In this document: in pieces, positions 1-64,000 of the stretch
How the letters are laid out: each line of letters starts with the position of its first letter
How positions within the stretch are numbered: the first letter of the stretch is position 1
From: an uncultured Bacteroidota bacterium
Lineage (GTDB): Bacteria > Bacteroidota > Ignavibacteria > Kryptoniales > JAKASW01
Assembly: GCA_963790995.1 (NCBI GenBank)
Contig: CAWBQQ010000001.1
Coordinates: 2,007,268 to 2,071,267, forward strand
DNA: 64,000 bases
Direction of reading: 5' to 3'
Notes under the pieces: generated by a model
What the model saw: the letters and a program-made list of their open reading frames with translations, nothing else
Database searches by the model: none
Told to the model about the DNA's origin: nothing
Program-made: the position numbers and the translations under genes

Positions 1-1317
1 GGGTGGATAACATTCAGGCAGGCCGTGGAATTGTCGAGCAACGTTGCATTTTCGAAAGTCGGAATGAAGATTCCGCCCGATAAATTTTATAGATACGCAC
101 GAGATTTCGGGTTCGGCGCAGCAACGGGCTTAGAGCTTCCGGGAGAGGTCTCCGGGGAGTTGGAAAAGCCGTATGAATGGTCCAGGGTCTCTCTTCCCTT
201 TATGTCGTTTGGTTACGAAGTCATGGTAACTGCACTTCAGATGGCTGACGCTTACGCAGCAGTTGCAAACGGAGGTACATTGATGAGGCCATACATCGTC
301 AACGAGATCACCGACCCGAAAGGTAATGTTCTATTTCAGAATTCACCCGCCGCGATAAGGCGCGTTGTAAGTGCGAATATCTCTCAAACGCTGACGGGAC
401 TCTTTGTGGATGTCGTGGAACATGGAACAGGTACTTCCGCGAAACTGAGCGACGTTCTTCTCGCCGGCAAAACCGGAACGGCGCAGAAGTTAGTCGATGG
501 CATGTATTCGAAGAAATTCTATCGAGCGTCGTTCGCGGGATTTTTTCCGGTTCCTAATCCGCAGATTGTCGGCTTTATAATGGTTGATTCACCTCTGGAT
601 GGTTATACCGGCGGCATGGTCTCCGCACCTATTTTTAAGAAAATTGCCTCGCGTATCTACGGAATTATGCAGCGACGAACATCAGACTTTTCAAATGACG
701 ACGTGAGGCTGGTTTCAAACTCGTCCCGGAATAATAAAATGATTTCCGGATCAGAAGACGGCAATCCGCAATTTACTGCTGCCAAGGAAGAAAACACGAA
801 AATAAATTCAGGCACAATTGGCTCAAGTTTCGCAGCCGGAGATATGGTGACGATTCCGGACGTTTCTTTTCTCGATTACAAATCCGCCGAAGAAATCCTG
901 CAAAGCCATGATCTCTTCGCAGACGACCCCTCCGTAGTTGCCGATCCGTCGCACACGTCCGCGTCTTCATCGCCTGCAAGCAAAACTTCCGCCGCGTGCC
1001 CCGTCTTCACACTATCGGATCAAAGCAGTTTCATTGTCGAATCCGAAAAACCTGCCGCTGGAAGTGCAGTTCCTAAAGGTACATCGGTAAAATTGAATCT
1101 TGTATTGGCGAAGCGCATAACGAAAATGCCCAACTTTCGTGGAACGAGTGTGAGAATGGCGGCAAGTTTCTTTCTATCGGCAGGAATTCCGTTTCATGTG
1201 GTCGGCAGTGGAAGGGTCGTAAGCCAATTTCCCGATGCCGGAAAGCCTATAAGCAAAAACACTTCGGCAGTTATCAATTGTGACGATAAGAGTCTGAATA
1301 TGTCGGGGCTGTTTTAG
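1..1317 (+). CDS. ftsI: Division transpeptidase FtsI/PBP3, C-terminal part with PASTA-like domains (5' end outside window)
   Basis: Frame is open from base 1; SSN and KTG (AGKTGTAQK) transpeptidase motifs; two PASTA-like segments (IPDVSFLD, MPNFRGTS); directly upstream of murE. Confidence 0.9.
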   Translation, partial: GWITFRQAVELSSNVAFSKVGMKIPPDKFYRYARDFGFGAATGLELPGEVSGELEKPYEWSRVSLPFMSFGYEVMVTALQMADAYAAVANGGTLMRPYIVNEITDPKGNVLFQNSPAAIRRVVSANISQTLTGLFVDVVEHGTGTSAKLSDVLLAGKTGTAQKLVDGMYSKKFYRASFAGFFPVPNPQIVGFIMVDSPLDGYTGGMVSAPIFKKIASRIYGIMQRRTSDFSNDDVRLVSNSSRNNKMISGSEDGNPQFTAAKEENTKINSGTIGSSFAAGDMVTIPDVSFLDYKSAEEILQSHDLFADDPSVVADPSHTSASSSPASKTSAACPVFTLSDQSSFIVESEKPAAGSAVPKGTSVKLNLVLAKRITKMPNFRGTSVRMAASFFLSAGIPFHVVGSGRVVSQFPDAGKPISKNTSAVINCDDKSLNMSGLF

Positions 1318-2810
1318 TGAAGCTTAGCCAACTTATAAAAAATGTTGCGGTGACTGATATAATCGGTGACACTGACATCGAGATCACTGATATCGTTTAT
1401 GACTCCCGAAAGGTTAAAGAAGGTTCGCTGTTTGTCACGATGAAAGGTGCGCAGTTCGATGGACACCGTTTCATTGTCGATGCCATAGGCAACGGTGCGA
1501 TCGCAGTCGCGGTCGAGGACAAGAGTATCGTCAATGACGACTACGTCCTCTCTCACCACGCCACTGAACTATTAGTCCTCAATACCCGCCGGGCTCTCGC
1601 ACTCATCTCTTCGAATTTTTACGATCATCCCGCTGAAAAGCTGAAAGTTATCGGCATAACGGGAACGAACGGAAAAACTACCAGCACTTACTTGATTAAG
1701 TCCATCTTACAAGCTGCAGGCGAGAAAGTCCTTTTAGTCGGAACAATAACTTATTTGCTCAACGACGATCCCCTGGAGCCTGCGACCAACACGACCCCGG
1801 AATCGTCCGAGTTAAATAGGATGATGGCTCTTGCGATTAAAAAGGGCGTGACTTCTGCGGTGATGGAAGTCTCATCACATTCGCTTGTGATGAATCGAGT
1901 CCATGGAATCCCATTCAGAGCCGCATTGTTCACAAATCTTACGCAAGACCATCTGGATTTCCATCGAACCATGGAAGAATATTTTAAAGCGAAGAAGATC
2001 TTGTTCGATACATTGCCGGCGGGCAGCATCGCGATTTCAAATATGGATGATGAGTATGGAGAAAGAATCGTCTCGAACAGTTCGGCTGAAAAGGCTTTTT
2101 ACGGATTCGGGTCCGGTGCGGACTTTAGAATAGTCAAATCCTCATTCGGAATTGACGGAACGGCCGTTGTGGTTTCTCATAAAGGAAAAGATTATTCGAT
2201 AAAATCCGCTCTTGTCGGAAGATTTAATGCTTACAATCTGACCGGCGCGTTCTCCACGGCGGTTTCTCTCGGCTATGAGCCGGCTGCTGTTGCGGACGCG
2301 TTGAGCAAAGTTCAGAATGTGCGCGGTCGATTTGAGCGCGTCGATTCCGGAAAAGGCTTCCTGGTCGTGGTGGATTACGCGCACAGTCCGGACTCTCTGC
2401 AAAAAACTTTGCAATCGGCGAAAGAGATTTTGAATTCGGCTGGAAAAGGCGGCAGGCTTATCACCGTCTTCGGCTGCGGTGGAAATCGCGACCGAACAAA
2501 GCGTCCCAAGATGGGAAAGATTGCTGAAGATTTGAGCGACGTAACGATCGTTACCTCGGACAATCCGCGCTATGAAGATCCGGAGGCAATTGTCGGTGAA
2601 ATACTCGGGGGAATGAATTCGAACGACGAGAGGGTATTGCAGATCGTCGACAGGCATGAGGCAATACTCGAAGCTTTAAAGCGGGCGTTACCTAACGACA
2701 TCGTGGTTCTCGCCGGCAAAGGGCACGAGAATTATCAGGACGTAAAAGGAGTGAAGCGTCACTTTGACGATCGCGAAGAAGTCGAGAAAGATTTGGGATT
2801 AAGAGGTTGA
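1317..2810 (+). CDS. murE: UDP-MurNAc-tripeptide synthetase MurE (meso-DAP type)
   Basis: GITGTNGKTT P-loop, MEVSSH, FTNLTQDHLDFH, DYAH, DNPR (DAP specificity), GKGHE. Confidence 0.98.
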   Translation: MKLSQLIKNVAVTDIIGDTDIEITDIVYDSRKVKEGSLFVTMKGAQFDGHRFIVDAIGNGAIAVAVEDKSIVNDDYVLSHHATELLVLNTRRALALISSNFYDHPAEKLKVIGITGTNGKTTSTYLIKSILQAAGEKVLLVGTITYLLNDDPLEPATNTTPESSELNRMMALAIKKGVTSAVMEVSSHSLVMNRVHGIPFRAALFTNLTQDHLDFHRTMEEYFKAKKILFDTLPAGSIAISNMDDEYGERIVSNSSAEKAFYGFGSGADFRIVKSSFGIDGTAVVVSHKGKDYSIKSALVGRFNAYNLTGAFSTAVSLGYEPAAVADALSKVQNVRGRFERVDSGKGFLVVVDYAHSPDSLQKTLQSAKEILNSAGKGGRLITVFGCGGNRDRTKRPKMGKIAEDLSDVTIVTSDNPRYEDPEAIVGEILGGMNSNDERVLQIVDRHEAILEALKRALPNDIVVLAGKGHENYQDVKGVKRHFDDREEVEKDLGLRG

Positions 2811-4219
2811 TTACACTGCGAGACGTGCAAAGAATTCCGGGAGCCGAATTTCATAATTTGAAATTCAAATCGGCCAGGGCGGTTTCCACTGACTCTCGCA
2901 CGGTTTCCGGCAGTCAGATATTTTTTGCTCTTCGCGGCGAACAGTTCGACGGGCACAATTATGTCGGCGACGCGATCGGCAAAAATGCGGTTTGTGCAAT
3001 TGTCGATAGAAAGTGGTTTGGAGAAAAACAATCCGAGCGTGCCCATCGTGGAGAACCCGTCCATCTTCCGCTTGTTGTGGTTGATGACACAACTCGTGCC
3101 CTCGGTGATCTCGCGAGGATTTATCGTCGAAAATTCTCCATGCCGGTGATAGCCGTCGGGGGCTCGAACGGGAAAACAACAACTAAAGAAATGATCGCAG
3201 AAGTCTTGGACAAAAAATTCAGAGTCCTCAAAACTTCCGGCAACCAAAACAACCGGATCGGTGTTCCGCTCACAATTTTCGGATTTAAAACTGTTCACGA
3301 GATTGCGGTTGTTGAAATCGGCACAAACCATTTCGGTGAGATACAGCGCCTTTGTGAAATTCTTGAGCCGACCGCGGGTATCGTCACAAACATCGGAAAC
3401 GAGCACTTAGAGTTTTTCAAGAATTTGAACGGCGTCAAAAAAGAGGAAGGCAGACTTTTCAATTATCTCGCGGCTACAAAAGGAACGGCGTTTGTAAACG
3501 CGGACGATAATAACTTAGTTGATTTGTCGAAAGAGTTGAAGCGCAAGCTCATTTTCGGATTCACCTCGCGCCGGGGATATTTGTCCGGACAAATGTTCGG
3601 TATGGACGGCAGGGGCTGTGTTTTATTTGAATTAAAATACAAAAACAAAACCGAGGTCGTCAGTCTTCGTGTTCCCGGATTTCACAATGCCATGAATGCC
3701 CTTGCCGCCGCGGCAGTAGGAACGTATTACGGTGTCAAGATCAACGAGGTCAAGAATGCGCTTGAGAGTTATAGGGCTTTTGAAAAGAGGATGGAAATCG
3801 TGAAAGCAGGCGGCGTGACGATTCTTAATGATACATACAATTCAAATCCCGAATCAGCTTCCGCCGCTCTCCGCTGGTTGTCTGCTATTCGCCCAAAGGG
3901 CAAGAGGATTGCAGTCCTTGCGGACATGCTCGAGCTTGGCCTGTCAGCGAAGCGCGAGCACCAGAAAATCGGAAGAGAGATCGCAAAAGAGAATCTCGAT
4001 TATCTTTTCACGTTCGGAAATCTCGGACGAGACATTGCCGCAGCCGCTGAGTGCAAAATTGAAACGGAAGCTTTTGACGACAAAGATGAGCTCTCGGAAA
4101 AACTTCTTCTGGCAGTCGGACCGGGAGATGTGGTGCTTGTCAAGGGGTCACGCGGCATGAAGATGGAAGAGGTCGTGAAAAAGCTGGCAAACGGATTGCG
4201 AAATCGGGGGCATCGCTGA
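2807..4219 (+). CDS. murF: UDP-MurNAc-tripeptide--D-Ala-D-Ala ligase MurF
   Basis: TDSR, GSNGKTTTKE, NNRIGVPLT, NDTYNSNP, LVKGSRGMKME; dcw position. Confidence 0.97.
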   Translation: MITLRDVQRIPGAEFHNLKFKSARAVSTDSRTVSGSQIFFALRGEQFDGHNYVGDAIGKNAVCAIVDRKWFGEKQSERAHRGEPVHLPLVVVDDTTRALGDLARIYRRKFSMPVIAVGGSNGKTTTKEMIAEVLDKKFRVLKTSGNQNNRIGVPLTIFGFKTVHEIAVVEIGTNHFGEIQRLCEILEPTAGIVTNIGNEHLEFFKNLNGVKKEEGRLFNYLAATKGTAFVNADDNNLVDLSKELKRKLIFGFTSRRGYLSGQMFGMDGRGCVLFELKYKNKTEVVSLRVPGFHNAMNALAAAAVGTYYGVKINEVKNALESYRAFEKRMEIVKAGGVTILNDTYNSNPESASAALRWLSAIRPKGKRIAVLADMLELGLSAKREHQKIGREIAKENLDYLFTFGNLGRDIAAAAECKIETEAFDDKDELSEKLLLAVGPGDVVLVKGSRGMKMEEVVKKLANGLRNRGHR

Positions 4220-5328
4220 TGCTGTATTATTTATTCGACATGCTTGAAAGAGAATTTCACCCGCCGGGCTTCGGAATTTTTAGATACATCACTTTCCGTT
4301 CGGCGCTTGCGGCGATCACGGCGCTGTTAATCAGCTTTGTGATCGGTCCTATAGTTATCCGGAAACTTCACAAGTACCAGATCGGCGAACAAGCGAAAGT
4401 CGAAGGTCCGAAGTCTCATTTATCGAAAGCAGGAACGCCGACGATGGGCGGGCTTATAATTATCGGATCGGTTGTCGCGCCGCTTCTTCTTTGGGGGGAC
4501 CTTGGAAACCTGTACGTGCTTTTGATGCTTCTTATTACTGTTGGGCTCGGCCTTCTCGGCTTTATCGACGATTATATGAAGGTCGTAAAGAAGAAGCGAA
4601 AAGGGCTCATCGCCCGATACAAGCTTATCGGACAAATCACGATCGGTCTAATTGTCGGGGCTGTTCTATTCTTCTCTCCGCAGTTTCGCCCGTTTAATTC
4701 ATTGACAACAATTCCGTTCTTTAAGAACCTTAACTTTGATTATTCGTACTTTTACATTCCGGTCGTCGTATTCATAATTACGGCCACGTCCAACGCAGTA
4801 AACTTGACCGACGGGATTGACGGCCTTGCTGTGGGCACAGTCGGGATAGTTGCGTTGACTCTTGCGTTGATGAGCTACATTTCAGGGAACATTGACTTCA
4901 GCCGCTATCTTAATATAATCTATCTTCGCGGATCCGGTGAGCTTACCGTGTATTGTGCGGCCCTTCTCGGAGCTTCGCTCGGCTTTCTGTGGTACAATAC
5001 ATATCCTGCGCAGGTTTTCATGGGCGACACCGGCTCACTGGCGCTCGGGGGTGCGATTGCAGGAATTTCAATCATGATAAAGAAAGAATTGGTGCTCCCG
5101 ATACTGGGCGGAATTTTTCTTGCTGAAGAATTATCGGTTATTGCCCAGGTCCTTTACTTCAAATACACGAAGAAAAAATACGGTGAAGGCCGCCGCATTT
5201 TCAGAATGGCACCGTTCCATCATCACTTCGAGCTCAGCGGTGTGCCGGAGCCGAAAATTGTCACGCGCTTCTATATCGCCGGGATTTTGTTGGCGATTCT
5301 AAGTTTAACCACGTTCAAAGTGAGATGA
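4219..5328 (+). CDS. mraY: Phospho-MurNAc-pentapeptide transferase MraY
   Basis: KAGTPTMGG, DDY, NAVNLTDGIDGL, FMGDTGSL, APFHHHFE; multiple TM segments. Confidence 0.99.
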   Translation: MLYYLFDMLEREFHPPGFGIFRYITFRSALAAITALLISFVIGPIVIRKLHKYQIGEQAKVEGPKSHLSKAGTPTMGGLIIIGSVVAPLLLWGDLGNLYVLLMLLITVGLGLLGFIDDYMKVVKKKRKGLIARYKLIGQITIGLIVGAVLFFSPQFRPFNSLTTIPFFKNLNFDYSYFYIPVVVFIITATSNAVNLTDGIDGLAVGTVGIVALTLALMSYISGNIDFSRYLNIIYLRGSGELTVYCAALLGASLGFLWYNTYPAQVFMGDTGSLALGGAIAGISIMIKKELVLPILGGIFLAEELSVIAQVLYFKYTKKKYGEGRRIFRMAPFHHHFELSGVPEPKIVTRFYIAGILLAILSLTTFKVR

Positions 5329-5329
5329 A

Positions 5330-6685
5330 TTGAGCAAGCCGGAAAAAATAAAGTCCTCGAGAGTGTCGGTGCTCGGCGCAGCGAGAAGCGGAATATCGAC
5401 TGCGAAGCTTTTGAAATCGCAAGGCGCATCCGTATTTGTCAGTGATAAGAAACCGAAAGAGGAAGCTGCTCAGGAAATCAAAGCGCTGGAGAATTTGGGA
5501 CTGCCATACGAATTCGATGCACATTCGGATAGAATTTTTGACGCTGATTTCATTGTTATAAGCCCCGGTGTACCATCGCACTCAAATTTAGTCCAGCATG
5601 CATTAAAAGTCGGTTTGAGTGTTTATAGCGAAATTGAAACTGCATCATGGTTTTGCCGTGCGCCGATAGTTGCGATAACAGGATCAAACGGAAAAACCAC
5701 CACGACAACCCTTACCGGCAAAATTTTCGAGAAGGCCGGACGGAAAACGGTTGTCGCGGGAAATATAGGATTTCCGCTTTCCGATTATGTCCTCGATGTC
5801 GATGAAAATTCCGTCGCAGTCGTCGAAGTGTCAAGTTTCCAGTTGGATCATATAGATGCCTTCCAGCCTAAAGTTGCGGTCCTTCTCAACATAACGCCTG
5901 ATCATCTCGATAGGTATGAGAGCTACCAGGCTTACATGAACTCGAAATTCAGGATTTTCATGAATCAAACTGTCAGTGATTTCTCTATTTATAATTACGA
6001 TGACGAAGCCGTCAGGAAACATTGCGACAGTTTGGTATCGAAGAAGAAATGTTTCAGCGTTAAGGAGGAAATTCCCTGCGGAGCCTTTGTGGATAAAGGC
6101 AAAGTGTTTCTTGTCGCGGGCGGGAATCGGGAATTTCTAATCGATGCCGGGGATATAAAAATCCGCGGCCTGCACAATTTATATAATTCAATTGCGTCAT
6201 CACTCGCAGCAAAAGCGATGGGTGTTTCTGTAGAAGTAATAGCGGAAACATTGCGCGAGTTTCCGGGAGTGGAACACCGGCTTGAGCCGGTCAGGGAGCT
6301 TAACGGCGTGTCATATGTCAACGATTCTAAAGCGACGAATGTCGATGCCGTATGGTACGCTCTCGGAAGTTTTGAGTCGCCGATAGTTTTAATTGCAGGC
6401 GGCAAAGACAAGGGTAATGATTATTCGCCGCTTTTCGAACCTGTGAAGAAGAAAGTCCGTACCATGATTCTTATCGGTCAGGCGGCAGCGAAAATGCAAA
6501 AGGAGTTTTCCGACAAGACAAAGTGCATTATGGCGTCATCCATGGAAGAAGCCGTGTCGAGGGCGCGGGGCGAAGCAAAGAAAGGCGATGTCGTTCTTCT
6601 TTCACCGGCGTGCGCAAGCTTCGATATGTTCCATGATTATGAACACCGCGGACGAGAGTTTAAAAGACTGGTGATGGAGCTGTGA
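5330..6685 (+). CDS. murD: UDP-MurNAc-L-Ala--D-Glu ligase MurD
   Basis: ITGSNGKTTTT, EVSSFQL, NITPDHLDRY, NDSKATN, LLSPACASFD. Confidence 0.98.
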   Translation: MSKPEKIKSSRVSVLGAARSGISTAKLLKSQGASVFVSDKKPKEEAAQEIKALENLGLPYEFDAHSDRIFDADFIVISPGVPSHSNLVQHALKVGLSVYSEIETASWFCRAPIVAITGSNGKTTTTTLTGKIFEKAGRKTVVAGNIGFPLSDYVLDVDENSVAVVEVSSFQLDHIDAFQPKVAVLLNITPDHLDRYESYQAYMNSKFRIFMNQTVSDFSIYNYDDEAVRKHCDSLVSKKKCFSVKEEIPCGAFVDKGKVFLVAGGNREFLIDAGDIKIRGLHNLYNSIASSLAAKAMGVSVEVIAETLREFPGVEHRLEPVRELNGVSYVNDSKATNVDAVWYALGSFESPIVLIAGGKDKGNDYSPLFEPVKKKVRTMILIGQAAAKMQKEFSDKTKCIMASSMEEAVSRARGEAKKGDVVLLSPACASFDMFHDYEHRGREFKRLVMEL

Positions 6686-7854
6686 TGAGGAATTTGAAGC
6701 CGGCAGATAAGTGGTTCTTGTTCGCGGTGCTCTCGCTCATGTTCATGAGCCTTGTCGTGGTTTATAGCGCGAGCGCATTCTGGTCCGAATTGAAGTTTCA
6801 GAATCCCGCGTATCTTTTGCGAAGCCATCTTTTCAAGGTTCTCATCGGAATGATTTTGATTTTTACCCTTGCAAAAATTGATTACCACAAAATCGAGAAG
6901 TACGCCGTTCACCTTCTGGTGATTTCCGGAATCCTTTTGGTTATTGCGCTCGGGCAGAGAGTGATAATAAAAGGTGCCGCCCGCTGGGTTCATCTCGGTA
7001 TTTTCAGCTTCGAGCCTTCGGAGGTTGCACGGCTGGGGGTCTTATTCTTCATCGCGGCTTATCTTGCCGCAAGTGCCGATGCTTTGGACGATTACAGGGC
7101 GCTGATCAAACCTCTTGCAGCGACGACAATCGTCGCCGGACTCATCATTTTGCAGCCAAACTTCAGCACGGCTTTCATGATTTTTGCGACTGTGGGAGTG
7201 ATGCTGTTCGCAGGGGGCATCAAAAAGAGACACATGGCGGTGCTGGTCGCCGGCGCCCTCGTTATCGGTGCATGTGCCATGATGCTTGAATCGTACCGGG
7301 TCGCAAGAGTCCAATCATGGATGAAACACGGCTCCGGAAATTATCAGGTACAGCAGTCAATTATAGGTTTCGGCAACGGCGGAATATTCGGAGTTGGACC
7401 AGGCAACAGCAAGCAGAGAAATTTATTTCTGCCGGAATCTTACGGCGATTTCATCTACTCGATCATAGGCGAAGAATACGGCCTGTGGGGATCGGCTTTG
7501 GTGATGTTGTTATTTCTCTTTATCGCATTTCGTGGCACAGCCATCGCCAAAAAAGCGCCTGACAGGTTTGGGAGCTTGCTTGCACTGGGAATAACGAGCG
7601 GAATTTGTTTGTATGCGTTCGTTAACGCCGGAGTCGCGATCGGACTTTTTCCTACCACTGGCATCCCGATGCCGTTCGTAAGCTATGGTGGTACCGCGAT
7701 GATTGTCAATTCGATTGCGGTCGGAATCATCTTGAATGTATCGAAACAGATTCCTGAAAATGAACCTGTCCATGGAAAAGCAAAAGGTTCTCATGGAATC
7801 TTTCGAACGAAGAAGATAGAATCCAGCGAGCCGGTGGTCGGGAGGATTTATTAA
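6682..7854 (+). CDS. ftsW: SEDS-family peptidoglycan polymerase FtsW
   Basis: GAARW, FEPSE, LQPNFST, LPESYGDFI, PTTGIPMPFVSYGG; about 10 TM segments; between murD and murG. Confidence 0.96.
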   Translation: MMRNLKPADKWFLFAVLSLMFMSLVVVYSASAFWSELKFQNPAYLLRSHLFKVLIGMILIFTLAKIDYHKIEKYAVHLLVISGILLVIALGQRVIIKGAARWVHLGIFSFEPSEVARLGVLFFIAAYLAASADALDDYRALIKPLAATTIVAGLIILQPNFSTAFMIFATVGVMLFAGGIKKRHMAVLVAGALVIGACAMMLESYRVARVQSWMKHGSGNYQVQQSIIGFGNGGIFGVGPGNSKQRNLFLPESYGDFIYSIIGEEYGLWGSALVMLLFLFIAFRGTAIAKKAPDRFGSLLALGITSGICLYAFVNAGVAIGLFPTTGIPMPFVSYGGTAMIVNSIAVGIILNVSKQIPENEPVHGKAKGSHGIFRTKKIESSEPVVGRIY

Positions 7855-8951
7855 TGGTACGAGTCGTTTTTGCCGGCGGCGGGACCGGAGGTCACCTTTT
7901 TCCGGCGGTGGCTATAGCAGAGAGATTGATGGATGTGAAAGGCATCGATGTGATGTTTGTTGGGACAAATAATAAAATTGAAGCTCGAGTTGTTCCACAG
8001 CTTGGCTACAAATTCAACACGATATGGATCGGTGGATTCTCGCGAAAGTTCAGGCTGTCTAATTTTCTGCTTCCGCTTAAGGTAATAATCTCGATTTTTC
8101 AATCACTTAAAATTTTGCTTACATATAAACCTAATGTTGTTGTCGGTACCGGCGGATATGTCTCCGGGCCTGTCTGTGCGGCTGCGGTCATGACTCGAAC
8201 TCCGATAGTTCTTCAAGAACATAACAGCTATCCCGGTGTCATGACCAGGATGTTTGCTCCGTTCGCTCGTGAAATCCATGTTGCATTTGAAACGTCGAAA
8301 AAGTACTTCAGAACGAGCCATAATTTGTTTATCACTGGAAGCCCGATCAGAAAGATGCGTAAGGCAAATCGAGACGAAGCCCTGGGCTTTTTCGGGCTAA
8401 ACTTGGATAGGCATACACTATTTGTGACAGGTGGAAGTCTAGGAGCCATGAAGCTAAACAGTGCAATGTTGGCAATCGTCGAAGATTTGATGAGCCGTGA
8501 TTACCAGTTGATCTGGCAGACAGGATCTGTCGATTTCGAGAGAATAAAAGACAGCTGTGATAGATGCTCCGTTACGGTGAATGGGCAGATTGAAAAATTT
8601 ATAGAAAGGATGGATCTGGCCTACTCGGCGGCCGATATCGCCGTCTGCAGAGGCGGTGCCACTACAATTGCTGAGCTTATATACTTTGATCTTCCGGCCG
8701 TAATAGTCCCGTACCCCTATGCTGCAGCGAACCATCAAGTCGAAAACGCCCGTGCCCTAGTCGGGAACGGCGCAGCTGTCATGATACAGGAATTCGAAAT
8801 TGAAGAAGCATTCCGAAAAGAATTGTTCGGCGTGATCGACAATCCGTCGCGGCTCGCCGCCATGCGGGAAAAGATTAGCAGGTTATCGCATGATGATGCG
8901 GCGGAAGTTATCGCTAAAGCTATTCTAAGAATTGCAGGAGCAAATGCATAA
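7854..8951 (+). CDS. murG: Undecaprenyl-PP-MurNAc-pentapeptide GlcNAc transferase MurG
   Basis: GGGTGGH, GTGGYVS, GGSLGA, RGGATT, HQVENA. Confidence 0.98.
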   Translation: MVRVVFAGGGTGGHLFPAVAIAERLMDVKGIDVMFVGTNNKIEARVVPQLGYKFNTIWIGGFSRKFRLSNFLLPLKVIISIFQSLKILLTYKPNVVVGTGGYVSGPVCAAAVMTRTPIVLQEHNSYPGVMTRMFAPFAREIHVAFETSKKYFRTSHNLFITGSPIRKMRKANRDEALGFFGLNLDRHTLFVTGGSLGAMKLNSAMLAIVEDLMSRDYQLIWQTGSVDFERIKDSCDRCSVTVNGQIEKFIERMDLAYSAADIAVCRGGATTIAELIYFDLPAVIVPYPYAAANHQVENARALVGNGAAVMIQEFEIEEAFRKELFGVIDNPSRLAAMREKISRLSHDDAAEVIAKAILRIAGANA

Positions 8952-9447
8952 ACATTTCAGACGCAGATTCGAATTTTACTACCAATCGGTTGCCGTATAT
9001 GCCGTCGCGTTGATACTTTATGCCCTGGTACGCGGCACGTTTGCCGAGGACGAGTTCACAATGGTTTTCAAAGATCCGATCGTTTATGCGTTTATTATCG
9101 TGTTAGCCTATTCCGTTTTCATATTAGTTTTCAACATGCTATTCCAGAGAGATGTGATCGTGACGGATGATTCGATAATTCTTCAGAACAGATTCGACAG
9201 CAAGACGGTCAAGCTGGCAAGCATAGAATGGATTCGTGTCGGTAGAGCGAAACGGATGAAAGTGAGAGGGAGCTTCAAAGTCATCAAGTTGAAGCTAAAG
9301 GGTCAGATGAGGGCCGTGCGAATAAATCCGATTTACTTTCACGACGAGCGTGGTATGATCGAAACTTTCAAGCAATTGAGTCAATCTAAAATGCCCCCGA
9401 AGAATCATAGATTCATGGGGAGGGAAAAAAAGAGCGGAAATGTTTGA
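8944..9447 (+). CDS. Hypothetical membrane protein (2 TM helices plus basic beta-rich cytoplasmic domain)
   Basis: AGGAG RBS before ATG at 8944; overlaps the murG stop and murC start by 8 nt each; two hydrophobic helices. Confidence 0.8.
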   Translation: MHKHFRRRFEFYYQSVAVYAVALILYALVRGTFAEDEFTMVFKDPIVYAFIIVLAYSVFILVFNMLFQRDVIVTDDSIILQNRFDSKTVKLASIEWIRVGRAKRMKVRGSFKVIKLKLKGQMRAVRINPIYFHDERGMIETFKQLSQSKMPPKNHRFMGREKKSGNV

Positions 9448-10867
9448 GAGCGTCAGGAAAATTCATATGGTTGGAATCGGCGGCATCGGGATGAGCGGCA
9501 TAGCCGAGATTTTACTTGACCAGGGTTTCGAGGTGAGTGGCTCCGACAGGCAGCCCAGCGAAATAACCGACCGGCTCGAGAAGTTGGGTGCGAAAATTTT
9601 CAAAGGTCATGCCGCGGAAAACTTAGATGAAGCGGATGTCGTCGTCTATTCATCCGCAGTCCATCTCGACAATCCTGAGCTGACAGCTGCGGCGGAAAAG
9701 AAGATTCCGGTGATTCGTAGAGCCGAAATGTTAGCGGAGCTCATGCGGATGAAATACGGGATAGCAATTGCAGGTACACACGGCAAGACTACGACAACGA
9801 GCATCACGAGCTTAGTATTGATGGAAGGCGGATTGGATCCGACCGTGGTCGTCGGCGGAAAGCTTTCCAGTTTCGGCGGAACGAACGCGCGGCTCGGCCA
9901 TGGAGAATACATCGTGGTTGAAGCAGACGAATTCGACAGATCTTTTCTGCAACTGGCTCCGGTCATCGCTGCGATTACAACTTTGGAGCGCGAGCATCTC
10001 GATATTTATAGCGACCTCGAAGACATAAAACGCGCATTCGTTGAGTTTGCAAACAAAGTTCCGTTCTATGGTTTCGTGATCCTTTGTCTTGACGAGCCGT
10101 CCATTCAGGAGATTCTGCCGCTTATCAGGAAAAAAGTTGTTACTTACGGTCTTAATGTCCAGTCCGACTTGCGAGCGGTGAAAATTTCGTTCGATGCGAA
10201 TCGCAGTAAATTCAATCTTCTGCAGCGCGGCAATGATCTCGGCGAAATCAATCTTAATGTCCCCGGACTTCACAACGTGAAGAACTCGATCGCAGCAATC
10301 GGAATCGGTCTGGAATTGGGAATTGAATTCCCGAAGATCAGAAAGGCGGTCGAATCTTTTACAGGAGTTTACCGGCGTCTTGAAATCAAGGCGAACATTG
10401 ACGGAGTGATGATCGTTGACGATTACGCTCACCATCCGACGGAGGTCCAGGCGACGTTGTCGGCGTTGAAATCCGGCTGGCCTCAGAGACGGGTCGTCGC
10501 AGTTTTTCAGCCGCACCTTTTTTCCCGCACACGGGATTTTCACGACGAATTCGGAAGGAGCTTTCTAAACGCGGATGTGCTTGTCGTCACGGAAGTTTAT
10601 CCCGCGCGCGAGGAACCGATCGAAGGAATCACGGGTGCGCTTATTGTGAATGATGCGCGCGCCTTCGGGCATAAAGAAGCGCATTATATTCAGGACAAAA
10701 AACAGCTTTCTGAATTCTTGATGAAGATAAAGATGCCGGGCGACATAATCGTTACTCTCGGTGCCGGTGATATTTCAAAATATGGCGAGGAGTTCATCGG
10801 CAGGATGAAAACATCTTCGCGAGCGGGTTCTTCTGTTAAAGAAAAGATCGGAACAAAAAGGAAGTAG
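9440..10867 (+). CDS. murC: UDP-MurNAc--L-Ala ligase MurC
   Basis: GIGGIGMSG, AGTHGKTTTT, EADEFD, DDYAHHPTE, FQPHLFSRT. Confidence 0.99.
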   Translation: MFESVRKIHMVGIGGIGMSGIAEILLDQGFEVSGSDRQPSEITDRLEKLGAKIFKGHAAENLDEADVVVYSSAVHLDNPELTAAAEKKIPVIRRAEMLAELMRMKYGIAIAGTHGKTTTTSITSLVLMEGGLDPTVVVGGKLSSFGGTNARLGHGEYIVVEADEFDRSFLQLAPVIAAITTLEREHLDIYSDLEDIKRAFVEFANKVPFYGFVILCLDEPSIQEILPLIRKKVVTYGLNVQSDLRAVKISFDANRSKFNLLQRGNDLGEINLNVPGLHNVKNSIAAIGIGLELGIEFPKIRKAVESFTGVYRRLEIKANIDGVMIVDDYAHHPTEVQATLSALKSGWPQRRVVAVFQPHLFSRTRDFHDEFGRSFLNADVLVVTEVYPAREEPIEGITGALIVNDARAFGHKEAHYIQDKKQLSEFLMKIKMPGDIIVTLGAGDISKYGEEFIGRMKTSSRAGSSVKEKIGTKRK

Positions 10868-11875
10868 ATGCTTTCCATCGAGCAATTGAAAAAATATTTC
10901 AGAGGATACATCGGAATTGGCGAGCTTTTATCAAAGCTGACGACATTCAAGATCGGCGGACCGGCAGATTTCTATTTTGAACCCGCCGACGCCGGCGATC
11001 TGGCGGTTTTAGTGAACCTCCTGGAAGAAAATGAATTCCCATTCGTGATGATTGGAAACGGCAGCAATATACTGGTTAGCGATTTCGGCTATCGTGGAGC
11101 GGCGATAAACCTTGAGCGCGGACTGAGCGATTTCGAATTTGACGGTGAATTAGTACGGGCAGGTGCCGGAGCAAAGTTAGCGAAGTTTGTGGATCTTTGC
11201 ATCGAGAACGGGTTGCACGGAGTCGAAATGCTTGCGGGAATCCCGGGAACTCTCGGCGGAGCAATTGTTATGAATGCCGGGGCCTACGGGGGTGCGATCT
11301 CCGATTATCTTGTGGAAGCGGAAGTAATTCGCAAGGGCGAGCTGAAAAAAGTGCCGCGTGAAGCTGCTGTTTTCGGTTACCGTTACAGTTCTTTTCAAGA
11401 TGACATTATGGTCACTGCAAAGTTTAAATTTCCTAACGGTGACAAATCCGAAATGAGACGGGTTCGTCGTGAGCTTATGCTTCGCCGCAATGAAGCGCAG
11501 CCGGTAGAATTGCCAAATGCAGGTTCGATTTTCAAAAATCCAGTAATGAATTCTGCCGGGAGGCTGATCGAAAATTGCGGACTGAAAGGCTTTAGAATCG
11601 GAAATGCTGAGATATCACAAAAGCACGCGAACTTCATCGTGAACCTCGGCGGGGCAAGCGCGGTCGATGTGCTTCGACTGATTCGCAAAGCACAAGAAGT
11701 GGTGCTGGCAAATTTTGATGTCATCCTTGAGTTGGAAGTAAGATTAATTGGAGTTTTTTCAGAGGACAATTTAGCTGATCCATACGAAAGCGGCGCAAAC
11801 TTCCGCGGAAGCGGGCAATCGCCGCGACTTGTGAAAGTTCATTCGGCAGAAAAATTGACGGGCGGAGAAGGATGA
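10868..11875 (+). CDS. murB: UDP-N-acetylenolpyruvoylglucosamine reductase MurB
   Basis: TTFKIGG, GNGSN, GIPGTLGGAIVMNAGAYG, GSIFKNP, HANFIVN. Confidence 0.98.
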   Translation: MLSIEQLKKYFRGYIGIGELLSKLTTFKIGGPADFYFEPADAGDLAVLVNLLEENEFPFVMIGNGSNILVSDFGYRGAAINLERGLSDFEFDGELVRAGAGAKLAKFVDLCIENGLHGVEMLAGIPGTLGGAIVMNAGAYGGAISDYLVEAEVIRKGELKKVPREAAVFGYRYSSFQDDIMVTAKFKFPNGDKSEMRRVRRELMLRRNEAQPVELPNAGSIFKNPVMNSAGRLIENCGLKGFRIGNAEISQKHANFIVNLGGASAVDVLRLIRKAQEVVLANFDVILELEVRLIGVFSEDNLADPYESGANFRGSGQSPRLVKVHSAEKLTGGEG

Positions 11876-12696
11876 ACAAAATCGAGAAAACACATTTGAA
11901 TTTTATTTTGACAGCCTGCCTATTGGCTGCGCTTTACCTCACATCGCAGAATTGGAAAAAGCAGCTGGTGCTCCATGATGTGAAAGTCTATGACGCGAGC
12001 CTCTTGAGCGATGAAGAAGTGAAAACGCTCGCTGGCGTGCAGGACGGGAGTGCCCTCTACGGATTGAGTCTGGCGCAAATCTCTCATCGCGTCGAGAGCA
12101 GTCCGTTTGTAAAACAAGCTGTTGTGGTACGGGCGCTTCCATACGATTTGACGATCACGGTTCACGAACGCAATCCGATAGCGCTTCTGGCAATGATGCC
12201 GCCTGCGGAAATGCTGTCGGTTGATAATAACGGGGTTGTGCTCCCGCTGCCTTTCGGGCGAAAAAACAACTTGCCGGTGATTACGGGTGTCACAGAAGAA
12301 TTGAAGGTGGGTGACACAGTGAAAGGAAATTTGATTCAAGCGGTAAAATTTATGTGTGACGCCGACAGAATCAGCGCGGCGCTCGGAGCGGATATTGCCG
12401 GGGTAAAGTTAGTCGGGGATAATTTGATTGCTTATACGACTGCCTCATCATTGCCGGTGATAATAGGCAAGGGCGATTTGGATAGGAAGCTTATTTACTT
12501 GCAAAGCTTCTTCAAGGAAGATCCAGACAATAGTGATCCCGGTTACAATTATATCGACCTAAGATTCGACGGCCAGATTGTGATTGGAACGCACCTTGTT
12601 GCAAATTCTGCCGACAGTCATGCACCGTCGGGCAGCGCGGGGTTGTCTCCGGCAGAAACACATCAGTCCATGGATCATATTGGAAAAGTAAAGTAA
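11872..12696 (+). CDS. ftsQ: Cell division protein FtsQ/DivIB
   Basis: N-terminal TM, POTRA-like segment (V..A.V.R.LP..L.I.V.ER.P), C-terminal YIDLRF; between murB and ftsA. Confidence 0.9.
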   Translation: MNKIEKTHLNFILTACLLAALYLTSQNWKKQLVLHDVKVYDASLLSDEEVKTLAGVQDGSALYGLSLAQISHRVESSPFVKQAVVVRALPYDLTITVHERNPIALLAMMPPAEMLSVDNNGVVLPLPFGRKNNLPVITGVTEELKVGDTVKGNLIQAVKFMCDADRISAALGADIAGVKLVGDNLIAYTTASSLPVIIGKGDLDRKLIYLQSFFKEDPDNSDPGYNYIDLRFDGQIVIGTHLVANSADSHAPSGSAGLSPAETHQSMDHIGKVK

Positions 12697-12705
12697 GGTA
12701 TTGAC

Positions 12706-14010
12706 ATGAGCAATAATATGATAGTAGCACTTGATATTGGTACGACGAAAGTGTGTGCACTGGTTGTCGAGACCGATCAGAACGGTAAGATGAACGTCCT
12801 CGGCGTGGGCACGAGCAAATCCGGCGGCATGAGCCGGGGAGTCGTTGCCAATATCGACCGGACGGTCAAGTCGATCCAGGAAGCCGTTCAAATTGCGGAG
12901 TCGAAGCCCGGCATGAAAATAAAAAGCGCAATTGTCGGCATCGCCGGAGAGCATATTGACAGCTTCAAAACGAATAGTATCGTAACGATTAGCAATCCCG
13001 ACCATGAAATTACCGAAGGCGACATTGATCGGCTGATCGAAGACTCTCGCCGAATTCATCTTTCGCGCGACCGGGAGATCATTCATATAATTCCGCAGGA
13101 GTTTATAATCGACGGTCAAACTGTGACGCACGATCCGATCGGAATGGCGGGGGTTCGCGTCGAAGGATCCATGCACGTCGTGACAGGCTTGGTAACCGCA
13201 GCGCAAAATATTCACAAATGCGTCGAAAGAGCCGGTCTTCAAGTCGAAGAACTTGTTCTTCAGCCGCTCGCTTCGAGTTATTCCGTGCTGACCGAAGACG
13301 AGAAAGAAGTCGGAGTCGCACTCCTCGATATCGGGGGTGGCACGACCGATCTTGCTGTTTTCGAAGATCGAACGATTCGCCACACTTCTGTCATCCCAAT
13401 TGCCGGAGATCATATAACGACGGATATTCGAAAAGGATTGGGAATACTTCCTGAGCAAGCGGAGGAACTGAAGGTCAATCACGGGTATGCCATGGTTTCC
13501 GAAGTCATTGAGGACGAGCCTATCTTGATCCCCGGCATCGGCGGGCGCAAGCCGATCGAGATAAACAAAAAGCTCCTTGCACAAATAATTCAACCCCGCG
13601 TTGAAGAGCTTCTCGACATCGTGGCAATGGAAATAAAACGTTCCGGCTACTCGCGCCATTTATCTGCGGGAATTGTTCTGACCGGCGGCGGCGCCCTTCT
13701 TAAAGGAATGCCTGAGCTTGTCGAATATGTCCTCGGAGTTCCGGCAAAGATAGGAATACCGCAGGCCTTCGACGGCGGATTTGCACGCGAAGTGGAGAAC
13801 CCGATTTATGCTACCGCTGTCGGATTGATTCAGTATGGTCTAAAGCGCGGGGCCGGGAAATCCACTATACAATTTTCGGAGGCCGAGGCAGAAGAGCGAG
13901 AAACGAGTCCAGGTAATGGAAAAATTGCCAATACGAACGGTAGAAGTTTTTTTGGAAAAGGAGTTCAGCTTCTTAAAAAGTTTATTAACAAAAACATCGA
14001 CAATGTCTAA
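12706..14010 (+). CDS. ftsA: Cell division protein FtsA
   Basis: LDIGTTKV, LDIGGGTTD, VLTGGGA actin-fold motifs; C-terminal amphipathic helix. Confidence 0.99.
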   Translation: MSNNMIVALDIGTTKVCALVVETDQNGKMNVLGVGTSKSGGMSRGVVANIDRTVKSIQEAVQIAESKPGMKIKSAIVGIAGEHIDSFKTNSIVTISNPDHEITEGDIDRLIEDSRRIHLSRDREIIHIIPQEFIIDGQTVTHDPIGMAGVRVEGSMHVVTGLVTAAQNIHKCVERAGLQVEELVLQPLASSYSVLTEDEKEVGVALLDIGGGTTDLAVFEDRTIRHTSVIPIAGDHITTDIRKGLGILPEQAEELKVNHGYAMVSEVIEDEPILIPGIGGRKPIEINKKLLAQIIQPRVEELLDIVAMEIKRSGYSRHLSAGIVLTGGGALLKGMPELVEYVLGVPAKIGIPQAFDGGFAREVENPIYATAVGLIQYGLKRGAGKSTIQFSEAEAEERETSPGNGKIANTNGRSFFGKGVQLLKKFINKNIDNV

Positions 14011-14024
14011 AAAGGAGGCATGAC

Positions 14025-15260
14025 GTGTTCGAATTAGACACAGATAAATTAGGCCCACGTATCAGAGTAGTGGGCATCGGCGGATGCGGCGGAAACGCCG
14101 TCAACAGCATTGCAAAACGAGGCATTCATGGTGTTGATCTCATTGCGGTGAATACCGATTTGCAGGATCTCGAGCGGAGCGTTTCGCCGAATAAAATTCA
14201 GATTGGCAAAACCACCACGCGCGGCCTTGGAGCCGGCTCAAATCCGGAGACCGGTAGGCGAGCGGCTATGGAAGCGCGCGATGATATATATCGCGCGCTC
14301 AAAGACAGCGACATGGTTTTTCTTACTGCAGGAATGGGCGGTGGAACCGGAACAGGGGCCGCGCCCATCATTGCGAGCATCTTGAAAGGCGTTGACCGCG
14401 ACGACATCAAGAAAGAGAATCAGGACGAACGCGTACCTCTTATAGTGGCCGTTGTGACGAAGCCGTTCGCCAACGAAGCGAAGGAACGAATGAGAAATGC
14501 AGACATCGGCGTCGAGGAATTGAAAAAATATGTCGATGCACTTATAGTAATTCCGAATGAAAAGCTCCTAACAATTTCCGACAAATCGGCCGGCTTTTTG
14601 GTGTCGCTCCAAAAAATCTACGACGTGTTGTACGACGCAATCCGCGGGATTTCCGAGATCATCACGAAACCGGGATTCGTGAACGTCAACTTTGCCGATG
14701 TGAGAACTGTTCTTGCTTCACGCGGCGACGCCATCATCGGTACAGGAATCGCGAGCGGCGAGCGACGTGCTGCAGAAGCTGCCTCGGCGGCCATTTGCAA
14801 CCCGCTCCTTGAAGAAGTCTCGCTCGAAAGAGTCGAAGGTATTCTCGTCAGCATTACTGCCGGCAACAATTTCGCACTTCATGAATTCGACGAGATAGTT
14901 AAGACTGTTCGCAGCGTCGCGAAAAACGGAGACGACGAGTGTAAAATTATCGTCGGAGTTTCTGTTGATGAAAAAATTGAGAAGGAGGTGATCGTCACGG
15001 TAATTGCTGCGGGCCTTAACCACAATGCTCATCCTCTTCCGACTTCCACTCCCGATCCGCGAAAAAGATTGACCATGAAAGAGAAGGACAATGTGAAGGA
15101 TCAATCATGGACAATCAAGGACTGGCGCTCCTTCGATGAGCCGACGTTCGAGAGGAACGGCATCAACATTCACCTGAATAAGTTGGACGAAGGAGATGGC
15201 ACGGAACAGAACGCAAAACCGGGAGAGAGACCTGCGTTTTTGAGAAAAGTCATGGATTGA
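14025..15260 (+). CDS. ftsZ: Cell division protein FtsZ (divergent)
   Basis: AGGAGG RBS and GTG start; GGCGGNAV, GLGAG, GMGGGTGTG tubulin signature, C-terminal PAFLRKVMD; several conserved residues substituted (see findings). Confidence 0.96.
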   Translation: MFELDTDKLGPRIRVVGIGGCGGNAVNSIAKRGIHGVDLIAVNTDLQDLERSVSPNKIQIGKTTTRGLGAGSNPETGRRAAMEARDDIYRALKDSDMVFLTAGMGGGTGTGAAPIIASILKGVDRDDIKKENQDERVPLIVAVVTKPFANEAKERMRNADIGVEELKKYVDALIVIPNEKLLTISDKSAGFLVSLQKIYDVLYDAIRGISEIITKPGFVNVNFADVRTVLASRGDAIIGTGIASGERRAAEAASAAICNPLLEEVSLERVEGILVSITAGNNFALHEFDEIVKTVRSVAKNGDDECKIIVGVSVDEKIEKEVIVTVIAAGLNHNAHPLPTSTPDPRKRLTMKEKDNVKDQSWTIKDWRSFDEPTFERNGINIHLNKLDEGDGTEQNAKPGERPAFLRKVMD

Positions 15261-15326
15261 AAGCAGGATTGGAATAGTGGGATGGAAGTTTTAAACTCTG
15301 TTATCGAAATAAGGAAACTTTTTGCT

Positions 15327-16016
15327 ATGGAAAAGCGCGAATTAAACATAATGATAATAGAGGATGACCCGGACATTCCGAAGCTGGCCCGTCTTTATTT
15401 GAAGCCTTATAAAGATGCGGAATTCAACCTCGTATGGGCTGAATCAGGCGAAGATGCAATGAAGTTTCTTTCGGACAGTCAGAACCTCGACATAATTCTC
15501 GTTGATTACCAGCTTCCTGGAATTAACGGGCTCGAAGCTACCCGGCAAATCCGTGAAAAAGGGATCAGAGTCCCGATTGTCTTTCTTACCAATACGATCG
15601 ATTTCAAACTTGCCGTTGAAGCGATGAAACTTGATGTCGAAGATTACCTTCTGAAGGAAGAAGCAATCACTTCGATACTTCCGAGTATAATTTTGAATGT
15701 CGTTGAACGCGTAAGACTCAGAGAGAAGCTGGCGGAAGCTGAAATGAACAAGGTGGCACAGCGCGAGAGAGTAGACGGAATAAAAAACCTCATCGTCACT
15801 ATTTCACATGAGCTTAACAATCCGCTTGCGGCGTTAAAGCTTGCCATTAACGTTCTTCAACGAAAACAGATACCTCAGGATGCCGTGAGCTATCTTGCGA
15901 TTATGAAGGAAAACACGGATCGTATAGAGGGAGTCGTTGCAAAGCTCAGAGATCTGAAAAGCGAGAAGGTCACCGCATATATCGGCAATATAAAAATGAT
16001 AGATCTTTCCGAATGA
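15327..16016 (+). CDS. Response regulator receiver fused to a HisKA (H-box) domain, with no ATPase domain
   Basis: IIEDD, LVDYQLPGING, DYLLK receiver motifs; ISHELNNPL H-box; start could be 15282 instead. Confidence 0.88.
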   Translation: MEKRELNIMIIEDDPDIPKLARLYLKPYKDAEFNLVWAESGEDAMKFLSDSQNLDIILVDYQLPGINGLEATRQIREKGIRVPIVFLTNTIDFKLAVEAMKLDVEDYLLKEEAITSILPSIILNVVERVRLREKLAEAEMNKVAQRERVDGIKNLIVTISHELNNPLAALKLAINVLQRKQIPQDAVSYLAIMKENTDRIEGVVAKLRDLKSEKVTAYIGNIKMIDLSE

Positions 16017-16053
16017 GTTAAGCCTTTAGATAGCAGCTAAAGGCCAATTTACC

Positions 16054-17400
16054 ATGGAACACGCACTTGTTGTCGATGACGAAAAAAATGTAACTGACCT
16101 TCTCAAGCTCCAGCTCGAGGAAGTCGGTTTTGCCGTTGACACGGCCAATGATGGTGCGGTAGGCATAAATAGAATTCAGTCGAAACACTACGATGTGATC
16201 TTGCTCGACCTGAAGATGCCGAGAATAAACGGGATAGAAGTTTTAAAGTTTGCGAAAGAAAACCAGCCTGATTCACAGGTCCTGGTATTGACGGGATATG
16301 GCGACATAAAGACGGCCGTCGATACGATCAAGATGGGGGCATTCGATTTCATTCCCAAGCCATACAATTTCGATGAGTTGTTAGTCTCGATAAATAACGC
16401 GCTCCAAATGGGCCGGCTGATCGTTGACAACAAAGTGATGAAAATGCAGCTCGGCGATGGGAAGTACGAGATCGTGGGACAAAGTCCGGCGCTGCAGAAA
16501 GTTATAGAGCTCGCTTTGAAGGTCGCGGCGAGCGACGCATCGGTTTTGATCACCGGGCCGAGCGGCTCCGGGAAGGAGCTGATCGCCCATCTTATTCACG
16601 AGCACAGCGAGCGCGTGAAGAAGCCGTTTGTCGCCGTCAATTGCGCATCGATACCCGACACGCTGATAGAGAGCGAGCTTTTCGGCCATGAGAAAGGAGC
16701 GTTCACGGATGCGCATACTCTCAAGCAAGGGCTTTCGGAAATGGCAGATGGCGGCACACTTTTCTTAGACGAAGTCGGCGACATAACTTACCTTGTCCAG
16801 CCGAAGCTGCTTCGCTTTATCGAGACCGGAACGTTCAGACGTGTCGGAGGAACAGTCGAGATGAGTGTAAATGCACGGATAGTTTCTGCTACGAATAAGG
16901 ACATCGAACACGAGGTCGAAGAAGGGAAATTCCGGGAAGACCTGCTTTACAGATTGAACGTGGTACGTATCGAGATTCCTTCGCTCAGTCAACGAAAGGA
17001 AGATATCCCGCTTTTGGTCGATCACTTCCTTCAGAAAAAACACAGCTCGCGGCGCATAAAGAGGATTTCGCCGGAAACTCTGAAGCTCCTGATGGAATAT
17101 GGCTGGCCAGGAAACATACGCGAGCTTGAGAATGTGATAGAGCGCGCGGCTATCTTGGCTGTTGGTGACGAGATCACGCCGGCGTTTATTGCGCTAACTT
17201 CAAAATCGAGGTCGCCCGACCTGCGGAAGATTCCTACGAGACTGTCATTAGCGGAGCTTGAAAAAATTCATATCGAGAATGTTCTTAAGGCGAATGAATT
17301 CAACCGAACAAAGTCTGCAAAGTCATTGGGCATAAGTTTGAAGACGCTTTACCTGAAGATAAAAAGCTACGAGATAGATACGCCGACCCCCAAATCATAG
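16054..17400 (+). CDS. NtrC-family sigma-54-dependent response regulator
   Basis: Receiver (VVDDE, DLKMP), AAA+ (GPSGSGKE, GAFTDA, LFLDEV, WPGNIRELEN), Fis-type HTH. Confidence 0.97.
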   Translation: MEHALVVDDEKNVTDLLKLQLEEVGFAVDTANDGAVGINRIQSKHYDVILLDLKMPRINGIEVLKFAKENQPDSQVLVLTGYGDIKTAVDTIKMGAFDFIPKPYNFDELLVSINNALQMGRLIVDNKVMKMQLGDGKYEIVGQSPALQKVIELALKVAASDASVLITGPSGSGKELIAHLIHEHSERVKKPFVAVNCASIPDTLIESELFGHEKGAFTDAHTLKQGLSEMADGGTLFLDEVGDITYLVQPKLLRFIETGTFRRVGGTVEMSVNARIVSATNKDIEHEVEEGKFREDLLYRLNVVRIEIPSLSQRKEDIPLLVDHFLQKKHSSRRIKRISPETLKLLMEYGWPGNIRELENVIERAAILAVGDEITPAFIALTSKSRSPDLRKIPTRLSLAELEKIHIENVLKANEFNRTKSAKSLGISLKTLYLKIKSYEIDTPTPKS

Positions 17401-17597
17401 CTCCACAGATTCACAAAGCAAGACGTTGTAATGGTTCCCCTACATTTTCCAGCATCGAGTTTAAGAATGCAAAATGTGAATCCCTGTTTCAGTTGAGGGG
17501 TGGAATGAATGACGCGAAGTTTTGAGCCACGATATCCCGCGCTGGAAGCACGTAGTTAGAAAGAACGGAGGCAGCTGGAGCTCGACGGCAAAACTGG

Positions 17598-18494
17598 TTA
17601 TCCTTTCGGCGTAAGTATCCACGATTTCGCTGAAGACAGGATGCTGATAAAGTTCTCTCTGATGTCGTCAGGAATGAGCGAAGCTGTAGAGACAGCATAA
17701 TCGCCGGAGTACATCGGATATTCTTCTATCTCGAATCCTGCCTCTTCATAGAATTTCATGGCTTCGGATTTCGAGCTAAAGTCGTTGTCGGTAATGTTTC
17801 TTTCGGTCTGGCTGGTAATATTTCTCAAGGCAGACTGGAGGATATTTTTTGCCTCGGGACCTAACGTTGCGGCGATTTTTCCCCTGATCTCTTTGAAGGC
17901 TACATCAGTCGTTATCCAGCAGCTGCGGTTGCTGGAAAGCAGGGCGTGGATGTTTTCTGCCATCGTGGCCTTTTCCCGCATGTTCAGATAAGGAAGAAGC
18001 CCTTCGTTACAAACGGCGAATCGCTGGCCGTTAAAATGTGCAGCGGCATCTTCCATCTCATCCTTACTCAGCACGTTAGCGGGCTGCAAATGAAGGTTTG
18101 CCGGCGAAATATTCATTCTTGAAGCTATCTCCATTGTGATGGGAGAACTTTCGGCATACATGTCCGGCAGGTCGGTTCCCACGTAGACTCCACCTCTTGA
18201 TGCTATCTCGAGCCCGCGCGGTGAAAGTCCACAAGCGAGCTCCATAACGTTGTCGATTCCTGCCTTCTTTAGGCCGTGGTTGATCGATTTGTATCTCACT
18301 TCGAAAATAACGGGAGAGCGTTTTCCGACAGCCAACAATGCGTCTCCGAGCAGCTGTCGTGCGGTTTGTTCGGCTCCCACCGCTTCCGCGATTTCCTTCG
18401 AAAAAGGAATGTCCGAAAGCGATCTCCAGTATGCAGGTATCTTTGCAGTTGGGCTGATTTTGCGGTAATCGTTTCTGATATCCCCTGTGATCAT
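17598..18494 (-). CDS. Putative class I SAM-dependent methyltransferase (leucine carboxyl methyltransferase-like)
   Basis: ELACGLSPRG SAM-binding motif, TDLP, NEGLLPYL. Confidence 0.75.
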   Translation of the reverse strand: MITGDIRNDYRKISPTAKIPAYWRSLSDIPFSKEIAEAVGAEQTARQLLGDALLAVGKRSPVIFEVRYKSINHGLKKAGIDNVMELACGLSPRGLEIASRGGVYVGTDLPDMYAESSPITMEIASRMNISPANLHLQPANVLSKDEMEDAAAHFNGQRFAVCNEGLLPYLNMREKATMAENIHALLSSNRSCWITTDVAFKEIRGKIAATLGPEAKNILQSALRNITSQTERNITDNDFSSKSEAMKFYEEAGFEIEEYPMYSGDYAVSTASLIPDDIRENFISILSSAKSWILTPKG

Positions 18495-18541
18495 AATGAT
18501 ATCTCGACTTAACTCTGTCGTTCTTCCTTAACCGACTTCTT

Positions 18542-20806
18542 CTATTCCTTTACGGGCGACTCGCGCTGGATCGGGACTTTCATTCTCTTTGCTCGTGCGG
18601 CCATTATGATTTGCTGGCTGTCCGGAGTTTCTTCTCCATTCAAAGGTACGACGCGTCTGTACGTGCCGTCCGGCTGAAGCTCCCGCGCGCGGCTGTTGTC
18701 CTCAAGAGCGGTGTCGAGCACTTCATTCTTAATTGCTTCGATCATGCTTGAGTCTTCAATCGGAAACATGAGCTCCACACGACGATAAAGATTTCGGCTC
18801 ATCAGGTCTGCGCTGCTTAAATAAAGCTCCGGATCGCCGGCGTTTTCAAAATAGAAGATTCGGCTGTGCTCAAGGTAACGCCCCACGATGCTGACGACAC
18901 GAACGTTCTCGCTGATGCCTTTCAGCCCAGGCTTGAGAGAACATATTCCTCGCACGATAAGGTCGGTTTTTACCCCCGCCTTGGATGCTTCATAGAGTTT
19001 CTCAATCATGTGAACCTCCGTAAGAGCATTCATTTTCATTATGATATGGCTTGGTTTTCCTCCGCGTGCATGTCCGATCTCGCGATTTATCAAACCATTT
19101 AGCTTCTCGGCAAGTGTGACCGGCGCAACTGCCAATTTCCTGTATTTTTCCCTTTGTGAGTATCCAGTGAGGTAATTGAAAACCTCCGTGACGTCTTCCG
19201 CAATGTCCTGTCTGCACGTGAAGTAGCTTAGGTCCGTGTAAATCTGCGCGGTGATCATGTTGTAATTGCCTGTACTGAGATGAACGTAGCGTTTAAGGCC
19301 ATCGTGTTCCTTCCTTACCACAAGCGCCATCTTAGCGTGGGTCTTGAGGCCGACGAGACCGTAAACAACGTGCACTCCGGCGCGTTCCAATTGTTTTGCC
19401 CAGCCTATGTTGTTTTCTTCGTCGAACCGGGCTTTAAGCTCGACAAGCACAGCAACTTGTTTCCCATTCTCCGCCGCCTCAATGAAAAGCTGGATCAATG
19501 GTGACTCTTTGCCGATGCGATAAAGAGTTTGCTTTATCGCAAGAACATTCGGATCCTTCACTGCGGCCTCGATGAACTGGACGACGGGGTTGAACGAATC
19601 GTAAGGAGGATGAAGCAAAATATCATGGCGGCTGATGGCGGTGAAAATATCTTCGCCATCCTCGTCGAGCAGAAGCGGTGCAGGATGGTACGGCGGATCT
19701 TTCAAATCGGCACGGGGAAGTGCGAGCAACGCCATCAGATGGCTGAGTCCTAACGGCGGGCTCAATTCGTACACACCGTCCGGCAGTACTTCAAGATTTT
19801 CTATGAGGATATCTTTTATGCGGGCAGGGGTGTTGTTCTGTACCGCGACGCGGACCACCGACCCAAACCTTCGCATTCGAACAGATTCTTCGATTGAGTA
19901 AATAAGATCCTCAGCTTCGTCTTCTTGAATCTCCATGTCGGCGTTTCGAGTAACGCGGAAGATATACGACTCCTTCACAGTCATTCCCGGAAAAAGCAGC
20001 GGAAGATTCTCGGCGATGAGGTCTTCAAGCCACACAAATCGAACGGAGGCGGACCTATCGTCAGGAATACGCACCAGACGCGAGATAACATCCGGCACTT
20101 TCACGCGGGCGAATCTCTCTTCACCTTGCGGCGTACAAATAACTGCCGCAATATTCAGACTGAGGTTAGAAATATACGGGAAGGGATGACCGGGATCGAA
20201 CGCAAGCGGGGTCAGAACGGGAAATATCTCGCGTGCAAACAGCTCGGCCAATTTTGCGCGGTCTTCTGACTTGAGCTCGATCATTTTCAGCAGGTGTATT
20301 CCGGCTTCGGCAAGTGCCGGATGCAGGTCTTGCCAAAAGCAATGGCTCATCTCTTTTACCATTCTTGACGCCCGTTCTTTGATGGCACGAAGCTGCTGTA
20401 TCGGCGTCATTCCATCCGGTGATGGTTCGGCGACGTCGGCGCGAACTTGTTCTTGTATTCCCGCAACCCGGATCATAAAGAATTCATCGAGGTTGGAGCT
20501 GACAATGGAGAGAAATTTCACTCGTTCGAGCAGCGGGTGCCGGTGATCGCGTGCCTCCTCAAGGACGCGCTGGTTGAACTCCAACCAACCCAGCTCCCGG
20601 TTGATGTATAACGACGGATCGAGTGTCGGACGGGTTTGAGACGGTCCATGATTGGATTTCCGTTGGTGATCTCCGGATAATTTCCTGTTGCGCTGCTGTT
20701 TGCGCGGCCGGGGAGTTATTCCTCTTGTGATCTGCGGCAATTGTTTGCTGTCCGTTGTGGTACTCTTTTCCACCTTATCCTTATCGTTGTCAGGTGATAA
20801 TAACAT
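18542..20806 (-). CDS. ppk1: Polyphosphate kinase 1
   Basis: YINRELGWLEFNQRVL, NLDEFFMIRVAG, KQTLYR, ELKARFDEENN, KTHAK, STGNYN, LEHSRI. Confidence 0.99.
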   Translation of the reverse strand: MLLSPDNDKDKVEKSTTTDSKQLPQITRGITPRPRKQQRNRKLSGDHQRKSNHGPSQTRPTLDPSLYINRELGWLEFNQRVLEEARDHRHPLLERVKFLSIVSSNLDEFFMIRVAGIQEQVRADVAEPSPDGMTPIQQLRAIKERASRMVKEMSHCFWQDLHPALAEAGIHLLKMIELKSEDRAKLAELFAREIFPVLTPLAFDPGHPFPYISNLSLNIAAVICTPQGEERFARVKVPDVISRLVRIPDDRSASVRFVWLEDLIAENLPLLFPGMTVKESYIFRVTRNADMEIQEDEAEDLIYSIEESVRMRRFGSVVRVAVQNNTPARIKDILIENLEVLPDGVYELSPPLGLSHLMALLALPRADLKDPPYHPAPLLLDEDGEDIFTAISRHDILLHPPYDSFNPVVQFIEAAVKDPNVLAIKQTLYRIGKESPLIQLFIEAAENGKQVAVLVELKARFDEENNIGWAKQLERAGVHVVYGLVGLKTHAKMALVVRKEHDGLKRYVHLSTGNYNMITAQIYTDLSYFTCRQDIAEDVTEVFNYLTGYSQREKYRKLAVAPVTLAEKLNGLINREIGHARGGKPSHIIMKMNALTEVHMIEKLYEASKAGVKTDLIVRGICSLKPGLKGISENVRVVSIVGRYLEHSRIFYFENAGDPELYLSSADLMSRNLYRRVELMFPIEDSSMIEAIKNEVLDTALEDNSRARELQPDGTYRRVVPLNGEETPDSQQIIMAARAKRMKVPIQRESPVKE

Positions 20807-20923
20807 TTAACTTTTCGTTCGTCCTCAATGACATATAAGAAACTGCTCCCGTTTTATCAATGCCAAAATAGACAAATCGTTAAAAACCGGAGCAATGTGT
20901 GAGCGGCCGGCTATTTCCAATTC

Positions 20924-21421
20924 TTATCCGTCGCGTAATATCTGGCGTGGACCCATAAGCCATTCAAGTGTCGCACACCTGCCAAGCCGCAGCGCCTCGA
21001 CCGTGAGTTTGCAGAGTCCGCCTTTTTTCATCACAATTTCGAGGCCATCGTGCCCCGAAATGAGGACTGAGACCAGATCACTGAGGTGAGGCTCGTGTCC
21101 GACCAGCAAGATGCTTCGGCTGTTCTCGGATTGTATTTCTTTTACGAGCATTGAAGGGTCGCCACCCACCGCGAGGTTTGCCGAGAAGCGCAGCGCTCTA
21201 TCGAGACCGAAGGCATCGGCGACTATTTCTGCAGTTTGCTTCGCGCGGATGAACGGGCTGGAAAGAATTAAATCGATCGACATGTCGAGGCCTTTCATGG
21301 CCTTTGCGATGTTTCGCATTTTCTGGACGCCTGCTGTCGTTAATGGTCGATCAGCGTCTCGAGGAAATGCTGCATCTCCTTTTTCAGCTGCGATACCGTG
21401 CCTTAATAAATAAAGTTCCAT
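20924..21421 (-). CDS. sixA: Phosphohistidine phosphatase SixA
   Basis: LLRHG, RPLT, SSPFIRAKQTA, LVGHEP. Confidence 0.93.
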   Translation of the reverse strand: MELYLLRHGIAAEKGDAAFPRDADRPLTTAGVQKMRNIAKAMKGLDMSIDLILSSPFIRAKQTAEIVADAFGLDRALRFSANLAVGGDPSMLVKEIQSENSRSILLVGHEPHLSDLVSVLISGHDGLEIVMKKGGLCKLTVEALRLGRCATLEWLMGPRQILRDG

Positions 21422-21444
21422 GATAAAATCTGCATCGTGTCACG

Positions 21445-22302
21445 TTATTGAATACGTACCCAGAATTGGTACAACTCGTCAATTGAAGCGACGAATCCAT
21501 TTACCCGGTCGTTTCGAAGATTAATTAGAAAATTACTGACCGGGATAAACTGCTCTCGCTCTCGTTTCCCTATTCTGATTATGTACCTGTCCAAACCGGC
21601 AATAAGTACATCTGTATCCTGGATGTCACCCATTCGCAATTGAAATCGGCTCATAGCCCGCATCTTTTCGTCTGTAATATGCGGAAAGATTGGCCGCAAA
21701 GCCTCCACCATATACCTAAAGTGCTTAAACACGATTCGAAGCTCGTGAATAAGTTCGTCGCCTTCTCTGTCTTCGCGGAGAATTTCTTCCCGTAAGTGCA
21801 ATGCTTGTTCGAATGTTCTTGAGACCTCAGCGCGCACTATTGACAGCGCTATCTCCAGCATCAGCTTTTCCCGGAAAAGATGAGAAAGATTATCTTTGAG
21901 CGCTTGCAAATTTCTGCCGATTGCGTTTGTATCGATTCGATCTATTTCTCGCCGCGCGCGCTTCATCGCCAGTTTTTCTTCTGTCTTGAGAACCGCCAGA
22001 AAGTTCAACATGAAAGGAAAATCTTTCGCCAGCCTTCGGGTTAACAATATTTGTACCTGAATGTCTCTCAACGTGCTGAGAGACTTGAGATGACCTTTGA
22101 GTTCTTTGATTACTTTCGGTCGGCTGTTTTTTATGACGATCGGTTTTGTCATCTCGAGAAAAGCAATCAACCGTCTGATGGCGACCCTCAGGTCGTGAAT
22201 GGCTCTTCCCGTCGGGCGTTCACGGGACTTTAGCGCTTGCTCGGCCAAGATGTTCCATCGTGCGTCCAGCGAGCTGATTAAGTGTGAGCGGACGTTGGGC
22301 AT
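21445..22302 (-). CDS. CHAD-domain (polyphosphate-binding) protein
   Basis: IHDLRVAIRRL, LRDIQV, IHELRIVFKHFRY, GDIQDTDV; in the ppx/sixA/ppk locus; start uncertain. Confidence 0.88.
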   Translation of the reverse strand: MPNVRSHLISSLDARWNILAEQALKSRERPTGRAIHDLRVAIRRLIAFLEMTKPIVIKNSRPKVIKELKGHLKSLSTLRDIQVQILLTRRLAKDFPFMLNFLAVLKTEEKLAMKRARREIDRIDTNAIGRNLQALKDNLSHLFREKLMLEIALSIVRAEVSRTFEQALHLREEILREDREGDELIHELRIVFKHFRYMVEALRPIFPHITDEKMRAMSRFQLRMGDIQDTDVLIAGLDRYIIRIGKREREQFIPVSNFLINLRNDRVNGFVASIDELYQFWVRIQ

Positions 22303-22348
22303 CGGTTGAATTTCTTCTTGACTAACGACCGGCTTATCCGCAGAGATA

Positions 22349-23863
22349 TCAGTCTTCAACACTGACCTTGACGCTGAAAACATCTTCGAACATCTCCGAT
22401 TTTCTCATAAACGCCCACTTCTCAAGAAGAAGGTCACCTTCTCCTTCAAGCCGAATAATCAATCTGGGTTTCTTATATTCTGCGGAGAAAGTCTTGACCT
22501 TCGAGGCGTGCTCGTTGTCCATCGCATCTGCCAATCTCAAGATCGCGGTGAGCTTGGAAACCAGGACGCGATCTTTCGGTGATAAGAGCCGGTACGGTTC
22601 ATGCTGCAATTTTGGGAATGATTTTCGGTGATACCTTGCAACATTGGCCACAACGTCCATTTGTGTCCTGCTCAGTCCGATAACGGGCGTAGCGGTCAAC
22701 AGGTATTGACTGTGCTTGTGGTGTGCAGTCATGCTGATATAGCTTCCGATATCGTGGAGCAGGGCGGCAACTTCAAGAAGCAGCCTGTGGTCAAGAGTAA
22801 GATTGTGAATATTCTTTGTTTGGTCGAACAGTTGCACCGCATACCTTGCAACGCTTGTGGCATGTTGTTCATCGAAAAAATATTTTCGCCCGATTTGGAT
22901 TGCCGACAAAAGCACCTGGTCCCGGTTTGCATGTTTCCGCTCGCCGTAAAGTTCAAGACCCATGTCGATTATTAGGCCGTCTTTCAATCCGACCTTAGGG
23001 ATCTCTACTTCGTCGATTCCCGCAATCTTGACGATTTCCTGAAGGATGATTGAAGCCGGGACAATTACGTCTGCCCTGTCTGGACGCAATCGAAGCTGCT
23101 GCACTCTTTCTTCGAATGTCAATGACAGGAGTTTCTTAACGATGGCGTCCAGCTCACTCGAGCCGATCGCCGAATCCCGATCTTTCAGCAGGATTTCCTT
23201 GCGCAGTACGGCGAGGGCATCGATGTTTCCGCCGGTGCCGATGCAGAGGTCGATTTTCTTGCCGTTCATCTCTCTTTTGAGACGGCGTTGCGTAGCGTCA
23301 ACGTACTCACGCACGAGTGTATTGAATTTCTTTTCGCCGTATTTTTTTTCCTCAAGCATCTGAAGAAGTCGAACAGAGCCCAGCCGGAAGCTTTCGGTGG
23401 AGACTATGTTTCCGTTGACCGTGAAAGTAATTTCAGTGCTGCCGCCGCCGATATCGACAAGCATTGCGGTTTTGTTCTTAAGATTTATCTTCTCTGCAAC
23501 TGCAAGGTGGACCAGCCGGGCTTCTTCTTCGGCGCCGATGATGGTGATGTCTATTCCGGATACCTGGGCGATCCTGTCTATGAAAGTGTCGCGATTCATC
23601 GCTTCACGAAGCGCGCTCGTTGCAACCGCTCTTGTCAGCGTAACACCGTTTCTGTCGATGGTATCTTTAAAGCGGCGAAAGGCCTCGGATGCCTGCTCCA
23701 TGACCTCGTCGGATATGGCCCGCTTGGTGAACACATCGTGACCTAAACGGACCGGTTCTCGAAGGTTGTCGATAATAGTGATCTTTTGGTCGTTGTCGAC
23801 CCGGCCAATCGAAAGCCTTATGGCATTTGACCCGACGTTTATTGCGCTAAGTGTTGTAGGCAT
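22349..23863 (-). CDS. ppx: Ppx/GppA exopolyphosphatase with HD domain
   Basis: INVGSNAIRL, ATSALREA, EEARL, DIGGGSTE, GLKDG, LLHDIG. Confidence 0.96.
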   Translation of the reverse strand: MPTTLSAINVGSNAIRLSIGRVDNDQKITIIDNLREPVRLGHDVFTKRAISDEVMEQASEAFRRFKDTIDRNGVTLTRAVATSALREAMNRDTFIDRIAQVSGIDITIIGAEEEARLVHLAVAEKINLKNKTAMLVDIGGGSTEITFTVNGNIVSTESFRLGSVRLLQMLEEKKYGEKKFNTLVREYVDATQRRLKREMNGKKIDLCIGTGGNIDALAVLRKEILLKDRDSAIGSSELDAIVKKLLSLTFEERVQQLRLRPDRADVIVPASIILQEIVKIAGIDEVEIPKVGLKDGLIIDMGLELYGERKHANRDQVLLSAIQIGRKYFFDEQHATSVARYAVQLFDQTKNIHNLTLDHRLLLEVAALLHDIGSYISMTAHHKHSQYLLTATPVIGLSRTQMDVVANVARYHRKSFPKLQHEPYRLLSPKDRVLVSKLTAILRLADAMDNEHASKVKTFSAEYKKPRLIIRLEGEGDLLLEKWAFMRKSEMFEDVFSVKVSVED

Positions 23864-23984
23864 TGTAGCAAAAATTAATTCGAGTTGCGGACATTATCAA
23901 TTGAGAGTTATGACGCCCCGCGAACACGGTCTCGTGCAAGCGATTGTTGCTTCTGGTCATATGATGTATCTTGTTCGCCGTGTT

Positions 23985-25178
23985 TTATCTTGTCAATACG
24001 TCAAGTCGTTCACGGGCTTGTTTGGCAAGTTCGGCGACTGTCCCGGAGTTTATAACCCATTCATATTCTCTTACTGCGTCCTGGGGATCGTTCGCTCGCT
24101 CATAAAGTTTGCCGACCGAGAAATGCGCACGGGCAGCCAAATCCGGCACAACGTGCCTGTCTATCATTCCATTGAGCGCTTGCATAGCTTCACTATAGTT
24201 GCCCGTCTTTTCGCAGCAATCAGCTAACCGGAAATATGTTTTTGCAAGATATAGAGAATCTATCTGTGTCAGCCGATGAGTGTACGATGCCTTTATTGCT
24301 TCCCTGCACACCATGGCACAGCGCTCATATTCTTTATGGTCTTCGAGTGACCATGATAATTTGTCGAAGTAGAAAAGAAATGCATCGGGAAATAGCGACA
24401 TTAAATGGTGGTAAATAGCAGCGGCAGAATCGAATTTCTCCTCTCTTGCATACAGCTCACCGAGAATATCCGAGGCTTCGTATTTCGTAAATCTCCCTTT
24501 TTTGTCGGCAATGGTGAGATACTGGTATGCTTTGTCCGCCGACCCGCTTTCACCGAGAATGAAAAGAAGAGGTTTAAGGTACCACGCAAGCCCGCTCGCG
24601 TAATAATTGACCAGGGCAAGGCTGAAATAGACATCGCAAACCGTTGACGAGTTTTCACCGTGCAATCGGCACAAGTCGAGAAACTTTCTATGATATGACA
24701 ATCCCTTTTTGCCGTCTGAAGCGGCTTTGAACTCATCCCCCTTGGACGCATCATATTTTGCTAAATAACCAAGCGCGAAGCCGGTATAAAATAACGCCGT
24801 CGTGTCACTAGGATTACGGTTCAAAATCCTTTCGCCAATATCGATTGTTCGTGAGACTGAGCGTACGAAGTTTACTTCCACGCTTTTGCTGCTTGCACTT
24901 GCGCTGTCGAGAAAGACCAAATCATGCCACAAAATAACGGCCCGGAAAAAATTCCATCGCATCGGCCCACTGACATTATCTGTCGAGTCACCCAATAAAT
25001 TGAGTGCTTGATCAAAGTGACAGTTATAAGCGAGACAGATTACCGAATCTTCGTCCAGCGTGCTCACGGTCTTACCGTGAGCAGAATAGAAGTATCTTCC
25101 CGAAGCGACACTCGGCAGCAGGAGAGCCATCAATAAAAGCAGTTTCAATTGCGTCAAAATTAAGTATTCTTTGCTCAT
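23985..25178 (-). CDS. Exported TPR-repeat protein
   Basis: Signal-like N-terminus; TPR-type helical repeats (YFRLADCCEKTGNYSEA, HFSVGKLYE..DPQDA). Confidence 0.75.
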   Translation of the reverse strand: MSKEYLILTQLKLLLLMALLLPSVASGRYFYSAHGKTVSTLDEDSVICLAYNCHFDQALNLLGDSTDNVSGPMRWNFFRAVILWHDLVFLDSASASSKSVEVNFVRSVSRTIDIGERILNRNPSDTTALFYTGFALGYLAKYDASKGDEFKAASDGKKGLSYHRKFLDLCRLHGENSSTVCDVYFSLALVNYYASGLAWYLKPLLFILGESGSADKAYQYLTIADKKGRFTKYEASDILGELYAREEKFDSAAAIYHHLMSLFPDAFLFYFDKLSWSLEDHKEYERCAMVCREAIKASYTHRLTQIDSLYLAKTYFRLADCCEKTGNYSEAMQALNGMIDRHVVPDLAARAHFSVGKLYERANDPQDAVREYEWVINSGTVAELAKQARERLDVLTR

Positions 25179-25191
25179 TTTCTATGCCCAT

Positions 25192-25237
25192 AAAAAACGG
25201 AGCCGCATCCTGAAAGCTATCAGAACGGCGGCCCCGC
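25192..25237 (-). terminator. Intrinsic terminator after pstS (25262-26308)
   Basis: Minus strand: GCGGGGCCGC/GCGGCTCCGT stem extended by GTTCTGA/TCAGGAT, followed by a T run. Confidence 0.8.
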
Positions 25238-25261
25238 ATCCTCTTGCCAAAAATGCTTTTA

Positions 25262-26308
25262 CTACTTTAAAATAGTATCTCCATTGTATTGCACTGTTTT
25301 GAGTTTTTCCACATCAAGCTTCTGAATATTATCCGGAAGTGGAGCATAATCGAGCGCAGTCGAGAATTTCTGCCCTTCGGTAACAGCCCACTTCATAAAC
25401 TCAAGCGTAGCTTTTCCTTTTTCCAGGTCTGTCTGGTTCTTATAGATTAACAGCCAGGTCGCACTGGAGATCGGGTACGAATCTTTTCCCGGGGCATTTG
25501 TGATTGAGAATCGTAAATCTTCCGGAAGCGTCTTTGCGGCGTTTGCCAGAGCTTCTGTGACTCCGGATATCGAGGGGTGAATGAACTCGCCGTCCGCATT
25601 CTTGAGATCCGCGTAAGCAATGTTGTTTTGAAGCGCGTAGATCAACTCAACATATCCAATTGCTCCCGGTGTGCGCGTGACCTGTCCCGCCACTCCTTCG
25701 TTGCCTTTGCCGCCGATGCCGACCGGCCAATTCAAACTGGTTGACTTTCCGACTTTGTCTTTCCACTCGGGACTTATCTTCGAGAGATAGTCGGAGAATA
25801 TATACGTCGTTCCGCTTCCGTCTGCGCGATGCACTACGATGATCTGTGCATTGGGAAGATCGACGTTGGGATTGAGCTGTTTTATGGTCTCATCGTTCCA
25901 CATCGTTATCTTGCCTGAGTAAATACTTGCGATTGTTTCTCCGTCGAATTTTAATGTCTCCGTCACGCCGGGTATGTTGTAAGCAATAACGACTGCGCCG
26001 AGAGTTTCGGGAACGTGAATTAGCGGCCCGTGTGCTGAATCCGCCAAGCGCATCTGCTCGTCTGTCAACGGGGCATCGCTTGCTCCCCAATTGACAGTCC
26101 CCGCGATCATTTGCTTAATTCCGCCGCCGCTTCCGATGGATTGATAGTTGACCTGAACGTCCGGTTTGAGATTATGATATTCATTGGACCACTTTGATAT
26201 TAACGGGTACGGAAAAGTCGCTCCGGCTCCGTTGATGATTGTTTGCGCGTACGTCATTGACATTGACACTGCAATTATCGCTAGTGTAGCCGCGACTCGT
26301 TTTAGCAT
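25262..26308 (-). CDS. pstS: Phosphate ABC transporter substrate-binding protein PstS (paralog A)
   Basis: Signal peptide; GAGATFP, YQSIGSGGG, GASDAP, RADGSGTT, GKGNEGV, YPIS. Confidence 0.97.
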   Translation of the reverse strand: MLKRVAATLAIIAVSMSMTYAQTIINGAGATFPYPLISKWSNEYHNLKPDVQVNYQSIGSGGGIKQMIAGTVNWGASDAPLTDEQMRLADSAHGPLIHVPETLGAVVIAYNIPGVTETLKFDGETIASIYSGKITMWNDETIKQLNPNVDLPNAQIIVVHRADGSGTTYIFSDYLSKISPEWKDKVGKSTSLNWPVGIGGKGNEGVAGQVTRTPGAIGYVELIYALQNNIAYADLKNADGEFIHPSISGVTEALANAAKTLPEDLRFSITNAPGKDSYPISSATWLLIYKNQTDLEKGKATLEFMKWAVTEGQKFSTALDYAPLPDNIQKLDVEKLKTVQYNGDTILK

Positions 26309-26426
26309 AAATTGTCTCCTACTGTTAGTGAAAGTTTAAGATATGAGGTACAATAGGCAAAGCCATTATTAAGATTAAAACGGCTCTGCTTGTGCCCTTA
26401 TGCACGCCTAAATTTAATGAATTGAT

Positions 26427-26475
26427 ATGAAGTGAAGTTTAAGTCTGCGTTAAAGACACGTAAATTTAGGTTGAA
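26427..26475 (-). promoter_or_regulatory. Pho-box-like array upstream of pstS A
   Basis: Plus-strand pentamers ATGAA/TTTAA/GTTAA/GTAAA/TTGAA start at 26427, 26438, 26449, 26460 and 26471 (exact 11-bp period). Confidence 0.6.
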
Positions 26476-26689
26476 AAACGAAGTCGATTTGTTTAGAAGT
26501 GGTAATTTCCCCTGCACGAGTCGAATATCATTTAATTTTAACGAACCTGATGAGAAGCCGAAACGATCTGAGTCGTCAAAAGAAAATCATTACCGTAACA
26601 GAGACAAGCTTAACATACGGCATAGAAATGTACACATACTTCTTTGTGCAACGCAGGAGGCAATTGCAGCACGAAATCTAAATGGGACC

Positions 26690-26887
26690 CTATCCTATCT
26701 TGTTGATTCTTGCTTCGGAAATCTTCCGGTTCATTTCCCTTGACGTGCTGAAGTTTTGCAACTCTCTGACTTTTTGCTCGGCAGCTGCGAAGTCCGACTG
26801 AGTCAGGCCTTGTTTATGAAAATGGTATCTTTCCCAATTGTTGAATATTAACTGGTGCAGTTCTTCAAGGGCTTCGTCGTATGTCAT
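26690..26887 (-). CDS. Small hypothetical protein (65 aa)
   Basis: GAGGAG RBS 7 nt before ATG; helical amphipathic composition; co-oriented between the two pstS genes. Confidence 0.65.
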   Translation of the reverse strand: MTYDEALEELHQLIFNNWERYHFHKQGLTQSDFAAAEQKVRELQNFSTSREMNRKISEARINKIG

Positions 26888-26964
26888 CGCGTGTCTCCTC
26901 TCTCTTGCTCTCTATCACAACCAGTAACTCAATTTGAAAGTTCCCATTTTTAAGTCAGTCTGCC

Positions 26965-27006
26965 AAAAAAAACGGAGTCCATCCCTGATTTGCGGACGGA
27001 CCCCGC
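26965..27006 (-). terminator. Intrinsic terminator after pstS (27039-28082)
   Basis: Minus strand: 13-bp stem GCGGGGTCCGTCC/GGATGGACTCCGT followed by a T run. Confidence 0.85.
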
Positions 27007-27038
27007 ATCCTCTTGCCCAAAATCTGCAAGCAGTGTGC

Positions 27039-28082
27039 TTACATTAAGCTCTTGCCTTGATAGTTTACCTTGCCCAGAAGTTTCAGCTCCATCTCCTGAA
27101 TTGGCTTGGGTATCGGGGCATAGTCCAGGGCAGGTTCCATATCTTGGCCTTTTGTAAGTACCCAGTGAAGAAACTGAACTGTCTCCTTGGCGATGTTGTA
27201 GTCGGTCTGGTTGACATACACGATAAGCCATGTCGCGCTGGAAATTGGGTAGGAAGACTTTCCGGGAGCATTCGTGATGGAGAACCTAAGATCCGCGGGG
27301 ACAATCTTTGCCGCGTTCGCTGCCGCATCGCTGACGCTTTTTATTGTCGGATGGATAAATTCACCGTCGGCGTTCTTCATGGAACCGTAAGCAATGTGGT
27401 TCTGAAGAGCGTAGATCAATGTAATGTATCCGATTGAGTAAGGCGTTTGCTCAAGCTGTCCGGACACTCCTTCATTACCCTTTGCGCCGAGACCCACAGG
27501 CCAGTTCACGCTCGTTCCTTTGCCGACTTTGTCGTTCCACTCCTTGGAAACCTTGCAAAGGTAATCAACGAAGATGTATGTGTCGCCGCTGCCGTCAGCG
27601 CGGTGCACAACGATAATTTCATGGTCGGGGAGATTCACACCGGGATTGAGCTTCTTGAGCACCGGGTCGTTCCACTTTGCAATATTGCCCAGGAAAATAT
27701 TTGCAAGAGCTTCGCCTGTGAATTTCAGCGTTGCCTTGACGCCGGGTATATCATACGAGACCGCTACGGCACCCATTGCTTCAGGAAGGTGAACTACCGC
27801 GCCGTGGGCTTTTTCGCACGCGGCAATCTGCTCGTCATTTAGCGGGGCATCGCTGGCGCCAATTTCAACGGTACCGGAAGTCAGTTGATTGATTCCGCCG
27901 CCGCTTCCGATCGACTGATAGTTTAACTCCACATTAGGGTGCATCTTGTGGTAAGTGTCGGACCACTTTGTAAACATCGGATAAATGAACGTCGATCCTG
28001 CACCGTTAATTATCGTTTGCGCATGTAGAACGGCGGTCGAGACAAAAACTGCCGCCACCACTACTAGTACTTTTCTTAGCAT
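27039..28082 (-). CDS. pstS: Phosphate ABC transporter substrate-binding protein PstS (paralog B)
   Basis: Signal peptide; GAGSTFIYP, YQSIGSGGG, GASDAP, RADGSGDT, AKGNEGV. Confidence 0.97.
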   Translation of the reverse strand: MLRKVLVVVAAVFVSTAVLHAQTIINGAGSTFIYPMFTKWSDTYHKMHPNVELNYQSIGSGGGINQLTSGTVEIGASDAPLNDEQIAACEKAHGAVVHLPEAMGAVAVSYDIPGVKATLKFTGEALANIFLGNIAKWNDPVLKKLNPGVNLPDHEIIVVHRADGSGDTYIFVDYLCKVSKEWNDKVGKGTSVNWPVGLGAKGNEGVSGQLEQTPYSIGYITLIYALQNHIAYGSMKNADGEFIHPTIKSVSDAAANAAKIVPADLRFSITNAPGKSSYPISSATWLIVYVNQTDYNIAKETVQFLHWVLTKGQDMEPALDYAPIPKPIQEMELKLLGKVNYQGKSLM

Positions 28083-28205
28083 CTCTTAACTCCTCATTTA
28101 TTTTGTTTATTGGAACTGGCACTTCTGTTCGGGGCGGCGGGATATGCAACCGGCAATTTTTCAATGCGGCATCAAACCCCGCCGGTAGAAATTTTCAACT
28201 CGTCT

Positions 28206-29219
28206 TTAGAACGAGAAATAGACTGTGCCTCTCAGGGTGATGTCGTTAGCTACCCCACCAATACTATAATGCCTATACTCTATGTTCGGCATTAAGTGGA
28301 CGTTACTTTTAACTGCCCAATCCAGTGCACCGAGAGCGAAATTCTGCACACTGGTTGCTTGGGAAGTATGTGCCGCTGTGTTAGGGTCATAGCTATCGAA
28401 CCGTGCTACCAAGCGAAGATTCTCAACAAGGCCAACCCAGCCGTTTATGCTGATCCCATCCCTTGACAATGTGGTGGAGCCATAATCGTGGTCGATGCCT
28501 TGTGCAAAGCCCTGAACGCCAAGACTAAAGTCGCTGTTAGCATAATTGACTATTATATCGCCGGTCTTTCCATCTTGTTCGAGTGGAAGGAATGCCTGGC
28601 TGAAATAATCCCCATCGAGCAGGATTGTAAGCTCGTTGACGGGTTTGAACTGCAAAAAGAGATATCCTCGTTTCTCTTTATAGTTTGTAGTCGGAGTGGG
28701 TTGGCTGTTGCTGCTGTTATTCCCAATTAATACCCCCCCGGAGAAAGCATCTGAGAATTTTTCGCTGACGCCGACGCCAAGATCTCTGGAGGCGCTGATG
28801 CCGTTATAGTCTTGAATCGTTTTCTCAAGTGAACGGTAACCGAAAATTGATTCAGCCATATTGATGTCAGGAGTCCCCTGAAGTCCGAAAATGGCGTGCC
28901 CGTCGGGTATCAGCGCATTCCAGTCAACATAGGCATCCTTAACCATGACAGAGAGTTTGTTGTTTCCAAGAACTGACGCAGTCGGATCGGATTCCAATCG
29001 GAATCTCGCGGCAAATCCGTCGGCAATGTTGTAATCTGTAGTCAGGTATATTCTCCTATAGTCGAAGCCGTTAACGGTTTTCATAGCTTGGTTGTCGTTC
29101 TGGTAGTTATAGTAATAGTCACCGAACATCAATCCCGAAAACTTCGGCATGTTTTGAGCTGATGCCATTCCTGCCATAAGCAGGACGGCGGCAAGAGTAA
29201 AGAATTTACGCAAATACAC
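28206..29219 (-). CDS. Outer-membrane beta-barrel, probable phosphate-starvation porin
   Basis: AAGGAG RBS and GTG start; signal peptide (ASA-Q); alternating beta strands; C-terminal YFSF; RRIYLT and KDAY motifs; directly upstream of pstS. Confidence 0.8.
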   Translation of the reverse strand: MYLRKFFTLAAVLLMAGMASAQNMPKFSGLMFGDYYYNYQNDNQAMKTVNGFDYRRIYLTTDYNIADGFAARFRLESDPTASVLGNNKLSVMVKDAYVDWNALIPDGHAIFGLQGTPDINMAESIFGYRSLEKTIQDYNGISASRDLGVGVSEKFSDAFSGGVLIGNNSSNSQPTPTTNYKEKRGYLFLQFKPVNELTILLDGDYFSQAFLPLEQDGKTGDIIVNYANSDFSLGVQGFAQGIDHDYGSTTLSRDGISINGWVGLVENLRLVARFDSYDPNTAAHTSQATSVQNFALGALDWAVKSNVHLMPNIEYRHYSIGGVANDITLRGTVYFSF

Positions 29220-29255
29220 GTTTGCTCCTTTTTTTGTTTTAAAAGTAATTTTAAA

Positions 29256-29295
29256 TGTTGACGTGTCTGTTAAGCCAATGTTAAGGATTTGTAAA
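29256..29295 (-). promoter_or_regulatory. Pho-box-like array upstream of the porin-pstS operon
   Basis: Minus-strand TTTACA, TTAACA, TTAACA at 11-bp spacing (plus-strand starts 29290, 29279, 29268), plus TCAACA 12 bp further on. Confidence 0.72.
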
Positions 29296-29390
29296 ACGGA
29301 GTGGATTGTCGCCGCTCGATTATTGAAGGGTTTCACTTTAACAAATTGCCTTTTGCTGTTATTTTAGACTTTCAACCAAGGAGGAGAGTT

Positions 29391-31838
29391 TTGAAGAAGC
29401 TAGTTTTTGTCGCCGCATTGATGATTTTATCGAATATAGCAGCTGCTTCCTCTGCTTCAGCACAGGATATGCTGCCGCCTGTTCATTATGCACCCAATAG
29501 GGAATTTCATGCCATAAATATCGACCTCTCTCTGAAATTTGATTTAAAGAACAAGGAAGTATTCGGAACCGCCGTGGAAAAAATCGTTCCGCTGCACGTC
29601 AATCTCGATACGGTGCATCTTGACGCTGTCGATATGACGATAGACAAAGTCGCGATGTCCGGTAAAAGTCTCGGATATACTTACGATGGGAATATGCTTG
29701 CGATCGGATTAGGCAAAGGTTACGGGCTCGACGACACTCTTACCTGCACGATTACCTATTCGACCTTTCCGAAGAAGGGAATATTTTTTGTCGAAGCCGA
29801 CACTTCATATCCGGACAGGGCGCCGCAGGTTTGGAGCCAGAGCGAGATGGAAGACGCGAGATACTGGTTTCCGTGCCATGATTATCCCGACGATTTCCTG
29901 ACAAGCTCGGTCACGGCAACAGTTCCCGAAGATTGGTCGGTTGTTTCAAACGGCGTCTTAGAGCGAGAGACGACAGATCGAGAAGATTCAACCAAAACAT
30001 TTCGCTGGGTCGAGAGCAAGCCGCATGTAATTTATTTGATCTCAATCGTTGCGGGTAAATATTCCATCGTTAACGATCATTATGGAAACACCCCGCTTTA
30101 CTATTATGTCCCACCCGAATATTCGAGAGATGCCCAATTAGATTTTTCTCAGACGCCGGATATTTTAAACTTCTATTCAAACGTTACAGGGTATGATTAT
30201 CCGTGGCAGAAGCTTGCACTTTCGTCGGTTACCGATTTTACGTTTGGCGGGATGGAAAACGTTTCGGCGATAACGCTTACCGACAATACGATGCACGATG
30301 TTGACGCCGAGCCTCAGGAATCGAGCACTGACTTGGTCTCTCACGAAACGGCTCACCAATGGTTCGGCGATTTACTGACCTGCCGGACATGGGGGAATGC
30401 CTGGCTCAACGAAGGATTCGCGACTTATTTTGAGGCACTTTACGGCGAGCACGCTTTCGGGGAAGATCATTTCAATTACGAGATGTACCATGATCATGAG
30501 GGAGTCGTCTCTTCCGACAATTTCGAGCGGCGGCCGACTGTTTATAATCGCTATTACGACCCGGTAGATCTTTTCAGTAGTTACATTTATGCCCGCGGTG
30601 CATCGATACTCCACATGCTCCGTGGTGTTGTCGGCAAAGACTTATTTTTCAAAGCCATTCAATATTACGTCCATAAATTCCAGCATGAGAACGTTGACTC
30701 TCACGATTTTGCGAACGCCGTCCGGGAAGCAACCGGATATAATCTGTACTGGTTCTTCGACGAATGGCTTTACAAAGGCGGCCACCCTGTCTTCCGTGTG
30801 AGTTACGACTACAACGACAGCTTGCATTGGCTTGTTCTGCATGTCGCTCAGACGCAAAAAGTGGACAGCATAACTCCGGTTTACAGAATGCCGGTTGACA
30901 TTTACATCGTCACTGCGTCCGCACAAATTACAAAGACAGTTTGGGTGGATTCGCTAAGTAACACCTACACATTCAATGTTGCCGGGAAGCCTTTGATGGT
31001 GAACTTCGATGAGGGAGATTTTATTCTTAAAGAATTGAAGTTCAAGAAATCGCTCGCCGAGCTTTCCTACGAGCTTAAGAATGATCCGAATGCTGCCGGA
31101 AGAGTTTGGGCAGCCAATAAGTTAGGCATCCAGGATACTGCCGGGGTTGAAGATGCCTTAATCGACGGGCTGAGAGATGACGATTTCTGGGGAGTTCGGA
31201 TGACGTGTGCGGAAGCATTGTCGAGTTTTCACGATTCTGAAGTTGAAAAGGCTCTGAAGTCAGCGATTGGAGATAAGGACGCGCGCGTCCAAACTGAGGC
31301 GATAAACGAGCTTTCGGGATATAAAGAAGCGGATATCGTTCCTCTTCTTGAACACCTATATCATGCGCAGAAAAACTATTTTGTCAGAGCTGCAGCGGTA
31401 AAAGCGCTCGCATCGATAGAAGGCGAGAAAGCGATACCCGTTATAGAGAATGCTTTGACGCAAGACTCTTATCAGCAGGTAATAAAAAGTGCGGCACTCA
31501 CTTCGCTGGCGATGATAGATACTTCCAGAGCATACGACGAAGCCGTCGGGTTTTCAAGATACGGCGAGCCTCAATCGCTCCGGCTCCAGGGGATGAACGA
31601 GATGGTACAGCTCGAGCCTGATAGCGAAGAAACCCTCAACCTTCTTAAAATATATTTGAACGACCCTATTATTTGGGCGCGCATGGTGGCGATAAATTCT
31701 CTCGGAAGGATAGGCGATAAGGGTATCGTTCCATTGTTACAGGCTAGAGAAGAAGCTGAGACCGACGGGAGGTTACGGGAGGCGGCGCGGCGAGCGATCG
31801 AATCTATAAATAAAAGGGAAAAGGGCGAATCGAAATAA
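29391..31838 (+). CDS. Exported M1-family zinc aminopeptidase with C-terminal HEAT repeats
   Basis: GGMEN, HETAH..NEGFATY zinc motif; HEAT-like repeats; signal peptide; GGAGAG RBS before TTG at 29391. Confidence 0.95.
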   Translation: MKKLVFVAALMILSNIAAASSASAQDMLPPVHYAPNREFHAINIDLSLKFDLKNKEVFGTAVEKIVPLHVNLDTVHLDAVDMTIDKVAMSGKSLGYTYDGNMLAIGLGKGYGLDDTLTCTITYSTFPKKGIFFVEADTSYPDRAPQVWSQSEMEDARYWFPCHDYPDDFLTSSVTATVPEDWSVVSNGVLERETTDREDSTKTFRWVESKPHVIYLISIVAGKYSIVNDHYGNTPLYYYVPPEYSRDAQLDFSQTPDILNFYSNVTGYDYPWQKLALSSVTDFTFGGMENVSAITLTDNTMHDVDAEPQESSTDLVSHETAHQWFGDLLTCRTWGNAWLNEGFATYFEALYGEHAFGEDHFNYEMYHDHEGVVSSDNFERRPTVYNRYYDPVDLFSSYIYARGASILHMLRGVVGKDLFFKAIQYYVHKFQHENVDSHDFANAVREATGYNLYWFFDEWLYKGGHPVFRVSYDYNDSLHWLVLHVAQTQKVDSITPVYRMPVDIYIVTASAQITKTVWVDSLSNTYTFNVAGKPLMVNFDEGDFILKELKFKKSLAELSYELKNDPNAAGRVWAANKLGIQDTAGVEDALIDGLRDDDFWGVRMTCAEALSSFHDSEVEKALKSAIGDKDARVQTEAINELSGYKEADIVPLLEHLYHAQKNYFVRAAAVKALASIEGEKAIPVIENALTQDSYQQVIKSAALTSLAMIDTSRAYDEAVGFSRYGEPQSLRLQGMNEMVQLEPDSEETLNLLKIYLNDPIIWARMVAINSLGRIGDKGIVPLLQAREEAETDGRLREAARRAIESINKREKGESK

Positions 31839-32038
31839 CTCTATGCGGGGGTTGACCTAAAAGCACTATCTTCGTGGTCGGGGAAATGCGGACGAGACAA
31901 TTGTTGAAGTAGGCGCAGTTGTCGAAGCGTCGCATTGAATCTCTGTGCAGGAGTTCATGACCCGCATTGAAGCCGGCTGAGAACATTCAAATGTCGAGGG
32001 ACTTTTCGCTTGAGTGAATGGTCAACGGACTTACGTGA

Positions 32039-33055
32039 TCAAACCTTTACGATACCTAAATCGATAAGGCTCCGTGCGGTATCTATGATGGTTTCTTCCA
32101 CCGGTCTCGGAACCCAGCCGAGCACGTCGCGTGCATGGCTCGCATCGGCATTTCTTATCTTGCCGATCTCTCCGGCGATTTGTTTGACTGATGGGTCGAA
32201 CTTGGCCGCCAATTTCACGACGAAGTCCGGCAATTTGCGCGCCGGCACTTTCTTCGCTTCGGCGCCGAGTTTGCTTTTAAGTATCCGGGCGATCTCAATC
32301 GCTTTGAGAAACTGTCCCGCACAAATGAAGCGCTCACCAGCCATGTTAGGTGCGTTCATCGCCTGCACATGCATGTCTGCAACATCCCGAACATCGACAA
32401 TGGAGAAGCCGATATCTGGACAGCCGGGAAGCGCGCCTTCGAGGAGTTTCTTGACAAGCTCGGTTGACGTGGAAATGTCGTCGCTCCAAACGGGTCCAAG
32501 CACTGCGGACGGGTTTACCGTGCAAAACTCTATGTCGCCTCCCTCTGCAGCCACCCAATCACGCGCGGCTCGTTCGGCGATTGTTTTGGATTTGACGTAG
32601 GGTTGGACATCAGGGCTGGTTACAACGGTCCAATCGCTTTCGGTAAACGTCTGCGCGCTCTTGTCATGGCCGTAGGCAATCGCGGCGCATGAGGAGGTCA
32701 TGACGAAACGCTTTACTCCGGCAGCCTTTGCCAGGCGCAGAACGCGAAGTGCACCGTCACGAGCGGGAATGATCAGGTCATCTTCATTTTTAGGCACACC
32801 GAGTGGAAACGGCGACGCAAGATGCGCAACATGGCTGCACCCGGCCATGGCATTTGCCCAGCCGTCGTCCGACATCAAATCGGCGGCAAAGAATTTGAGC
32901 TTCACATTTTCGACGTTGATCAGCCTTCGAACTTCCGATTCGCGTGCAAGATTGCGGACGGTGGTGTGTACCACCCAGCCTTCGTTTACTAACTGCCGGA
33001 TCAAGAAACCCGCGATGTAACCGCTGCCGCCCGATACCAATATTGTGCCTGCCAT
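32039..33055 (-). CDS. NAD(P)-dependent epimerase/aldehyde reductase (dihydroflavonol-4-reductase-like extended SDR)
   Basis: SGGSGYIA, HLASP, TSS, YVKSK catalytic motif, VDVRDVA; AAGGAG RBS. Confidence 0.92.
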   Translation of the reverse strand: MAGTILVSGGSGYIAGFLIRQLVNEGWVVHTTVRNLARESEVRRLINVENVKLKFFAADLMSDDGWANAMAGCSHVAHLASPFPLGVPKNEDDLIIPARDGALRVLRLAKAAGVKRFVMTSSCAAIAYGHDKSAQTFTESDWTVVTSPDVQPYVKSKTIAERAARDWVAAEGGDIEFCTVNPSAVLGPVWSDDISTSTELVKKLLEGALPGCPDIGFSIVDVRDVADMHVQAMNAPNMAGERFICAGQFLKAIEIARILKSKLGAEAKKVPARKLPDFVVKLAAKFDPSVKQIAGEIGKIRNADASHARDVLGWVPRPVEETIIDTARSLIDLGIVKV

Positions 33056-33158
33056 ATTGTTCTCCTTTTGACTTGTCAAACTTCTTGTCAAATAATTTAC
33101 GAAATAATTATTTCTTGATTTGGGGGTTGGGGGTAAGTCGCACTTGTGTCATTAAAGC

Positions 33159-33440
33159 CGCCATCTGAACCCTGGCGAATACCTTGCCAAAATATATGCG
33201 GAGCTTCGAGACGAGACGAATCTGGAAGGTAACTCAACCGTTAAGCTTCCCGCCTGCGCTGCGCCGCAGAGCGGTGCAACGAGGTGAGAAGATGCGAGGC
33301 TCCACGCCGGAAGGAATTATAACCTGCCGCTTAACTTGACAAAGAATCGGTGGAATCCATGAAACCCGCGTACAGGTTCTGCATACATCAGGATGCACTT
33401 TCCCGCGACAACATTTAATCCAATGAGCCCTCAGGTGGCG
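33159..33440 (+). ncRNA. Candidate structured non-coding RNA or element of unknown family
   Basis: Closing helix CGCCATCTGA/TCAGGTGGCG with nested helices found by eye; no recognised family motif. Confidence 0.3.
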
Positions 33441-33582
33441 TAAACAATTGAAGCTTTGGAGGTGCATGCACGCTAATCGCTGAAATAGCGGGGACGGTAT
33501 TTTTTGAGTGCTGTTCTTCGGTATTCGGAATCTTTATTCAGCGTCCATTGTTCATTTCATTGAATAAGAGGATCATAGATGT

Positions 33583-35214
33583 ATGAACGCAATGGAGACA
33601 ATAATGGATATAAATGAAGTCGCGGGTGAACCTGCTAACATTCTGAGAATGCCGTGCACGAATATAGGGAGATGGCTGTACTCACGGGCTTCGAACTCGA
33701 ACCGCGCAAATCTCCTTTCCAACTTTATTGCCTGCCTGATCCTTGTCCAGTTCGGCTACTCAGCCGTCTATGGGCAATCGCCCAATGCCGAGAAATACGA
33801 TTGGCTCCAATTCAATTTCGATCCACAGCACAGCGGTAACGATATAAAGGAAGCCATAATCACTCCACAAAACGTTGGAAGCATGCATCAGATTTTCAAA
33901 ACATTGCTGCTGTCGACTGCCGACGGAGCGCCTGCTTATCTCAGCGATATTCAAACTCAATACGGCAAAATCGATATGATTTTTCTGACGGCTAAAGACG
34001 GTCACATTATTGCTCTTAATGCGGCGGACGGAAGCATAATCTGGAACCATCAATACGGATCGGGCGCCTATCGAATAAACAACGGGTACCAGCCGACTTA
34101 TACTACGTCGTCTCCTGCAATCGATCCTGAACGTGAATTTGTCTATAGCTATGGCCTCGACGGCTATGTTCACAAATACAGAGTCGCAGATGGAAAAGAG
34201 ATTAAAGGCGGAGGCTGGCCGGAATTGTGTACGCTGAAGCCGTTTGATGAGAAGGGCTCTTCGGCGCTTGCAATCGCCACCGCGAAGGACGGAGATTCAT
34301 ATCTTTACGTCGCGAACGGCGGATACTTGGGCGACAGAGGAGATTATCAAGGACATTTGACAACGATTAATTTGCATGATGGTACGCAATACGTGTTCAA
34401 TGCAAACGGCAGCAGCCAGACCGTCCACTTTGTCGAACGACCGGGCGAACCTGATTGGCCGTCAGTTCAGAACGCGATATGGGCAAGATCGGGAGCTGTT
34501 TATGATTCAATTACGGACAGGATCTACGTGGTTACAGGCAACGGCCCGTTTAATCCGAAGGAACACAATTGGGGAGACACGATACTGTCGCTCAACCCGG
34601 ATGGCACGGGAACTGACAGCAGTCCCGTTGACAGCTATACGCCAAAAGACTTTCAACAATTAGATAAGAAAGATCTTGATCTCGGCAGCACCGCACCGGC
34701 AATAATCCCCGTACCCGATAACTGTCTCGTCAAAGACCTTGCAGTTCAGTCAGGGAAGGACAGAGTATTACGTCTCGTCAATCTTGCCGATCTCAGCGGG
34801 CATGGAGGACCAGGCAACACGGGCGGAGAGATTGGAAAGATCATCGACGTTCCCTCCGGCGAGATGGTTTTTACAGCACCCGCCGTTTGGGTAAATCCGC
34901 ATGATAAATCTTCATGGGTCTTCGTCGGAACCTATGATGGACTTTCTGCATTCAAATTGCAGGTTGACAAAAAGGGGAAGCCGAGCCTTAAGCTTGTATG
35001 GAATCAATCGGACGGAAGCAGCTCCCCGATCATTGCGAACGATGTTTTGTATTGTGCGGTCAGCCGCAGCATCCGCGCAATGGATCCGGTCACCGGGAAA
35101 GTTTTGTGGCGCGACACGAATATCGGAAAGATACATTGGGAAAGTCCGATACTTGACAATGGAGTTTTGTATATCACGGATGAGTCGGGGAATTTGACAG
35201 CTTACGGATTATAA
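33583..35214 (+). CDS. Exported PQQ-like beta-propeller repeat protein
   Basis: DW.QF.FD..HSG opening, ALNAADG.IIW, SSP.I, DLDLGS..P, ESPI...G.LY repeats; true start may be downstream. Confidence 0.82.
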   Translation: MNAMETIMDINEVAGEPANILRMPCTNIGRWLYSRASNSNRANLLSNFIACLILVQFGYSAVYGQSPNAEKYDWLQFNFDPQHSGNDIKEAIITPQNVGSMHQIFKTLLLSTADGAPAYLSDIQTQYGKIDMIFLTAKDGHIIALNAADGSIIWNHQYGSGAYRINNGYQPTYTTSSPAIDPEREFVYSYGLDGYVHKYRVADGKEIKGGGWPELCTLKPFDEKGSSALAIATAKDGDSYLYVANGGYLGDRGDYQGHLTTINLHDGTQYVFNANGSSQTVHFVERPGEPDWPSVQNAIWARSGAVYDSITDRIYVVTGNGPFNPKEHNWGDTILSLNPDGTGTDSSPVDSYTPKDFQQLDKKDLDLGSTAPAIIPVPDNCLVKDLAVQSGKDRVLRLVNLADLSGHGGPGNTGGEIGKIIDVPSGEMVFTAPAVWVNPHDKSSWVFVGTYDGLSAFKLQVDKKGKPSLKLVWNQSDGSSSPIIANDVLYCAVSRSIRAMDPVTGKVLWRDTNIGKIHWESPILDNGVLYITDESGNLTAYGL

Positions 35215-35362
35215 TAGGCTAAGATCAGGAGGCAAAGCCATGCCACGGCTTGTGGGGGATGGATTGAAATAAACGATGGACAGGTTTAATCAGCAGATGT
35301 ATCGGCGTCATTGAACCAAACCGCGTGGTCGGTCGTCAAATATTCTAAATCACGGAGGTTGC

Positions 35363-36127
35363 ATGAAAACGAGTTTGCTGACTTTGAGTGCCGCGGGGTT
35401 CTGTATCTATTTATCAGGTTGTATGGTTGCGCAGGAAACGCTTTATCGTGCCGATCCTGTATCCAAAGAGACTATCTGGTACTCGGGAGAAGAATATCAA
35501 ACCCAGACCAAGGATAGTCTCACGGTGTCGGTCGCATTTGAGTATGAATTGGGCGGCAGCATGACCTTTTACATGGTGGTCGGCAATCAAGGATCCGGCA
35601 CCGTATTGGTTGCACCGGAGAAAATCTATTATTATGGCACAGATGTGCTGATAGATCATTTCACAAAAGACACAACAATAAAGGTCGATACGGCTTATGC
35701 AATTAATCCTGAGAGCCAGTTGACTGGAATCAACCGACAAATGGCACAAGCAAATGCGGCATACTCCACAAATAACAATATTAATGCTGCATCGGCGCTG
35801 TTGCAGCTTGTGGGAGACGTTGCAACAATCGGTAAGAATAAGACCGGGGAAGAGCAAAAAGAAGAAGAGCAAAACCGCCATGATCTCAAAAAGTCCGAAA
35901 GAGATAACCAGGCTACTTACAGCTCGACAATTGACCAGTTAAGCCAAGAAAAAGATTATTGGTTGAATGCCACGCTGCGGAAAACGACCCTTTTTCCGAA
36001 TACTGCCGTTGCCGGGAAAGTTTGTTTCACGGTGGATTCAAACCTTCAAACGTTCAAGTTGATTGTTCCAATTGATTCTGCTGTGATTGAGTTCGATTTC
36101 AAGCAGATGCCGGTTGCTGACCGGTGA
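35363..36127 (+). CDS. Hypothetical lipoprotein
   Basis: GGAGG RBS; lipobox LSGC; beta-sandwich-like ends with a central coiled-coil segment. Confidence 0.8.
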   Translation: MKTSLLTLSAAGFCIYLSGCMVAQETLYRADPVSKETIWYSGEEYQTQTKDSLTVSVAFEYELGGSMTFYMVVGNQGSGTVLVAPEKIYYYGTDVLIDHFTKDTTIKVDTAYAINPESQLTGINRQMAQANAAYSTNNNINAASALLQLVGDVATIGKNKTGEEQKEEEQNRHDLKKSERDNQATYSSTIDQLSQEKDYWLNATLRKTTLFPNTAVAGKVCFTVDSNLQTFKLIVPIDSAVIEFDFKQMPVADR

Positions 36128-37433
36128 CTTTCTGCGGGAGTTCTTGAAGCCGGCTCGAGATTCCGATCTTCTTTAGAAGTTCGAAGGGCATTTCCCCGCC
36201 GGCAAAAATAAAGACAAACTCGTTGCTGAGTTTCATGTCGCCATCCGGTGTTATAAGGGTTACGTCGTCTTCACGAATTTCTTTTACCTCTGAGTTAAAT
36301 ACCACATTTACTTTCCTATTCGACATTGCTTCCACAATGTGACTTTTGTTCCGTTCCTTGATTCGCGTGAATTCACCTTTGCGATATGAAAGTGTTGTGG
36401 CGTTGTTTTTCTGGATGGATAAACCGATGACGGCTTCAATTGCGGAATCGCCGCCGCCGACAACAAGGATGTGACTGTTGCTATAAGTCGATGTGTCGAT
36501 CAGGCGGTACATAACTTTGGAAAGCTCTTCTCCGGGTACGCCAAGTTTCCGTGGTGTGCCGCGCCTGCCGAGTGCAAGTACCACATTATCGGCAGTCGCT
36601 CGAATCGTAGTGCTCGTAATGGAGAAAAATTCGTTTACCCGTTGTATCTCCTCTACTTTTTCATTTGTTCTTACATCAAGTTTGGCCTTATCAATGATTT
36701 TTTGCCACGTGTCGAGCAGAACTTCTTTCTTTACATCCGTCAATTTCAATTTGCCCCAGATGGGAAGTTCAACCGGAGAAGTCATGACAACTTTTGCCCG
36801 CGGATAATGAAGGATTGTTCCACCGATGTCGCTTTGCTCGAGGACTATGTATTTCAGATTCTTATCTTTGGCGCTAAGGGCTGCAGCAAGTCCGGCCGGT
36901 CCGGCTCCGACAATAGCTACATCATACTCTGCCTGATGAGTGGATGGCTTCTTAGCTATGTACTCGACTGCGGCTCTCGCTTGTGAAACGGCATTTTTTA
37001 TTAATCCAATTCCACCAAGTTCCCCGACTATGAAAACTCCTTTGACATTCGTTTCGAAATTTTCATCGATATCAGGAAGATCAGCGCTTCGTCCGGGTTT
37101 TGCCATCAATAATTGAATTGCGCCGACGGGGCAAGCATCTGCACAGAGTCCATGGCCGATACATTTAGCACCATGGATCAACATTGCTTTTCCTTCGATG
37201 ATGCCGAGCACGTCTTCTTCAGGACATGCTTTCACGCATCCGCCGCAGCCGATGCAATTGATGACATCGATGTGAGGATGAACGGTTGCTCCTTCATGGA
37301 GACCGCTGATCTTTAACTCCTGGAATTTTTTTAGCGCTTTAGCCTCCTTCGCTTTTAGGCGGCGAACGTAGGGAATAACAGTCAGCAAAATCAAGACGAC
37401 GACGATCAGTAATGTAATGGTTGTCTGATTCAT
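36099..37433 (-). CDS. Membrane-anchored ferredoxin-domain / thioredoxin-reductase-like (TrxR-type FNR/YpdA-like) flavoprotein
   Basis: N-terminal TM; CIGCGGCVKACP and CIGHGLCADACP; GAGPAG (FAD), GGGDSA plus YRK (NADPH); lacks the TrxR CxxC. Confidence 0.9.
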   Translation of the reverse strand: MNQTTITLLIVVVLILLTVIPYVRRLKAKEAKALKKFQELKISGLHEGATVHPHIDVINCIGCGGCVKACPEEDVLGIIEGKAMLIHGAKCIGHGLCADACPVGAIQLLMAKPGRSADLPDIDENFETNVKGVFIVGELGGIGLIKNAVSQARAAVEYIAKKPSTHQAEYDVAIVGAGPAGLAAALSAKDKNLKYIVLEQSDIGGTILHYPRAKVVMTSPVELPIWGKLKLTDVKKEVLLDTWQKIIDKAKLDVRTNEKVEEIQRVNEFFSITSTTIRATADNVVLALGRRGTPRKLGVPGEELSKVMYRLIDTSTYSNSHILVVGGGDSAIEAVIGLSIQKNNATTLSYRKGEFTRIKERNKSHIVEAMSNRKVNVVFNSEVKEIREDDVTLITPDGDMKLSNEFVFIFAGGEMPFELLKKIGISSRLQELPQKVTGQQPASA

Positions 37434-37444
37434 TCTGGTTTTTC

Positions 37445-39061
37445 TTAAAATCTAAATCCTATTTCGGCAGACGCATTAATGCTGTTCATGGTCGCATCGA
37501 TGACATCGTCCACTTCCACAGATGAATATATTCTCGATGAAAAATCGTAATTCAGGAATCCTGAAAGTGTATGGGTTACATAGGTCTGTTGCAAGGTCGA
37601 AACAGAAATACTGTAGACATCATAACGGAATGTAATGGAAAGGCGGTCGAAAAACATGCGGTCGATATCGGCAGAGAAATCGTGCCCGTTTGTATATTCT
37701 CCGACAATACCGAGGTACTGCACGCCCGCATTTATGCCTGTGCTAAGAATGTCGCCGGCTCGCGTGGAACCGCCGAGAGTATGTTCATCGCGTGAGAATT
37801 CACTGCTTGTGTTGAGAGTCGCGTTTGCAGATACGGTTATCACATCCGTCAAATGGGCAGTCACGGATGCGCGATAACCCTGCAAAATATTTCTATCGAT
37901 TAAAGAATCCGGGATGTTTTTCATCGACTGGAAGAGGTAAATGTTTCGTGAGGCATCGTAGCCGATGTTGGCAAATAGCCATTCCGCCGGATAATAATTT
38001 GCTGAAAAATATGTATCCGAAAAATTGAGCGTAGATTTTCTAACACCGTTGGAGAGGCTGCTTAAATCAATTTCCGACGTTTCGTAAAGATATAATTTTG
38101 TTCCTAGAGAGATAGAATTTTGGGCGTATAAGAAATTACGGTCAAGATTTCCCCCGACCATTTGCAAGCCGTAGGCGATTGTGCCATCATATTGATGGAA
38201 GAAATCGGAGCCGGAGTGATAGTTCAAGAAGAACGCAGTTCTTGTTCCGCTGAAGCTCAGGGACGAAGGAACATCGGCAGCAGCTCCACCGAGAACTCCT
38301 GCGGTAAAATTATTCACGCGGTAATAAAATTGTGCACCGTCAAAAGTTCCGATCCCTCCGACGAACTGCGACGTCATCCGTCCGATGCCGTACCCCATTG
38401 AAGCGTCCGGCAAATCGCTTACCAGTGAAGCGCGGTAAAGGTTATGTTGGAATCCCGTCGCATTTCCAAAGATAGAGTAGTTGTCTGTTCCATCATAAAG
38501 GCTTTGGTCGTCCAATGAAAGTACCATGCCGGTTCCGAGAACATTTGAAACGTTTACCATCACGATCCCCGCGGGCTGGTTCAGATTGAATTTAGAATCT
38601 TCCGCAGAAATAAAATTATATTGAAGACCTATCCTTCCCGAAAAGACATTCTCGCGAGGTTGCTTTTCTGCAAGCGGAGTAATGTTAAATGCCACCGGCA
38701 TTTGGGTTGTGTCCGTTTCTGTAGAATTGGTTCCGGGTTCGGTTGTTTCGATGGACATGACCACATCATCCCCGGTGGCAATTGTGTCTGATTGTGATAT
38801 TATCCGCAGGGCGCTCGAACTGTCGGCTACGGCAATCACTGCGGCCGTTCCGGCATTTACGTCTTTGTGAAATATTTCTGCCGTGTAGCCAACGGCAACA
38901 CCTTCCAGACGGCCGGCGTTAATGTAAATAACCGTTCCGGAAATATATGAGATGGCAAACTTATCCTTTCTGAAGGCGTTCCAATTCCTATTTCTCGCCT
39001 GTGCCACGACATGCAACGTAAGGAATACAGCAAGAACTAATCCGATCGTTTTCGTCCGCAT
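37445..39061 (-). CDS. Outer-membrane beta-barrel protein (porin partner of the multiheme cytochromes)
   Basis: Signal peptide; small N-terminal beta domain (IYINAG..EGV.VG), T-rich linker, many amphipathic beta strands, C-terminal EIGFRF; start overlaps the cytochrome stop. Confidence 0.85.
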   Translation of the reverse strand: MRTKTIGLVLAVFLTLHVVAQARNRNWNAFRKDKFAISYISGTVIYINAGRLEGVAVGYTAEIFHKDVNAGTAAVIAVADSSSALRIISQSDTIATGDDVVMSIETTEPGTNSTETDTTQMPVAFNITPLAEKQPRENVFSGRIGLQYNFISAEDSKFNLNQPAGIVMVNVSNVLGTGMVLSLDDQSLYDGTDNYSIFGNATGFQHNLYRASLVSDLPDASMGYGIGRMTSQFVGGIGTFDGAQFYYRVNNFTAGVLGGAAADVPSSLSFSGTRTAFFLNYHSGSDFFHQYDGTIAYGLQMVGGNLDRNFLYAQNSISLGTKLYLYETSEIDLSSLSNGVRKSTLNFSDTYFSANYYPAEWLFANIGYDASRNIYLFQSMKNIPDSLIDRNILQGYRASVTAHLTDVITVSANATLNTSSEFSRDEHTLGGSTRAGDILSTGINAGVQYLGIVGEYTNGHDFSADIDRMFFDRLSITFRYDVYSISVSTLQQTYVTHTLSGFLNYDFSSRIYSSVEVDDVIDATMNSINASAEIGFRF

Positions 39062-39888
39062 CATCCTCCTCCGGTTGGATGGCAACGATAACATGCGGAG
39101 CTCTCATAGATGTAGCCCTTAACATTTGCATGTTGAGAATCCATCCGGGATTCCGTATGCTCATGGCAGTTTATGCACGCGAACGTAGAGTAATTGGGCT
39201 GTGCCGCGTGGCAGTCGGTACAGGCGTTCCATACTCCCGGCCTGTGCGTGTCACCTGCGTGGATCGGAAAATATGGGTGGGGAAAAAAAGCGGCGGGCTG
39301 CCAAGTCAAAGCTCTGTGACAGACTGCGCATTCGGTATTGAATCCGGCCGTCATATGGTTTGGGTTTTGAGCTGCGATGTACTCGCTTTGATGGCACGCA
39401 ACACATTCGCTTGGTGTGTCACGATATCGGTTTCCGACGTGACAGCTTAAACACGGCACTGCTTCGTGGGCGCCTCGCGTAGGAAATTGTGTTAAATCAT
39501 GGTCGAAGCTTGCCTGCCATGACATTCCTTCTACCGTATGACACTGCGTGCAGTCGGTACCGAATCCCGCGGCTCGATGGTCGATGGCAATCGCTGCATC
39601 ATAATCTTTCTGATGGCACGAAAAACAATCGCGAGGCGTGTCTGTAAATCTTAATCCTGCATGGCAATCTTTACATGCGACATTTCGATGTTCGCCGTAA
39701 AGTTTAAATCCGGTTTCGGAATGGTCGAACTTCATCGGCGAAGCCAGCTCGGTCCAGCCTTGCGTCGTGTGACAGTCAGTGCATTGCAAATTAATATCAC
39801 CATGAGGAGATGCCTGAGCCAGGCAGTCGGCGTATGCGAGCATTGTTACAACAATAACGAAAATTAATTTTGTGCAATTGTTCATCAT
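39061..39888 (-). CDS. Decaheme c-type cytochrome
   Basis: Signal peptide; 10 CxxCH motifs counted (CTDCH, CKDCH, CFSCH, CTQCH, CLSCH, CVACH, CAVCH, CTDCH, CINCH, CYRCH). Confidence 0.95.
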   Translation of the reverse strand: MMNNCTKLIFVIVVTMLAYADCLAQASPHGDINLQCTDCHTTQGWTELASPMKFDHSETGFKLYGEHRNVACKDCHAGLRFTDTPRDCFSCHQKDYDAAIAIDHRAAGFGTDCTQCHTVEGMSWQASFDHDLTQFPTRGAHEAVPCLSCHVGNRYRDTPSECVACHQSEYIAAQNPNHMTAGFNTECAVCHRALTWQPAAFFPHPYFPIHAGDTHRPGVWNACTDCHAAQPNYSTFACINCHEHTESRMDSQHANVKGYIYESSACYRCHPTGGG

Positions 39889-39890
39889 GT

Positions 39891-41540
39891 TTATCCCGCC
39901 GCCGAATGACAATCGGTGCATTTGTTTCCTAATGGTTTGTACTTTACAGTCTCTTTGCCGTTCATCACAACCGACGCATGACATTTCGAGCAAGGTACAT
40001 CGGCGTGTTTTCCCGTGAGCGCGAAGGACGATTGAGTGTCGTGATTGAAAATGAGCTTATGCCAGCTATCGGCGATGTGGCATCTCGCGCAATCAGTCGA
40101 GCCTTCAAGCTGGAATTGTCCCTGGTGTTCATCGGAATGGCATGACGAGCATGCTGTATCCAATCCAACATATTTTATGGGCAGCCACGGGTCCACCGGC
40201 TTCACGTGGCATTTGCTGCATTCGACTTTCGCGTGTGCTCCACGGAGAGGAAATTTTGTTTTATTGTGAGAAAAATTCGGAAGGCTGGCCCACGAATCCG
40301 TTATGTGGCACGTCTTGCATCCGTTGGTCATCTCTGCTTTGAACTGATCTTTGTGAGTATCGGCGTGGCACGTTATGCATTTAATGGATCCGTTCCAATG
40401 AAATTGCATTGTTGAGGGAGCTTTAACCTTGTTCAGGAGATGACACTCAGAACATGGCACGGCGAGATGCGCCCCATCCAGGACAAATCTTCCTTTTTGA
40501 TGATCGGCGATTGTATAAGTTGCCAGAGTCCAGCCGGCTACAGTGTGGCACGATTCGCATTTTCCTTTGTCCGGTCTGTCGGCAAATTGTCCTGCGTGAC
40601 CATCTGAGTGGCAGTCGGAGCATAACTGAAATCGCACAATGTGGAATCCGAATCCGCCGCTGACATTTCTTTTCCTCGGGTCGCTCTCGTGGCACTGTGC
40701 GCATTTCACGCCGGCATGTTTGCCCAATAGAGGAAAAGAAGTCTTAGAATGGTCGAACTCTGTTTTGCTGATGGTGATAAAGCTTTCGGTCATATGGCAT
40801 GATGAACAGGGCTGCTTGAATTGTCCTTTGTGTGGATCGGCGTGGCAATCAGAGCATGATGAAAATTGCATCTGCGTGAACTTTACGGTCTTATTGTCTC
40901 TCAATTTTTCATCGTGGCATTTGAAACAATTGACGTTTTTATGCTGACCGGTAAGCGGATAGCTGGTTAGGTCATGATTGAAGTTATCTGCGGGATTCCA
41001 ATGGTCTGTGCTATGACATGCTGAACAAGATTGGCTAAATTGTCCTTTATGAATATCTTCGTGACATGACTCGCATTGGGTCGATAATCCTAGAAAAGTT
41101 GTTTCTCTTCTAACGACGGGGAGAATCTTAACATCTTGTGCGGCGATATCATTTGGATTATGGCAGTCGCGGCATTTGATGGTTTTATGCTTGCCATTCA
41201 AAACAAATCCAGTTGTGCCATGATCGAACGATGCGGTGTTGAACCGGATGATTTGATATTTGCGCCCAAGGTGATCAAGATGGCACTCGGTACATGACAC
41301 TGCACTAACTGTCGGATGGTATCCTATGCGCCGTTCAATGCTTGCTTCGATAGCTTTGTGACAGGCAAGACACTTATTATTCGATATTAATTTTTCGACC
41401 GTATGACATTTGGTGCAGTTCTCAATTCCTTCGAGTTGGGCATGTCCTGAATAGAGCGGGCCGGGTGAAATCTGAGCATAAGCACAGGCGGCGATAGAAA
41501 TCTCAAGACACAGAGATAACCAAATTTTTCTATTGACCAA
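39891..41540 (-). CDS. 20-heme c-type cytochrome
   Basis: Signal peptide (AYA-Q); 20 CxxCH motifs counted, arranged in about 90-aa three-heme repeats. Confidence 0.96.
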   Translation of the reverse strand: MVNRKIWLSLCLEISIAACAYAQISPGPLYSGHAQLEGIENCTKCHTVEKLISNNKCLACHKAIEASIERRIGYHPTVSAVSCTECHLDHLGRKYQIIRFNTASFDHGTTGFVLNGKHKTIKCRDCHNPNDIAAQDVKILPVVRRETTFLGLSTQCESCHEDIHKGQFSQSCSACHSTDHWNPADNFNHDLTSYPLTGQHKNVNCFKCHDEKLRDNKTVKFTQMQFSSCSDCHADPHKGQFKQPCSSCHMTESFITISKTEFDHSKTSFPLLGKHAGVKCAQCHESDPRKRNVSGGFGFHIVRFQLCSDCHSDGHAGQFADRPDKGKCESCHTVAGWTLATYTIADHQKGRFVLDGAHLAVPCSECHLLNKVKAPSTMQFHWNGSIKCITCHADTHKDQFKAEMTNGCKTCHITDSWASLPNFSHNKTKFPLRGAHAKVECSKCHVKPVDPWLPIKYVGLDTACSSCHSDEHQGQFQLEGSTDCARCHIADSWHKLIFNHDTQSSFALTGKHADVPCSKCHASVVMNGKETVKYKPLGNKCTDCHSAAG

Positions 41541-41787
41541 TAGCCTCTCCAGAATTTTGTGGCTCTAGCTCCTATTTCGGACCCTCTGCCAAATATGCAA
41601 TGCCAGCTGTTAATCCTACTTGATGTCTGAGTTCACTAAAGAAAAAGCTTTTCAAATGTTCGTATTCTTTAATGCTCTAAGTTTTGACGCGGTAACAGAT
41701 TACTGAAGTGTCGCCCCTTTGCTTGAAAATATCGAGATCTGGACGAGCCATATCCTCTTGATCATGTTTGATAATACAAATTTCTTA

Positions 41788-42678
41788 TCAAAAAATCCAA
41801 GTGTATCCGAAAGTCACTGCCACGCCCACATGTATGATAAGAATTATAAGAACTATCAGAGAGAAGGGAAGGTGGATAACATGCCAGTAATGAAAAACGA
41901 GGCGAATTTTCTCCAGAACGAGGATCCGTTGCTGTAAGACAATTCGGCGTTGAGCCGCGGCGCAGATCTTTTTAACTAAATCGGCTCGGACAGAATGTCT
42001 CTGCAGGATTTTGTGAACTTCATTCCGGTAGTTCCACCTTGAAAAATCTGCTTTAAGAAGATACCAGAAAAGCTTGAAGAAACCTGCTCTTGAATTATCA
42101 ATCTGCAAAACACCGGCTTCGTCTATTTGTTGAAGCAGATCGCTTCCGAGAGAATATTGGGTATTTAAAGATTGTAATAATTGCTGCCGCTTGTCTTCGA
42201 GTTCTTTTACAGTAAGTTCGTGGCCTTCGATATTTTTTGGTATGAATCTATAAAAATATCTGCCGATGAAACCACTGAGAACAACCGCGGTCATGCACCA
42301 GAATCCCGCGCCTGCGATGCCTCCGAACTTGAATGTTGTATGGTACATTATAAGAATCGGGCCGACAAGGCACATGAAGATATGAAAATCGAGATAATCC
42401 CTTATTTTTCCGAAGTGAGCGAGCTTTTTTACACGCTTTCTCGTCGAGTAAACTATTACACCAATAAAAATCATAGCTGTGCCGATAACGCCGTAACCGT
42501 GACTTTCTATTCCTTCTGGTTTCAAACTATCATACCGCGCATACAATGGTCTTTCTTGAAGAGGTGTAAGATAGTATGAATAATTTCTCGCCCAGATTGT
42601 GAGAGCGGTTAAAGTTCCGACTATTATCAGAAAGAAGACAAAGACTTTATGCGGGAGTTCCGCGATGCTTGGTTTCAT
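41788..42678 (-). CDS. Inner-membrane protein with conserved His residues (ferric-reductase/cytochrome b-like)
   Basis: Five or six TM segments; YLDFHIF, MYHTT, SGFIGRY, WHVIHLP, IIHV candidate heme-b ligands. Confidence 0.8.
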   Translation of the reverse strand: MKPSIAELPHKVFVFFLIIVGTLTALTIWARNYSYYLTPLQERPLYARYDSLKPEGIESHGYGVIGTAMIFIGVIVYSTRKRVKKLAHFGKIRDYLDFHIFMCLVGPILIMYHTTFKFGGIAGAGFWCMTAVVLSGFIGRYFYRFIPKNIEGHELTVKELEDKRQQLLQSLNTQYSLGSDLLQQIDEAGVLQIDNSRAGFFKLFWYLLKADFSRWNYRNEVHKILQRHSVRADLVKKICAAAQRRIVLQQRILVLEKIRLVFHYWHVIHLPFSLIVLIILIIHVGVAVTFGYTWIF

Positions 42679-43390
42679 GAAGAATTAGTCAACTAGTTCG
42701 GCGTCTGCGAAGAGAAAATCTGATCGCCAATGAGTAATGCCTAAGTCCCATCATGAAAGATAAGATTTTCAGGCTCAGGAACATAGGGTCTGGAATCTTA
42801 TAAGCTTTCTGCTTGGAGTAGAAGCACATAAAGCAACCTTTCAAAAATCTAAAAGTAAATCCTCGCGCGAATCCCCCATACATAGACCGTCCGCCGAAAA
42901 GCCCTTGACACTATGAATTTAAGGACATCTGTGAGAATGCTTTCATGGATGCCTGTACCGTCATCTGATTTTGGGTAGGTCATGTGGTCTACGTATCAAA
43001 ACTGTGGACTCGTCTTATGCTCCCGATCTGGCATAACAGGTTTTAGAGGGTGCAATAAGCAACATTGGATACCATGACGTTAAAGGTCCCATGGGACCCG
43101 GCCCCTCACTAAATGCCCATTCCTGTTCCTTCCATGGAAGAACAAATGTGTTTGCGGTGACAGGAACCGCATCGCAATTAAATTTCTGCCCCCATGCACC
43201 GGGTACTTTTCGGTTGGTCACGGAGGGACTAAGGGGTTCGCTGCTCTTTATTTTTTTCTGTGTCCGGCTGAGCAGGCGATGCGCCGCAGCCTTCGTGGCC
43301 GAGCACAAATTCGTACGACCCGGGGAGCAGATGGGCCAAAGCTCTTTGTCCGTCCATGATATGGAAACATGCAATTCAAGCTCACTGTTG

Positions 43391-44164
43391 TCACTGCTTC
43401 AGGATTTCAAACGCCATCTCAGCCGCAGCTTGTTCCGCGGCTTTCTTCGTTTTTCCTGTACCGGTCCCACAAGATTCTTCTCCTATCAGCACTTCAACCG
43501 TGAATACCCTATCATGGTCTGGTCCTTCTTCCTTTATAAGATTGTACCGTGGGGAGCCAAGTCCGCGGGCCTGAGAAAACTCGAGAAGCGCGCTCTTAAA
43601 ATTCTTATCGAGCGCATCGAACAATTCACTGCCCACCTGCTTTTCTCTGGGCATGACCGTTTTTGCAACAAACTTCTTCGTAACATGTATTCCGCTGTCA
43701 AGATAAATTGCGGCTATTATTGCCTCGAATGCATCCGAAACAATTGTCTCGTAGCCTTTTTCGATAGCGTGTTGGGCGCTGTTGCTCATGTCCAAAAAGG
43801 AAGACAGGTTAATCTTAGCGGCGCATTCTGCGAGCGCGTGCTGGTTGACGAGGAGGCTTCGTAGCCTGGTCATCTGACCTTCGTCAATGTCCGGAAATTC
43901 AACAAATAATAATTCGGCAACCAAGAAATCGAGGATTGCATCGCCGAGAAACTCCATGCGCTCATTGGAACGCCTTTCAGCGCGGGTCGCGTTAATGTTT
44001 TCTGCGGCAGGAATGGATAATGCCGAACGGTGGGTTAATGCCTCCGAAAAGTAGCTTTCATTTCTGATTCTTACCCCCAAAGTTTTCTCAAGCTCACGCT
44101 TCTTTTTAAGATGCCCGCGCCGGGGAAACCCCTTAAAGATTTTCTTCGAAGAAAATAGCATCAA
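43391..44164 (-). CDS. rnc: Ribonuclease III
   Basis: ALTHRS, NERMEFLGDA, DAFEAIIAAIYLD, dsRBD (GPDH, KKAAEQAAA). Confidence 0.98.
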   Translation of the reverse strand: MMLFSSKKIFKGFPRRGHLKKKRELEKTLGVRIRNESYFSEALTHRSALSIPAAENINATRAERRSNERMEFLGDAILDFLVAELLFVEFPDIDEGQMTRLRSLLVNQHALAECAAKINLSSFLDMSNSAQHAIEKGYETIVSDAFEAIIAAIYLDSGIHVTKKFVAKTVMPREKQVGSELFDALDKNFKSALLEFSQARGLGSPRYNLIKEEGPDHDRVFTVEVLIGEESCGTGTGKTKKAAEQAAAEMAFEILKQ

Positions 44165-44192
44165 CTATAAAGCTGTCAGCTGACAGCAATTA

Positions 44193-45449
44193 TCATTCTC
44201 GAAATTTTGTAAACAGCAAGCAGTTATTATGCCCTCCGAAACCGAAAGTATTGCTTATAGCAGCGTTGACGGTTCTCTTTATCGGTTTATTCGGCACATA
44301 GTTAAGATCGCAATCCGGATCCGGGAACTCATAATTTATAGTTGGCGGAATTGTATCATTGATGATTGCAAGAATCGTGGCGATGGCTTCGACCGCTCCT
44401 GCAGCACCTAACTGATGTCCCGTCATTGATTTTGTGGAGCTTATGTGAAGCTTGTACGCGTGCTCGCCGAAAACTGCCTTTATTGCCTCGGTTTCGTTTT
44501 TATCATTAGGGGGCGTTGAAGTCCCGTGGGCGTTGATGTAATCTATGTCTTCCGGCTTCAACCCGCCGTCTTTTATTGCAAGCCTCATAGCTCTTACCGC
44601 GCCTTCGCCCCCGGGTGCCGGCTGAGTAAGATGGTACGCATCCGCGGTGAGACCGAACCCGGACAGTTCTGCGAGTATTCTTGCACCGCGCATCACCGCA
44701 TGTTCATAACTTTCAACTACGAGTATCCCGCCGCCTTCGCCCATCACGAAGCCGTCGCGTTTAGCATCGAACGGCCTGCTTGCGCAAAGTGGATTGTCGT
44801 TTCGGGTCGAGAGGGCTTTCATGGAATTGAATCCGCCGATTCCCATCGGACAAATCGCAGCTTCGGATCCGCCGGTTATCATCATGTCAGCGTCTCCGCG
44901 CTGGATGAGTATCGCCGCATCGGCGATTGCATTACCTGAAGTGGCACAGGCCGACGTTGTGGCATAATTCGGCCCCTTTAACTTGTATCGGATCGAGATG
45001 TTTCCTGCCGCAATATCCGATATCATCATCGGAATAAAGAAGGGGCTGATGCGGTCCGGTCCGCCGGCATTGAAGAGATTTTCCTGCTGTCTTTGATAAG
45101 TCCACATCCCGCCGATTCCGCTTCCGACCACGACGCCAACGCGGTCTCTATCTAACTTTTCGAAGTCGATTTTCGCATCCTCGATTGCCTGAGCAGCGGC
45201 AGCCATCGCGAATTGTGCAAACAAGTCCATGCGCTGTACGCTCTTTTTGTCCAGGTATTTCAGGGGATCGAAGTTTTTAATCTCGCAAGCGAATTTCGTG
45301 TCGTACTTAGAAACGTCGAAGTAGGTGATTGGACCAGCACCACTTTTGCTTTCCATCATCGCCTGCCAGAATTCGCCGACCGTTAATCCGATCGGCGTGA
45401 CCGCTCCGAGTCCCGTAACCACGACGCGCTTTCCGCTTTTCATAACCAT
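44193..45449 (-). CDS. fabF: 3-oxoacyl-ACP synthase II
   Basis: TSACAT, NAHGTST, KSMTGH, FGFGGHN. Confidence 0.98.
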   Translation of the reverse strand: MVMKSGKRVVVTGLGAVTPIGLTVGEFWQAMMESKSGAGPITYFDVSKYDTKFACEIKNFDPLKYLDKKSVQRMDLFAQFAMAAAAQAIEDAKIDFEKLDRDRVGVVVGSGIGGMWTYQRQQENLFNAGGPDRISPFFIPMMISDIAAGNISIRYKLKGPNYATTSACATSGNAIADAAILIQRGDADMMITGGSEAAICPMGIGGFNSMKALSTRNDNPLCASRPFDAKRDGFVMGEGGGILVVESYEHAVMRGARILAELSGFGLTADAYHLTQPAPGGEGAVRAMRLAIKDGGLKPEDIDYINAHGTSTPPNDKNETEAIKAVFGEHAYKLHISSTKSMTGHQLGAAGAVEAIATILAIINDTIPPTINYEFPDPDCDLNYVPNKPIKRTVNAAISNTFGFGGHNNCLLFTKFRE

Positions 45450-45462
45450 CCTTCGGACCTTA

Positions 45463-45702
45463 TCAACTCACTCTTTGCTTCAGATATCCGACCGCGTCGC
45501 CGACGGTGCGAATCTTTTCCGCGTCCTGATCGGGGATCTGAATATTGAAGGCCTTTTCAAATTCCATTACGAGCTCCACGGTGTCGAGAGAATCTGCACC
45601 GAGGTCGTTCGTGAAAGAAGCTTCGGGCTTAACCTGGGATTCTTCAGCACCCAGTTTGTTCACGATGATCTCTTTCACTTTTGCTTCCACATCTACTGGC
45701 AT
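45463..45702 (-). CDS. acpP: Acyl carrier protein
   Basis: [13 protein letters not shown] phosphopantetheine site. Confidence 0.99.
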
Positions 45703-45735
45703 TGTTGTATTACCTCCGTTTATCTTTATTTGAAT

Positions 45736-46476
45736 TTAAATTGACATCCCGCCGTCAACAGAAATCACCTGACCCGTAATGTAATCGGCGTCAGGTGAGG
45801 CGAGAAAGCGTACGACTCTTGCAACTTCTTCAGGCTTGGCGACCCGCTTCAATGGAATCGTATCGACGACCGCTTTTCGTTGTTCCTCCGTCAGAGCCGC
45901 GGTCATGCCGGTCTCAATATAACCAGGTGCTACCGCATTGACAAGTATGTTTCTGCTGGCAAATTCCTTGGCGATTGATTTTGTAAACCCGATAATCCCG
46001 GCCTTTGACGCGGAATAATTTGACTGTCCGGCGTTTCCTCTAATTCCCACAACGGAGCTTATGTTGATTATCTTTCCGTACCGCTGTCCCATCATGGTGC
46101 GCGCCGCTGCCTTTGTGTAATTGAAAACAGTCTTCAGATTCACTTGAATCACCGCGTCCCAGTCTTCCTCCTGCAGCCGCAAAAGTAAATTGTCTTTTGT
46201 GATTCCGACATTATTGACAAGAATGTCAAGCCTCCCAAATTCGGCAATGACTTTTTCGACGACCTCTACGGCAGACTTAAGCGAAGTAGCATCTGCGTCG
46301 ATTGAGAGGGCTTTTCTTCCAAGCTGCTTGACCTCCGATGCGAGCGTTTCCGCAAGTTGAACCGATCCTTTGTCGATAAAAACGACATCGGCTCCGCTCT
46401 TTGCAAGTTCAAGTGCGATCGCCCGGCCAATTCCACGTGCCGCTCCGGTTATCAAAGCTACTTTACCTTCCAGCAT
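45736..46476 (-). CDS. fabG: 3-oxoacyl-ACP reductase
   Basis: TGAARGIG, NNVGITKD, YSASK, VAPGYIET. Confidence 0.97.
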   Translation of the reverse strand: MLEGKVALITGAARGIGRAIALELAKSGADVVFIDKGSVQLAETLASEVKQLGRKALSIDADATSLKSAVEVVEKVIAEFGRLDILVNNVGITKDNLLLRLQEEDWDAVIQVNLKTVFNYTKAAARTMMGQRYGKIINISSVVGIRGNAGQSNYSASKAGIIGFTKSIAKEFASRNILVNAVAPGYIETGMTAALTEEQRKAVVDTIPLKRVAKPEEVARVVRFLASPDADYITGQVISVDGGMSI

Positions 46477-47077
46477 TTTTTGAACACTCCTGTTCTTTTA
46501 TTGTGGCTAAATTGTTTCTGTAATAGTCGAGGACCTCTTTGTACTTCGCGGCACCAAAGGCATGCTCGAATTCAATGGAGCACGTCTCTACCATTTTGTC
46601 CTCGCTCTCCGGCGACGCGGTGCAGCAACCGGACTCACCGAAACAGAAATCATCATATTGATAAACTCCGTCGACTTTGACGATCGGGAAGAGAATGCAG
46701 TAATACGGCTTCATTGAAAATCTCTTTAAGCCCTCTTCCATTTCTGCGACTTGAATGGCACATCTGCCGTCCTTATTGAGAAACGCACACTTATCGTTAT
46801 AAACTTCTGTGCTGACACATTTCCCCGATGGAAAATCGGCATCTTCTTCTTCGTCGTTATTAAACCAATTGTCGCGATCCTTTGACTGGGTCTCGTCAAA
46901 ATATTTTTCGATAATATCGGCATGAGCCAAAATATTGTCGCGCTCTCTTGGATCAAGATAAACTCCATGCCGACAGCAGCGCGAGGTGCAGGCGTTTGGT
47001 CCATTCGGGTCTTTGAACCCTTCGATGAAAATTTTTCGCTCGAACTTTAGTCCGGATATTTCTATGTTGTCACTCAT
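46463..47077 (-). CDS. Cys-rich protein, DUF3109/YkgJ-like metal-cluster family
   Basis: CTSRCC..G, CAFL....RCAI, KPYYCILFPI. Confidence 0.75.
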   Translation of the reverse strand: MSDNIEISGLKFERKIFIEGFKDPNGPNACTSRCCRHGVYLDPRERDNILAHADIIEKYFDETQSKDRDNWFNNDEEEDADFPSGKCVSTEVYNDKCAFLNKDGRCAIQVAEMEEGLKRFSMKPYYCILFPIVKVDGVYQYDDFCFGESGCCTASPESEDKMVETCSIEFEHAFGAAKYKEVLDYYRNNLATIKEQECSKNAGR

Positions 47078-47150
47078 CTCATTTTTTGTTTACACGTTGT
47101 CGATGTTTCATTCTATTCCCGGCAAAGTTTCAATTCCATCATTTTGCCGG

Positions 47151-48149
47151 TCAATCATTTCTTACAGGCGTGCGACGTTCCGCGTCTCGGGACGATATTC
47201 CGGTTTTCCGGACATCGCTCATCTTGTCTATTCCGGCGACTTCTCCAACGGAAGGGATATCCGAAATTGCCGAAACAGTTCTTTTGACGAGCCCCTGCAA
47301 TACTTTTCCGGGGCCGATTTCCACGAATTTTTTAATGCCGTCGTTGCACATGTTGATCACGGACTCCTGCCATCTTACCGGGCTTGTCAACTGGCAAATC
47401 AGAGCATCCTTGATTTCGCTTACGCTCCTGACCGGTTTTCCGGCAACATTCGTATAAACCGGCACGTTCGCTTCATGGAACGGCGCCGCATCTATCGCTT
47501 TCTTCAGCTCCGATTTTAGAGTTTCCATCAAAGGAGAATGAAAAGCTCCGCTCACCACAAGCTCTTTTGCGATCTTCGCACCCCGTGCTCTTGAAAGCTC
47601 CATGGCCTTCCGGACGGCATCGACATCGCCGGAAATCACGATCTGTCCCGGCGAATTGTAATTTGCCGGTTGAGCGATCCCCGTTACCGACGCTTCTGCG
47701 CAGACTTCTTCGACGACTTCACCTTCAAGGCCGACAATTGCGGCCATCGTTCCATGGCGAACGTCGCCCGCGTTCTGCATCAGCCTGCCGCGCAAGCCGA
47801 CAAGTGCGATAGCAGTCTCGAAATCCACTGCGCCTGCCGCGAACAATGCGGAATACTCACCGAGAGAATGGCCTGCGGCGGCAACGAATTCCTTCTCTTC
47901 GAGAATAGTAAACGCGACGGCGCTGTGCAAAAATATGGCCGGCTGCGTAATTTCAGTTTGACGCAATTTATCCTCAGGTCCATCGAAACATATTTCGGCA
48001 ATGTCGAATCCAAGAACACTATTCGCAACGTCGAACATCTCTTTTGCTTTCAAACTCGCGTCATACCAGTCTCTTCCCATGCCCACGTACTGCGAGCCCT
48101 GACCGGGAAAAATATATGCAACTTTATTGGAAAGGCTCGTTTCAGGCAC
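47151..48149 (-). CDS. fabD: Malonyl-CoA:ACP transacylase
   Basis: FPGQGSQ, TQPAIF, GHSLGEY, SGAFHS, EIGPGKVL; GTG start just after the fabH stop (inferred). Confidence 0.97.
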   Translation of the reverse strand: MPETSLSNKVAYIFPGQGSQYVGMGRDWYDASLKAKEMFDVANSVLGFDIAEICFDGPEDKLRQTEITQPAIFLHSAVAFTILEEKEFVAAAGHSLGEYSALFAAGAVDFETAIALVGLRGRLMQNAGDVRHGTMAAIVGLEGEVVEEVCAEASVTGIAQPANYNSPGQIVISGDVDAVRKAMELSRARGAKIAKELVVSGAFHSPLMETLKSELKKAIDAAPFHEANVPVYTNVAGKPVRSVSEIKDALICQLTSPVRWQESVINMCNDGIKKFVEIGPGKVLQGLVKRTVSAISDIPSVGEVAGIDKMSDVRKTGISSRDAERRTPVRND

Positions 48150-48151
48150 AA

Positions 48152-49168
48152 TCAACCCCGGTTTTGCCGCGAACAATTTTCCATAGACCATTTCATGAGG
48201 ACTGCACCCCATGTGTATCCTGCACCGAACGCAGATAAGACGAGCGTCTGTCCCTTCTTCAATTGGCCGCTCTTGTAATACTCGGATAGGCAAAGAGGGA
48301 TCGTAGCGGCTGTCGTGTTTCCATAGCGGTCGATGTTTAACATTACTTTCGACCTGTCGAGTTCCATCCTGTTTGCAGTCGCGTCGATAATTCTTTTATT
48401 TGCCTGATGCGGCACAAGCCAGTCAACGTCTTTTCCGGTGAGATTATTTTTCTTCATGATATCGAAAGAGATGTCGGCCATCCCGACGACGGCGACTTTG
48501 AAAACAGCTTTGCCATCCTGGTACAGGTAGTGCATTTTCTTATCGACGGTTTCGTGCGTAGGCGGATTCAAACTTCCGCCGCCGAGGATATTCAAATATT
48601 TTCCACCGGCTCCATCGGAGTGTAAGATGTAATCTACAATTCCGTACTGGCTATTTTCTGCCGGCTCGAGCAGCACCGCTGCAGCAGCATCGCCGAACAA
48701 AATGCAGTTTGCTCGATCCGAGTAATCCGTTATCGAGGACATCTTATCAGCGCCGACGATGATAACTTTTTTATAAGCTCCGTTTTGCACAAACTGTGCA
48801 CCGGTGACGAGGGCGAAAATAAATCCCGAGCATGCAGCCGATAGATCGAATCCCCAAGCATTTTTCGCGCCGATCTTCTCTTGAACCACACAAGCAGTCA
48901 ACGGGAAAAACATATCCGGCGTTATTGTCGCAACTATGATCAAGTCTATTTCTTCTGCCGACATGTTTCGACTCTCGAGCAAATTATTTATGGCGCCGAC
49001 TGCCAGGTCGCTCGTCGCCCCTTTCTTGAGAATTCTTCTTTCACGAATTCCGGTTCTTGTCCGGATCCATTCGTCGGTTGTGGCAATCATTTTCTCGAAG
49101 TCGGCGTTTGTCAGGAGATATTCCGGGACATAATGACCAACGCCGGTTATCACTGCACGTCTTGGCAT
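48152..49168 (-). CDS. fabH: 3-oxoacyl-ACP synthase III
   Basis: AACSGF, PHQAN, YGNT, FGAGYTW. Confidence 0.98.
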   Translation of the reverse strand: MPRRAVITGVGHYVPEYLLTNADFEKMIATTDEWIRTRTGIRERRILKKGATSDLAVGAINNLLESRNMSAEEIDLIIVATITPDMFFPLTACVVQEKIGAKNAWGFDLSAACSGFIFALVTGAQFVQNGAYKKVIIVGADKMSSITDYSDRANCILFGDAAAAVLLEPAENSQYGIVDYILHSDGAGGKYLNILGGGSLNPPTHETVDKKMHYLYQDGKAVFKVAVVGMADISFDIMKKNNLTGKDVDWLVPHQANKRIIDATANRMELDRSKVMLNIDRYGNTTAATIPLCLSEYYKSGQLKKGQTLVLSAFGAGYTWGAVLMKWSMENCSRQNRG

Positions 49169-49175
49169 CTGCTTT

Positions 49176-50186
49176 TTAAACCTTTATTTCCAATTTTCCG
49201 ATTGCGGACTCAATAAGTTTACTGATGTTGTGATTCACAACCTCTTCTGCACGCAAAACCATGTTTTTCATTGCGAGGGTTGTCGAGCCTCCATGGCCTA
49301 TCATGGACACGCCTTTTACGCCGAGAAGCGGCGCTCCACCTTGAGATTCGTAATTGAATCCGCTTAAAACTTTCTTCATGGTTCTCGACATAAGCCCCGC
49401 CCAGATTGTTTTGAAAATATTCTCAGCTGCATAGCGCTTGAATCTTGTTCTCAAAACCGGCAGAAAGCTTTCGGCGAATTTTAGAACTACGTTGCCGACA
49501 AAACCGTCCGTCAATACAATGTCTGCTTTTCCCATCAAGATATCTCTGCCTTCGACGTTGCCGATGAAATTCAAGCCGCTCTTTTCGAGAAGCGGATATG
49601 AAGCTTGTGCGAGTTCATTTCCTTTGGAACTTTCTTCGCCGATGTTGAGCAAGCCGACGGTCGGGCTCGCCTTCTTCTGAATTTCCATTGCATAAATCGA
49701 TCCCATCAAGCCAAATTCAACGAGGTGCTGCGGCCTGCAATCCGAATTGGCGCCCGCATCGAGCAATAAACAGACGCCATTATCTACCGTCGGAAGAGGC
49801 GTGCCTATTGTCGGACGGCTTACTCCTCTGATGCGTCCGAGGATCAATGTCGTTGCAGACATGACTGCGCCCGTGTTGCCGGCGCTAACGAAAGCATCCA
49901 CTTTACCTTCGCTATGAAGGTTCATCCCGACGACAATCGACGAGCCTTGTTTTTCTTTAATTGCGGTGTTCGGGGATTCGTGCATCTCGATAACTTCGCG
50001 TGCGTCAACGATGGAGTAATTCAGCCCTTTCGTGGAATAGCGAGAAATTTCCTTTTGTATCTCTTCCTCACGGCCAACAAGGACGAGCTCAAAACGATTG
50101 TTCGATTCTTCGAGCGCCTGCAGTCCGCCTTCGACGATCCTGAGCGGCGCCAGATCGCCGCCCATCGCATCAAGTGCAATTCGCAT
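49176..50186 (-). CDS. plsX: Phosphate acyltransferase PlsX
   Basis: DAMGGD, SAGNTGA, LLNIGEE..KG, GNVEG, DGFVGN, GHGGS. Confidence 0.98.
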   Translation of the reverse strand: MRIALDAMGGDLAPLRIVEGGLQALEESNNRFELVLVGREEEIQKEISRYSTKGLNYSIVDAREVIEMHESPNTAIKEKQGSSIVVGMNLHSEGKVDAFVSAGNTGAVMSATTLILGRIRGVSRPTIGTPLPTVDNGVCLLLDAGANSDCRPQHLVEFGLMGSIYAMEIQKKASPTVGLLNIGEESSKGNELAQASYPLLEKSGLNFIGNVEGRDILMGKADIVLTDGFVGNVVLKFAESFLPVLRTRFKRYAAENIFKTIWAGLMSRTMKKVLSGFNYESQGGAPLLGVKGVSMIGHGGSTTLAMKNMVLRAEEVVNHNISKLIESAIGKLEIKV

Positions 50187-50279
50187 TCTAATATTGACCG
50201 ACAGCTGTTGGTTGGGGATTAATTGCTAAAGGCATAAAGAATTTCTGATTTTGAATTAAGAATTCACAGCTGTTTTTAG

Positions 50280-50462
50280 CTACGCGCCCTTAGGTATGAA
50301 AGCGACTCTTCCGCTATAGTAGCCGCAGTTCGGACAAGCGCGATGTGGAAGTTTGGGTTCGTGGCAATGCGGGCATTCGGAAATCGTGGGAGCGGTTGCT
50401 TTATAATGAGTTCTTCTTTTAGCTCCCCGCGATTTAGAATGTCTTCGTTTGGGATTCGGCAT
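50280..50462 (-). CDS. rpmF: 50S ribosomal protein L32 (zinc-ribbon type)
   Basis: [12 protein letters not shown]; CPHC and CPNCGYY. Confidence 0.98.
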
Positions 50463-50579
50463 ATTACTTTTTCCTTATAAAATTTTTCATCTTTAGAAAA
50501 TCAACGGGCAAAATTTAAAAGTCGATAATGAGACTCATAGGCAAACTCCATCTTGAGCCGTGCTATTAAACTTTGACAT

Positions 50580-51095
50580 TCAGTCTTTGCTTTTGACTTT
50601 TGAAATTTGACTTTTCATCAGTATTTCCCATCTCGGATCCGCCTCATTGTAGTTGCAGGCACAAGTTCCGTCATTTAAGTTTTTGCCGCAGCTCGCACAA
50701 AGGCCCGCACAATCCTCTTTGCACAAGAGCTTCAAAGGTACCGAGACGAGTATGGATTCTCTTATTTCTTCATCGATGTCAATTTCATTCGTGCTGCGAT
50801 GGATCACAGTGATCTCATCCTCGTCAACTTCTCCGGCATCATCTTGATCCTGAACATAAGTCATTCTGTAATCGACGCTCACGTCCTTTTCAAATTCTGC
50901 GAGACAACGATCACAAACAAACTTGCCGGAAGTTTTCACGTGTCCGGTTAAAAAAAGCTGTCTTCGCCGTTTTTCAAGTTCAACTTTGACCGAAATCTGT
51001 TTTGAAAAGCGTTCATCCAGCTTGACGTTGGAGGGAGATTCCTCGAATTCGTATTCGTGAGTCCCTTCCGAGAGGTTCGAAATGTTTATTCTCAT
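50580..51095 (-). CDS. yceD: DUF177/YceD family protein
   Basis: CDRCL, LCKEDCAGLCASCG.NLN, DPRW; upstream of rpmF. Confidence 0.93.
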   Translation of the reverse strand: MRINISNLSEGTHEYEFEESPSNVKLDERFSKQISVKVELEKRRRQLFLTGHVKTSGKFVCDRCLAEFEKDVSVDYRMTYVQDQDDAGEVDEDEITVIHRSTNEIDIDEEIRESILVSVPLKLLCKEDCAGLCASCGKNLNDGTCACNYNEADPRWEILMKSQISKVKSKD

Positions 51096-51294
51096 TCGAA
51101 TTCCTCCTCAAAATTTTAAAATAGCACAATATAGCCGTTCAACTTTCTAAATTATGAACGGGTGAACAAAGCTCATTAATATAACAGGAGAAGGCAATTT
51201 AAGCAAGAAATGATGAAGAGGGGTTGACAAATGGACGGTTATCCCACCATCGGGAACAGTGGAACCTTCCCTTTTATCTTTTATTATGTATTCT

Positions 51295-51882
51295 TCAGCA
51301 AAAAGGGTCGTTGTTCTTATCTTTGTTCCAGATATATTCAATTCGACTTGATATTCTCTCTGCCGATTCCGTTCCTTGTCTGTCAGCGATGAAGCCTAAT
51401 ACCATGTCGATTCCCGCAGACACGCCGGATGAAGTATAATATTTCCCGTCATTCACCCATCGAGCCTTTCTTATCCACTGTACTTCGCTGTCTTGTTCGA
51501 CGACCCAATCGAATGCCGTTTTGTTGGAAGTCGCTCTGAACCCTTTCAACAATCCCGTCTTCGCCAGCAACGCCGAGCCCGTGCAAACTGTCAGGACGAA
51601 TTGAGAACTCAGGGATATTTCTTTCAGAGACCTTATCAATTCCTGATTGTTTATCTCTCTTCTTGTACCGACGCCTCCGGGAACTAATATAATACCTCCT
51701 CCAGTGATATTCGAAAGTGGAAGAGTCTCAACGCGAACGTTATGGCTGCTTCTTACTATACCTCCGTTCTGAGAATAGAACTCGATCTCGCATAATTCAT
51801 TAAGCACTCCTATTATTTCAACCGGTCCGAACACGTCGAGCGTTTCAAAATCGTTAAAGAGGATGACATTAAAGTTTTCCAT
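51295..51882 (-). CDS. DJ-1/PfpI family protein
   Basis: FETLDVFGP, VPGG, VCTG, TSSGVSAGID. Confidence 0.93.
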   Translation of the reverse strand: MENFNVILFNDFETLDVFGPVEIIGVLNELCEIEFYSQNGGIVRSSHNVRVETLPLSNITGGGIILVPGGVGTRREINNQELIRSLKEISLSSQFVLTVCTGSALLAKTGLLKGFRATSNKTAFDWVVEQDSEVQWIRKARWVNDGKYYTSSGVSAGIDMVLGFIADRQGTESAERISSRIEYIWNKDKNNDPFC

Positions 51883-51931
51883 CGTTGCTGCCCTTGTGTG
51901 AGTCTATCGTAATCGTCGGGAAACAAATACT

Positions 51932-52234
51932 CTATACTTCATAATCGACCGATTTTCTGTCTTCTTTCGCTTCAGCTACGAATGGCATGATGCCTTTGTG
52001 TTCCGGGTGATTCTGGTAATCATTCAAATCTTGTTTTGAGTCGAATTCAGAATACAAGGCTACGTCATAGCTGTCCTTTGTCATGGAAAAATCGATCCCG
52101 ACTTCCAACTTCCTCAAGCCGTGGATCTTTCCATTCAGAGTTTCCAATTTTTCTTTTATTAATTTTGCATTCGTGACTTTTGTATTTCCATTAGCAAGAT
52201 CTTTTAGCTTCCACATTACAATGTGCTTTACCAT
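51932..52234 (-). CDS. Dabb (stress-responsive A/B barrel) protein
   Basis: MVKHIVMWK, Y..HPEH, VDY. Confidence 0.92.
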   Translation of the reverse strand: MVKHIVMWKLKDLANGNTKVTNAKLIKEKLETLNGKIHGLRKLEVGIDFSMTKDSYDVALYSEFDSKQDLNDYQNHPEHKGIMPFVAEAKEDRKSVDYEV

Positions 52235-52259
52235 TTTTATCCCGCTCCATTTTTGTTAA

Positions 52260-53555
52260 TCAATTACCAACTTCTTCAACTGATCGAGCTCTTTCCGCCC
52301 TACCGATAGACCATTTCAATAAAGGTGGAGTTATGAAAGTCGTCACTATGACCATGACGACAATTGCGGAAAAGATTTCGTTATTGAGTAATCCCAATGA
52401 TTTGCCGATACTGGCAAAGATTAATTCCACCTCTCCTCTTGGAATCATTCCGATTCCCACAGTCAAACGATCGACTCTTTTCTGCCTGATAACAAATCCA
52501 CATGCTTGCTTGCCGATCACAGCCGCAACAACGAGTCCGCATGAAATCACGAGAACGGATGGTGTAAGAAAACTTTCCAAATGAACTTGAATCCCCATCA
52601 GCACAAAAAAGATCGGCACGAGCAAAGTTGAAACTGGGCTGATAAGGTCTTTAATCCCGGAGGTGCTCTCGAAATCTTTAAAATGAACTTCTTCGAGTAT
52701 TAAGCCGGCAGCAAACGCACCGACGATTGGCGCAAGCCCGGCCAATCCTGCAAGAGCTGCGAGCCCGAAACAAATTATCAGGGCTGTAATCAGCATGAGA
52801 CCATGGGTTCTGAACCTAGCCGCCAATCCAACCAAACGGGGAATCAAATAGGAACCGATAACCAGAGATCCTACTAGAAATCCGATTGCAATCAATGTCA
52901 ATTTTGCAATTCCAAAGAAAGAAAGGACGATACCGGTTTTAGCGGAAATGACAACTGCCGAAACAACAGCAAGAATTATCAACCCCAGGACATCGTCTAC
53001 TACCGCCGCCCCGAGAACAATTTGTCCCTCGATTAAATGTGACTTACCAATATCATGAAAGACTCGCGCGGTTATCCCGACACTCGTAGCGCACAACGTT
53101 GCTCCGATAAACATGTGAATGATGTGGATATTGAAATTTGGAGAAATCTCCAGGATTTGTTTTGGTACTTCGCTGACAAGAAACGTCGAAACAAAATAGC
53201 CCAGAACGAATGAGGCGATAACGCCGACTGTCGCGACAAAGAATGATAAAGCTCCGACTTTCCGCATATCCTTCACACTCGATTCAAGGCCTACTTCGAA
53301 GAGGAGAATTATAATGCCAAGCTGTGCCAGCATGTCGATGTTTATGGCGGCATGATCCGTCAGAACCGCTTCCCTGATCGGCTCGAACAAATTCCAGTTG
53401 TGATTAACGAGAACAAGGTTTCCAAGAATCACGCCTGCAATCAATTCTCCAAGTACTGCCGGCTGTTTGATGCGCTCGAATATTTCGGCGCCGATCTTTG
53501 CGGCGGCAAGAATTACGATTAGATAAAGAAGGACTTTAGTAGGCTCGTAGTTCAT
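52260..53555 (-). CDS. CPA2-family cation:proton antiporter
   Basis: QPAVLGELIAG, LFEVGLE, ATSVGIT, AAVVDD, GMIPRGEV. Confidence 0.95.
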   Translation of the reverse strand: MNYEPTKVLLYLIVILAAAKIGAEIFERIKQPAVLGELIAGVILGNLVLVNHNWNLFEPIREAVLTDHAAINIDMLAQLGIIILLFEVGLESSVKDMRKVGALSFFVATVGVIASFVLGYFVSTFLVSEVPKQILEISPNFNIHIIHMFIGATLCATSVGITARVFHDIGKSHLIEGQIVLGAAVVDDVLGLIILAVVSAVVISAKTGIVLSFFGIAKLTLIAIGFLVGSLVIGSYLIPRLVGLAARFRTHGLMLITALIICFGLAALAGLAGLAPIVGAFAAGLILEEVHFKDFESTSGIKDLISPVSTLLVPIFFVLMGIQVHLESFLTPSVLVISCGLVVAAVIGKQACGFVIRQKRVDRLTVGIGMIPRGEVELIFASIGKSLGLLNNEIFSAIVVMVIVTTFITPPLLKWSIGRAERARSVEEVGN

Positions 53556-53598
53556 TGGTCATGGCTCGCGATAAAAATCTGCTGTAAGTCTTGAATAA

Positions 53599-54390
53599 TC
53601 AGCTGAGCGCTGCCTTCACGAATTCCTTGACCCGGTTGCCGTCAGCTGGATTTGAAGTTACGCCGTCAACTTTAACGGATGTTCCGACAATAATTCCGTC
53701 GGCATGCTTCAGCAGTTTCCTGGCATTTGCGGCTGTCGCGCCGCTGCCTATAATTATTTTTGCGTTCGGGAACGCCGTGCGAAGCTCTTGCAATTCACGC
53801 AAATCTACGGCAGCACCTGTCCGTGCTCCGGTAATGATTATCGCATCGGCAAGTCCTCTCTCGAGCGCATCTGCCGCTTGGTGTCTTAATTCGTAATCTC
53901 CGAGCTGGGCCGAGTGTTTCACGCCGACATCCGCAAATATTTTTACGCCGGAATTCAAATTTTTTCTGAGCCGCAAAGTTTCGTATGCTTTGCCTTGGAT
54001 TATTCCCTGGTCGGCAACGACAGCGCCGACATGAACATTCACGCGAATGAATTTTGCTCCTACAACTTCGGCAATACTGAGAGCCGACTCGGCATCGTTA
54101 CGCAGGACGTTGATGCCGAATCGAATTGTCGGAAACTGCCTTATGAGCTCGTGCGCGATTAAAGCTATGGATGAGATAGTCGCCGCCGGAACCCTGCCCC
54201 CGGCAAACGGAGCATCGCCGAAATTTTCTATAATCGCACTCTCTACTCCGCTATCGTGGTACGTATTGCAGTCTTCGATTGCGCGCTCTAATATCGCGCC
54301 AATCGATGCACTGAATTTCGGCGATCCCGGAAGAGGAAGTAGATGTATTACTCCAATAATTTTCGAAATTGATTCAAGCGATGATCGCAT
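53599..54390 (-). CDS. BtpA/SgcQ family TIM-barrel protein
   Basis: GVIHLLPLPGSP, ENFGDAPF, GINVLRND, ADVGVKH, IVGTS. Confidence 0.93.
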   Translation of the reverse strand: MRSSLESISKIIGVIHLLPLPGSPKFSASIGAILERAIEDCNTYHDSGVESAIIENFGDAPFAGGRVPAATISSIALIAHELIRQFPTIRFGINVLRNDAESALSIAEVVGAKFIRVNVHVGAVVADQGIIQGKAYETLRLRKNLNSGVKIFADVGVKHSAQLGDYELRHQAADALERGLADAIIITGARTGAAVDLRELQELRTAFPNAKIIIGSGATAANARKLLKHADGIIVGTSVKVDGVTSNPADGNRVKEFVKAALS

Positions 54391-54542
54391 TATTCGTGCT
54401 GCAATAATTGAGACTCCACATCCTCTGACGTGAGTTCCTCGGCTTCATCCACAAACTCCAGCTCCTCAACCGTCTTAACGACCAAATAAGCAATACCGGC
54501 TGCTATTGCCGCCGCGCTAATTATTACCATTAATTTTTTCAT
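54390..54542 (-). CDS. Small single-pass membrane protein with acidic tail (50 aa)
   Basis: AAGGTGG RBS-like element; MKK plus a hydrophobic helix; stop overlaps the BtpA start. Confidence 0.6.
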   Translation of the reverse strand: MKKLMVIISAAAIAAGIAYLVVKTVEELEFVDEAEELTSEDVESQLLQHE

Positions 54543-55860
54543 GTTCCACCTTTCCCGAAGGAATAATGTCTCCAAATCCTTTCCCGCGAGAGTTCACCAT
54601 GTTATCGGCCGGCGCATCTCCGGCGGGACGTGACGATAAATCCGGCCCCGTGTCGGATGGACGAATTGACTCGACTATTCGCTTTGTATCGAGAGCAATT
54701 ACCAATTCTTCATTCGTAGGCAAAGCAAACACTTTCACTTTCGAAGAATTGTCGCTTATAAGCTTTTCTTTGGTTGCAGAATTATTCTTTTCATCGTCGA
54801 TTTTGATCCCGAAGTATTCCATCCCCTTGCAGCTCTCAGCCCTGACATCCGGGCTATTCTCTCCAATGCCGCCGGTAAACACGATGGCATCGAGTCCGCC
54901 CATGGCAGCGGTGTACGAGCCTATATATTTCTTTATGCGGTACGAAAACACCTGGAAGGCGAGCTCTGCCTGCTTGTTCCCGTTTTTCTTCTCGGAGATA
55001 ATTTCGCGCATATCGCTGGTCAATCCTGAAATTCCGAGGAGTCCACTGTGCTTGTTTAAAAGCGTATTGGCTTCGGCAAGCGAAAGTCCTTCTCGCCCCA
55101 CGATGTGCAATATTATCGACGGGTCTAAGTCCCCGCTGCGTGTTCCCATGAGCAAGCCTTCGAGCGGAGTGAACCCCATCGAAGTGTCGATAGAAACTCC
55201 TTTGTCGACAGCGGCCATGCTGCACCCGTTGCCGAGGTGAATAGTGATGATTTTCAGCTGGTCGATGGGCTTGCCGATGATCTCTGCAGCCTTGTGCGAC
55301 ACGTAATAGTGCGATGTGCCATGAAAGCCGTAGCGGCGAATCTTGTATCGCCTGTAAAGTAGGTACGGGATACCGTATAAAAATGCGCGAGGCGGCATCC
55401 CCTGGTGAAAAGCTGTATCGAAAACAGCTACTTGCGGTGTGCCGGGCAAGTGTTTCAATACGGCTTGTATGCCGCGCAAATTGTGAGGATTATGAAGCGG
55501 TGCGAGCTCAATGTTCTCGCGGATATCGTCTATAACTTTTTCGTCGATCAGCACGCTTTCCGAAAAACTTTCGCCTCCGTGTACCACTCTATGACCGACG
55601 GCTTCAATCTCGGATTTGTCCTGAATTACACCGTGGTTCTTGCTCAACAGAACCGCGAGGACGTATTCGATGGCAGTCTGGTGGTCGAGAACTTCTGCGC
55701 TCATCTTCACCTTATCGCCGTCATATCTTTCGTGGGTGACAACGGAATCGCTCATCCCGATCCGATCGATGAGTCCTATCGCCAGGACATGTTGATCATC
55801 AAGATTTATGAATTGGTATTTTACGGATGAACTTCCGGAGTTTAATACAAGAATCTTCAT
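54517..55860 (-). CDS. ackA: Acetate kinase
   Basis: NSGSSS, GHRVVHGG, APLHNP, FDTAFH, YGFHGTSH, HLGNG, FTGGIGEN, TNEEL. Confidence 0.98.
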   Translation of the reverse strand: MKILVLNSGSSSVKYQFINLDDQHVLAIGLIDRIGMSDSVVTHERYDGDKVKMSAEVLDHQTAIEYVLAVLLSKNHGVIQDKSEIEAVGHRVVHGGESFSESVLIDEKVIDDIRENIELAPLHNPHNLRGIQAVLKHLPGTPQVAVFDTAFHQGMPPRAFLYGIPYLLYRRYKIRRYGFHGTSHYYVSHKAAEIIGKPIDQLKIITIHLGNGCSMAAVDKGVSIDTSMGFTPLEGLLMGTRSGDLDPSIILHIVGREGLSLAEANTLLNKHSGLLGISGLTSDMREIISEKKNGNKQAELAFQVFSYRIKKYIGSYTAAMGGLDAIVFTGGIGENSPDVRAESCKGMEYFGIKIDDEKNNSATKEKLISDNSSKVKVFALPTNEELVIALDTKRIVESIRPSDTGPDLSSRPAGDAPADNMVNSRGKGFGDIIPSGKVEHEKINGNN

Positions 55861-55897
55861 TTCAGCTTTCTATTCGCATTATGGAATTAGCCTTAGG

Positions 55898-56839
55898 CTA
55901 TTTGTGGTTTTCCATTCTCTTGCCGGACTCATCGTACTTAAAGAATCCCTGTCCGGTTTTTTTCCCGAGGCTGCCTTCCCGAACTTTCCGACGAAGGATC
56001 GGGCTTGCTCGATACTGTGGAGTGCCGAGTTCATGGTACATGGTATCAAGCCACGTCAGCACTTCATCCAATCCCATCGTATCTGCCATTTCAAGCGGAC
56101 CTACATTCAAACCATACCCGAGTCTGATGGCGGTATCGATTCCTTCCGCTGTCGCAATCCCCTCCAGTAAGACTTGCATAGCTTCATTGAGCATGGGAAG
56201 GATCACCCTTGTCGTCACAAACCCCGGATACTCGAAAACTTCCACGACAGTTTTGCCTAAGTCTTCGGCAAATTTCTTTATTTTTTTAAATGTATCATCG
56301 TTGGTTTTAAGCGCTCTGACGATTTCAACGAGCGGCACTTTTGAGACAGGATTCAGGAAGTGCATCCCGATAATTTTGTCCGGGCGTGAGGTTGCGTCGG
56401 CAAGTTTTGTCAGGCTGAGGGTTGCCGTGTTGGAAACGAATATTGTGTTTGGATTGCAAATCTTGTCAAGCTGCTTGAAGATTGCCTTCTTCGAGGGGAA
56501 ATCCTCTTCAATTGCCTCTATCACCAGATCACAGTCTGCAACCTCTGTAAGCTCTGTCGAAAACTTAACTCTCGCAAGGATTGCTCTCTTTTCACTTTTC
56601 GTAAGCGCCCATCTCTCAATCTCGGCATTGAGCATCTCGGAAAGTTTCTGCTTGCATTTCTCCACCGTCTCTTCGTCGCGTTCAATAAGAAGCACGTCGA
56701 TGCCGGCTGTTGCTGCAGTTTGAGCAATTCCTCTACCCATGAGCCCGCCCCCGACGATCGCGATGTATCCGGCTCGTTCGTTTTCGGGTTGACCGTGAGC
56801 GATATTAAAAATATCGCTTATTGATTCTTCTTGTGCCAT
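55898..56839 (-). CDS. hbd: 3-hydroxybutyryl/3-hydroxyacyl-CoA dehydrogenase
   Basis: GGGLMG, IEAIEE, SNT, GMHFLNPV, PGFV, LGKKTGQGF. Confidence 0.92.
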   Translation of the reverse strand: MAQEESISDIFNIAHGQPENERAGYIAIVGGGLMGRGIAQTAATAGIDVLLIERDEETVEKCKQKLSEMLNAEIERWALTKSEKRAILARVKFSTELTEVADCDLVIEAIEEDFPSKKAIFKQLDKICNPNTIFVSNTATLSLTKLADATSRPDKIIGMHFLNPVSKVPLVEIVRALKTNDDTFKKIKKFAEDLGKTVVEVFEYPGFVTTRVILPMLNEAMQVLLEGIATAEGIDTAIRLGYGLNVGPLEMADTMGLDEVLTWLDTMYHELGTPQYRASPILRRKVREGSLGKKTGQGFFKYDESGKRMENHK

Positions 56840-57086
56840 TGAAATCCCTACTAAATTAAAAAATGATGAATTGCGAATCAATGATGTCAACCCAGCCCTC
56901 GAACGCCTGGAATGAAAGTTTAGGTGCAAAAAAGATTCGGTCTAATGCCGATGAGCCTGTGACTCAAGTGTAAAAGGAACATTCCGCGCTTGTTATTTTG
57001 AGCAGGCGGCTGAAATCCTCGTATTGGCTCTTATTTTAGTCGGCATAAAATGCCATCTGTGAGCCAAGGGCTAATAGCGCTTTATG

Positions 57087-58907
57087 TCAAGAAACAACGA
57101 GCTCCTTTTCCTTTTGACCGCCTCCATTTGAATTCCATGCAAACAGTCCGCGCTCTATATAGGAAGTGTGAAGAAGGTGATGAGACATCTTTCCCAACGG
57201 TTCCTCCAGGAAATCTTTGTAAAGAGCTGCGACTTCCGAATTCTCGTGTGACTTACGACTTGGCTTGCCTGCATCCTCCGCGTAAATGGATTCAGCTCGC
57301 TTCTTTCTGATTTCCCAAGTCGTCGGGATCGGCTGGCCGCCGCCGCCGATACACCCGCCGGGACACGTCATGATTTCTATGAACGCGTATGGTGATTCGC
57401 CTTTTTCAATTTGCTCCAACAGTTTGCGTGCGTTCTTCAACGTGTGTGCAACTGCCACTTTCAATCTTCTGCCGTTCATATCAACTTCGGCTTCTTTGAT
57501 CCCTTCCATTCCGCGAACCGCATTGAAATTTATGTTCGCGAGCGGAGCACCGGTAACAACTTCATAGGCAGTTCTGACTGCAGCTTCCATAACTCCGCCG
57601 GTTGCGCCGAAAATCACTGCGGCACCGGTTGACTCGCCTAACGGGCTATCAAACGCTTCATTGGGAAGAGTGGAAAACTGAATGCCGGATTGTTTAAACA
57701 TACGGGCAAGCTCACGCGTCGTCAGTACATAATCGACATCATAAAACTCGTCGTCATTGGACCAGGACTTCTTCTCCTTCCAATATGCGAAGGCATTCTT
57801 CATCTCCGGTCGTTTCGCTTCATATTTTTTTGCGGTGCAGGGCATAATTGAAACCACGACCATCTTCCTCGGATCGATGCCGGTCTTCGCTGCGTAATAA
57901 GTTTTTGCAATCGCACCGAACATTTGCTGCGGCGATTTGCAAGTGGAAAGATGCGCCAAGGAATTAGGGAAGAAATGTTCGGCAAACTTTATCCATCCCG
58001 GTGAACATGAAGTAATCATAGGCAGAACTCCGCCTTCAGTTAGCCGCTTGATTAGCTCGTGTCCCTCCTCCATGATAGTCAGGTCAGCGGCGAACTGGGT
58101 ATCGAAAATCTTGTTGAATCCGAGCCGCCGCAATCCTGCAACCATTTGTCCCGTGACGAGCGCGCCGGCTCCCATTCCCATTGCCTCACCGATTCCGACA
58201 CGAATCGCCGGAGCTGTCTGTACCAGGACAATCCTATCCGGATTCAGAATCTCATCGAAGACTTTGTCAGTATCGTCGCGCTCAACAATTGCACCTGTCG
58301 GACAAACTAACGCGCATTGTCCGCAGTTCGTGCAGGCTACATTTCCAAGTCCTTTATCCAGATAAGTCGATATTCTGCTTCTCGTGCCTCGTCCTGTAAT
58401 ATCAATCGCATAAACCGATTGAATGTTGGCACAAACCGCGACGCATCTGCCGCATAGGATGCACTTGTTCGGATCGCGGACGATTGACGGAGAAGTCATA
58501 TCAAACTCTTCAACTGGCTTGGTCCGAACGAACCTGCTCTCCTTCACGCCGAGATCAGCGGCAATCGTTTGAAGCTCGCAGTTTTGATTGCGCAGGCATG
58601 AAAGGCAGTCTTGAGGGTGATTTGCGAGCACCAGCTCCACATTTGTTTTTCTTGCTTCTCTGATGCGCTGTGAATTAGTTGTAATCTCGATCCCTTCGCG
58701 AACGCAAGACGAGCATGAACGAACAAGCGACCGGGCGCCTTTGACTTCCACAAGACAAACACCGCATGAAGCGTTGTGCGACACACCTTCCAGAAAACAG
58801 AGCGTTGGGATCTTTATGCCCGCTTGCGCGCAGGCATCAAGTATCGTTGTGCCATCATGTGTTCGGAAATCAATCCCGTTAATCTTTATATTTACCAGAT
58901 TTTCCAT
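57087..58907 (-). CDS. hydA: [FeFe]-hydrogenase group A catalytic subunit
   Basis: H-cluster motifs TSCSPGW, MPCTAKKYE, EIMTCPGGCIGGGGQP; N-terminal 2Fe-2S, His-ligated 4Fe-4S and 2x4Fe-4S domains. Confidence 0.98.
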   Translation of the reverse strand: MENLVNIKINGIDFRTHDGTTILDACAQAGIKIPTLCFLEGVSHNASCGVCLVEVKGARSLVRSCSSCVREGIEITTNSQRIREARKTNVELVLANHPQDCLSCLRNQNCELQTIAADLGVKESRFVRTKPVEEFDMTSPSIVRDPNKCILCGRCVAVCANIQSVYAIDITGRGTRSRISTYLDKGLGNVACTNCGQCALVCPTGAIVERDDTDKVFDEILNPDRIVLVQTAPAIRVGIGEAMGMGAGALVTGQMVAGLRRLGFNKIFDTQFAADLTIMEEGHELIKRLTEGGVLPMITSCSPGWIKFAEHFFPNSLAHLSTCKSPQQMFGAIAKTYYAAKTGIDPRKMVVVSIMPCTAKKYEAKRPEMKNAFAYWKEKKSWSNDDEFYDVDYVLTTRELARMFKQSGIQFSTLPNEAFDSPLGESTGAAVIFGATGGVMEAAVRTAYEVVTGAPLANINFNAVRGMEGIKEAEVDMNGRRLKVAVAHTLKNARKLLEQIEKGESPYAFIEIMTCPGGCIGGGGQPIPTTWEIRKKRAESIYAEDAGKPSRKSHENSEVAALYKDFLEEPLGKMSHHLLHTSYIERGLFAWNSNGGGQKEKELVVS

Positions 58908-58925
58908 TAAGATTTTCCTCTGAGA

Positions 58926-61900
58926 TTAGTCTTCTTTGAACGAGCCTTCGGATTGGTCCAGGCATTTGACGTTGCACCGGAGGCAGCGTGCGGCTTCGTC
59001 CAATGCTTCTTCCCCGCTGTACCCTGAAAGAACTTCCTGGAAAGTCATAATTCTTTCCATCACGGGAAGCTTCTTCGGCTCAATTCGTTCGCCCCCTTCC
59101 GGCTCCGGCGGGGCTTCGTTTTTGTATTTGAATTCCCTGAACAACCATTGGAATCTTTTTTCCTTCATCAGTTCGAAGTCGATCGCCTCAGCCGCGTTGC
59201 GCGCGATTCCCATCGCTTCGGAAACAGTCGCTGGTCCGGTTACGGCATCGCCACCGGCATAAACTTTCGGTAAGTTTGTGCGGTAGCTCGGATGCTGTAC
59301 CCTGATCGAACCGTTTTTCCGCGTCTCCAATCCGATTTCCTTTGCAGGCTCGAAATCAACTTTTTCGCCGACCGCAAGTATTATAGTCTGGCATTCGACA
59401 AATGCTTTTTCGCCGGTTTCCACCGGTCTTTTCCTTCCCGAGTTGTCGAGCCCGTCGAATCGCATTTTACGAATTTCGAGTCCCTTCACTTTTCCTCTCG
59501 CATCACCCACGATATTGTTAGGAGCGGACATGAACAAAAATTTTATATTTTCGTCCATAGCATCTTTTATTTCGTGTTCATTCGCGGGCATCTCGTCCCT
59601 GTCGCGGCGATAGACAACCGTCACTTCAGCGCCAAGCCGCAGGCATGAGCGCGCGGCATCAATTGCGACATTGCCGGCGCCGACGATTACCACCTTGTCC
59701 CCAATGGCAGGCTTTCTTCCCATCGACAATTTCTCGAGGAACTCGTAGCCTTCGTAAACACCGATGAGATCTTTGCCGGCAATTTTGAGGGTAATATCCT
59801 TTTGAGCGCCGACTGCGATAAAGACCGCATCGTTCTGTTTTTGAATTTGCTTGAAAGATATATCATTGCTGATGCTCGTATTGAACACGAACTTGACGCC
59901 GAGCCTCTTGAACAACTCGAGCTCCTTATGAAGTTCTTCCTTCGGCAGGCAATATGCAGGTATGCCGTACTGTAGAATCCCTCCCGCCTTGGCATGGCTG
60001 TCATATACTGTGACATCATGTCCGAGTCTTACGAGATAATACGCTGCGGTCAATCCTGCCGGGCCAGCTCCGATAATCGCGATCTTCTTTCCGGTTGGCG
60101 AGAGTTTTTCTTTGATCAGTCTCTGATATATAGCTTTTTCCCGTCCCATCTTATACATCGTGTCGGCAAGGTAACGATGAATTTCACCCTGCGAAACAGG
60201 ATCGTCGATCATGTCCCTTCGGCATCGGATCTGGCAGTGGAAGTAACATATCCTGCCGACTGTACCGGGAAGCGGGTTGTCTCGCAACGTCAGTTCGAAG
60301 GCTTCTTCTATTCTGCGTTCTTTCAAGAGCTGTAAATATCCCGGAATGTTCATATGGAGCGGACAACTGTTCTCACACAATGCGACGAACAAGCTTTCGC
60401 ACACTCCGGCTTTACATCGTTTTTGAATTATATGCCTTTCGTACTCGTCACGGAAATATCTAAGCGTGCTCAATACGGGGTTAGCGCTTGTCTGTCCGAG
60501 TCCACACAATGAAGAATCCCGGATTACGTACGCCAAACGCTCCAGCATGTCTAGATCCTCCATCGTTGCTTCGCCGCCTGTAATCTTATTCAAGATTGCA
60601 AGCGCCTGGGCGAGTCCTTCCCGGCATGGCGTGCATTTTCCGCACGATTCATTATGAGTAACTTCGACGAAATATCTTGCGACATCCACCATGCAATTGT
60701 CCTGGTCCATAACCACCATTCCACCGGATCCCATGATTGTGCCGAGCTTCGTGAGCGATTCGTAATCGACAGGCGTATCAAAATGCTCCACCGGTATGCA
60801 TCCGCCGGATGGGCCGCCGGTCTGGACGGCACGAATTCTTTTCTTGGTTCCCGTGCCTTCTCCCATTTGGTAAATGATATTCTCCAGAGGTGTGCCCAGC
60901 GGCAATTCGACAAGTCCGGTATTTTTTATTTTGCCGACAAGCGAAAATACCTTTGTGCCTGTGCTATTTTGAATTCCGAACTTTGCAAATTCATCGCCGC
61001 CTATTGTCACGATCAGCGGAATATTGAACCACGTTTCCACATTATTGATGTTTGTCGGTTTTCCCCATAGCCCCTTTTGTGCAGGGTATGGTGGACGCGG
61101 GATCGGGCGGCCGGCTCTGCCTTCTATAGAGGCGATGAGTGCAGTCTCTTCACCGCACACGAATGCGCCGGCACCTTCTACGTGGCTGAGGTCGAAGCTA
61201 AACGAAGATCCGAAAATATTATGCCCCATCAATCCGCACTCTCGAGCGGAGGCGACTGCTTTCTTAAACCGTTCCACCGCAAGCGGATATTCTGCTCGCA
61301 CATACATCACTCCTTCGGGTGCGCCCATCACATATGCTCCAATCAACATCCCCTCGATCAACGCCTGTGGATCGCTTTCGATTTCATTCCGATTCATATA
61401 AGCACCCGGGTCGCCTTCGTCAGCATTGCAAATAATATATTTCCTGTCAGACTCGGCCTTTTTCATCATCTCCCATTTGATGCCGGTCGGAAACCCTGCT
61501 CCACCTCGCCCGCGCAATTTCGATTTCTTGATTTCATCCAGCACTGAATCCGGCGTCATCATAGTCAGTGCTTTCATCAGCGCACTGTAGCCTCCGACAG
61601 CTACGTATTCTTCAATATCTTCCGGGTTGATTAATCCTGCTTCACGCAGAACGATCTTCTTCTGACCTTTGAAGAATGGAATCTCGTTCCAGAATGGAAC
61701 TTCATTTAGCCCGGTTCCGTATTCGATGCCCGACGTAAAAAAATTCCATTTCTCGATTTTGCACAGCGCCTTTTTAATTGGCATTACCCCGTTGGAGAGG
61801 CTATCGACAATCTTCTCGGCATCCTTCGGTACGACTTTGTGCAAAATGACGAGCGGCATTCCCGGCAAGTAACAGTTGACAAGCGGCTCTTCGGAACAAA

Positions 61901-62102
61901 AGCCAAAGCAGCCGGTGATTGACAGGTCTATTTTTGCTCGTTTCGCCTTGATGGCTTTTTGCAGACTTTCGTACACACCTTTTGCGCCGTTGCCGCTTCC
62001 GCAAGTCCCCATTCCGACGGAAATCTTTGGGGTATCAGGAAGCAGTTTCTTCAGCCCGCTTTTCCTGATCGCTTCTAATGATTCGGCATCAAGAATCTTC
62101 AT
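58926..62102 (-). CDS. hydB: HydB/NuoF-like FMN/NADH subunit fused to a GltD/NfnB-like FAD/NADPH oxidoreductase
   Basis: Thioredoxin-like 2Fe-2S N-terminus; GRGGAGFP, CNADEGDPGA, FVCGEETAL, ESCGKCTPCREG; then CENSCP, GRICYFHCQIRCRR, GAGPAG, GAGNVAID, YRR, GGDA, EAARCLRC. Confidence 0.93.
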   Translation of the reverse strand: MKILDAESLEAIRKSGLKKLLPDTPKISVGMGTCGSGNGAKGVYESLQKAIKAKRAKIDLSITGCFGFCSEEPLVNCYLPGMPLVILHKVVPKDAEKIVDSLSNGVMPIKKALCKIEKWNFFTSGIEYGTGLNEVPFWNEIPFFKGQKKIVLREAGLINPEDIEEYVAVGGYSALMKALTMMTPDSVLDEIKKSKLRGRGGAGFPTGIKWEMMKKAESDRKYIICNADEGDPGAYMNRNEIESDPQALIEGMLIGAYVMGAPEGVMYVRAEYPLAVERFKKAVASARECGLMGHNIFGSSFSFDLSHVEGAGAFVCGEETALIASIEGRAGRPIPRPPYPAQKGLWGKPTNINNVETWFNIPLIVTIGGDEFAKFGIQNSTGTKVFSLVGKIKNTGLVELPLGTPLENIIYQMGEGTGTKKRIRAVQTGGPSGGCIPVEHFDTPVDYESLTKLGTIMGSGGMVVMDQDNCMVDVARYFVEVTHNESCGKCTPCREGLAQALAILNKITGGEATMEDLDMLERLAYVIRDSSLCGLGQTSANPVLSTLRYFRDEYERHIIQKRCKAGVCESLFVALCENSCPLHMNIPGYLQLLKERRIEEAFELTLRDNPLPGTVGRICYFHCQIRCRRDMIDDPVSQGEIHRYLADTMYKMGREKAIYQRLIKEKLSPTGKKIAIIGAGPAGLTAAYYLVRLGHDVTVYDSHAKAGGILQYGIPAYCLPKEELHKELELFKRLGVKFVFNTSISNDISFKQIQKQNDAVFIAVGAQKDITLKIAGKDLIGVYEGYEFLEKLSMGRKPAIGDKVVIVGAGNVAIDAARSCLRLGAEVTVVYRRDRDEMPANEHEIKDAMDENIKFLFMSAPNNIVGDARGKVKGLEIRKMRFDGLDNSGRKRPVETGEKAFVECQTIILAVGEKVDFEPAKEIGLETRKNGSIRVQHPSYRTNLPKVYAGGDAVTGPATVSEAMGIARNAAEAIDFELMKEKRFQWLFREFKYKNEAPPEPEGGERIEPKKLPVMERIMTFQEVLSGYSGEEALDEAARCLRCNVKCLDQSEGSFKED

Positions 62103-62626
62103 TGCCTTTTCCTCCCTTTTGAAATCTTGTCTAGAATCTTTTTTACTTTGTCAGTCGTCACATTGCTGTAAATGACTTCGTCGACCGAAACGACCGGTGC
62201 CAGCGCGCACTGTCCGAAACATGCTACTGTAGATACAGTGAACTTGTTGTCGGGCGTAGTGAAAAAAGATTCGCTTGCTTTGGGGCCGGCAGCGCCGCCG
62301 TTTCTCAGAACGAGTCCGAGATCGTCCAGCAGCCCCTTCGAACCTTTAGTGTGACAGGCTGTACCACGACATACGGTGATGGTATGCTCTCCTTGAGGTT
62401 TGAGATTGAAGAAGGAATAAAAAGTGACGACGTTGTAGATCCTGGAAAGTGGAACCCCCGTCTTAACGGCCACCTGGTTCAAAGCATCTTCGGAAAGATA
62501 CTTATGCTCGTTGAGAAGCTGTGTCTCTTCCAGAATGCTCAACAATTCCCCATGATGACCTTTATGTCTCGCAACAACCGAATCGATGTCTTGTATTTCA
62601 CGCGCCATTGTTTGTGGTTCGCTCAT
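62099..62626 (-). CDS. hydC: HydC/NuoE-like 2Fe-2S subunit
   Basis: VVTFYSFF, CRGTACH, CFGQC; AAGGAG RBS before ATG at 62626. Confidence 0.95.
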   Translation of the reverse strand: MSEPQTMAREIQDIDSVVARHKGHHGELLSILEETQLLNEHKYLSEDALNQVAVKTGVPLSRIYNVVTFYSFFNLKPQGEHTITVCRGTACHTKGSKGLLDDLGLVLRNGGAAGPKASESFFTTPDNKFTVSTVACFGQCALAPVVSVDEVIYSNVTTDKVKKILDKISKGRKRQ

Positions 62627-63083
62627 GTTTGCTCCTTTTGGGATATAAGAAAAAGTAAAAAATGAAGGACGAACTAAACTTTGGCTCTCAGCCATTAGCA
62701 AACAGCCGTCTCTAAAAACGAGAGCCAACTTTCTATTTCAACCCTGACTCCAAGATAATTCTTCTTTTTGTTGTTTTTGATAAGTGCTTGCGGAGCACAT
62801 ATAATTTTACCAAATCGCGTCATGAAAAGCAAGTCGGAAAGGAACGGTGAATGTATATTTGGCAGAATCCGGAAAAAAATTGCCGCTGAGCCATAGTCTC
62901 ATAAGCCTTCGGCTGAGAATTTCACTAACTAAGATGTTAAATAACGCAAATTTTTGCCGATTGAATAATTAGTTTGATTCTGAGCGTGAAGTACAAGTGC
63001 CTCCCCCTGTGGCTTCAATATTCTGTGAAAAAGACCATCCGCAATGACTTTGATTATTTCTGCCTAATATTCCAGAAGTAGCC

Positions 63084-64000
63084 TCATAGTGCAGGTTGTT
63101 CGTGAGTGAGGCAATGTAAAGTTCCGAGTCCCCAAACAAGATCGAGCGAATGTATGCCGATCACGGGGCGGTCGTTAATTGCTTCGCCGATTATTCCGAG
63201 TGCTTTCCCGTCGTTTGGGTCGTCGAATGTCGGAACGAGCACGGCAGCGTTTGCAATGTAAAAGTTTGCATAGCTGGCAGGTAGTCTTTGGCTTCTGAAG
63301 ATCACCGGCTCAGGCATCGGTAGAAAAACGACTTCCGGCCGTGAGCCATCTTCAAGTCTAAAATCCATGAGCCTATCTTTGTTCTCCTCTAAGATTTTGT
63401 AGTTGTCATTCCGTGGATTTCTTTCTTGAACGAGAAGTAACGTTTTTGAATTTGCAAACCTGCAAAGATCGTCAATATGTCCATGGGTGTCGTCGCCTGA
63501 GATCCCTTTTCCGAGCCATAGAACATTCGTAATCCCGAGATAATTCTCGAACACTTTCTCGTAATCTTTCTTTGAGAAGCGTGGGTTTCTCGTTTGAATG
63601 TTCTCGTCCAACAGGCATTCTTCGGTCGCTATAAGTGTTCCATGCCCGTTTGTGTCAATAGCACCGCCTTCGAGAACGACCGGTGTAAGCTTATGTTCTG
63701 CTGTACGGCTAGTCAGGCAGAACTCCTTTGAAATGAAATCGGGGAGCTTTGCGTCTTTCTTGTAATCGGAGTACTTTGCCCAGCCGTTGAATTTGAAGTT
63801 GACCTGTGCCACTTCATCTTGGGATTTTACGAACACTGGCCCCGAATCTCGTGTCCAGCCGCGGTCTGTTTTCAGCGTAAAGAATTCGATGTTAGCTGAG
63901 TCCGCAGTCGAAGCTTTTAATACGGCTCGTGCTTTCTTCTCATGCTCTTTTGATTCAACAATTATTCTTGCTTTCTCGCCCTGAGAGATGCGTTTCACAA
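63084..64000 (-). CDS. aguA: Agmatine deiminase family protein (5' end outside window)
   Basis: WTRDSGP, FNGW, LEGGAID, DTHGHID, ASYANF, GTLHCLT. Confidence 0.93.
   Translation of the reverse strand, partial: VKRISQGEKARIIVESKEHEKKARAVLKASTADSANIEFFTLKTDRGWTRDSGPVFVKSQDEVAQVNFKFNGWAKYSDYKKDAKLPDFISKEFCLTSRTAEHKLTPVVLEGGAIDTNGHGTLIATEECLLDENIQTRNPRFSKKDYEKVFENYLGITNVLWLGKGISGDDTHGHIDDLCRFANSKTLLLVQERNPRNDNYKILEENKDRLMDFRLEDGSRPEVVFLPMPEPVIFRSQRLPASYANFYIANAAVLVPTFDDPNDGKALGIIGEAINDRPVIGIHSLDLVWGLGTLHCLTHEQPAL

Follow-up and report, generated by a model that had tools for sequence, protein, structure and literature searches.

A five-gene porin-cytochrome cluster in an Ignavibacteria genome joins a putative dihaem membrane protein to a co-inherited Fe-S flavoprotein: a candidate NAD(P)H-fed conduit for extracellular electron transfer

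The window, that is, the whole stretch of 64,000 nucleotides that was analysed, comes from an uncultured Ignavibacteria bacterium (Bacteroidota). ORF calling found five co-oriented genes on its minus strand, listed below in the order of transcription with the one larger gap between them.

41788..42678, minus strand: inner-membrane protein (IMP), 296 aa with 12 His; putative dihaem b carrier
41541..41787, minus strand: intergenic gap of 247 nt separating the IMP and 20-haem cytochrome genes
39891..41540, minus strand: exported 20-CxxCH cytochrome c, 549 aa
39061..39888, minus strand: exported 10-CxxCH cytochrome c, 275 aa counted from the second-start ATG
37445..39061/39064, minus strand: outer-membrane protein with signal peptide, N-terminal beta domain, linker and predicted 22-strand beta-barrel
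36099..37433, minus strand: membrane-anchored Fe-S/FAD/NAD(P)H flavoprotein, 444 aa

A preliminary description of the locus had given this five-gene anatomy, with its order, haem-motif counts and spacings, and all of it was recovered by ORF calling, CxxCH counts and Pfam. The two cytochrome genes are 2 nt apart, the stop of the 10-haem gene overlaps the start of the barrel gene, and 11 nt separate the latter from the flavoprotein gene. The single larger gap, 247 nt between the IMP and 20-haem genes, contained no ORF of at least 80 aa, no Rfam match and no minus-strand terminator-like site; judging from coordinates, close relatives have a gap of comparable size. The grouping of these genes is not due to chance, because the same set recurs in stretches from related genomes (all five genes in 16 of 19) and in public loci.

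The outer-membrane protein consists of a signal peptide, a beta domain (residues ~30-105), a disordered linker (108-134) and a barrel (139-537). The AlphaFold2 model of the barrel, built on a 34-sequence alignment, had a mean pLDDT of 82.2 and a pTM of 0.64. Its best Foldseek matches in the PDB were FimD/PapC usher barrels and porins, with E values down to 1.7e-10, and no Pfam family matched it. A 22-strand barrel is thereby predicted with good confidence, the strand number being our own count, which merges two adjacent strands listed separately by DSSP. The prediction agrees with the outer-membrane barrel announced in the preliminary description.

Pfam cytochrome c7/c3 domains are present in both cytochromes: Cytochrome_C7 matched the 20-haem protein across 7 stretches (E 1.1e-24) and the 10-haem protein with an E value of 3.3e-10. 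The translation of the 20-haem gene shows an N-terminal signal-like sequence, and its product is likely a periplasm-spanning wire. No other cytochrome of the module is as well conserved, and the corresponding frames in 80 public loci mostly hold 20 or 23 motifs. At the position of the 10-haem gene, relatives have a cytochrome with many more motifs, or one that is split in two; the maximum, 87 motifs, was found in an open frame ended by the locus edge. Since the 10-haem gene abuts the barrel gene, its product is likely the haem chain inserted in the barrel.

A decahaem cytochrome gene adjoining a barrel gene, with the cytochrome presumably threaded in the barrel, is also the arrangement of MtrCAB, MtoAB and PioAB, of which the last two lack a separate surface cytochrome gene, as does the window. 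The differences from Mtr are nevertheless several. The MtrB barrel has 26 strands, against 22 predicted here, and electrons enter the Mtr system from the quinol oxidase CymA, which is absent from the studied cluster. The proteins also stand apart from MtrA and MtrB by family: against the DmsE/MtrA model TIGR03508 the 20-haem protein scored 53.8 bits, below the cut-off of 192.2, and the 10-haem protein had no match, just as the barrel had none in Pfam. Porin-cytochrome logic is likewise common to this cluster and to the Geobacter Pcc (OmaB-OmbB-OmcB) and Ext systems working with ImcH, CbcL or CbcBA. Those systems take quinol via c- or b-type inner-membrane cytochromes, whereas an unclassified IMP and a flavoprotein are found here. 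Porin-cytochrome clusters as such have already been reported in Ignavibacteria, according to the texts of PMC4245776, PMC7399161 and PMC6137239.

In the IMP, a Kyte-Doolittle scan revealed five hydrophobic segments with a positive-inside pattern, and a cytoplasmic helical insert of ~115 aa lies between helices 4 and 5. Histidines form two Hx13H pairs, H99/H113 on helix 3 (Y95-x3-H99-x13-H113) and H269/H283 on helix 5 (W265-x3-H269-x13-H283), and helix 4 carries SGFIG, an SGxxG motif. The positive-inside pattern puts one His of each pair near each membrane face. None of the four histidines varied, nor did S135, G136, G139 and W265, in three alignments (19, 29 and 10 sequences) that reach down to 20% identity; position Y95 is W in most other family members. 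Conservation of this His-pair pattern suggests that the IMP may bind haem b. The structure model was of low confidence (pLDDT 65) with no structural match, no Pfam (E up to 0.1) or NCBIfam family was matched, and the protein could not be linked to any known haem b protein by family, solved structure or profile comparison.

The closest description that we found is that of the PCC3 and PCC4 clusters, whose IMPs are said in the main text of PMC5566968 (He et al. 2017) to be ~300 aa long and to cross the membrane five times, with SGxxG in the fourth helix and Wx3Hx13H in both the third and the fifth. The window's IMP has this size, helix number and motif signature, the likeness being one of published motif rather than of sequence alignment; its helix-3 motif begins with Y instead of W. 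The preliminary description had pointed out that PCC3 clusters, too, carry an inner-membrane protein. By the same text, PCC3 clusters also have a barrel gene beside a multihaem gene, a periplasmic cytochrome of ~21 haems (20 here), an IMP gene, and ~26-27 aa per haem (~27 in both window cytochromes). They differ in their barrels, for which as many as 42 strands are predicted (22 here), and in an extracellular cytochrome with a median of 34 haems, where the second cytochrome here has 10. The large separate extracellular cytochrome gene of PCC3 clusters is absent from the window, which holds the 20- and 10-haem genes only; that no surface-exposed cytochrome is obvious in the cluster counts against reading it as a conduit. 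PCC3 was reported in that text only from Alpha-, Beta- and Gammaproteobacteria, whereas the studied cluster belongs to a Bacteroidota lineage. The main text mentions no flavoprotein.

The flavoprotein is built, in this order, of an N-terminal helix (N-out), a ferredoxin-like domain, a TrxR-like FAD module and an NAD(P)H module. Pfam recognised a 4Fe-4S dicluster domain at residues 54-108 and Pyr_redox_3 at residues 174-432 (E 5.6e-45). The Fe-S motifs are CxxCxxCxxxCP and CxxHxxCxxxCP, the FAD motif is GxGxxG, and the NAD(P)H motif is GGGDSA; C60, C66, C70, C91, H94, C97, C101, G176, G178, G181, G326-D329, Y350 and R351 are invariant. All 7 cysteines lie within the Fe-S domain, and there is no redox-active cysteine pair outside it. 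Around the anchor helix, 0-1 K/R residues precede and 6-9 follow in 28 of 29 sequences, an N-out orientation from which the Fe-S and FAD domains are expected in the cytoplasm. Sequence motifs, among them the NADPH-type Y350-R351...R357, suggest that the donor may be NAD(P)H.

Among solved chains, the nearest to residues 170-432 were YpdA/Bdr (7a7b, E 1e-26), thioredoxin reductases and TrxR-type ferredoxin-NADP reductases, of which 3ab1 aligned to the same residues with an E value of 3.5e-10. Membership of the YpdA/Bdr family itself was rejected: against the NCBIfam model TIGR04018 the flavoprotein scored 178.9 bits, under the curated cut-off of 339.9. It differs from YpdA/Bdr and from TrxR-type FNR in adding a membrane anchor and an Fe-S domain, and in being inherited with the IMP.

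The preliminary description had seen in these two proteins a split NOX/ferric-reductase arrangement. As a functional analogy the idea stands: the NOX and FRE enzymes, and MsrQ-Fre, a split version of the same scheme, lead electrons from NAD(P)H over a flavin to two stacked bis-His haems b on two helices and on to an outside acceptor, and the histidine spacing of 13 is shared. As homology it found no support. The IMP had no Pfam hit to PF01794, and when its alignment was compared with five PF01794 proteins from relatives, hhalign gave a probability of 0.1, with a comparison profile that is shallow. Moreover, the IMP has five helices and not six, and the flavin module, which comes with a ferredoxin domain, resembles TrxR and YpdA instead of FNR.

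The IMP and the flavoprotein are strictly co-inherited. Among 80 named public loci, 50 reach 9.5 kb or more beyond the IMP gene on its downstream side; the flavoprotein was present in all 50, the 20-haem cytochrome in 49 and the barrel in 46, and the three were found together in 46. IMP and flavoprotein genes are adjacent in 44 of the 80 loci, some overlapping by 12 nt. In a draw of 401 phylum-wide genomes, a full-length flavoprotein accompanied the IMP in 42 of 44 IMP-positive genomes and was found in none of the 357 IMP-negative ones; the two exceptions both have an IMP match with stop codons in it, and one genome of the draw carries two copies of each gene. Conversely, among 41 relatives, the IMP was present in 21/21 genomes with a flavoprotein match of E 1e-115 or better, although all these co-occurrence counts take in non-independent genomes of one lineage and overstate the number of independent events. 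Association of the pair with the cytochromes across genomes, the point on which the preliminary description had staked its proposal, was thus strongly upheld by the 19 related stretches, the 50 long loci, the 41 relatives and the 401 genomes.

Single loci add evidence on both sides. In favour of a coupling, one 790-aa protein fuses the IMP, an anchor helix, the Fe-S domain and the flavin domain in a topologically consistent order, although a frameshift artefact could account for this fusion, which a single contig supplies. Also in favour, a distant IMP-like gene in locus L031 has another kind of Fe-S flavoprotein and a 10-haem cytochrome in its neighbourhood. In L062 and L097, IMP and flavoprotein occur with no multihaem gene within 9-10 kb, so that the pair is not tied only to multihaem conduits. 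The module is not confined to uncultured organisms: Maribellus luteus XSD2 (locus L092), for one, is a cultured strain that has it.

We propose, with a probability of about one half, that the cluster encodes a PCC3-like conduit for extracellular electron transfer (EET), in which a cytoplasmic NAD(P)H flavoprotein supplies a dihaem IMP with electrons. On the cytoplasmic face, the flavoprotein would oxidise NAD(P)H at its FAD, and its two Fe-S clusters would relay the electrons to a first haem b, ligated by H99/H269 near the cytoplasmic side of the five-helix IMP, with which the flavoprotein may physically dock. A second haem b, on H113/H283, would receive them across the membrane and hand them to the 20-haem periplasmic cytochrome, from which they would reach the 10-haem cytochrome threaded in the 22-strand outer-membrane barrel. 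Outside the cell the final acceptor could be, for example, Fe(III) minerals, humic quinones, an electrode or a partner cell. Flow would thus be outward, and it may be independent of quinones.

Individual elements of such a path have precedents. In the Tmc and Hmc complexes of sulfate reducers, a periplasmic multihaem cytochrome, a membrane cytochrome b and a cytoplasmic Fe-S protein form one path, but the protein families are different and there is neither an outer-membrane part nor an NAD(P)H flavoprotein. In the flavin-based EET of Listeria, a dedicated NADH-oxidising flavoprotein, Ndh2, reserves electrons for extracellular transfer; there too the families differ, and the route passes through a quinone.

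If flow is outward and quinone-free, the path itself conserves no energy and would be an electron sink rather than a coupling site, possibly aided by the membrane potential. Outward quinone-free flow from NAD(P)H dissipates membrane potential rather than building it, which would be odd for a main respiratory route and weighs against our proposal. Gene order in the window also counts against direct coupling, since the flavoprotein gene is at the far end of the cluster from the IMP gene, which is itself set off by the gap.

An alternative is a route through the quinone pool, in which the IMP would be a quinol oxidase or quinone reductase and the flavoprotein an accessory, for example an NAD(P)H:quinone reductase at the IMP's quinone site or a haem-poising device. 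Energy conservation would be more favourable, the IMP gene is separated from the others by 247 nt, dihaem membrane cytochromes often hold quinone sites, and a quinone-active dihaem cytochrome b is the published hypothesis for this IMP class, its authors having proposed inward flow from Fe(II) (main text of PMC5566968). We nevertheless regard this route as unlikely. By Pfam, NCBIfam and structure or profile comparison, the IMP resembles no known quinol-oxidising cytochrome b family, although others in the same genome are readily recognised: other cytochrome clusters there carry quinol-oxidase-type cytochrome b modules, and the studied cluster does not. Co-inheritance of IMP and flavoprotein, the frequent overlap of their genes and the possible fusion point rather to direct electron exchange, and the parts can be explained without a separate quinone step. 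That the conduit is self-contained, as the preliminary description had it, is plausible, in a genome whose other clusters have such modules.

The same chain could also run inward: barrel, cytochromes and IMP would carry electrons donated outside the cell by Fe(II), a cathode, Fe(0) or a syntrophic partner, and would deliver them to the Fe-S flavoprotein for the reduction of NAD(P)+ or another cytoplasmic acceptor. TrxR-type flavoenzymes are reversible with ferredoxin-like partners, PCC3 clusters are described from Fe(II) oxidisers in the text of PMC5566968, which models them as carrying electrons inward, and a PCC3 IMP gene is described as up-regulated in iron-oxidising Sideroxydans cells (text of 10.1101/2025.02.27.639646). 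We consider this direction quite improbable here. Electron entry would oppose the membrane potential, the step from Fe(II) at neutral pH to NAD(P)+ is uphill by several hundred millivolts, and the IMP has no energy-coupling element recognisable by Pfam or NCBIfam.

Finally, the wiring may be as we propose and its use assimilatory or protective rather than dissimilatory, a surface reductase, comparable to eukaryotic ferric reductases and MsrQ-Fre, that for example dissolves Fe(III) for iron uptake or supplies electrons for repair in the periplasm or at the surface. An NADPH-type motif, a route that would conserve no energy and the two loci where IMP and flavoprotein lack nearby cytochromes are in keeping with such a use. 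It is, however, very unlikely: 30 haems here, and far more in relatives, would be a heavy iron cost for iron acquisition, and dense multihaem wires beside barrels are a hallmark of dissimilatory conduits.

Going beyond the dissimilatory conduit that we prefer, it could be, though we hold this only tentatively and would sooner bet against it, that the IMP and the anchored Fe-S flavoprotein form an unrecognised quinone-independent export unit, NOX-like but assembled from unrelated parts, leading from NAD(P)H to giant cytochrome wires. Such a unit would be a standard EET fitting of Ignavibacteria, Kryptonia and other Bacteroidota. With the membrane potential driving electrons out of the cell, fermentative or facultative cells could use it to dump reducing power on low-potential acceptors without a respiratory chain. 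Cytoplasmic Fe-S partners may likewise serve the wider IMP family, which counts 3951 representative clusters and includes PCC3-type systems.

Every characterised Gram-negative EET route, to our knowledge, starts at the quinone pool (CymA, ImcH, CbcL or CbcBA), and our literature search found no description of a flavoprotein linked to such conduits. If our proposal is true, metabolism would have a second way of reaching minerals, humics, electrodes or partner cells, and the unexplained IMP of PCC3-type clusters would gain a testable function. As the module is present in the cultured Maribellus luteus XSD2, the question is accessible to ordinary genetics and biochemistry, and a compact five-gene system from NAD(P)H to the surface would interest bioelectrochemical engineers. 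Ignavibacteria and other Bacteroidota are frequent inhabitants of sediments, aquifers, hot springs, wastewater and anode biofilms, and the proposal, if true, would change how EET capacity and energy yield are read from their genomes.

Five open reading frames lie head to tail on the minus strand of the window:

41788-42678, minus strand: the inner-membrane protein (IMP), a membrane protein of 296 aa
39891-41540, minus strand: the 20-haem cytochrome, 549 aa with 20 CxxCH by motif count
39061-39888, minus strand: the 10-haem cytochrome, 275 aa with 10 CxxCH by motif count
37445-39061/39064, minus strand: the outer-membrane barrel, about 538 aa with no cysteine
36099-37433, minus strand: the flavoprotein, 444 aa

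The IMP gene stands 247 nt from the gene for the 20-haem cytochrome. The two cytochrome genes are 2 nt apart, the second of them overlaps the barrel gene, and 11 nt separate the barrel gene from the flavoprotein gene. Each cytochrome starts with a signal-like sequence and has one haem per 27 residues or so. Pfam recognizes cytochrome c7/c3 repeats in the 20-haem (E 1.1e-24) and 10-haem (E 3.3e-10) proteins. In the flavoprotein it places a 4Fe-4S dicluster domain ahead of Pyr_redox_3 (E 5.6e-45), and it has no match for the IMP or the barrel. As the reading frames, their spacing, the CxxCH counts and the Pfam and NCBIfam domains all agree with it, the preliminary description of these genes is accurate. 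No Rfam family matched positions 35000-44000, and a Bacteroidetes-type promoter motif had no match in the window.

Two plus-strand genes converge on the cluster. One (33583-35214) encodes a 543-aa PQQ/BamB-like beta-propeller protein (PQQ_2, E 8.7e-11), and the other (35363-36127) a 254-aa product without family, whose gene shares 29 nt with the 3' end of the flavoprotein gene. Both were dropped as parts of the cluster: the propeller gene adjoins it in 1 of 19 related stretches, and the 254-aa frame is beside it in none of the 19.

A hydropathy scan gave five hydrophobic segments in the IMP. The loop 79-93 has a mean of 6.3 K+R and no D+E, and the insert 143-257 a mean of 20.6 K+R, so that both are predicted to be cytoplasmic and the C-terminus periplasmic. 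Helix 3 carries the histidines H99 and H113, and helix 5 carries H269 and H283; the 14-residue spacing within each pair would place one histidine of each pair near each membrane face. None of these four residues varies in alignments of 19, 29 and 10 sequences, nor do W265 or S135-G136-x-x-G139, and the third alignment extends down to 20% identity. This signature is that of the inner-membrane proteins of the porin-cytochrome gene clusters PCC3 and PCC4, for which He et al. (PMC5566968) give a length of about 300 aa and five helices, with SGxxG on the fourth helix and Wx3Hx13H on the third and the fifth. The same authors liken them to ferric-reductase domains and propose a quinone-active dihaem cytochrome b.

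The preliminary description had seen in the IMP one half of a split NOX/ferric-reductase arrangement. Homology to ferric-reductase domains could not be demonstrated: Pfam gave nothing, and hhalign returned a probability of 0.1 against a PF01794 profile made of five sequences of one genus, taken from the relatives. On these two comparisons we reject homology to NOX and keep the analogy. Searching PDB sequences with the IMP alignment (hmmsearch) returned chance-level coiled-coil matches alone, the best at E 0.33. The AlphaFold2 model, built from a 19-sequence alignment, was poor (pLDDT 65.2, pTM 0.45), and Foldseek found no PDB match at E ≤0.001 for this low-confidence model. A protein atlas search with the IMP reached unnamed clusters alone, from Acidobacteriota and Gemmatimonadota. 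The IMP belongs to a large family: of 1.84 billion cluster representatives searched with the profile, 3951 matched at E ≤0.001, 658 of them at E ≤1e-30.

At the N-terminus of the flavoprotein, a hydrophobic helix is preceded by 0-1 K/R and has 6-9 in the following 20 residues (28 of 29 aligned sequences). This distribution points to an N-out anchor and hence to cytoplasmic catalytic domains. Next comes an Fe-S domain with the motifs CxxCxxCxxxCP and CxxHxxCxxxCP, the second at residues 91-101. Its histidine, H94, is invariant in 29 of 29 sequences; the first motif shows no such conservation at its second cysteine, C63. This pattern suggests that the cluster ending the chain may be a His-ligated 4Fe-4S or a 3Fe-4S one. 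Also invariant in this alignment are GxGxxG, the FAD motif, and GGGDSA, the NAD(P)H motif, followed by Y350-R351...R357. By NCBIfam the flavin part is nearest to YpdA, far under the cut-off (178.9 versus 339.9 bits), and among solved structures it comes closest to YpdA/Bdr, thioredoxin reductases and TrxR-type ferredoxin-NADP+ reductases. All seven cysteines of the protein are inside the Fe-S domain, and it therefore cannot be a disulfide reductase of the TrxR/YpdA type. The obvious reading would be that NAD(P)H, FAD and the Fe-S clusters exchange electrons.

For the barrel protein, AlphaFold2 gave a model with a mean pLDDT of 82.2 from a 34-sequence alignment. It starts with a signal helix and a small beta domain (about residues 30-105), from which a disordered linker leads to the barrel at 139-537. 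In this barrel we counted 22 strands, merging two adjacent strands that are separate in DSSP. The top Foldseek matches in the PDB were the usher pores FimD and PapC and large porins, with E values down to 1.7e-10. Judging by known barrels, one of 22 strands may in principle be wide enough to hold a haem chain.

Are the IMP and the flavoprotein inherited together? Among 41 related genomes, 23 have the IMP. A flavoprotein match at E 1e-115 or better is present in 21 genomes, and all 21 also have the IMP; within the genus, a single IMP-positive genome lacks such a match, and its IMP is no more than a fragment where a contig ends. The association was then counted in an even draw of 401 genomes from the phylum.

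IMP and full-length flavoprotein in 401 genomes of the phylum
IMP-positive genomes (44): full-length flavoprotein in 42, none in 2
IMP-negative genomes (357): full-length flavoprotein in 0, none in 357

In both exceptions (G213 and G432), stop codons interrupt the IMP match, and one of the 401 genomes has two copies of the IMP as well as two of the flavoprotein. Partial flavin-domain matches inside frames of 780-1059 aa, found in 17 of the 401 genomes, IMP-positive and IMP-negative, belong to a separate paralogous family. Related genomes not being independent, these counts show a tight association and not a number of independent events. A database protein of 790 aa (P0121) has the IMP at its front, then the anchor helix, then the Fe-S and flavin domains, an arrangement compatible with the two predicted topologies. 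As its one source is a single contig and a frameshift may have produced it, it was kept as weak support and given little weight. Two other fusions were set aside as likely frameshifted or chimeric gene calls: P0122, the IMP joined to a cytochrome, has its fifth helix replaced by unrelated sequence, and P0158 joins an N-terminal part of the IMP to a C-terminal part of the flavin domain.

The cytochromes, which the preliminary description placed in one conduit with this pair, do accompany it in other genomes. In 19 stretches examined around IMP matches of the relatives, all five genes were found in 16; two stretches are cut by contig ends and one is a distant variant. Two gene orders occur among the relatives, that of the window and one with the flavoprotein gene directly after the IMP gene. 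A variant neighbourhood is seen at L031:5141-12694 (G037, another family of the same class), where a distant IMP-like gene of 21% identity lies by a 10-CxxCH frame. An FHA-domain protein, a cNMP-binding 4Fe-4S protein and a flavoprotein unlike that of the window, with 781 aa and Pyr_redox + FHA + 2Fe-2S domains, are also encoded there.

Among species-representative genomes, 547 stretches were found to encode a relative, of which the best 80 were kept; these are the most similar ones, and more distant members may differ. Titles of these 80 loci name Kryptoniota, Ignavibacteria, Melioribacteraceae, Saprospiraceae, Prolixibacteraceae, Lewinellaceae and others, with one cultured strain, Maribellus luteus XSD2. 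Fifty of the 80 extend at least 9.5 kb downstream of the IMP gene, and there the flavoprotein was present in 50/50, the 20-haem cytochrome in 49/50 and the barrel in 46/50; at three of the four barrel-less loci, either huge cytochrome frames come next or the stretch ends. The IMP and flavoprotein genes are neighbours at 44 of the 80 loci, in some cases overlapping by 12 nt. The gene order of the window is found at 24 loci, the flavoprotein gene is on the other strand at one, and the remaining 11 are too short for the order to be read. The first cytochrome frame mostly has 20 or 23 motifs. The barrel-side cytochrome is far more variable in the relatives, split in two or with up to 87 motifs in a frame cut by the locus end.

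Giant frames stand beside the conserved first cytochrome at L094:14306-20851 (87 CxxCH, cut by the locus end), L056:13919-19087 (70 CxxCH) and L054:12374-17458 (67 CxxCH), comparable to the largest count that the text of PMC5566968 gives for PCC3, 85. At many Ignavibacteria-type loci (L062:5240-5674 and matching places in 17 others, e.g. L109, L093, L080, L067), the IMP gene is directly followed by a small frame with an N-terminal hydrophobic stretch, which occupies the 600-1100-nt gap ahead of the flavoprotein gene; a tblastn search of the window for an equivalent came back empty. At L062 and L097, the IMP and flavoprotein genes lie together with no multihaem cytochrome gene within 9-10 kb downstream. 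Their partners may be encoded elsewhere, or other acceptors may serve.

In the window's own genome, 12 reading frames have three or more CxxCH. Two other clusters contain inner-membrane modules of recognised quinol-oxidase type, and none of that type was recognised in the five-gene cluster. The first (L117:4122-11358; G000:C1, about 2278100-2285400, outside the window) encodes a 903-aa, 18-CxxCH frame fused to a cytochrome b of the formate-dehydrogenase-gamma/NiFe-hydrogenase type, which we take to resemble CbcL, followed by a 4-haem protein, a 435-aa product without family and frames with 14 and 4 CxxCH. In the second (L118:2983-6122; G000:C1, about 2949000-2952100, outside the window), the gene for a cytochrome b6/ExtP-like membrane protein (235.6 bits, cut-off 325) adjoins cytochrome frames with 11 and 4 CxxCH, apparently a further module linked to quinol. 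A quinone-linked IMP to which the flavoprotein is an accessory, in line with the quinone activity proposed for PCC3/PCC4, seems unlikely to us beside the tight association of the two proteins; their partnership is probable.

Gene content, predicted topology and inheritance of the parts are consistent with a single continuous path from NAD(P)H to the outside, and a role of the cluster in extracellular electron transfer is likely. Electrons would pass from NAD(P)H to FAD, to the Fe-S clusters and to two haems b of the IMP across the inner membrane, then along the 20-haem protein as a periplasmic wire to a 10-haem chain in the barrel. To outward, quinone-free flow from NAD(P)H we give a probability of about 0.5. 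The same chain running inward, for electron uptake, is quite improbable, and use of the same wiring for assimilatory or protective reduction we regard as slightly more doubtful still.

The nearest described system is PCC3, with which the cluster shares the IMP signature and the general gene set. It differs from PCC3 in having no separate large extracellular cytochrome, a smaller barrel, an occurrence outside Proteobacteria and the added flavoprotein; by family profiles its proteins are not members of the Mtr, NOX/FRD or YpdA families. Geobacter-type porin-cytochrome clusters are already reported in Ignavibacteria in the texts of PMC4245776, PMC7399161 and PMC6137239, so the electron-transfer capacity of the lineage is not new in itself. 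The full texts searched, which take in few subscription journals and no supplements, gave no description of the flavoprotein link of the IMP; neighbouring redox genes, or clusters from outside Proteobacteria, may be listed in Supplementary Tables 3-6 of PMC5566968. What is new here is that the IMP has an obligate flavoprotein partner. Since the proposed route would build no membrane potential, a role as an electron sink seems more natural for it than a main respiratory one.

Follow-up and report, generated by a model that had tools for sequence, protein, structure and literature searches.

How does an [FeFe]-hydrogenase route its electrons when an FAD/NADP module stands where its relatives dock ferredoxin, and how is it activated in a genome without maturases? 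Both questions arise from three genes in the window (the whole 64,000-nucleotide stretch analysed), where hydC, a fused HydB–GltD gene and hydA form an intact operon:

62099..62626, minus strand: hydC, NuoE-like, 175 aa (Pfam 2Fe-2S_thioredx match; ATG preceded by a ribosome-binding site)
58926..62102, minus strand: fused HydB–GltD gene, 1058 aa (Pfam domains of both halves)
60399..62102, minus strand: HydB/NuoF half of the fused gene, residues 1–568 (Pfam domains, conserved ligands)
58926..60398, minus strand: GltD/NfnA-type half of the fused gene, residues 569–1058 (Pfam domains, conserved ligands)
59949..59951, minus strand: codon 718 of the fused gene (Cys in the assembly; Arg in homologues and three independent runs)
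57087..58907, minus strand: hydA, group A3 catalytic subunit, 606 aa (NF040763 (group A6) and TIGR02512, both over cut-off)

HydC retains the four cysteines for a mobile [2Fe-2S] C1 cluster (invariant in 75/75 homologues), and HydA has its full complement of N-terminal Fe-S ligands, the three H-cluster motifs and the proton-transfer residues, with the L1 motif in the Ser form used by A. woodii HydA1 (match to 7q4v_A, E 1.7e-189). The three H-cluster motifs of HydA and the accompanying genes for NuoF- and NuoE-like subunits place the enzyme in group A3. A pattern search found no shared Rex, FNR or sigma-54 site in 27 regions upstream of hydC, and promoter and terminator scans gave a signal no better than chance. 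No RNA dataset was listed as containing this sequence.

The fused subunit is modular, formed by Complex1_51K (191–362), SLBB (386–434), NADH_4Fe-4S (473–557), Fer4_20 (565–652) and Pyr_redox_2 (673–965) domains. This bears out the preliminary description, in which HydB was complete to about residue 570 and then ran into a GltD-type Fe-S/FAD domain in place of the 2x[4Fe-4S] domain; a Pfam search of the subunit indeed finds no C-terminal B3/B4 domain (IPR017896), and only a short tail follows Cys1043. The HydB half (Foldseek rmsd 1.7 Å to 9bov_B) carries an FMN/NADH site with a bifurcation signature, the [4Fe-4S] B1 ligands and the conserved His/Cys B2 (Zn) site (Cys470, His557, Cys563 and Cys568, kept in 71/71 homologues); an N-terminal three-Cys site likely also binds Zn, as in Csac NfnB. 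Eight residues past the last Zn ligand, at the usual start of B3, comes the first ligand of the GltD half, which holds a distal cluster (Cys576/627/1040/1043), a proximal cluster (Cys580/619/623 and His642, the histidine present in 90/90 rows of alignment A1), an FAD site and an NADP-type motif at 831–833. This half is homologous to NfnL (5jca_L, E 6e-99), in the circularly permuted topology and Cys spacing of the NfnA/StnC type. The AlphaFold model falls below pLDDT 50 at the junction clusters (574–578, 626–632 and 1042–1058) and does not place them.

The fusion is real. Full-length homologues at 62–85% identity make up most of the 120 homologues listed, the fused gene recurs in 80/80 genome loci fetched (hydC adjoining in 75, hydA in 73), and a contig from the independent run X3 covers 60138–60825, junction included, with zero differences; together these rule out an assembly artefact. 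Codon 718 is a different matter: the assembly encodes Cys at the equivalent of the flavin-contacting Pf NfnL Arg201, which is Arg in 71/71 homologues and in contigs from three of four independent runs (the fourth has no coverage there). Cys718 is thus an assembly error or a strain variant, and we reject a dead FAD site as a property of the population.

The arrangement of NuoF–GltD beside hydA, for which the preliminary description advised a domain-architecture search, is already in print from genomes as ‘sub-type I BfuABC’ (Zheng and Huang 2024, PMC11406978), where DPD_II and FAD/NAD(P) domains replace B3/B4 beside hydA and hydC, as they do here; we found no assay of such a fusion in a literature search made mostly without subscription papers. 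That study, based on genomes only, proposes a second bifurcating FAD in sub-type I BfuABC(D), reports a trimeric form without BfuD in Spirochaetota and others, does not mention an NADP role (0 occurrences) and does not discuss maturases. Our enzyme shares its domain replacement and Ser-form L1 motif but differs in the His at the proximal cluster and in having no hydEFG. Judged by the family definition (PMC9304861), the fused subunit and HydC supply the FMN domain, SLBB, B1 cluster and BfuC of a BfuABC, whereas the BfuB-like subunit lacks B3/B4.

Characterized relatives put this architecture in context. HydABC of Acetobacterium woodii (7q4v), Thermoanaerobacter kivui (8a6t) and Thermotoga maritima (7p5h) agree in HydA, HydC, the FMN–B1–C1 centre, Zn site and signature residues, but possess the ferredoxin-docking B3/B4 that is absent here, and have neither the extra FAD/NADP module nor the three-Cys N-terminal site. 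Nfn-Bfu/StnABC (9bov, 9n5u and 8oh5) provides the best structural matches of the NuoF half and the best sequence matches of the GltD half, whose circular permutation it shares. There, the NADP module belongs to subunit A and lies on the mid-potential input side, its fourth ligand being Lys; in our enzyme subunit A is a hydrogenase, and the module, with His as that ligand, occupies the low-potential exit on subunit B. NfnAB/NfnSL (4ylf and 5jca) has a homologous FAD/NADP two-cluster module with a conserved flavin Arg, whereas the operon described here has no small subunit partner, a permuted topology that lacks the N-terminal distal-cluster motif, and His in place of the Glu ligating the proximal cluster.

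Residue-level markers speak to mechanism. The published bifurcation criteria (Ala/Glu and Met at Tma 232/234, Phe at Tma 367 and a glycine-rich SLBB loop; PMC7311640) correspond to Ala234, Met236, Phe314 (equivalence mapped via Tsi NfnB Phe281) and loop 429–433. All of these, along with the Zn-site His557, occur in each of the 71 homologues scored and are invariant in alignment A1; non-bifurcating β subunits are without the marker residues (PMC7311640). With the bifurcation signature kept and the ferredoxin-docking clusters gone (in Tsi NfnABC, ferredoxin-linked bifurcation depends on B4, PMC12018979), the enzyme probably couples H2 to NADH and NADPH without ferredoxin, and its anatomy is best read as a single complex that links all three.

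The FMN–B1–C1 centre would split or merge electrons as in other Bfu enzymes. HydC's mobile C1 cluster would pass its low-potential electron into the GltD module, where the distal cluster would receive it and the His-ligated proximal cluster relay it to FAD and NADP(H). We would give this path, with the net reaction 2 H2 + NAD+ + NADP+ <=> NADH + NADPH + 2 H+, roughly an even chance; the C1-to-distal-cluster contact is predicted, at exactly the junction where AlphaFold is unreliable. The coupled reaction would be at equilibrium at ~95–140 Pa H2; with NADH alone the value is 3 Pa (E′ −280 and −370/−380 mV). NADPH could come from a pyruvate oxidoreductase whose operon in this genome includes a gene for a GltD-type subunit; PntB was not found in the genome. 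A proposed supply of NADPH to a multihaem cytochrome conduit encoded about 15 kb away is unsupported in the five genomes tested: the conduit flavoprotein is absent from one single-contig carrier, lies hundreds of kb from the hydrogenase operon in two carriers and is present in a genome without HydA.

Two other electron routes deserve weighing. In one, the hydrogenase is active but its two diaphorase ends work uncoupled, using NADH or NADPH separately and leaking between them as a soluble transhydrogenase. Such an enzyme would resemble those of S. wolfei and S. aciditrophicus, which do not bifurcate and likewise lack B3/B4 (PMC7311640), and since the driving-force gap between NADH and NADPH is small (~100 mV), tight coupling may be unnecessary; yet the full set of markers and the Zn site are invariant here, unlike in non-bifurcating enzymes, and we judge this reading unlikely. 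Distinctly less probable is that ferredoxin remains a substrate at the distal cluster, as in NfnSL, or that the FAD is a second bifurcation centre (Zheng and Huang 2024). Homology to NfnL, the flavin Arg kept in the population, and two small ferredoxin-like ORFs and an NfnAB operon in the genome would suit it, but the topology and Cys spacing are those of NfnA/StnC, whose FAD is non-bifurcating, the fourth ligand is His rather than the Glu of NfnL, and none of the 80 loci has an NfnS-like gene in the operon. The earlier idea that the GltD flavin itself bifurcates has accordingly lost ground to an end-of-chain electron-transfer flavin.

Coupling of H2 to both nucleotides presupposes a mature HydA. 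The preliminary description noted no hydEFG in the window; this holds and extends to the whole genome (96.87% complete, two contigs), where profile searches found no hydE, hydF or hydG, and to the whole clade, making the absence more surprising than a window effect. HydG, HydF and HydE scored over cut-off in 0/32 close carriers (this genome and 31 others, including the single-contig G009 and G012), whereas the same models found both positive controls plus 8–9 of 25 spirochaete carriers, so genome incompleteness is rejected; tblastn with real HydG and HydE proteins returned only a radical SAM gene, 24–29% identical. None of the three maturases occurs in 16/25 spirochaete carriers, whose genome completeness is not given, and HydG is absent from 14/27, about half, of the HydA-bearing genomes in a phylum sample of 251. 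Loss also affects genomes without the fusion, and is therefore not tied to the fused enzyme. A 317-aa, cytidyltransferase-like gene stands beside spirochaete operons, with and without maturases.

That HydA is never matured, the complex being an NADPH:NAD+ transhydrogenase with HydA as scaffold or electron buffer and a NiFe enzyme handling H2, would agree with the missing maturases, the presence of both nucleotide sites in the fused subunit, a genomic group 3b NiFe hydrogenase with Hyp genes, and related fusions elsewhere whose partner is not HydA but HdrA/QmoC or a NuoG-like subunit, but is very improbable given that the di-iron pocket and proton-path residues are undecayed in 28 clade proteins at 85% mean identity (invariant, in a domain with 58% invariant columns overall) and that the maturase-less G040, G054 and G055, which have no fused subunit, keep two to four HydA genes and the receptor described below.

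What tracks maturase loss is a transport gene outside the window:

G000:C1:1247635-1249836: TonB-dependent receptor gene (co-occurs with the HydA+/HydG− state)

The receptor is found in 32/32 close carriers and, among the 251 phylum genomes, in 14/14 HydA+/HydG−, 3/13 HydA+/HydG+ and 0/224 HydA− genomes (first two compared, Fisher p 3e-5, uncorrected for kinship among genomes that are not independent); within families f16 and f22 the split is 7/7 versus 3/10. Its gene is divergent from hydC in 28/33 close loci, with an EamA transporter gene, which usually follows it, in 22; it likewise stands next to hydA operons of three other kinds, and lies downstream of a Rex gene in three loci checked. 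Only these two transport genes recur: no candidate biosynthetic gene does so beside the operon (33 close loci) or the receptor (78 metagenome loci). The receptor scores below cut-off against five NCBIfam TonB models (haem, siderophore, copper, B12) and matches only generic TonB families, also below cut-off, with BtuB a distant match.

Salvage of cofactors through TonB-dependent receptors is well known, as with BtuB for cobalamin, and here too an outer-membrane receptor would replace a missing cofactor pathway; the inner-membrane partner would be an EamA protein rather than an ABC transporter. Because the genome is without hydE, hydF and hydG, a ready-made di-iron cofactor, delivered via a dedicated receptor, is a likely source of the H-cluster. 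Neighbours that possess the maturases would release a stable [2Fe] precursor, which would cross the outer membrane through the receptor and the inner membrane, in most relatives, through the EamA protein encoded behind it, insert spontaneously into apo-HydA and so switch on hydrogenases such as the ferredoxin-free NADH/NADPH-coupling enzyme. We know of no natural release of an H-cluster precursor, and a search on uptake and on alternative maturation, mostly without subscription papers, found no published report of such import; apo-HydA in maturase-free E. coli cells does become active when synthetic [2Fe]adt is supplied in the medium (PMC8159234). We infer the cargo from gene patterns only, and put general import of a preformed organometallic precursor by receptor and EamA, in bacteria without HydEFG, at slightly short of an even chance. 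That it holds jointly with the electron path above is a tentative proposition, less likely than not.

Several observations count against import. Spirochaete carriers, including the maturase-less ones, have no receptor (0/25; EamA 0/5), G049 (HydA+, HydG−) has EamA without the receptor, and no EamA orthologue was found in this genome or in G021. EamA adjoins feoA/feoB in two HydG+ genomes, G266 and G270, which suggests plain iron handling. These data would also fit maturation within the cell by an unrecognised pathway, as proposed for maturase-less archaea and Giardia/Entamoeba, the receptor and EamA supplying iron or a building block. PMC11216029 reports maturases in only 5/130 hydrogenase-bearing archaeal genomes and infers an alternative pathway; its archaea and some eukaryotes resemble our case in having an intact HydA without HydEFG, whereas here the hosts are diderm bacteria with an importer gene pair tracking the loss. 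HypD in 30/32 close carriers might point to borrowed NiFe machinery, but it is missing from G040 and 16/16 maturase-less spirochaetes, leaving Hyp proteins unsupported as a general substitute. With no recurrent biosynthetic gene, and a 14/14 versus 3/13 split that plain iron supply does not predict, we regard in-cell maturation as somewhat unlikely.

The fusion offers a natural experiment on the Bfu mechanism: its bifurcation would run between two pyridine nucleotides and leave ferredoxin out. PMC11216029 raises the question of how [FeFe]-hydrogenases become active in organisms that lack HydE, HydF and HydG; with one transporter pair marking HydG-less, HydA-bearing genomes, it can be approached by measuring binding and uptake. 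Should the cargo prove to be an H-cluster precursor, these bacteria would exemplify cross-feeding of a carbonyl-cyanide iron cofactor, and the transporters would offer a tool for maturing hydrogenases in engineered cells.

The hydrogenase operon comprises three genes (window coordinates):

62099-62626, minus strand: hydC
58926-62102, minus strand: the 1058-aa NuoF-GltD gene, encoding the fused subunit
57087-58907, minus strand: hydA

Domain searches of the fused gene reveal a complete HydB core followed by a Fer4_20 and Pyr_redox_2 module, with no ferredoxin-like tail found at the C terminus. Most of the at least 120 homologues listed are full-length, and the gene is present in 80/80 genome loci fetched (hydC in 75, hydA in 73), from records whose titles name Kryptoniota, Ignavibacteria, Bacteroidota, Acidobacteriota and Spirochaetota. 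The nearest relatives, one from a record titled Candidatus Kryptoniota, share 94% identity. The fusion to a GltD-type module put forward in the preliminary description is thus real, and its junction, crossed without change by a contig from an independent soil run, is ruled out as an assembly artefact by this contig, the full-length homologues and the 80 loci. The architecture is already known from genomes: PMC11406978 treats it as sub-type I BfuABC (Bfu, bifurcating flavoprotein family), postulating a second bifurcating FAD, and the domain set given for BfuB in PMC9304861 leaves it out.

The NADH half aligns by sequence to solved BfuB chains, and its predicted structure matches 9bov_B (rmsd 1.7 Å). 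Ligands of the B1 Fe-S cluster, the Zn site and the bifurcation markers (residues as described for bifurcating enzymes in PMC7311640) are kept without exception at the scored positions in 71 homologues; conservation of Phe314 comes from a separate alignment, A1. Three cysteines form the N-terminal site, matching that of Csac NfnB, whose site was modelled with Zn (PMC11829005); by analogy, we infer that the fused subunit may also hold Zn here.

The NADP half is nearest to NfnA/StnC (9bov_A, E 3e-108, sequence search), sharing their permutation, and its distal cluster is completed by the C-terminal Cys1040/Cys1043. The proximal cluster uses His642 in 90/90 aligned sequences, a position where NfnA is described as having Lys and NfnL as having Glu. 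Residue 718 is Cys in the assembly but Arg in 71/71 homologues, and all three independent runs covering the site read an Arg codon. The AlphaFold model does not resolve the junction; in sequence, the NADP module's distal cluster starts 8 residues past the Zn site, the place at which B3 would start. More distant NuoF-GltD fusions (44% identity) have Lys at 642 and are partnered by HdrA/QmoC or NuoG-like subunits, so the module is reusable. Two loci with distant fusions, L269 (G004:C6) and L270 (G046:C1), have no hydA partner; neighbours are QmoC-like, HdrA-NuoE and HdrA-rich genes, or a NuoG-like subunit with a 527-aa protein.

According to PMC12018979, subunit C of Bfu enzymes carries a C1 cluster that swings over from FMN to B3, and ferredoxin-linked bifurcation requires B4. 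The simplest reading of the fused sequence is that NADP(H) would replace ferredoxin as partner, with the proposed reaction being 2 H2 + NAD+ + NADP+ ⇌ NADH + NADPH + 2 H+. When E' values close to the ones in PMC9304861 are used, its computed balance point is about 95-140 Pa H2; NADH alone would balance at 3 Pa and NADH plus ferredoxin at 15 kPa. The genome encodes NfnAB, GltBD and a pyruvate oxidoreductase operon that includes a GltD-type subunit; PntB was not found in the genome. This gene set would fit disposal of NADH and NADPH in fermentation. H2 uptake, on the other hand, is suggested to be favoured by the Ser form of L1 that this HydA carries (PMC3362086), so the enzyme may work in either direction.

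The pyruvate oxidoreductase operon (source-genome contig, G000:C1:572639-577284, minus strand; L141:6640-11285) contains porC, a PRK12771-type GltD/2x[4Fe-4S] subunit, porA and porB, and its product may reduce NADP+ directly; genes of 560-600 aa resembling the PRK12771-type subunit are common in the genus. A two-subunit hydrogenase at another locus (L227:1654-7673) pairs HydA with a 713-aa NADH_4Fe-4S/GltD protein lacking an FMN domain, followed by a HydA-histidine kinase fusion; the TonB-dependent receptor and EamA transporter genes described below adjoin. A group 3b-like NiFe hydrogenase operon, including a cNMP-binding gene and a maturation protease, lies ~9-14 kb before the window (G000:C1:1993536-1998698, minus strand; L146:6269-11431), with hypD and hypF elsewhere in the genome.

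The window also encodes a multihaem cytochrome conduit:

36099-42678, minus strand: membrane protein, 20- and 10-haem cytochromes, 549-aa protein and an Fe-S/thioredoxin-reductase-like flavoprotein

The suggested tie between conduit and hydrogenase found no support: across the five genomes tested their distribution is independent. One carrier lacks the conduit, a non-carrier has it, and two carriers encode it far from the operon. A long plus-strand gene run behind rsmH (1-17400) is presumably a cell-wall/division cluster, and 18542-29336 is a phosphate cluster (ppk, SixA-like, CHAD, Ppx, two PstS-like proteins and a porin).

A single hydA is present in the source genome (2 contigs, 96.87% complete), where profile searches found no HydG, HydF or HydE over the cut-off. 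HydG is absent from all 61 relatives searched, 11 of which have HydA. We directly searched 50 genomes of the 80 loci, which carry no completeness values: 25 close carriers (near the source, with the fused operon) and 25 spirochaete carriers. None of the close carriers has a maturase, whereas the spirochaete carriers have HydG in 8/25, HydF in 9/25 and HydE in 8/25; with seven carriers of the source's own genus added, maturases are found in 0/32 close carriers. In a phylum sample of 251 evenly drawn genomes, each at least 90% complete, 27 have group A HydA, 13 of these with HydG. Among HydA proteins of the close clade (28 compared), the di-iron pocket and proton path are nonetheless invariant (one row gapped at Glu281, one within 435-443).

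A TonB-dependent receptor tracks HydA lacking maturases. It is divergent from hydC in 28/33 close loci, 22 of which also have the EamA gene. The source-genome orthologue lies away from the operon, without an N-terminal extension or EamA partner:

G000:C1:1247635-1249836 (L150:8636-10837), minus strand: receptor orthologue

The receptor is present in 10/11 HydA carriers versus 0/50 others among the 61 relatives, and in 25/25 close carriers (in pieces in three). In the phylum sample, a profile parts 17 orthologues (at least 724 bits) from six distant matches (at most 302 bits), as does a quick tree; the orthologues occur in 14/14 HydA+/HydG-, 3/13 HydA+/HydG+ and 0/224 HydA- genomes. The split between HydG- and HydG+ carriers is also seen within families f16 and f22 (7/7 versus 3/10); related genomes are not independent observations. 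Among 78 metagenome receptor loci, drawn by a profile weighted toward the close clade, 34 have a visible hyd gene and none has hydG or hydE; EamA follows in 53/60 with downstream room. The receptor also adjoins hydA operons of canonical, non-bifurcating and two-subunit GltD-linked type, and is therefore tied to HydA, not to the fusion. It comes after a Rex gene in all three loci checked.

These patterns suggest that an H-cluster precursor could be imported through the receptor. Such import would suffice as a mechanism for maturase-less HydA, because adding the synthetic di-iron precursor [2Fe]adt to the medium is reported to suffice for apo-HydA activation in E. coli (PMC8159234). Against this, the receptor is in 0/25 spirochaete carriers, although 16/25 have none of the three maturases, and EamA is in 0/5 examined. 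G049 has EamA without the receptor, the source genome and G021 the reverse, and EamA orthologues sit within feoA/feoB clusters of two genomes with HydG (G266, L265; G270, L264). Receptor comparisons return generic matches that do not give its cargo. For archaea, PMC11216029 favours an alternative internal pathway; HypD is found in 30/32 close carriers versus 0/16 maturase-less spirochaetes. The literature searched held no assay of the fused enzyme and no report of a clade-wide lack of maturases with a tracking receptor; this lack and the receptor together make the question of how maturase-less HydA is activated testable.
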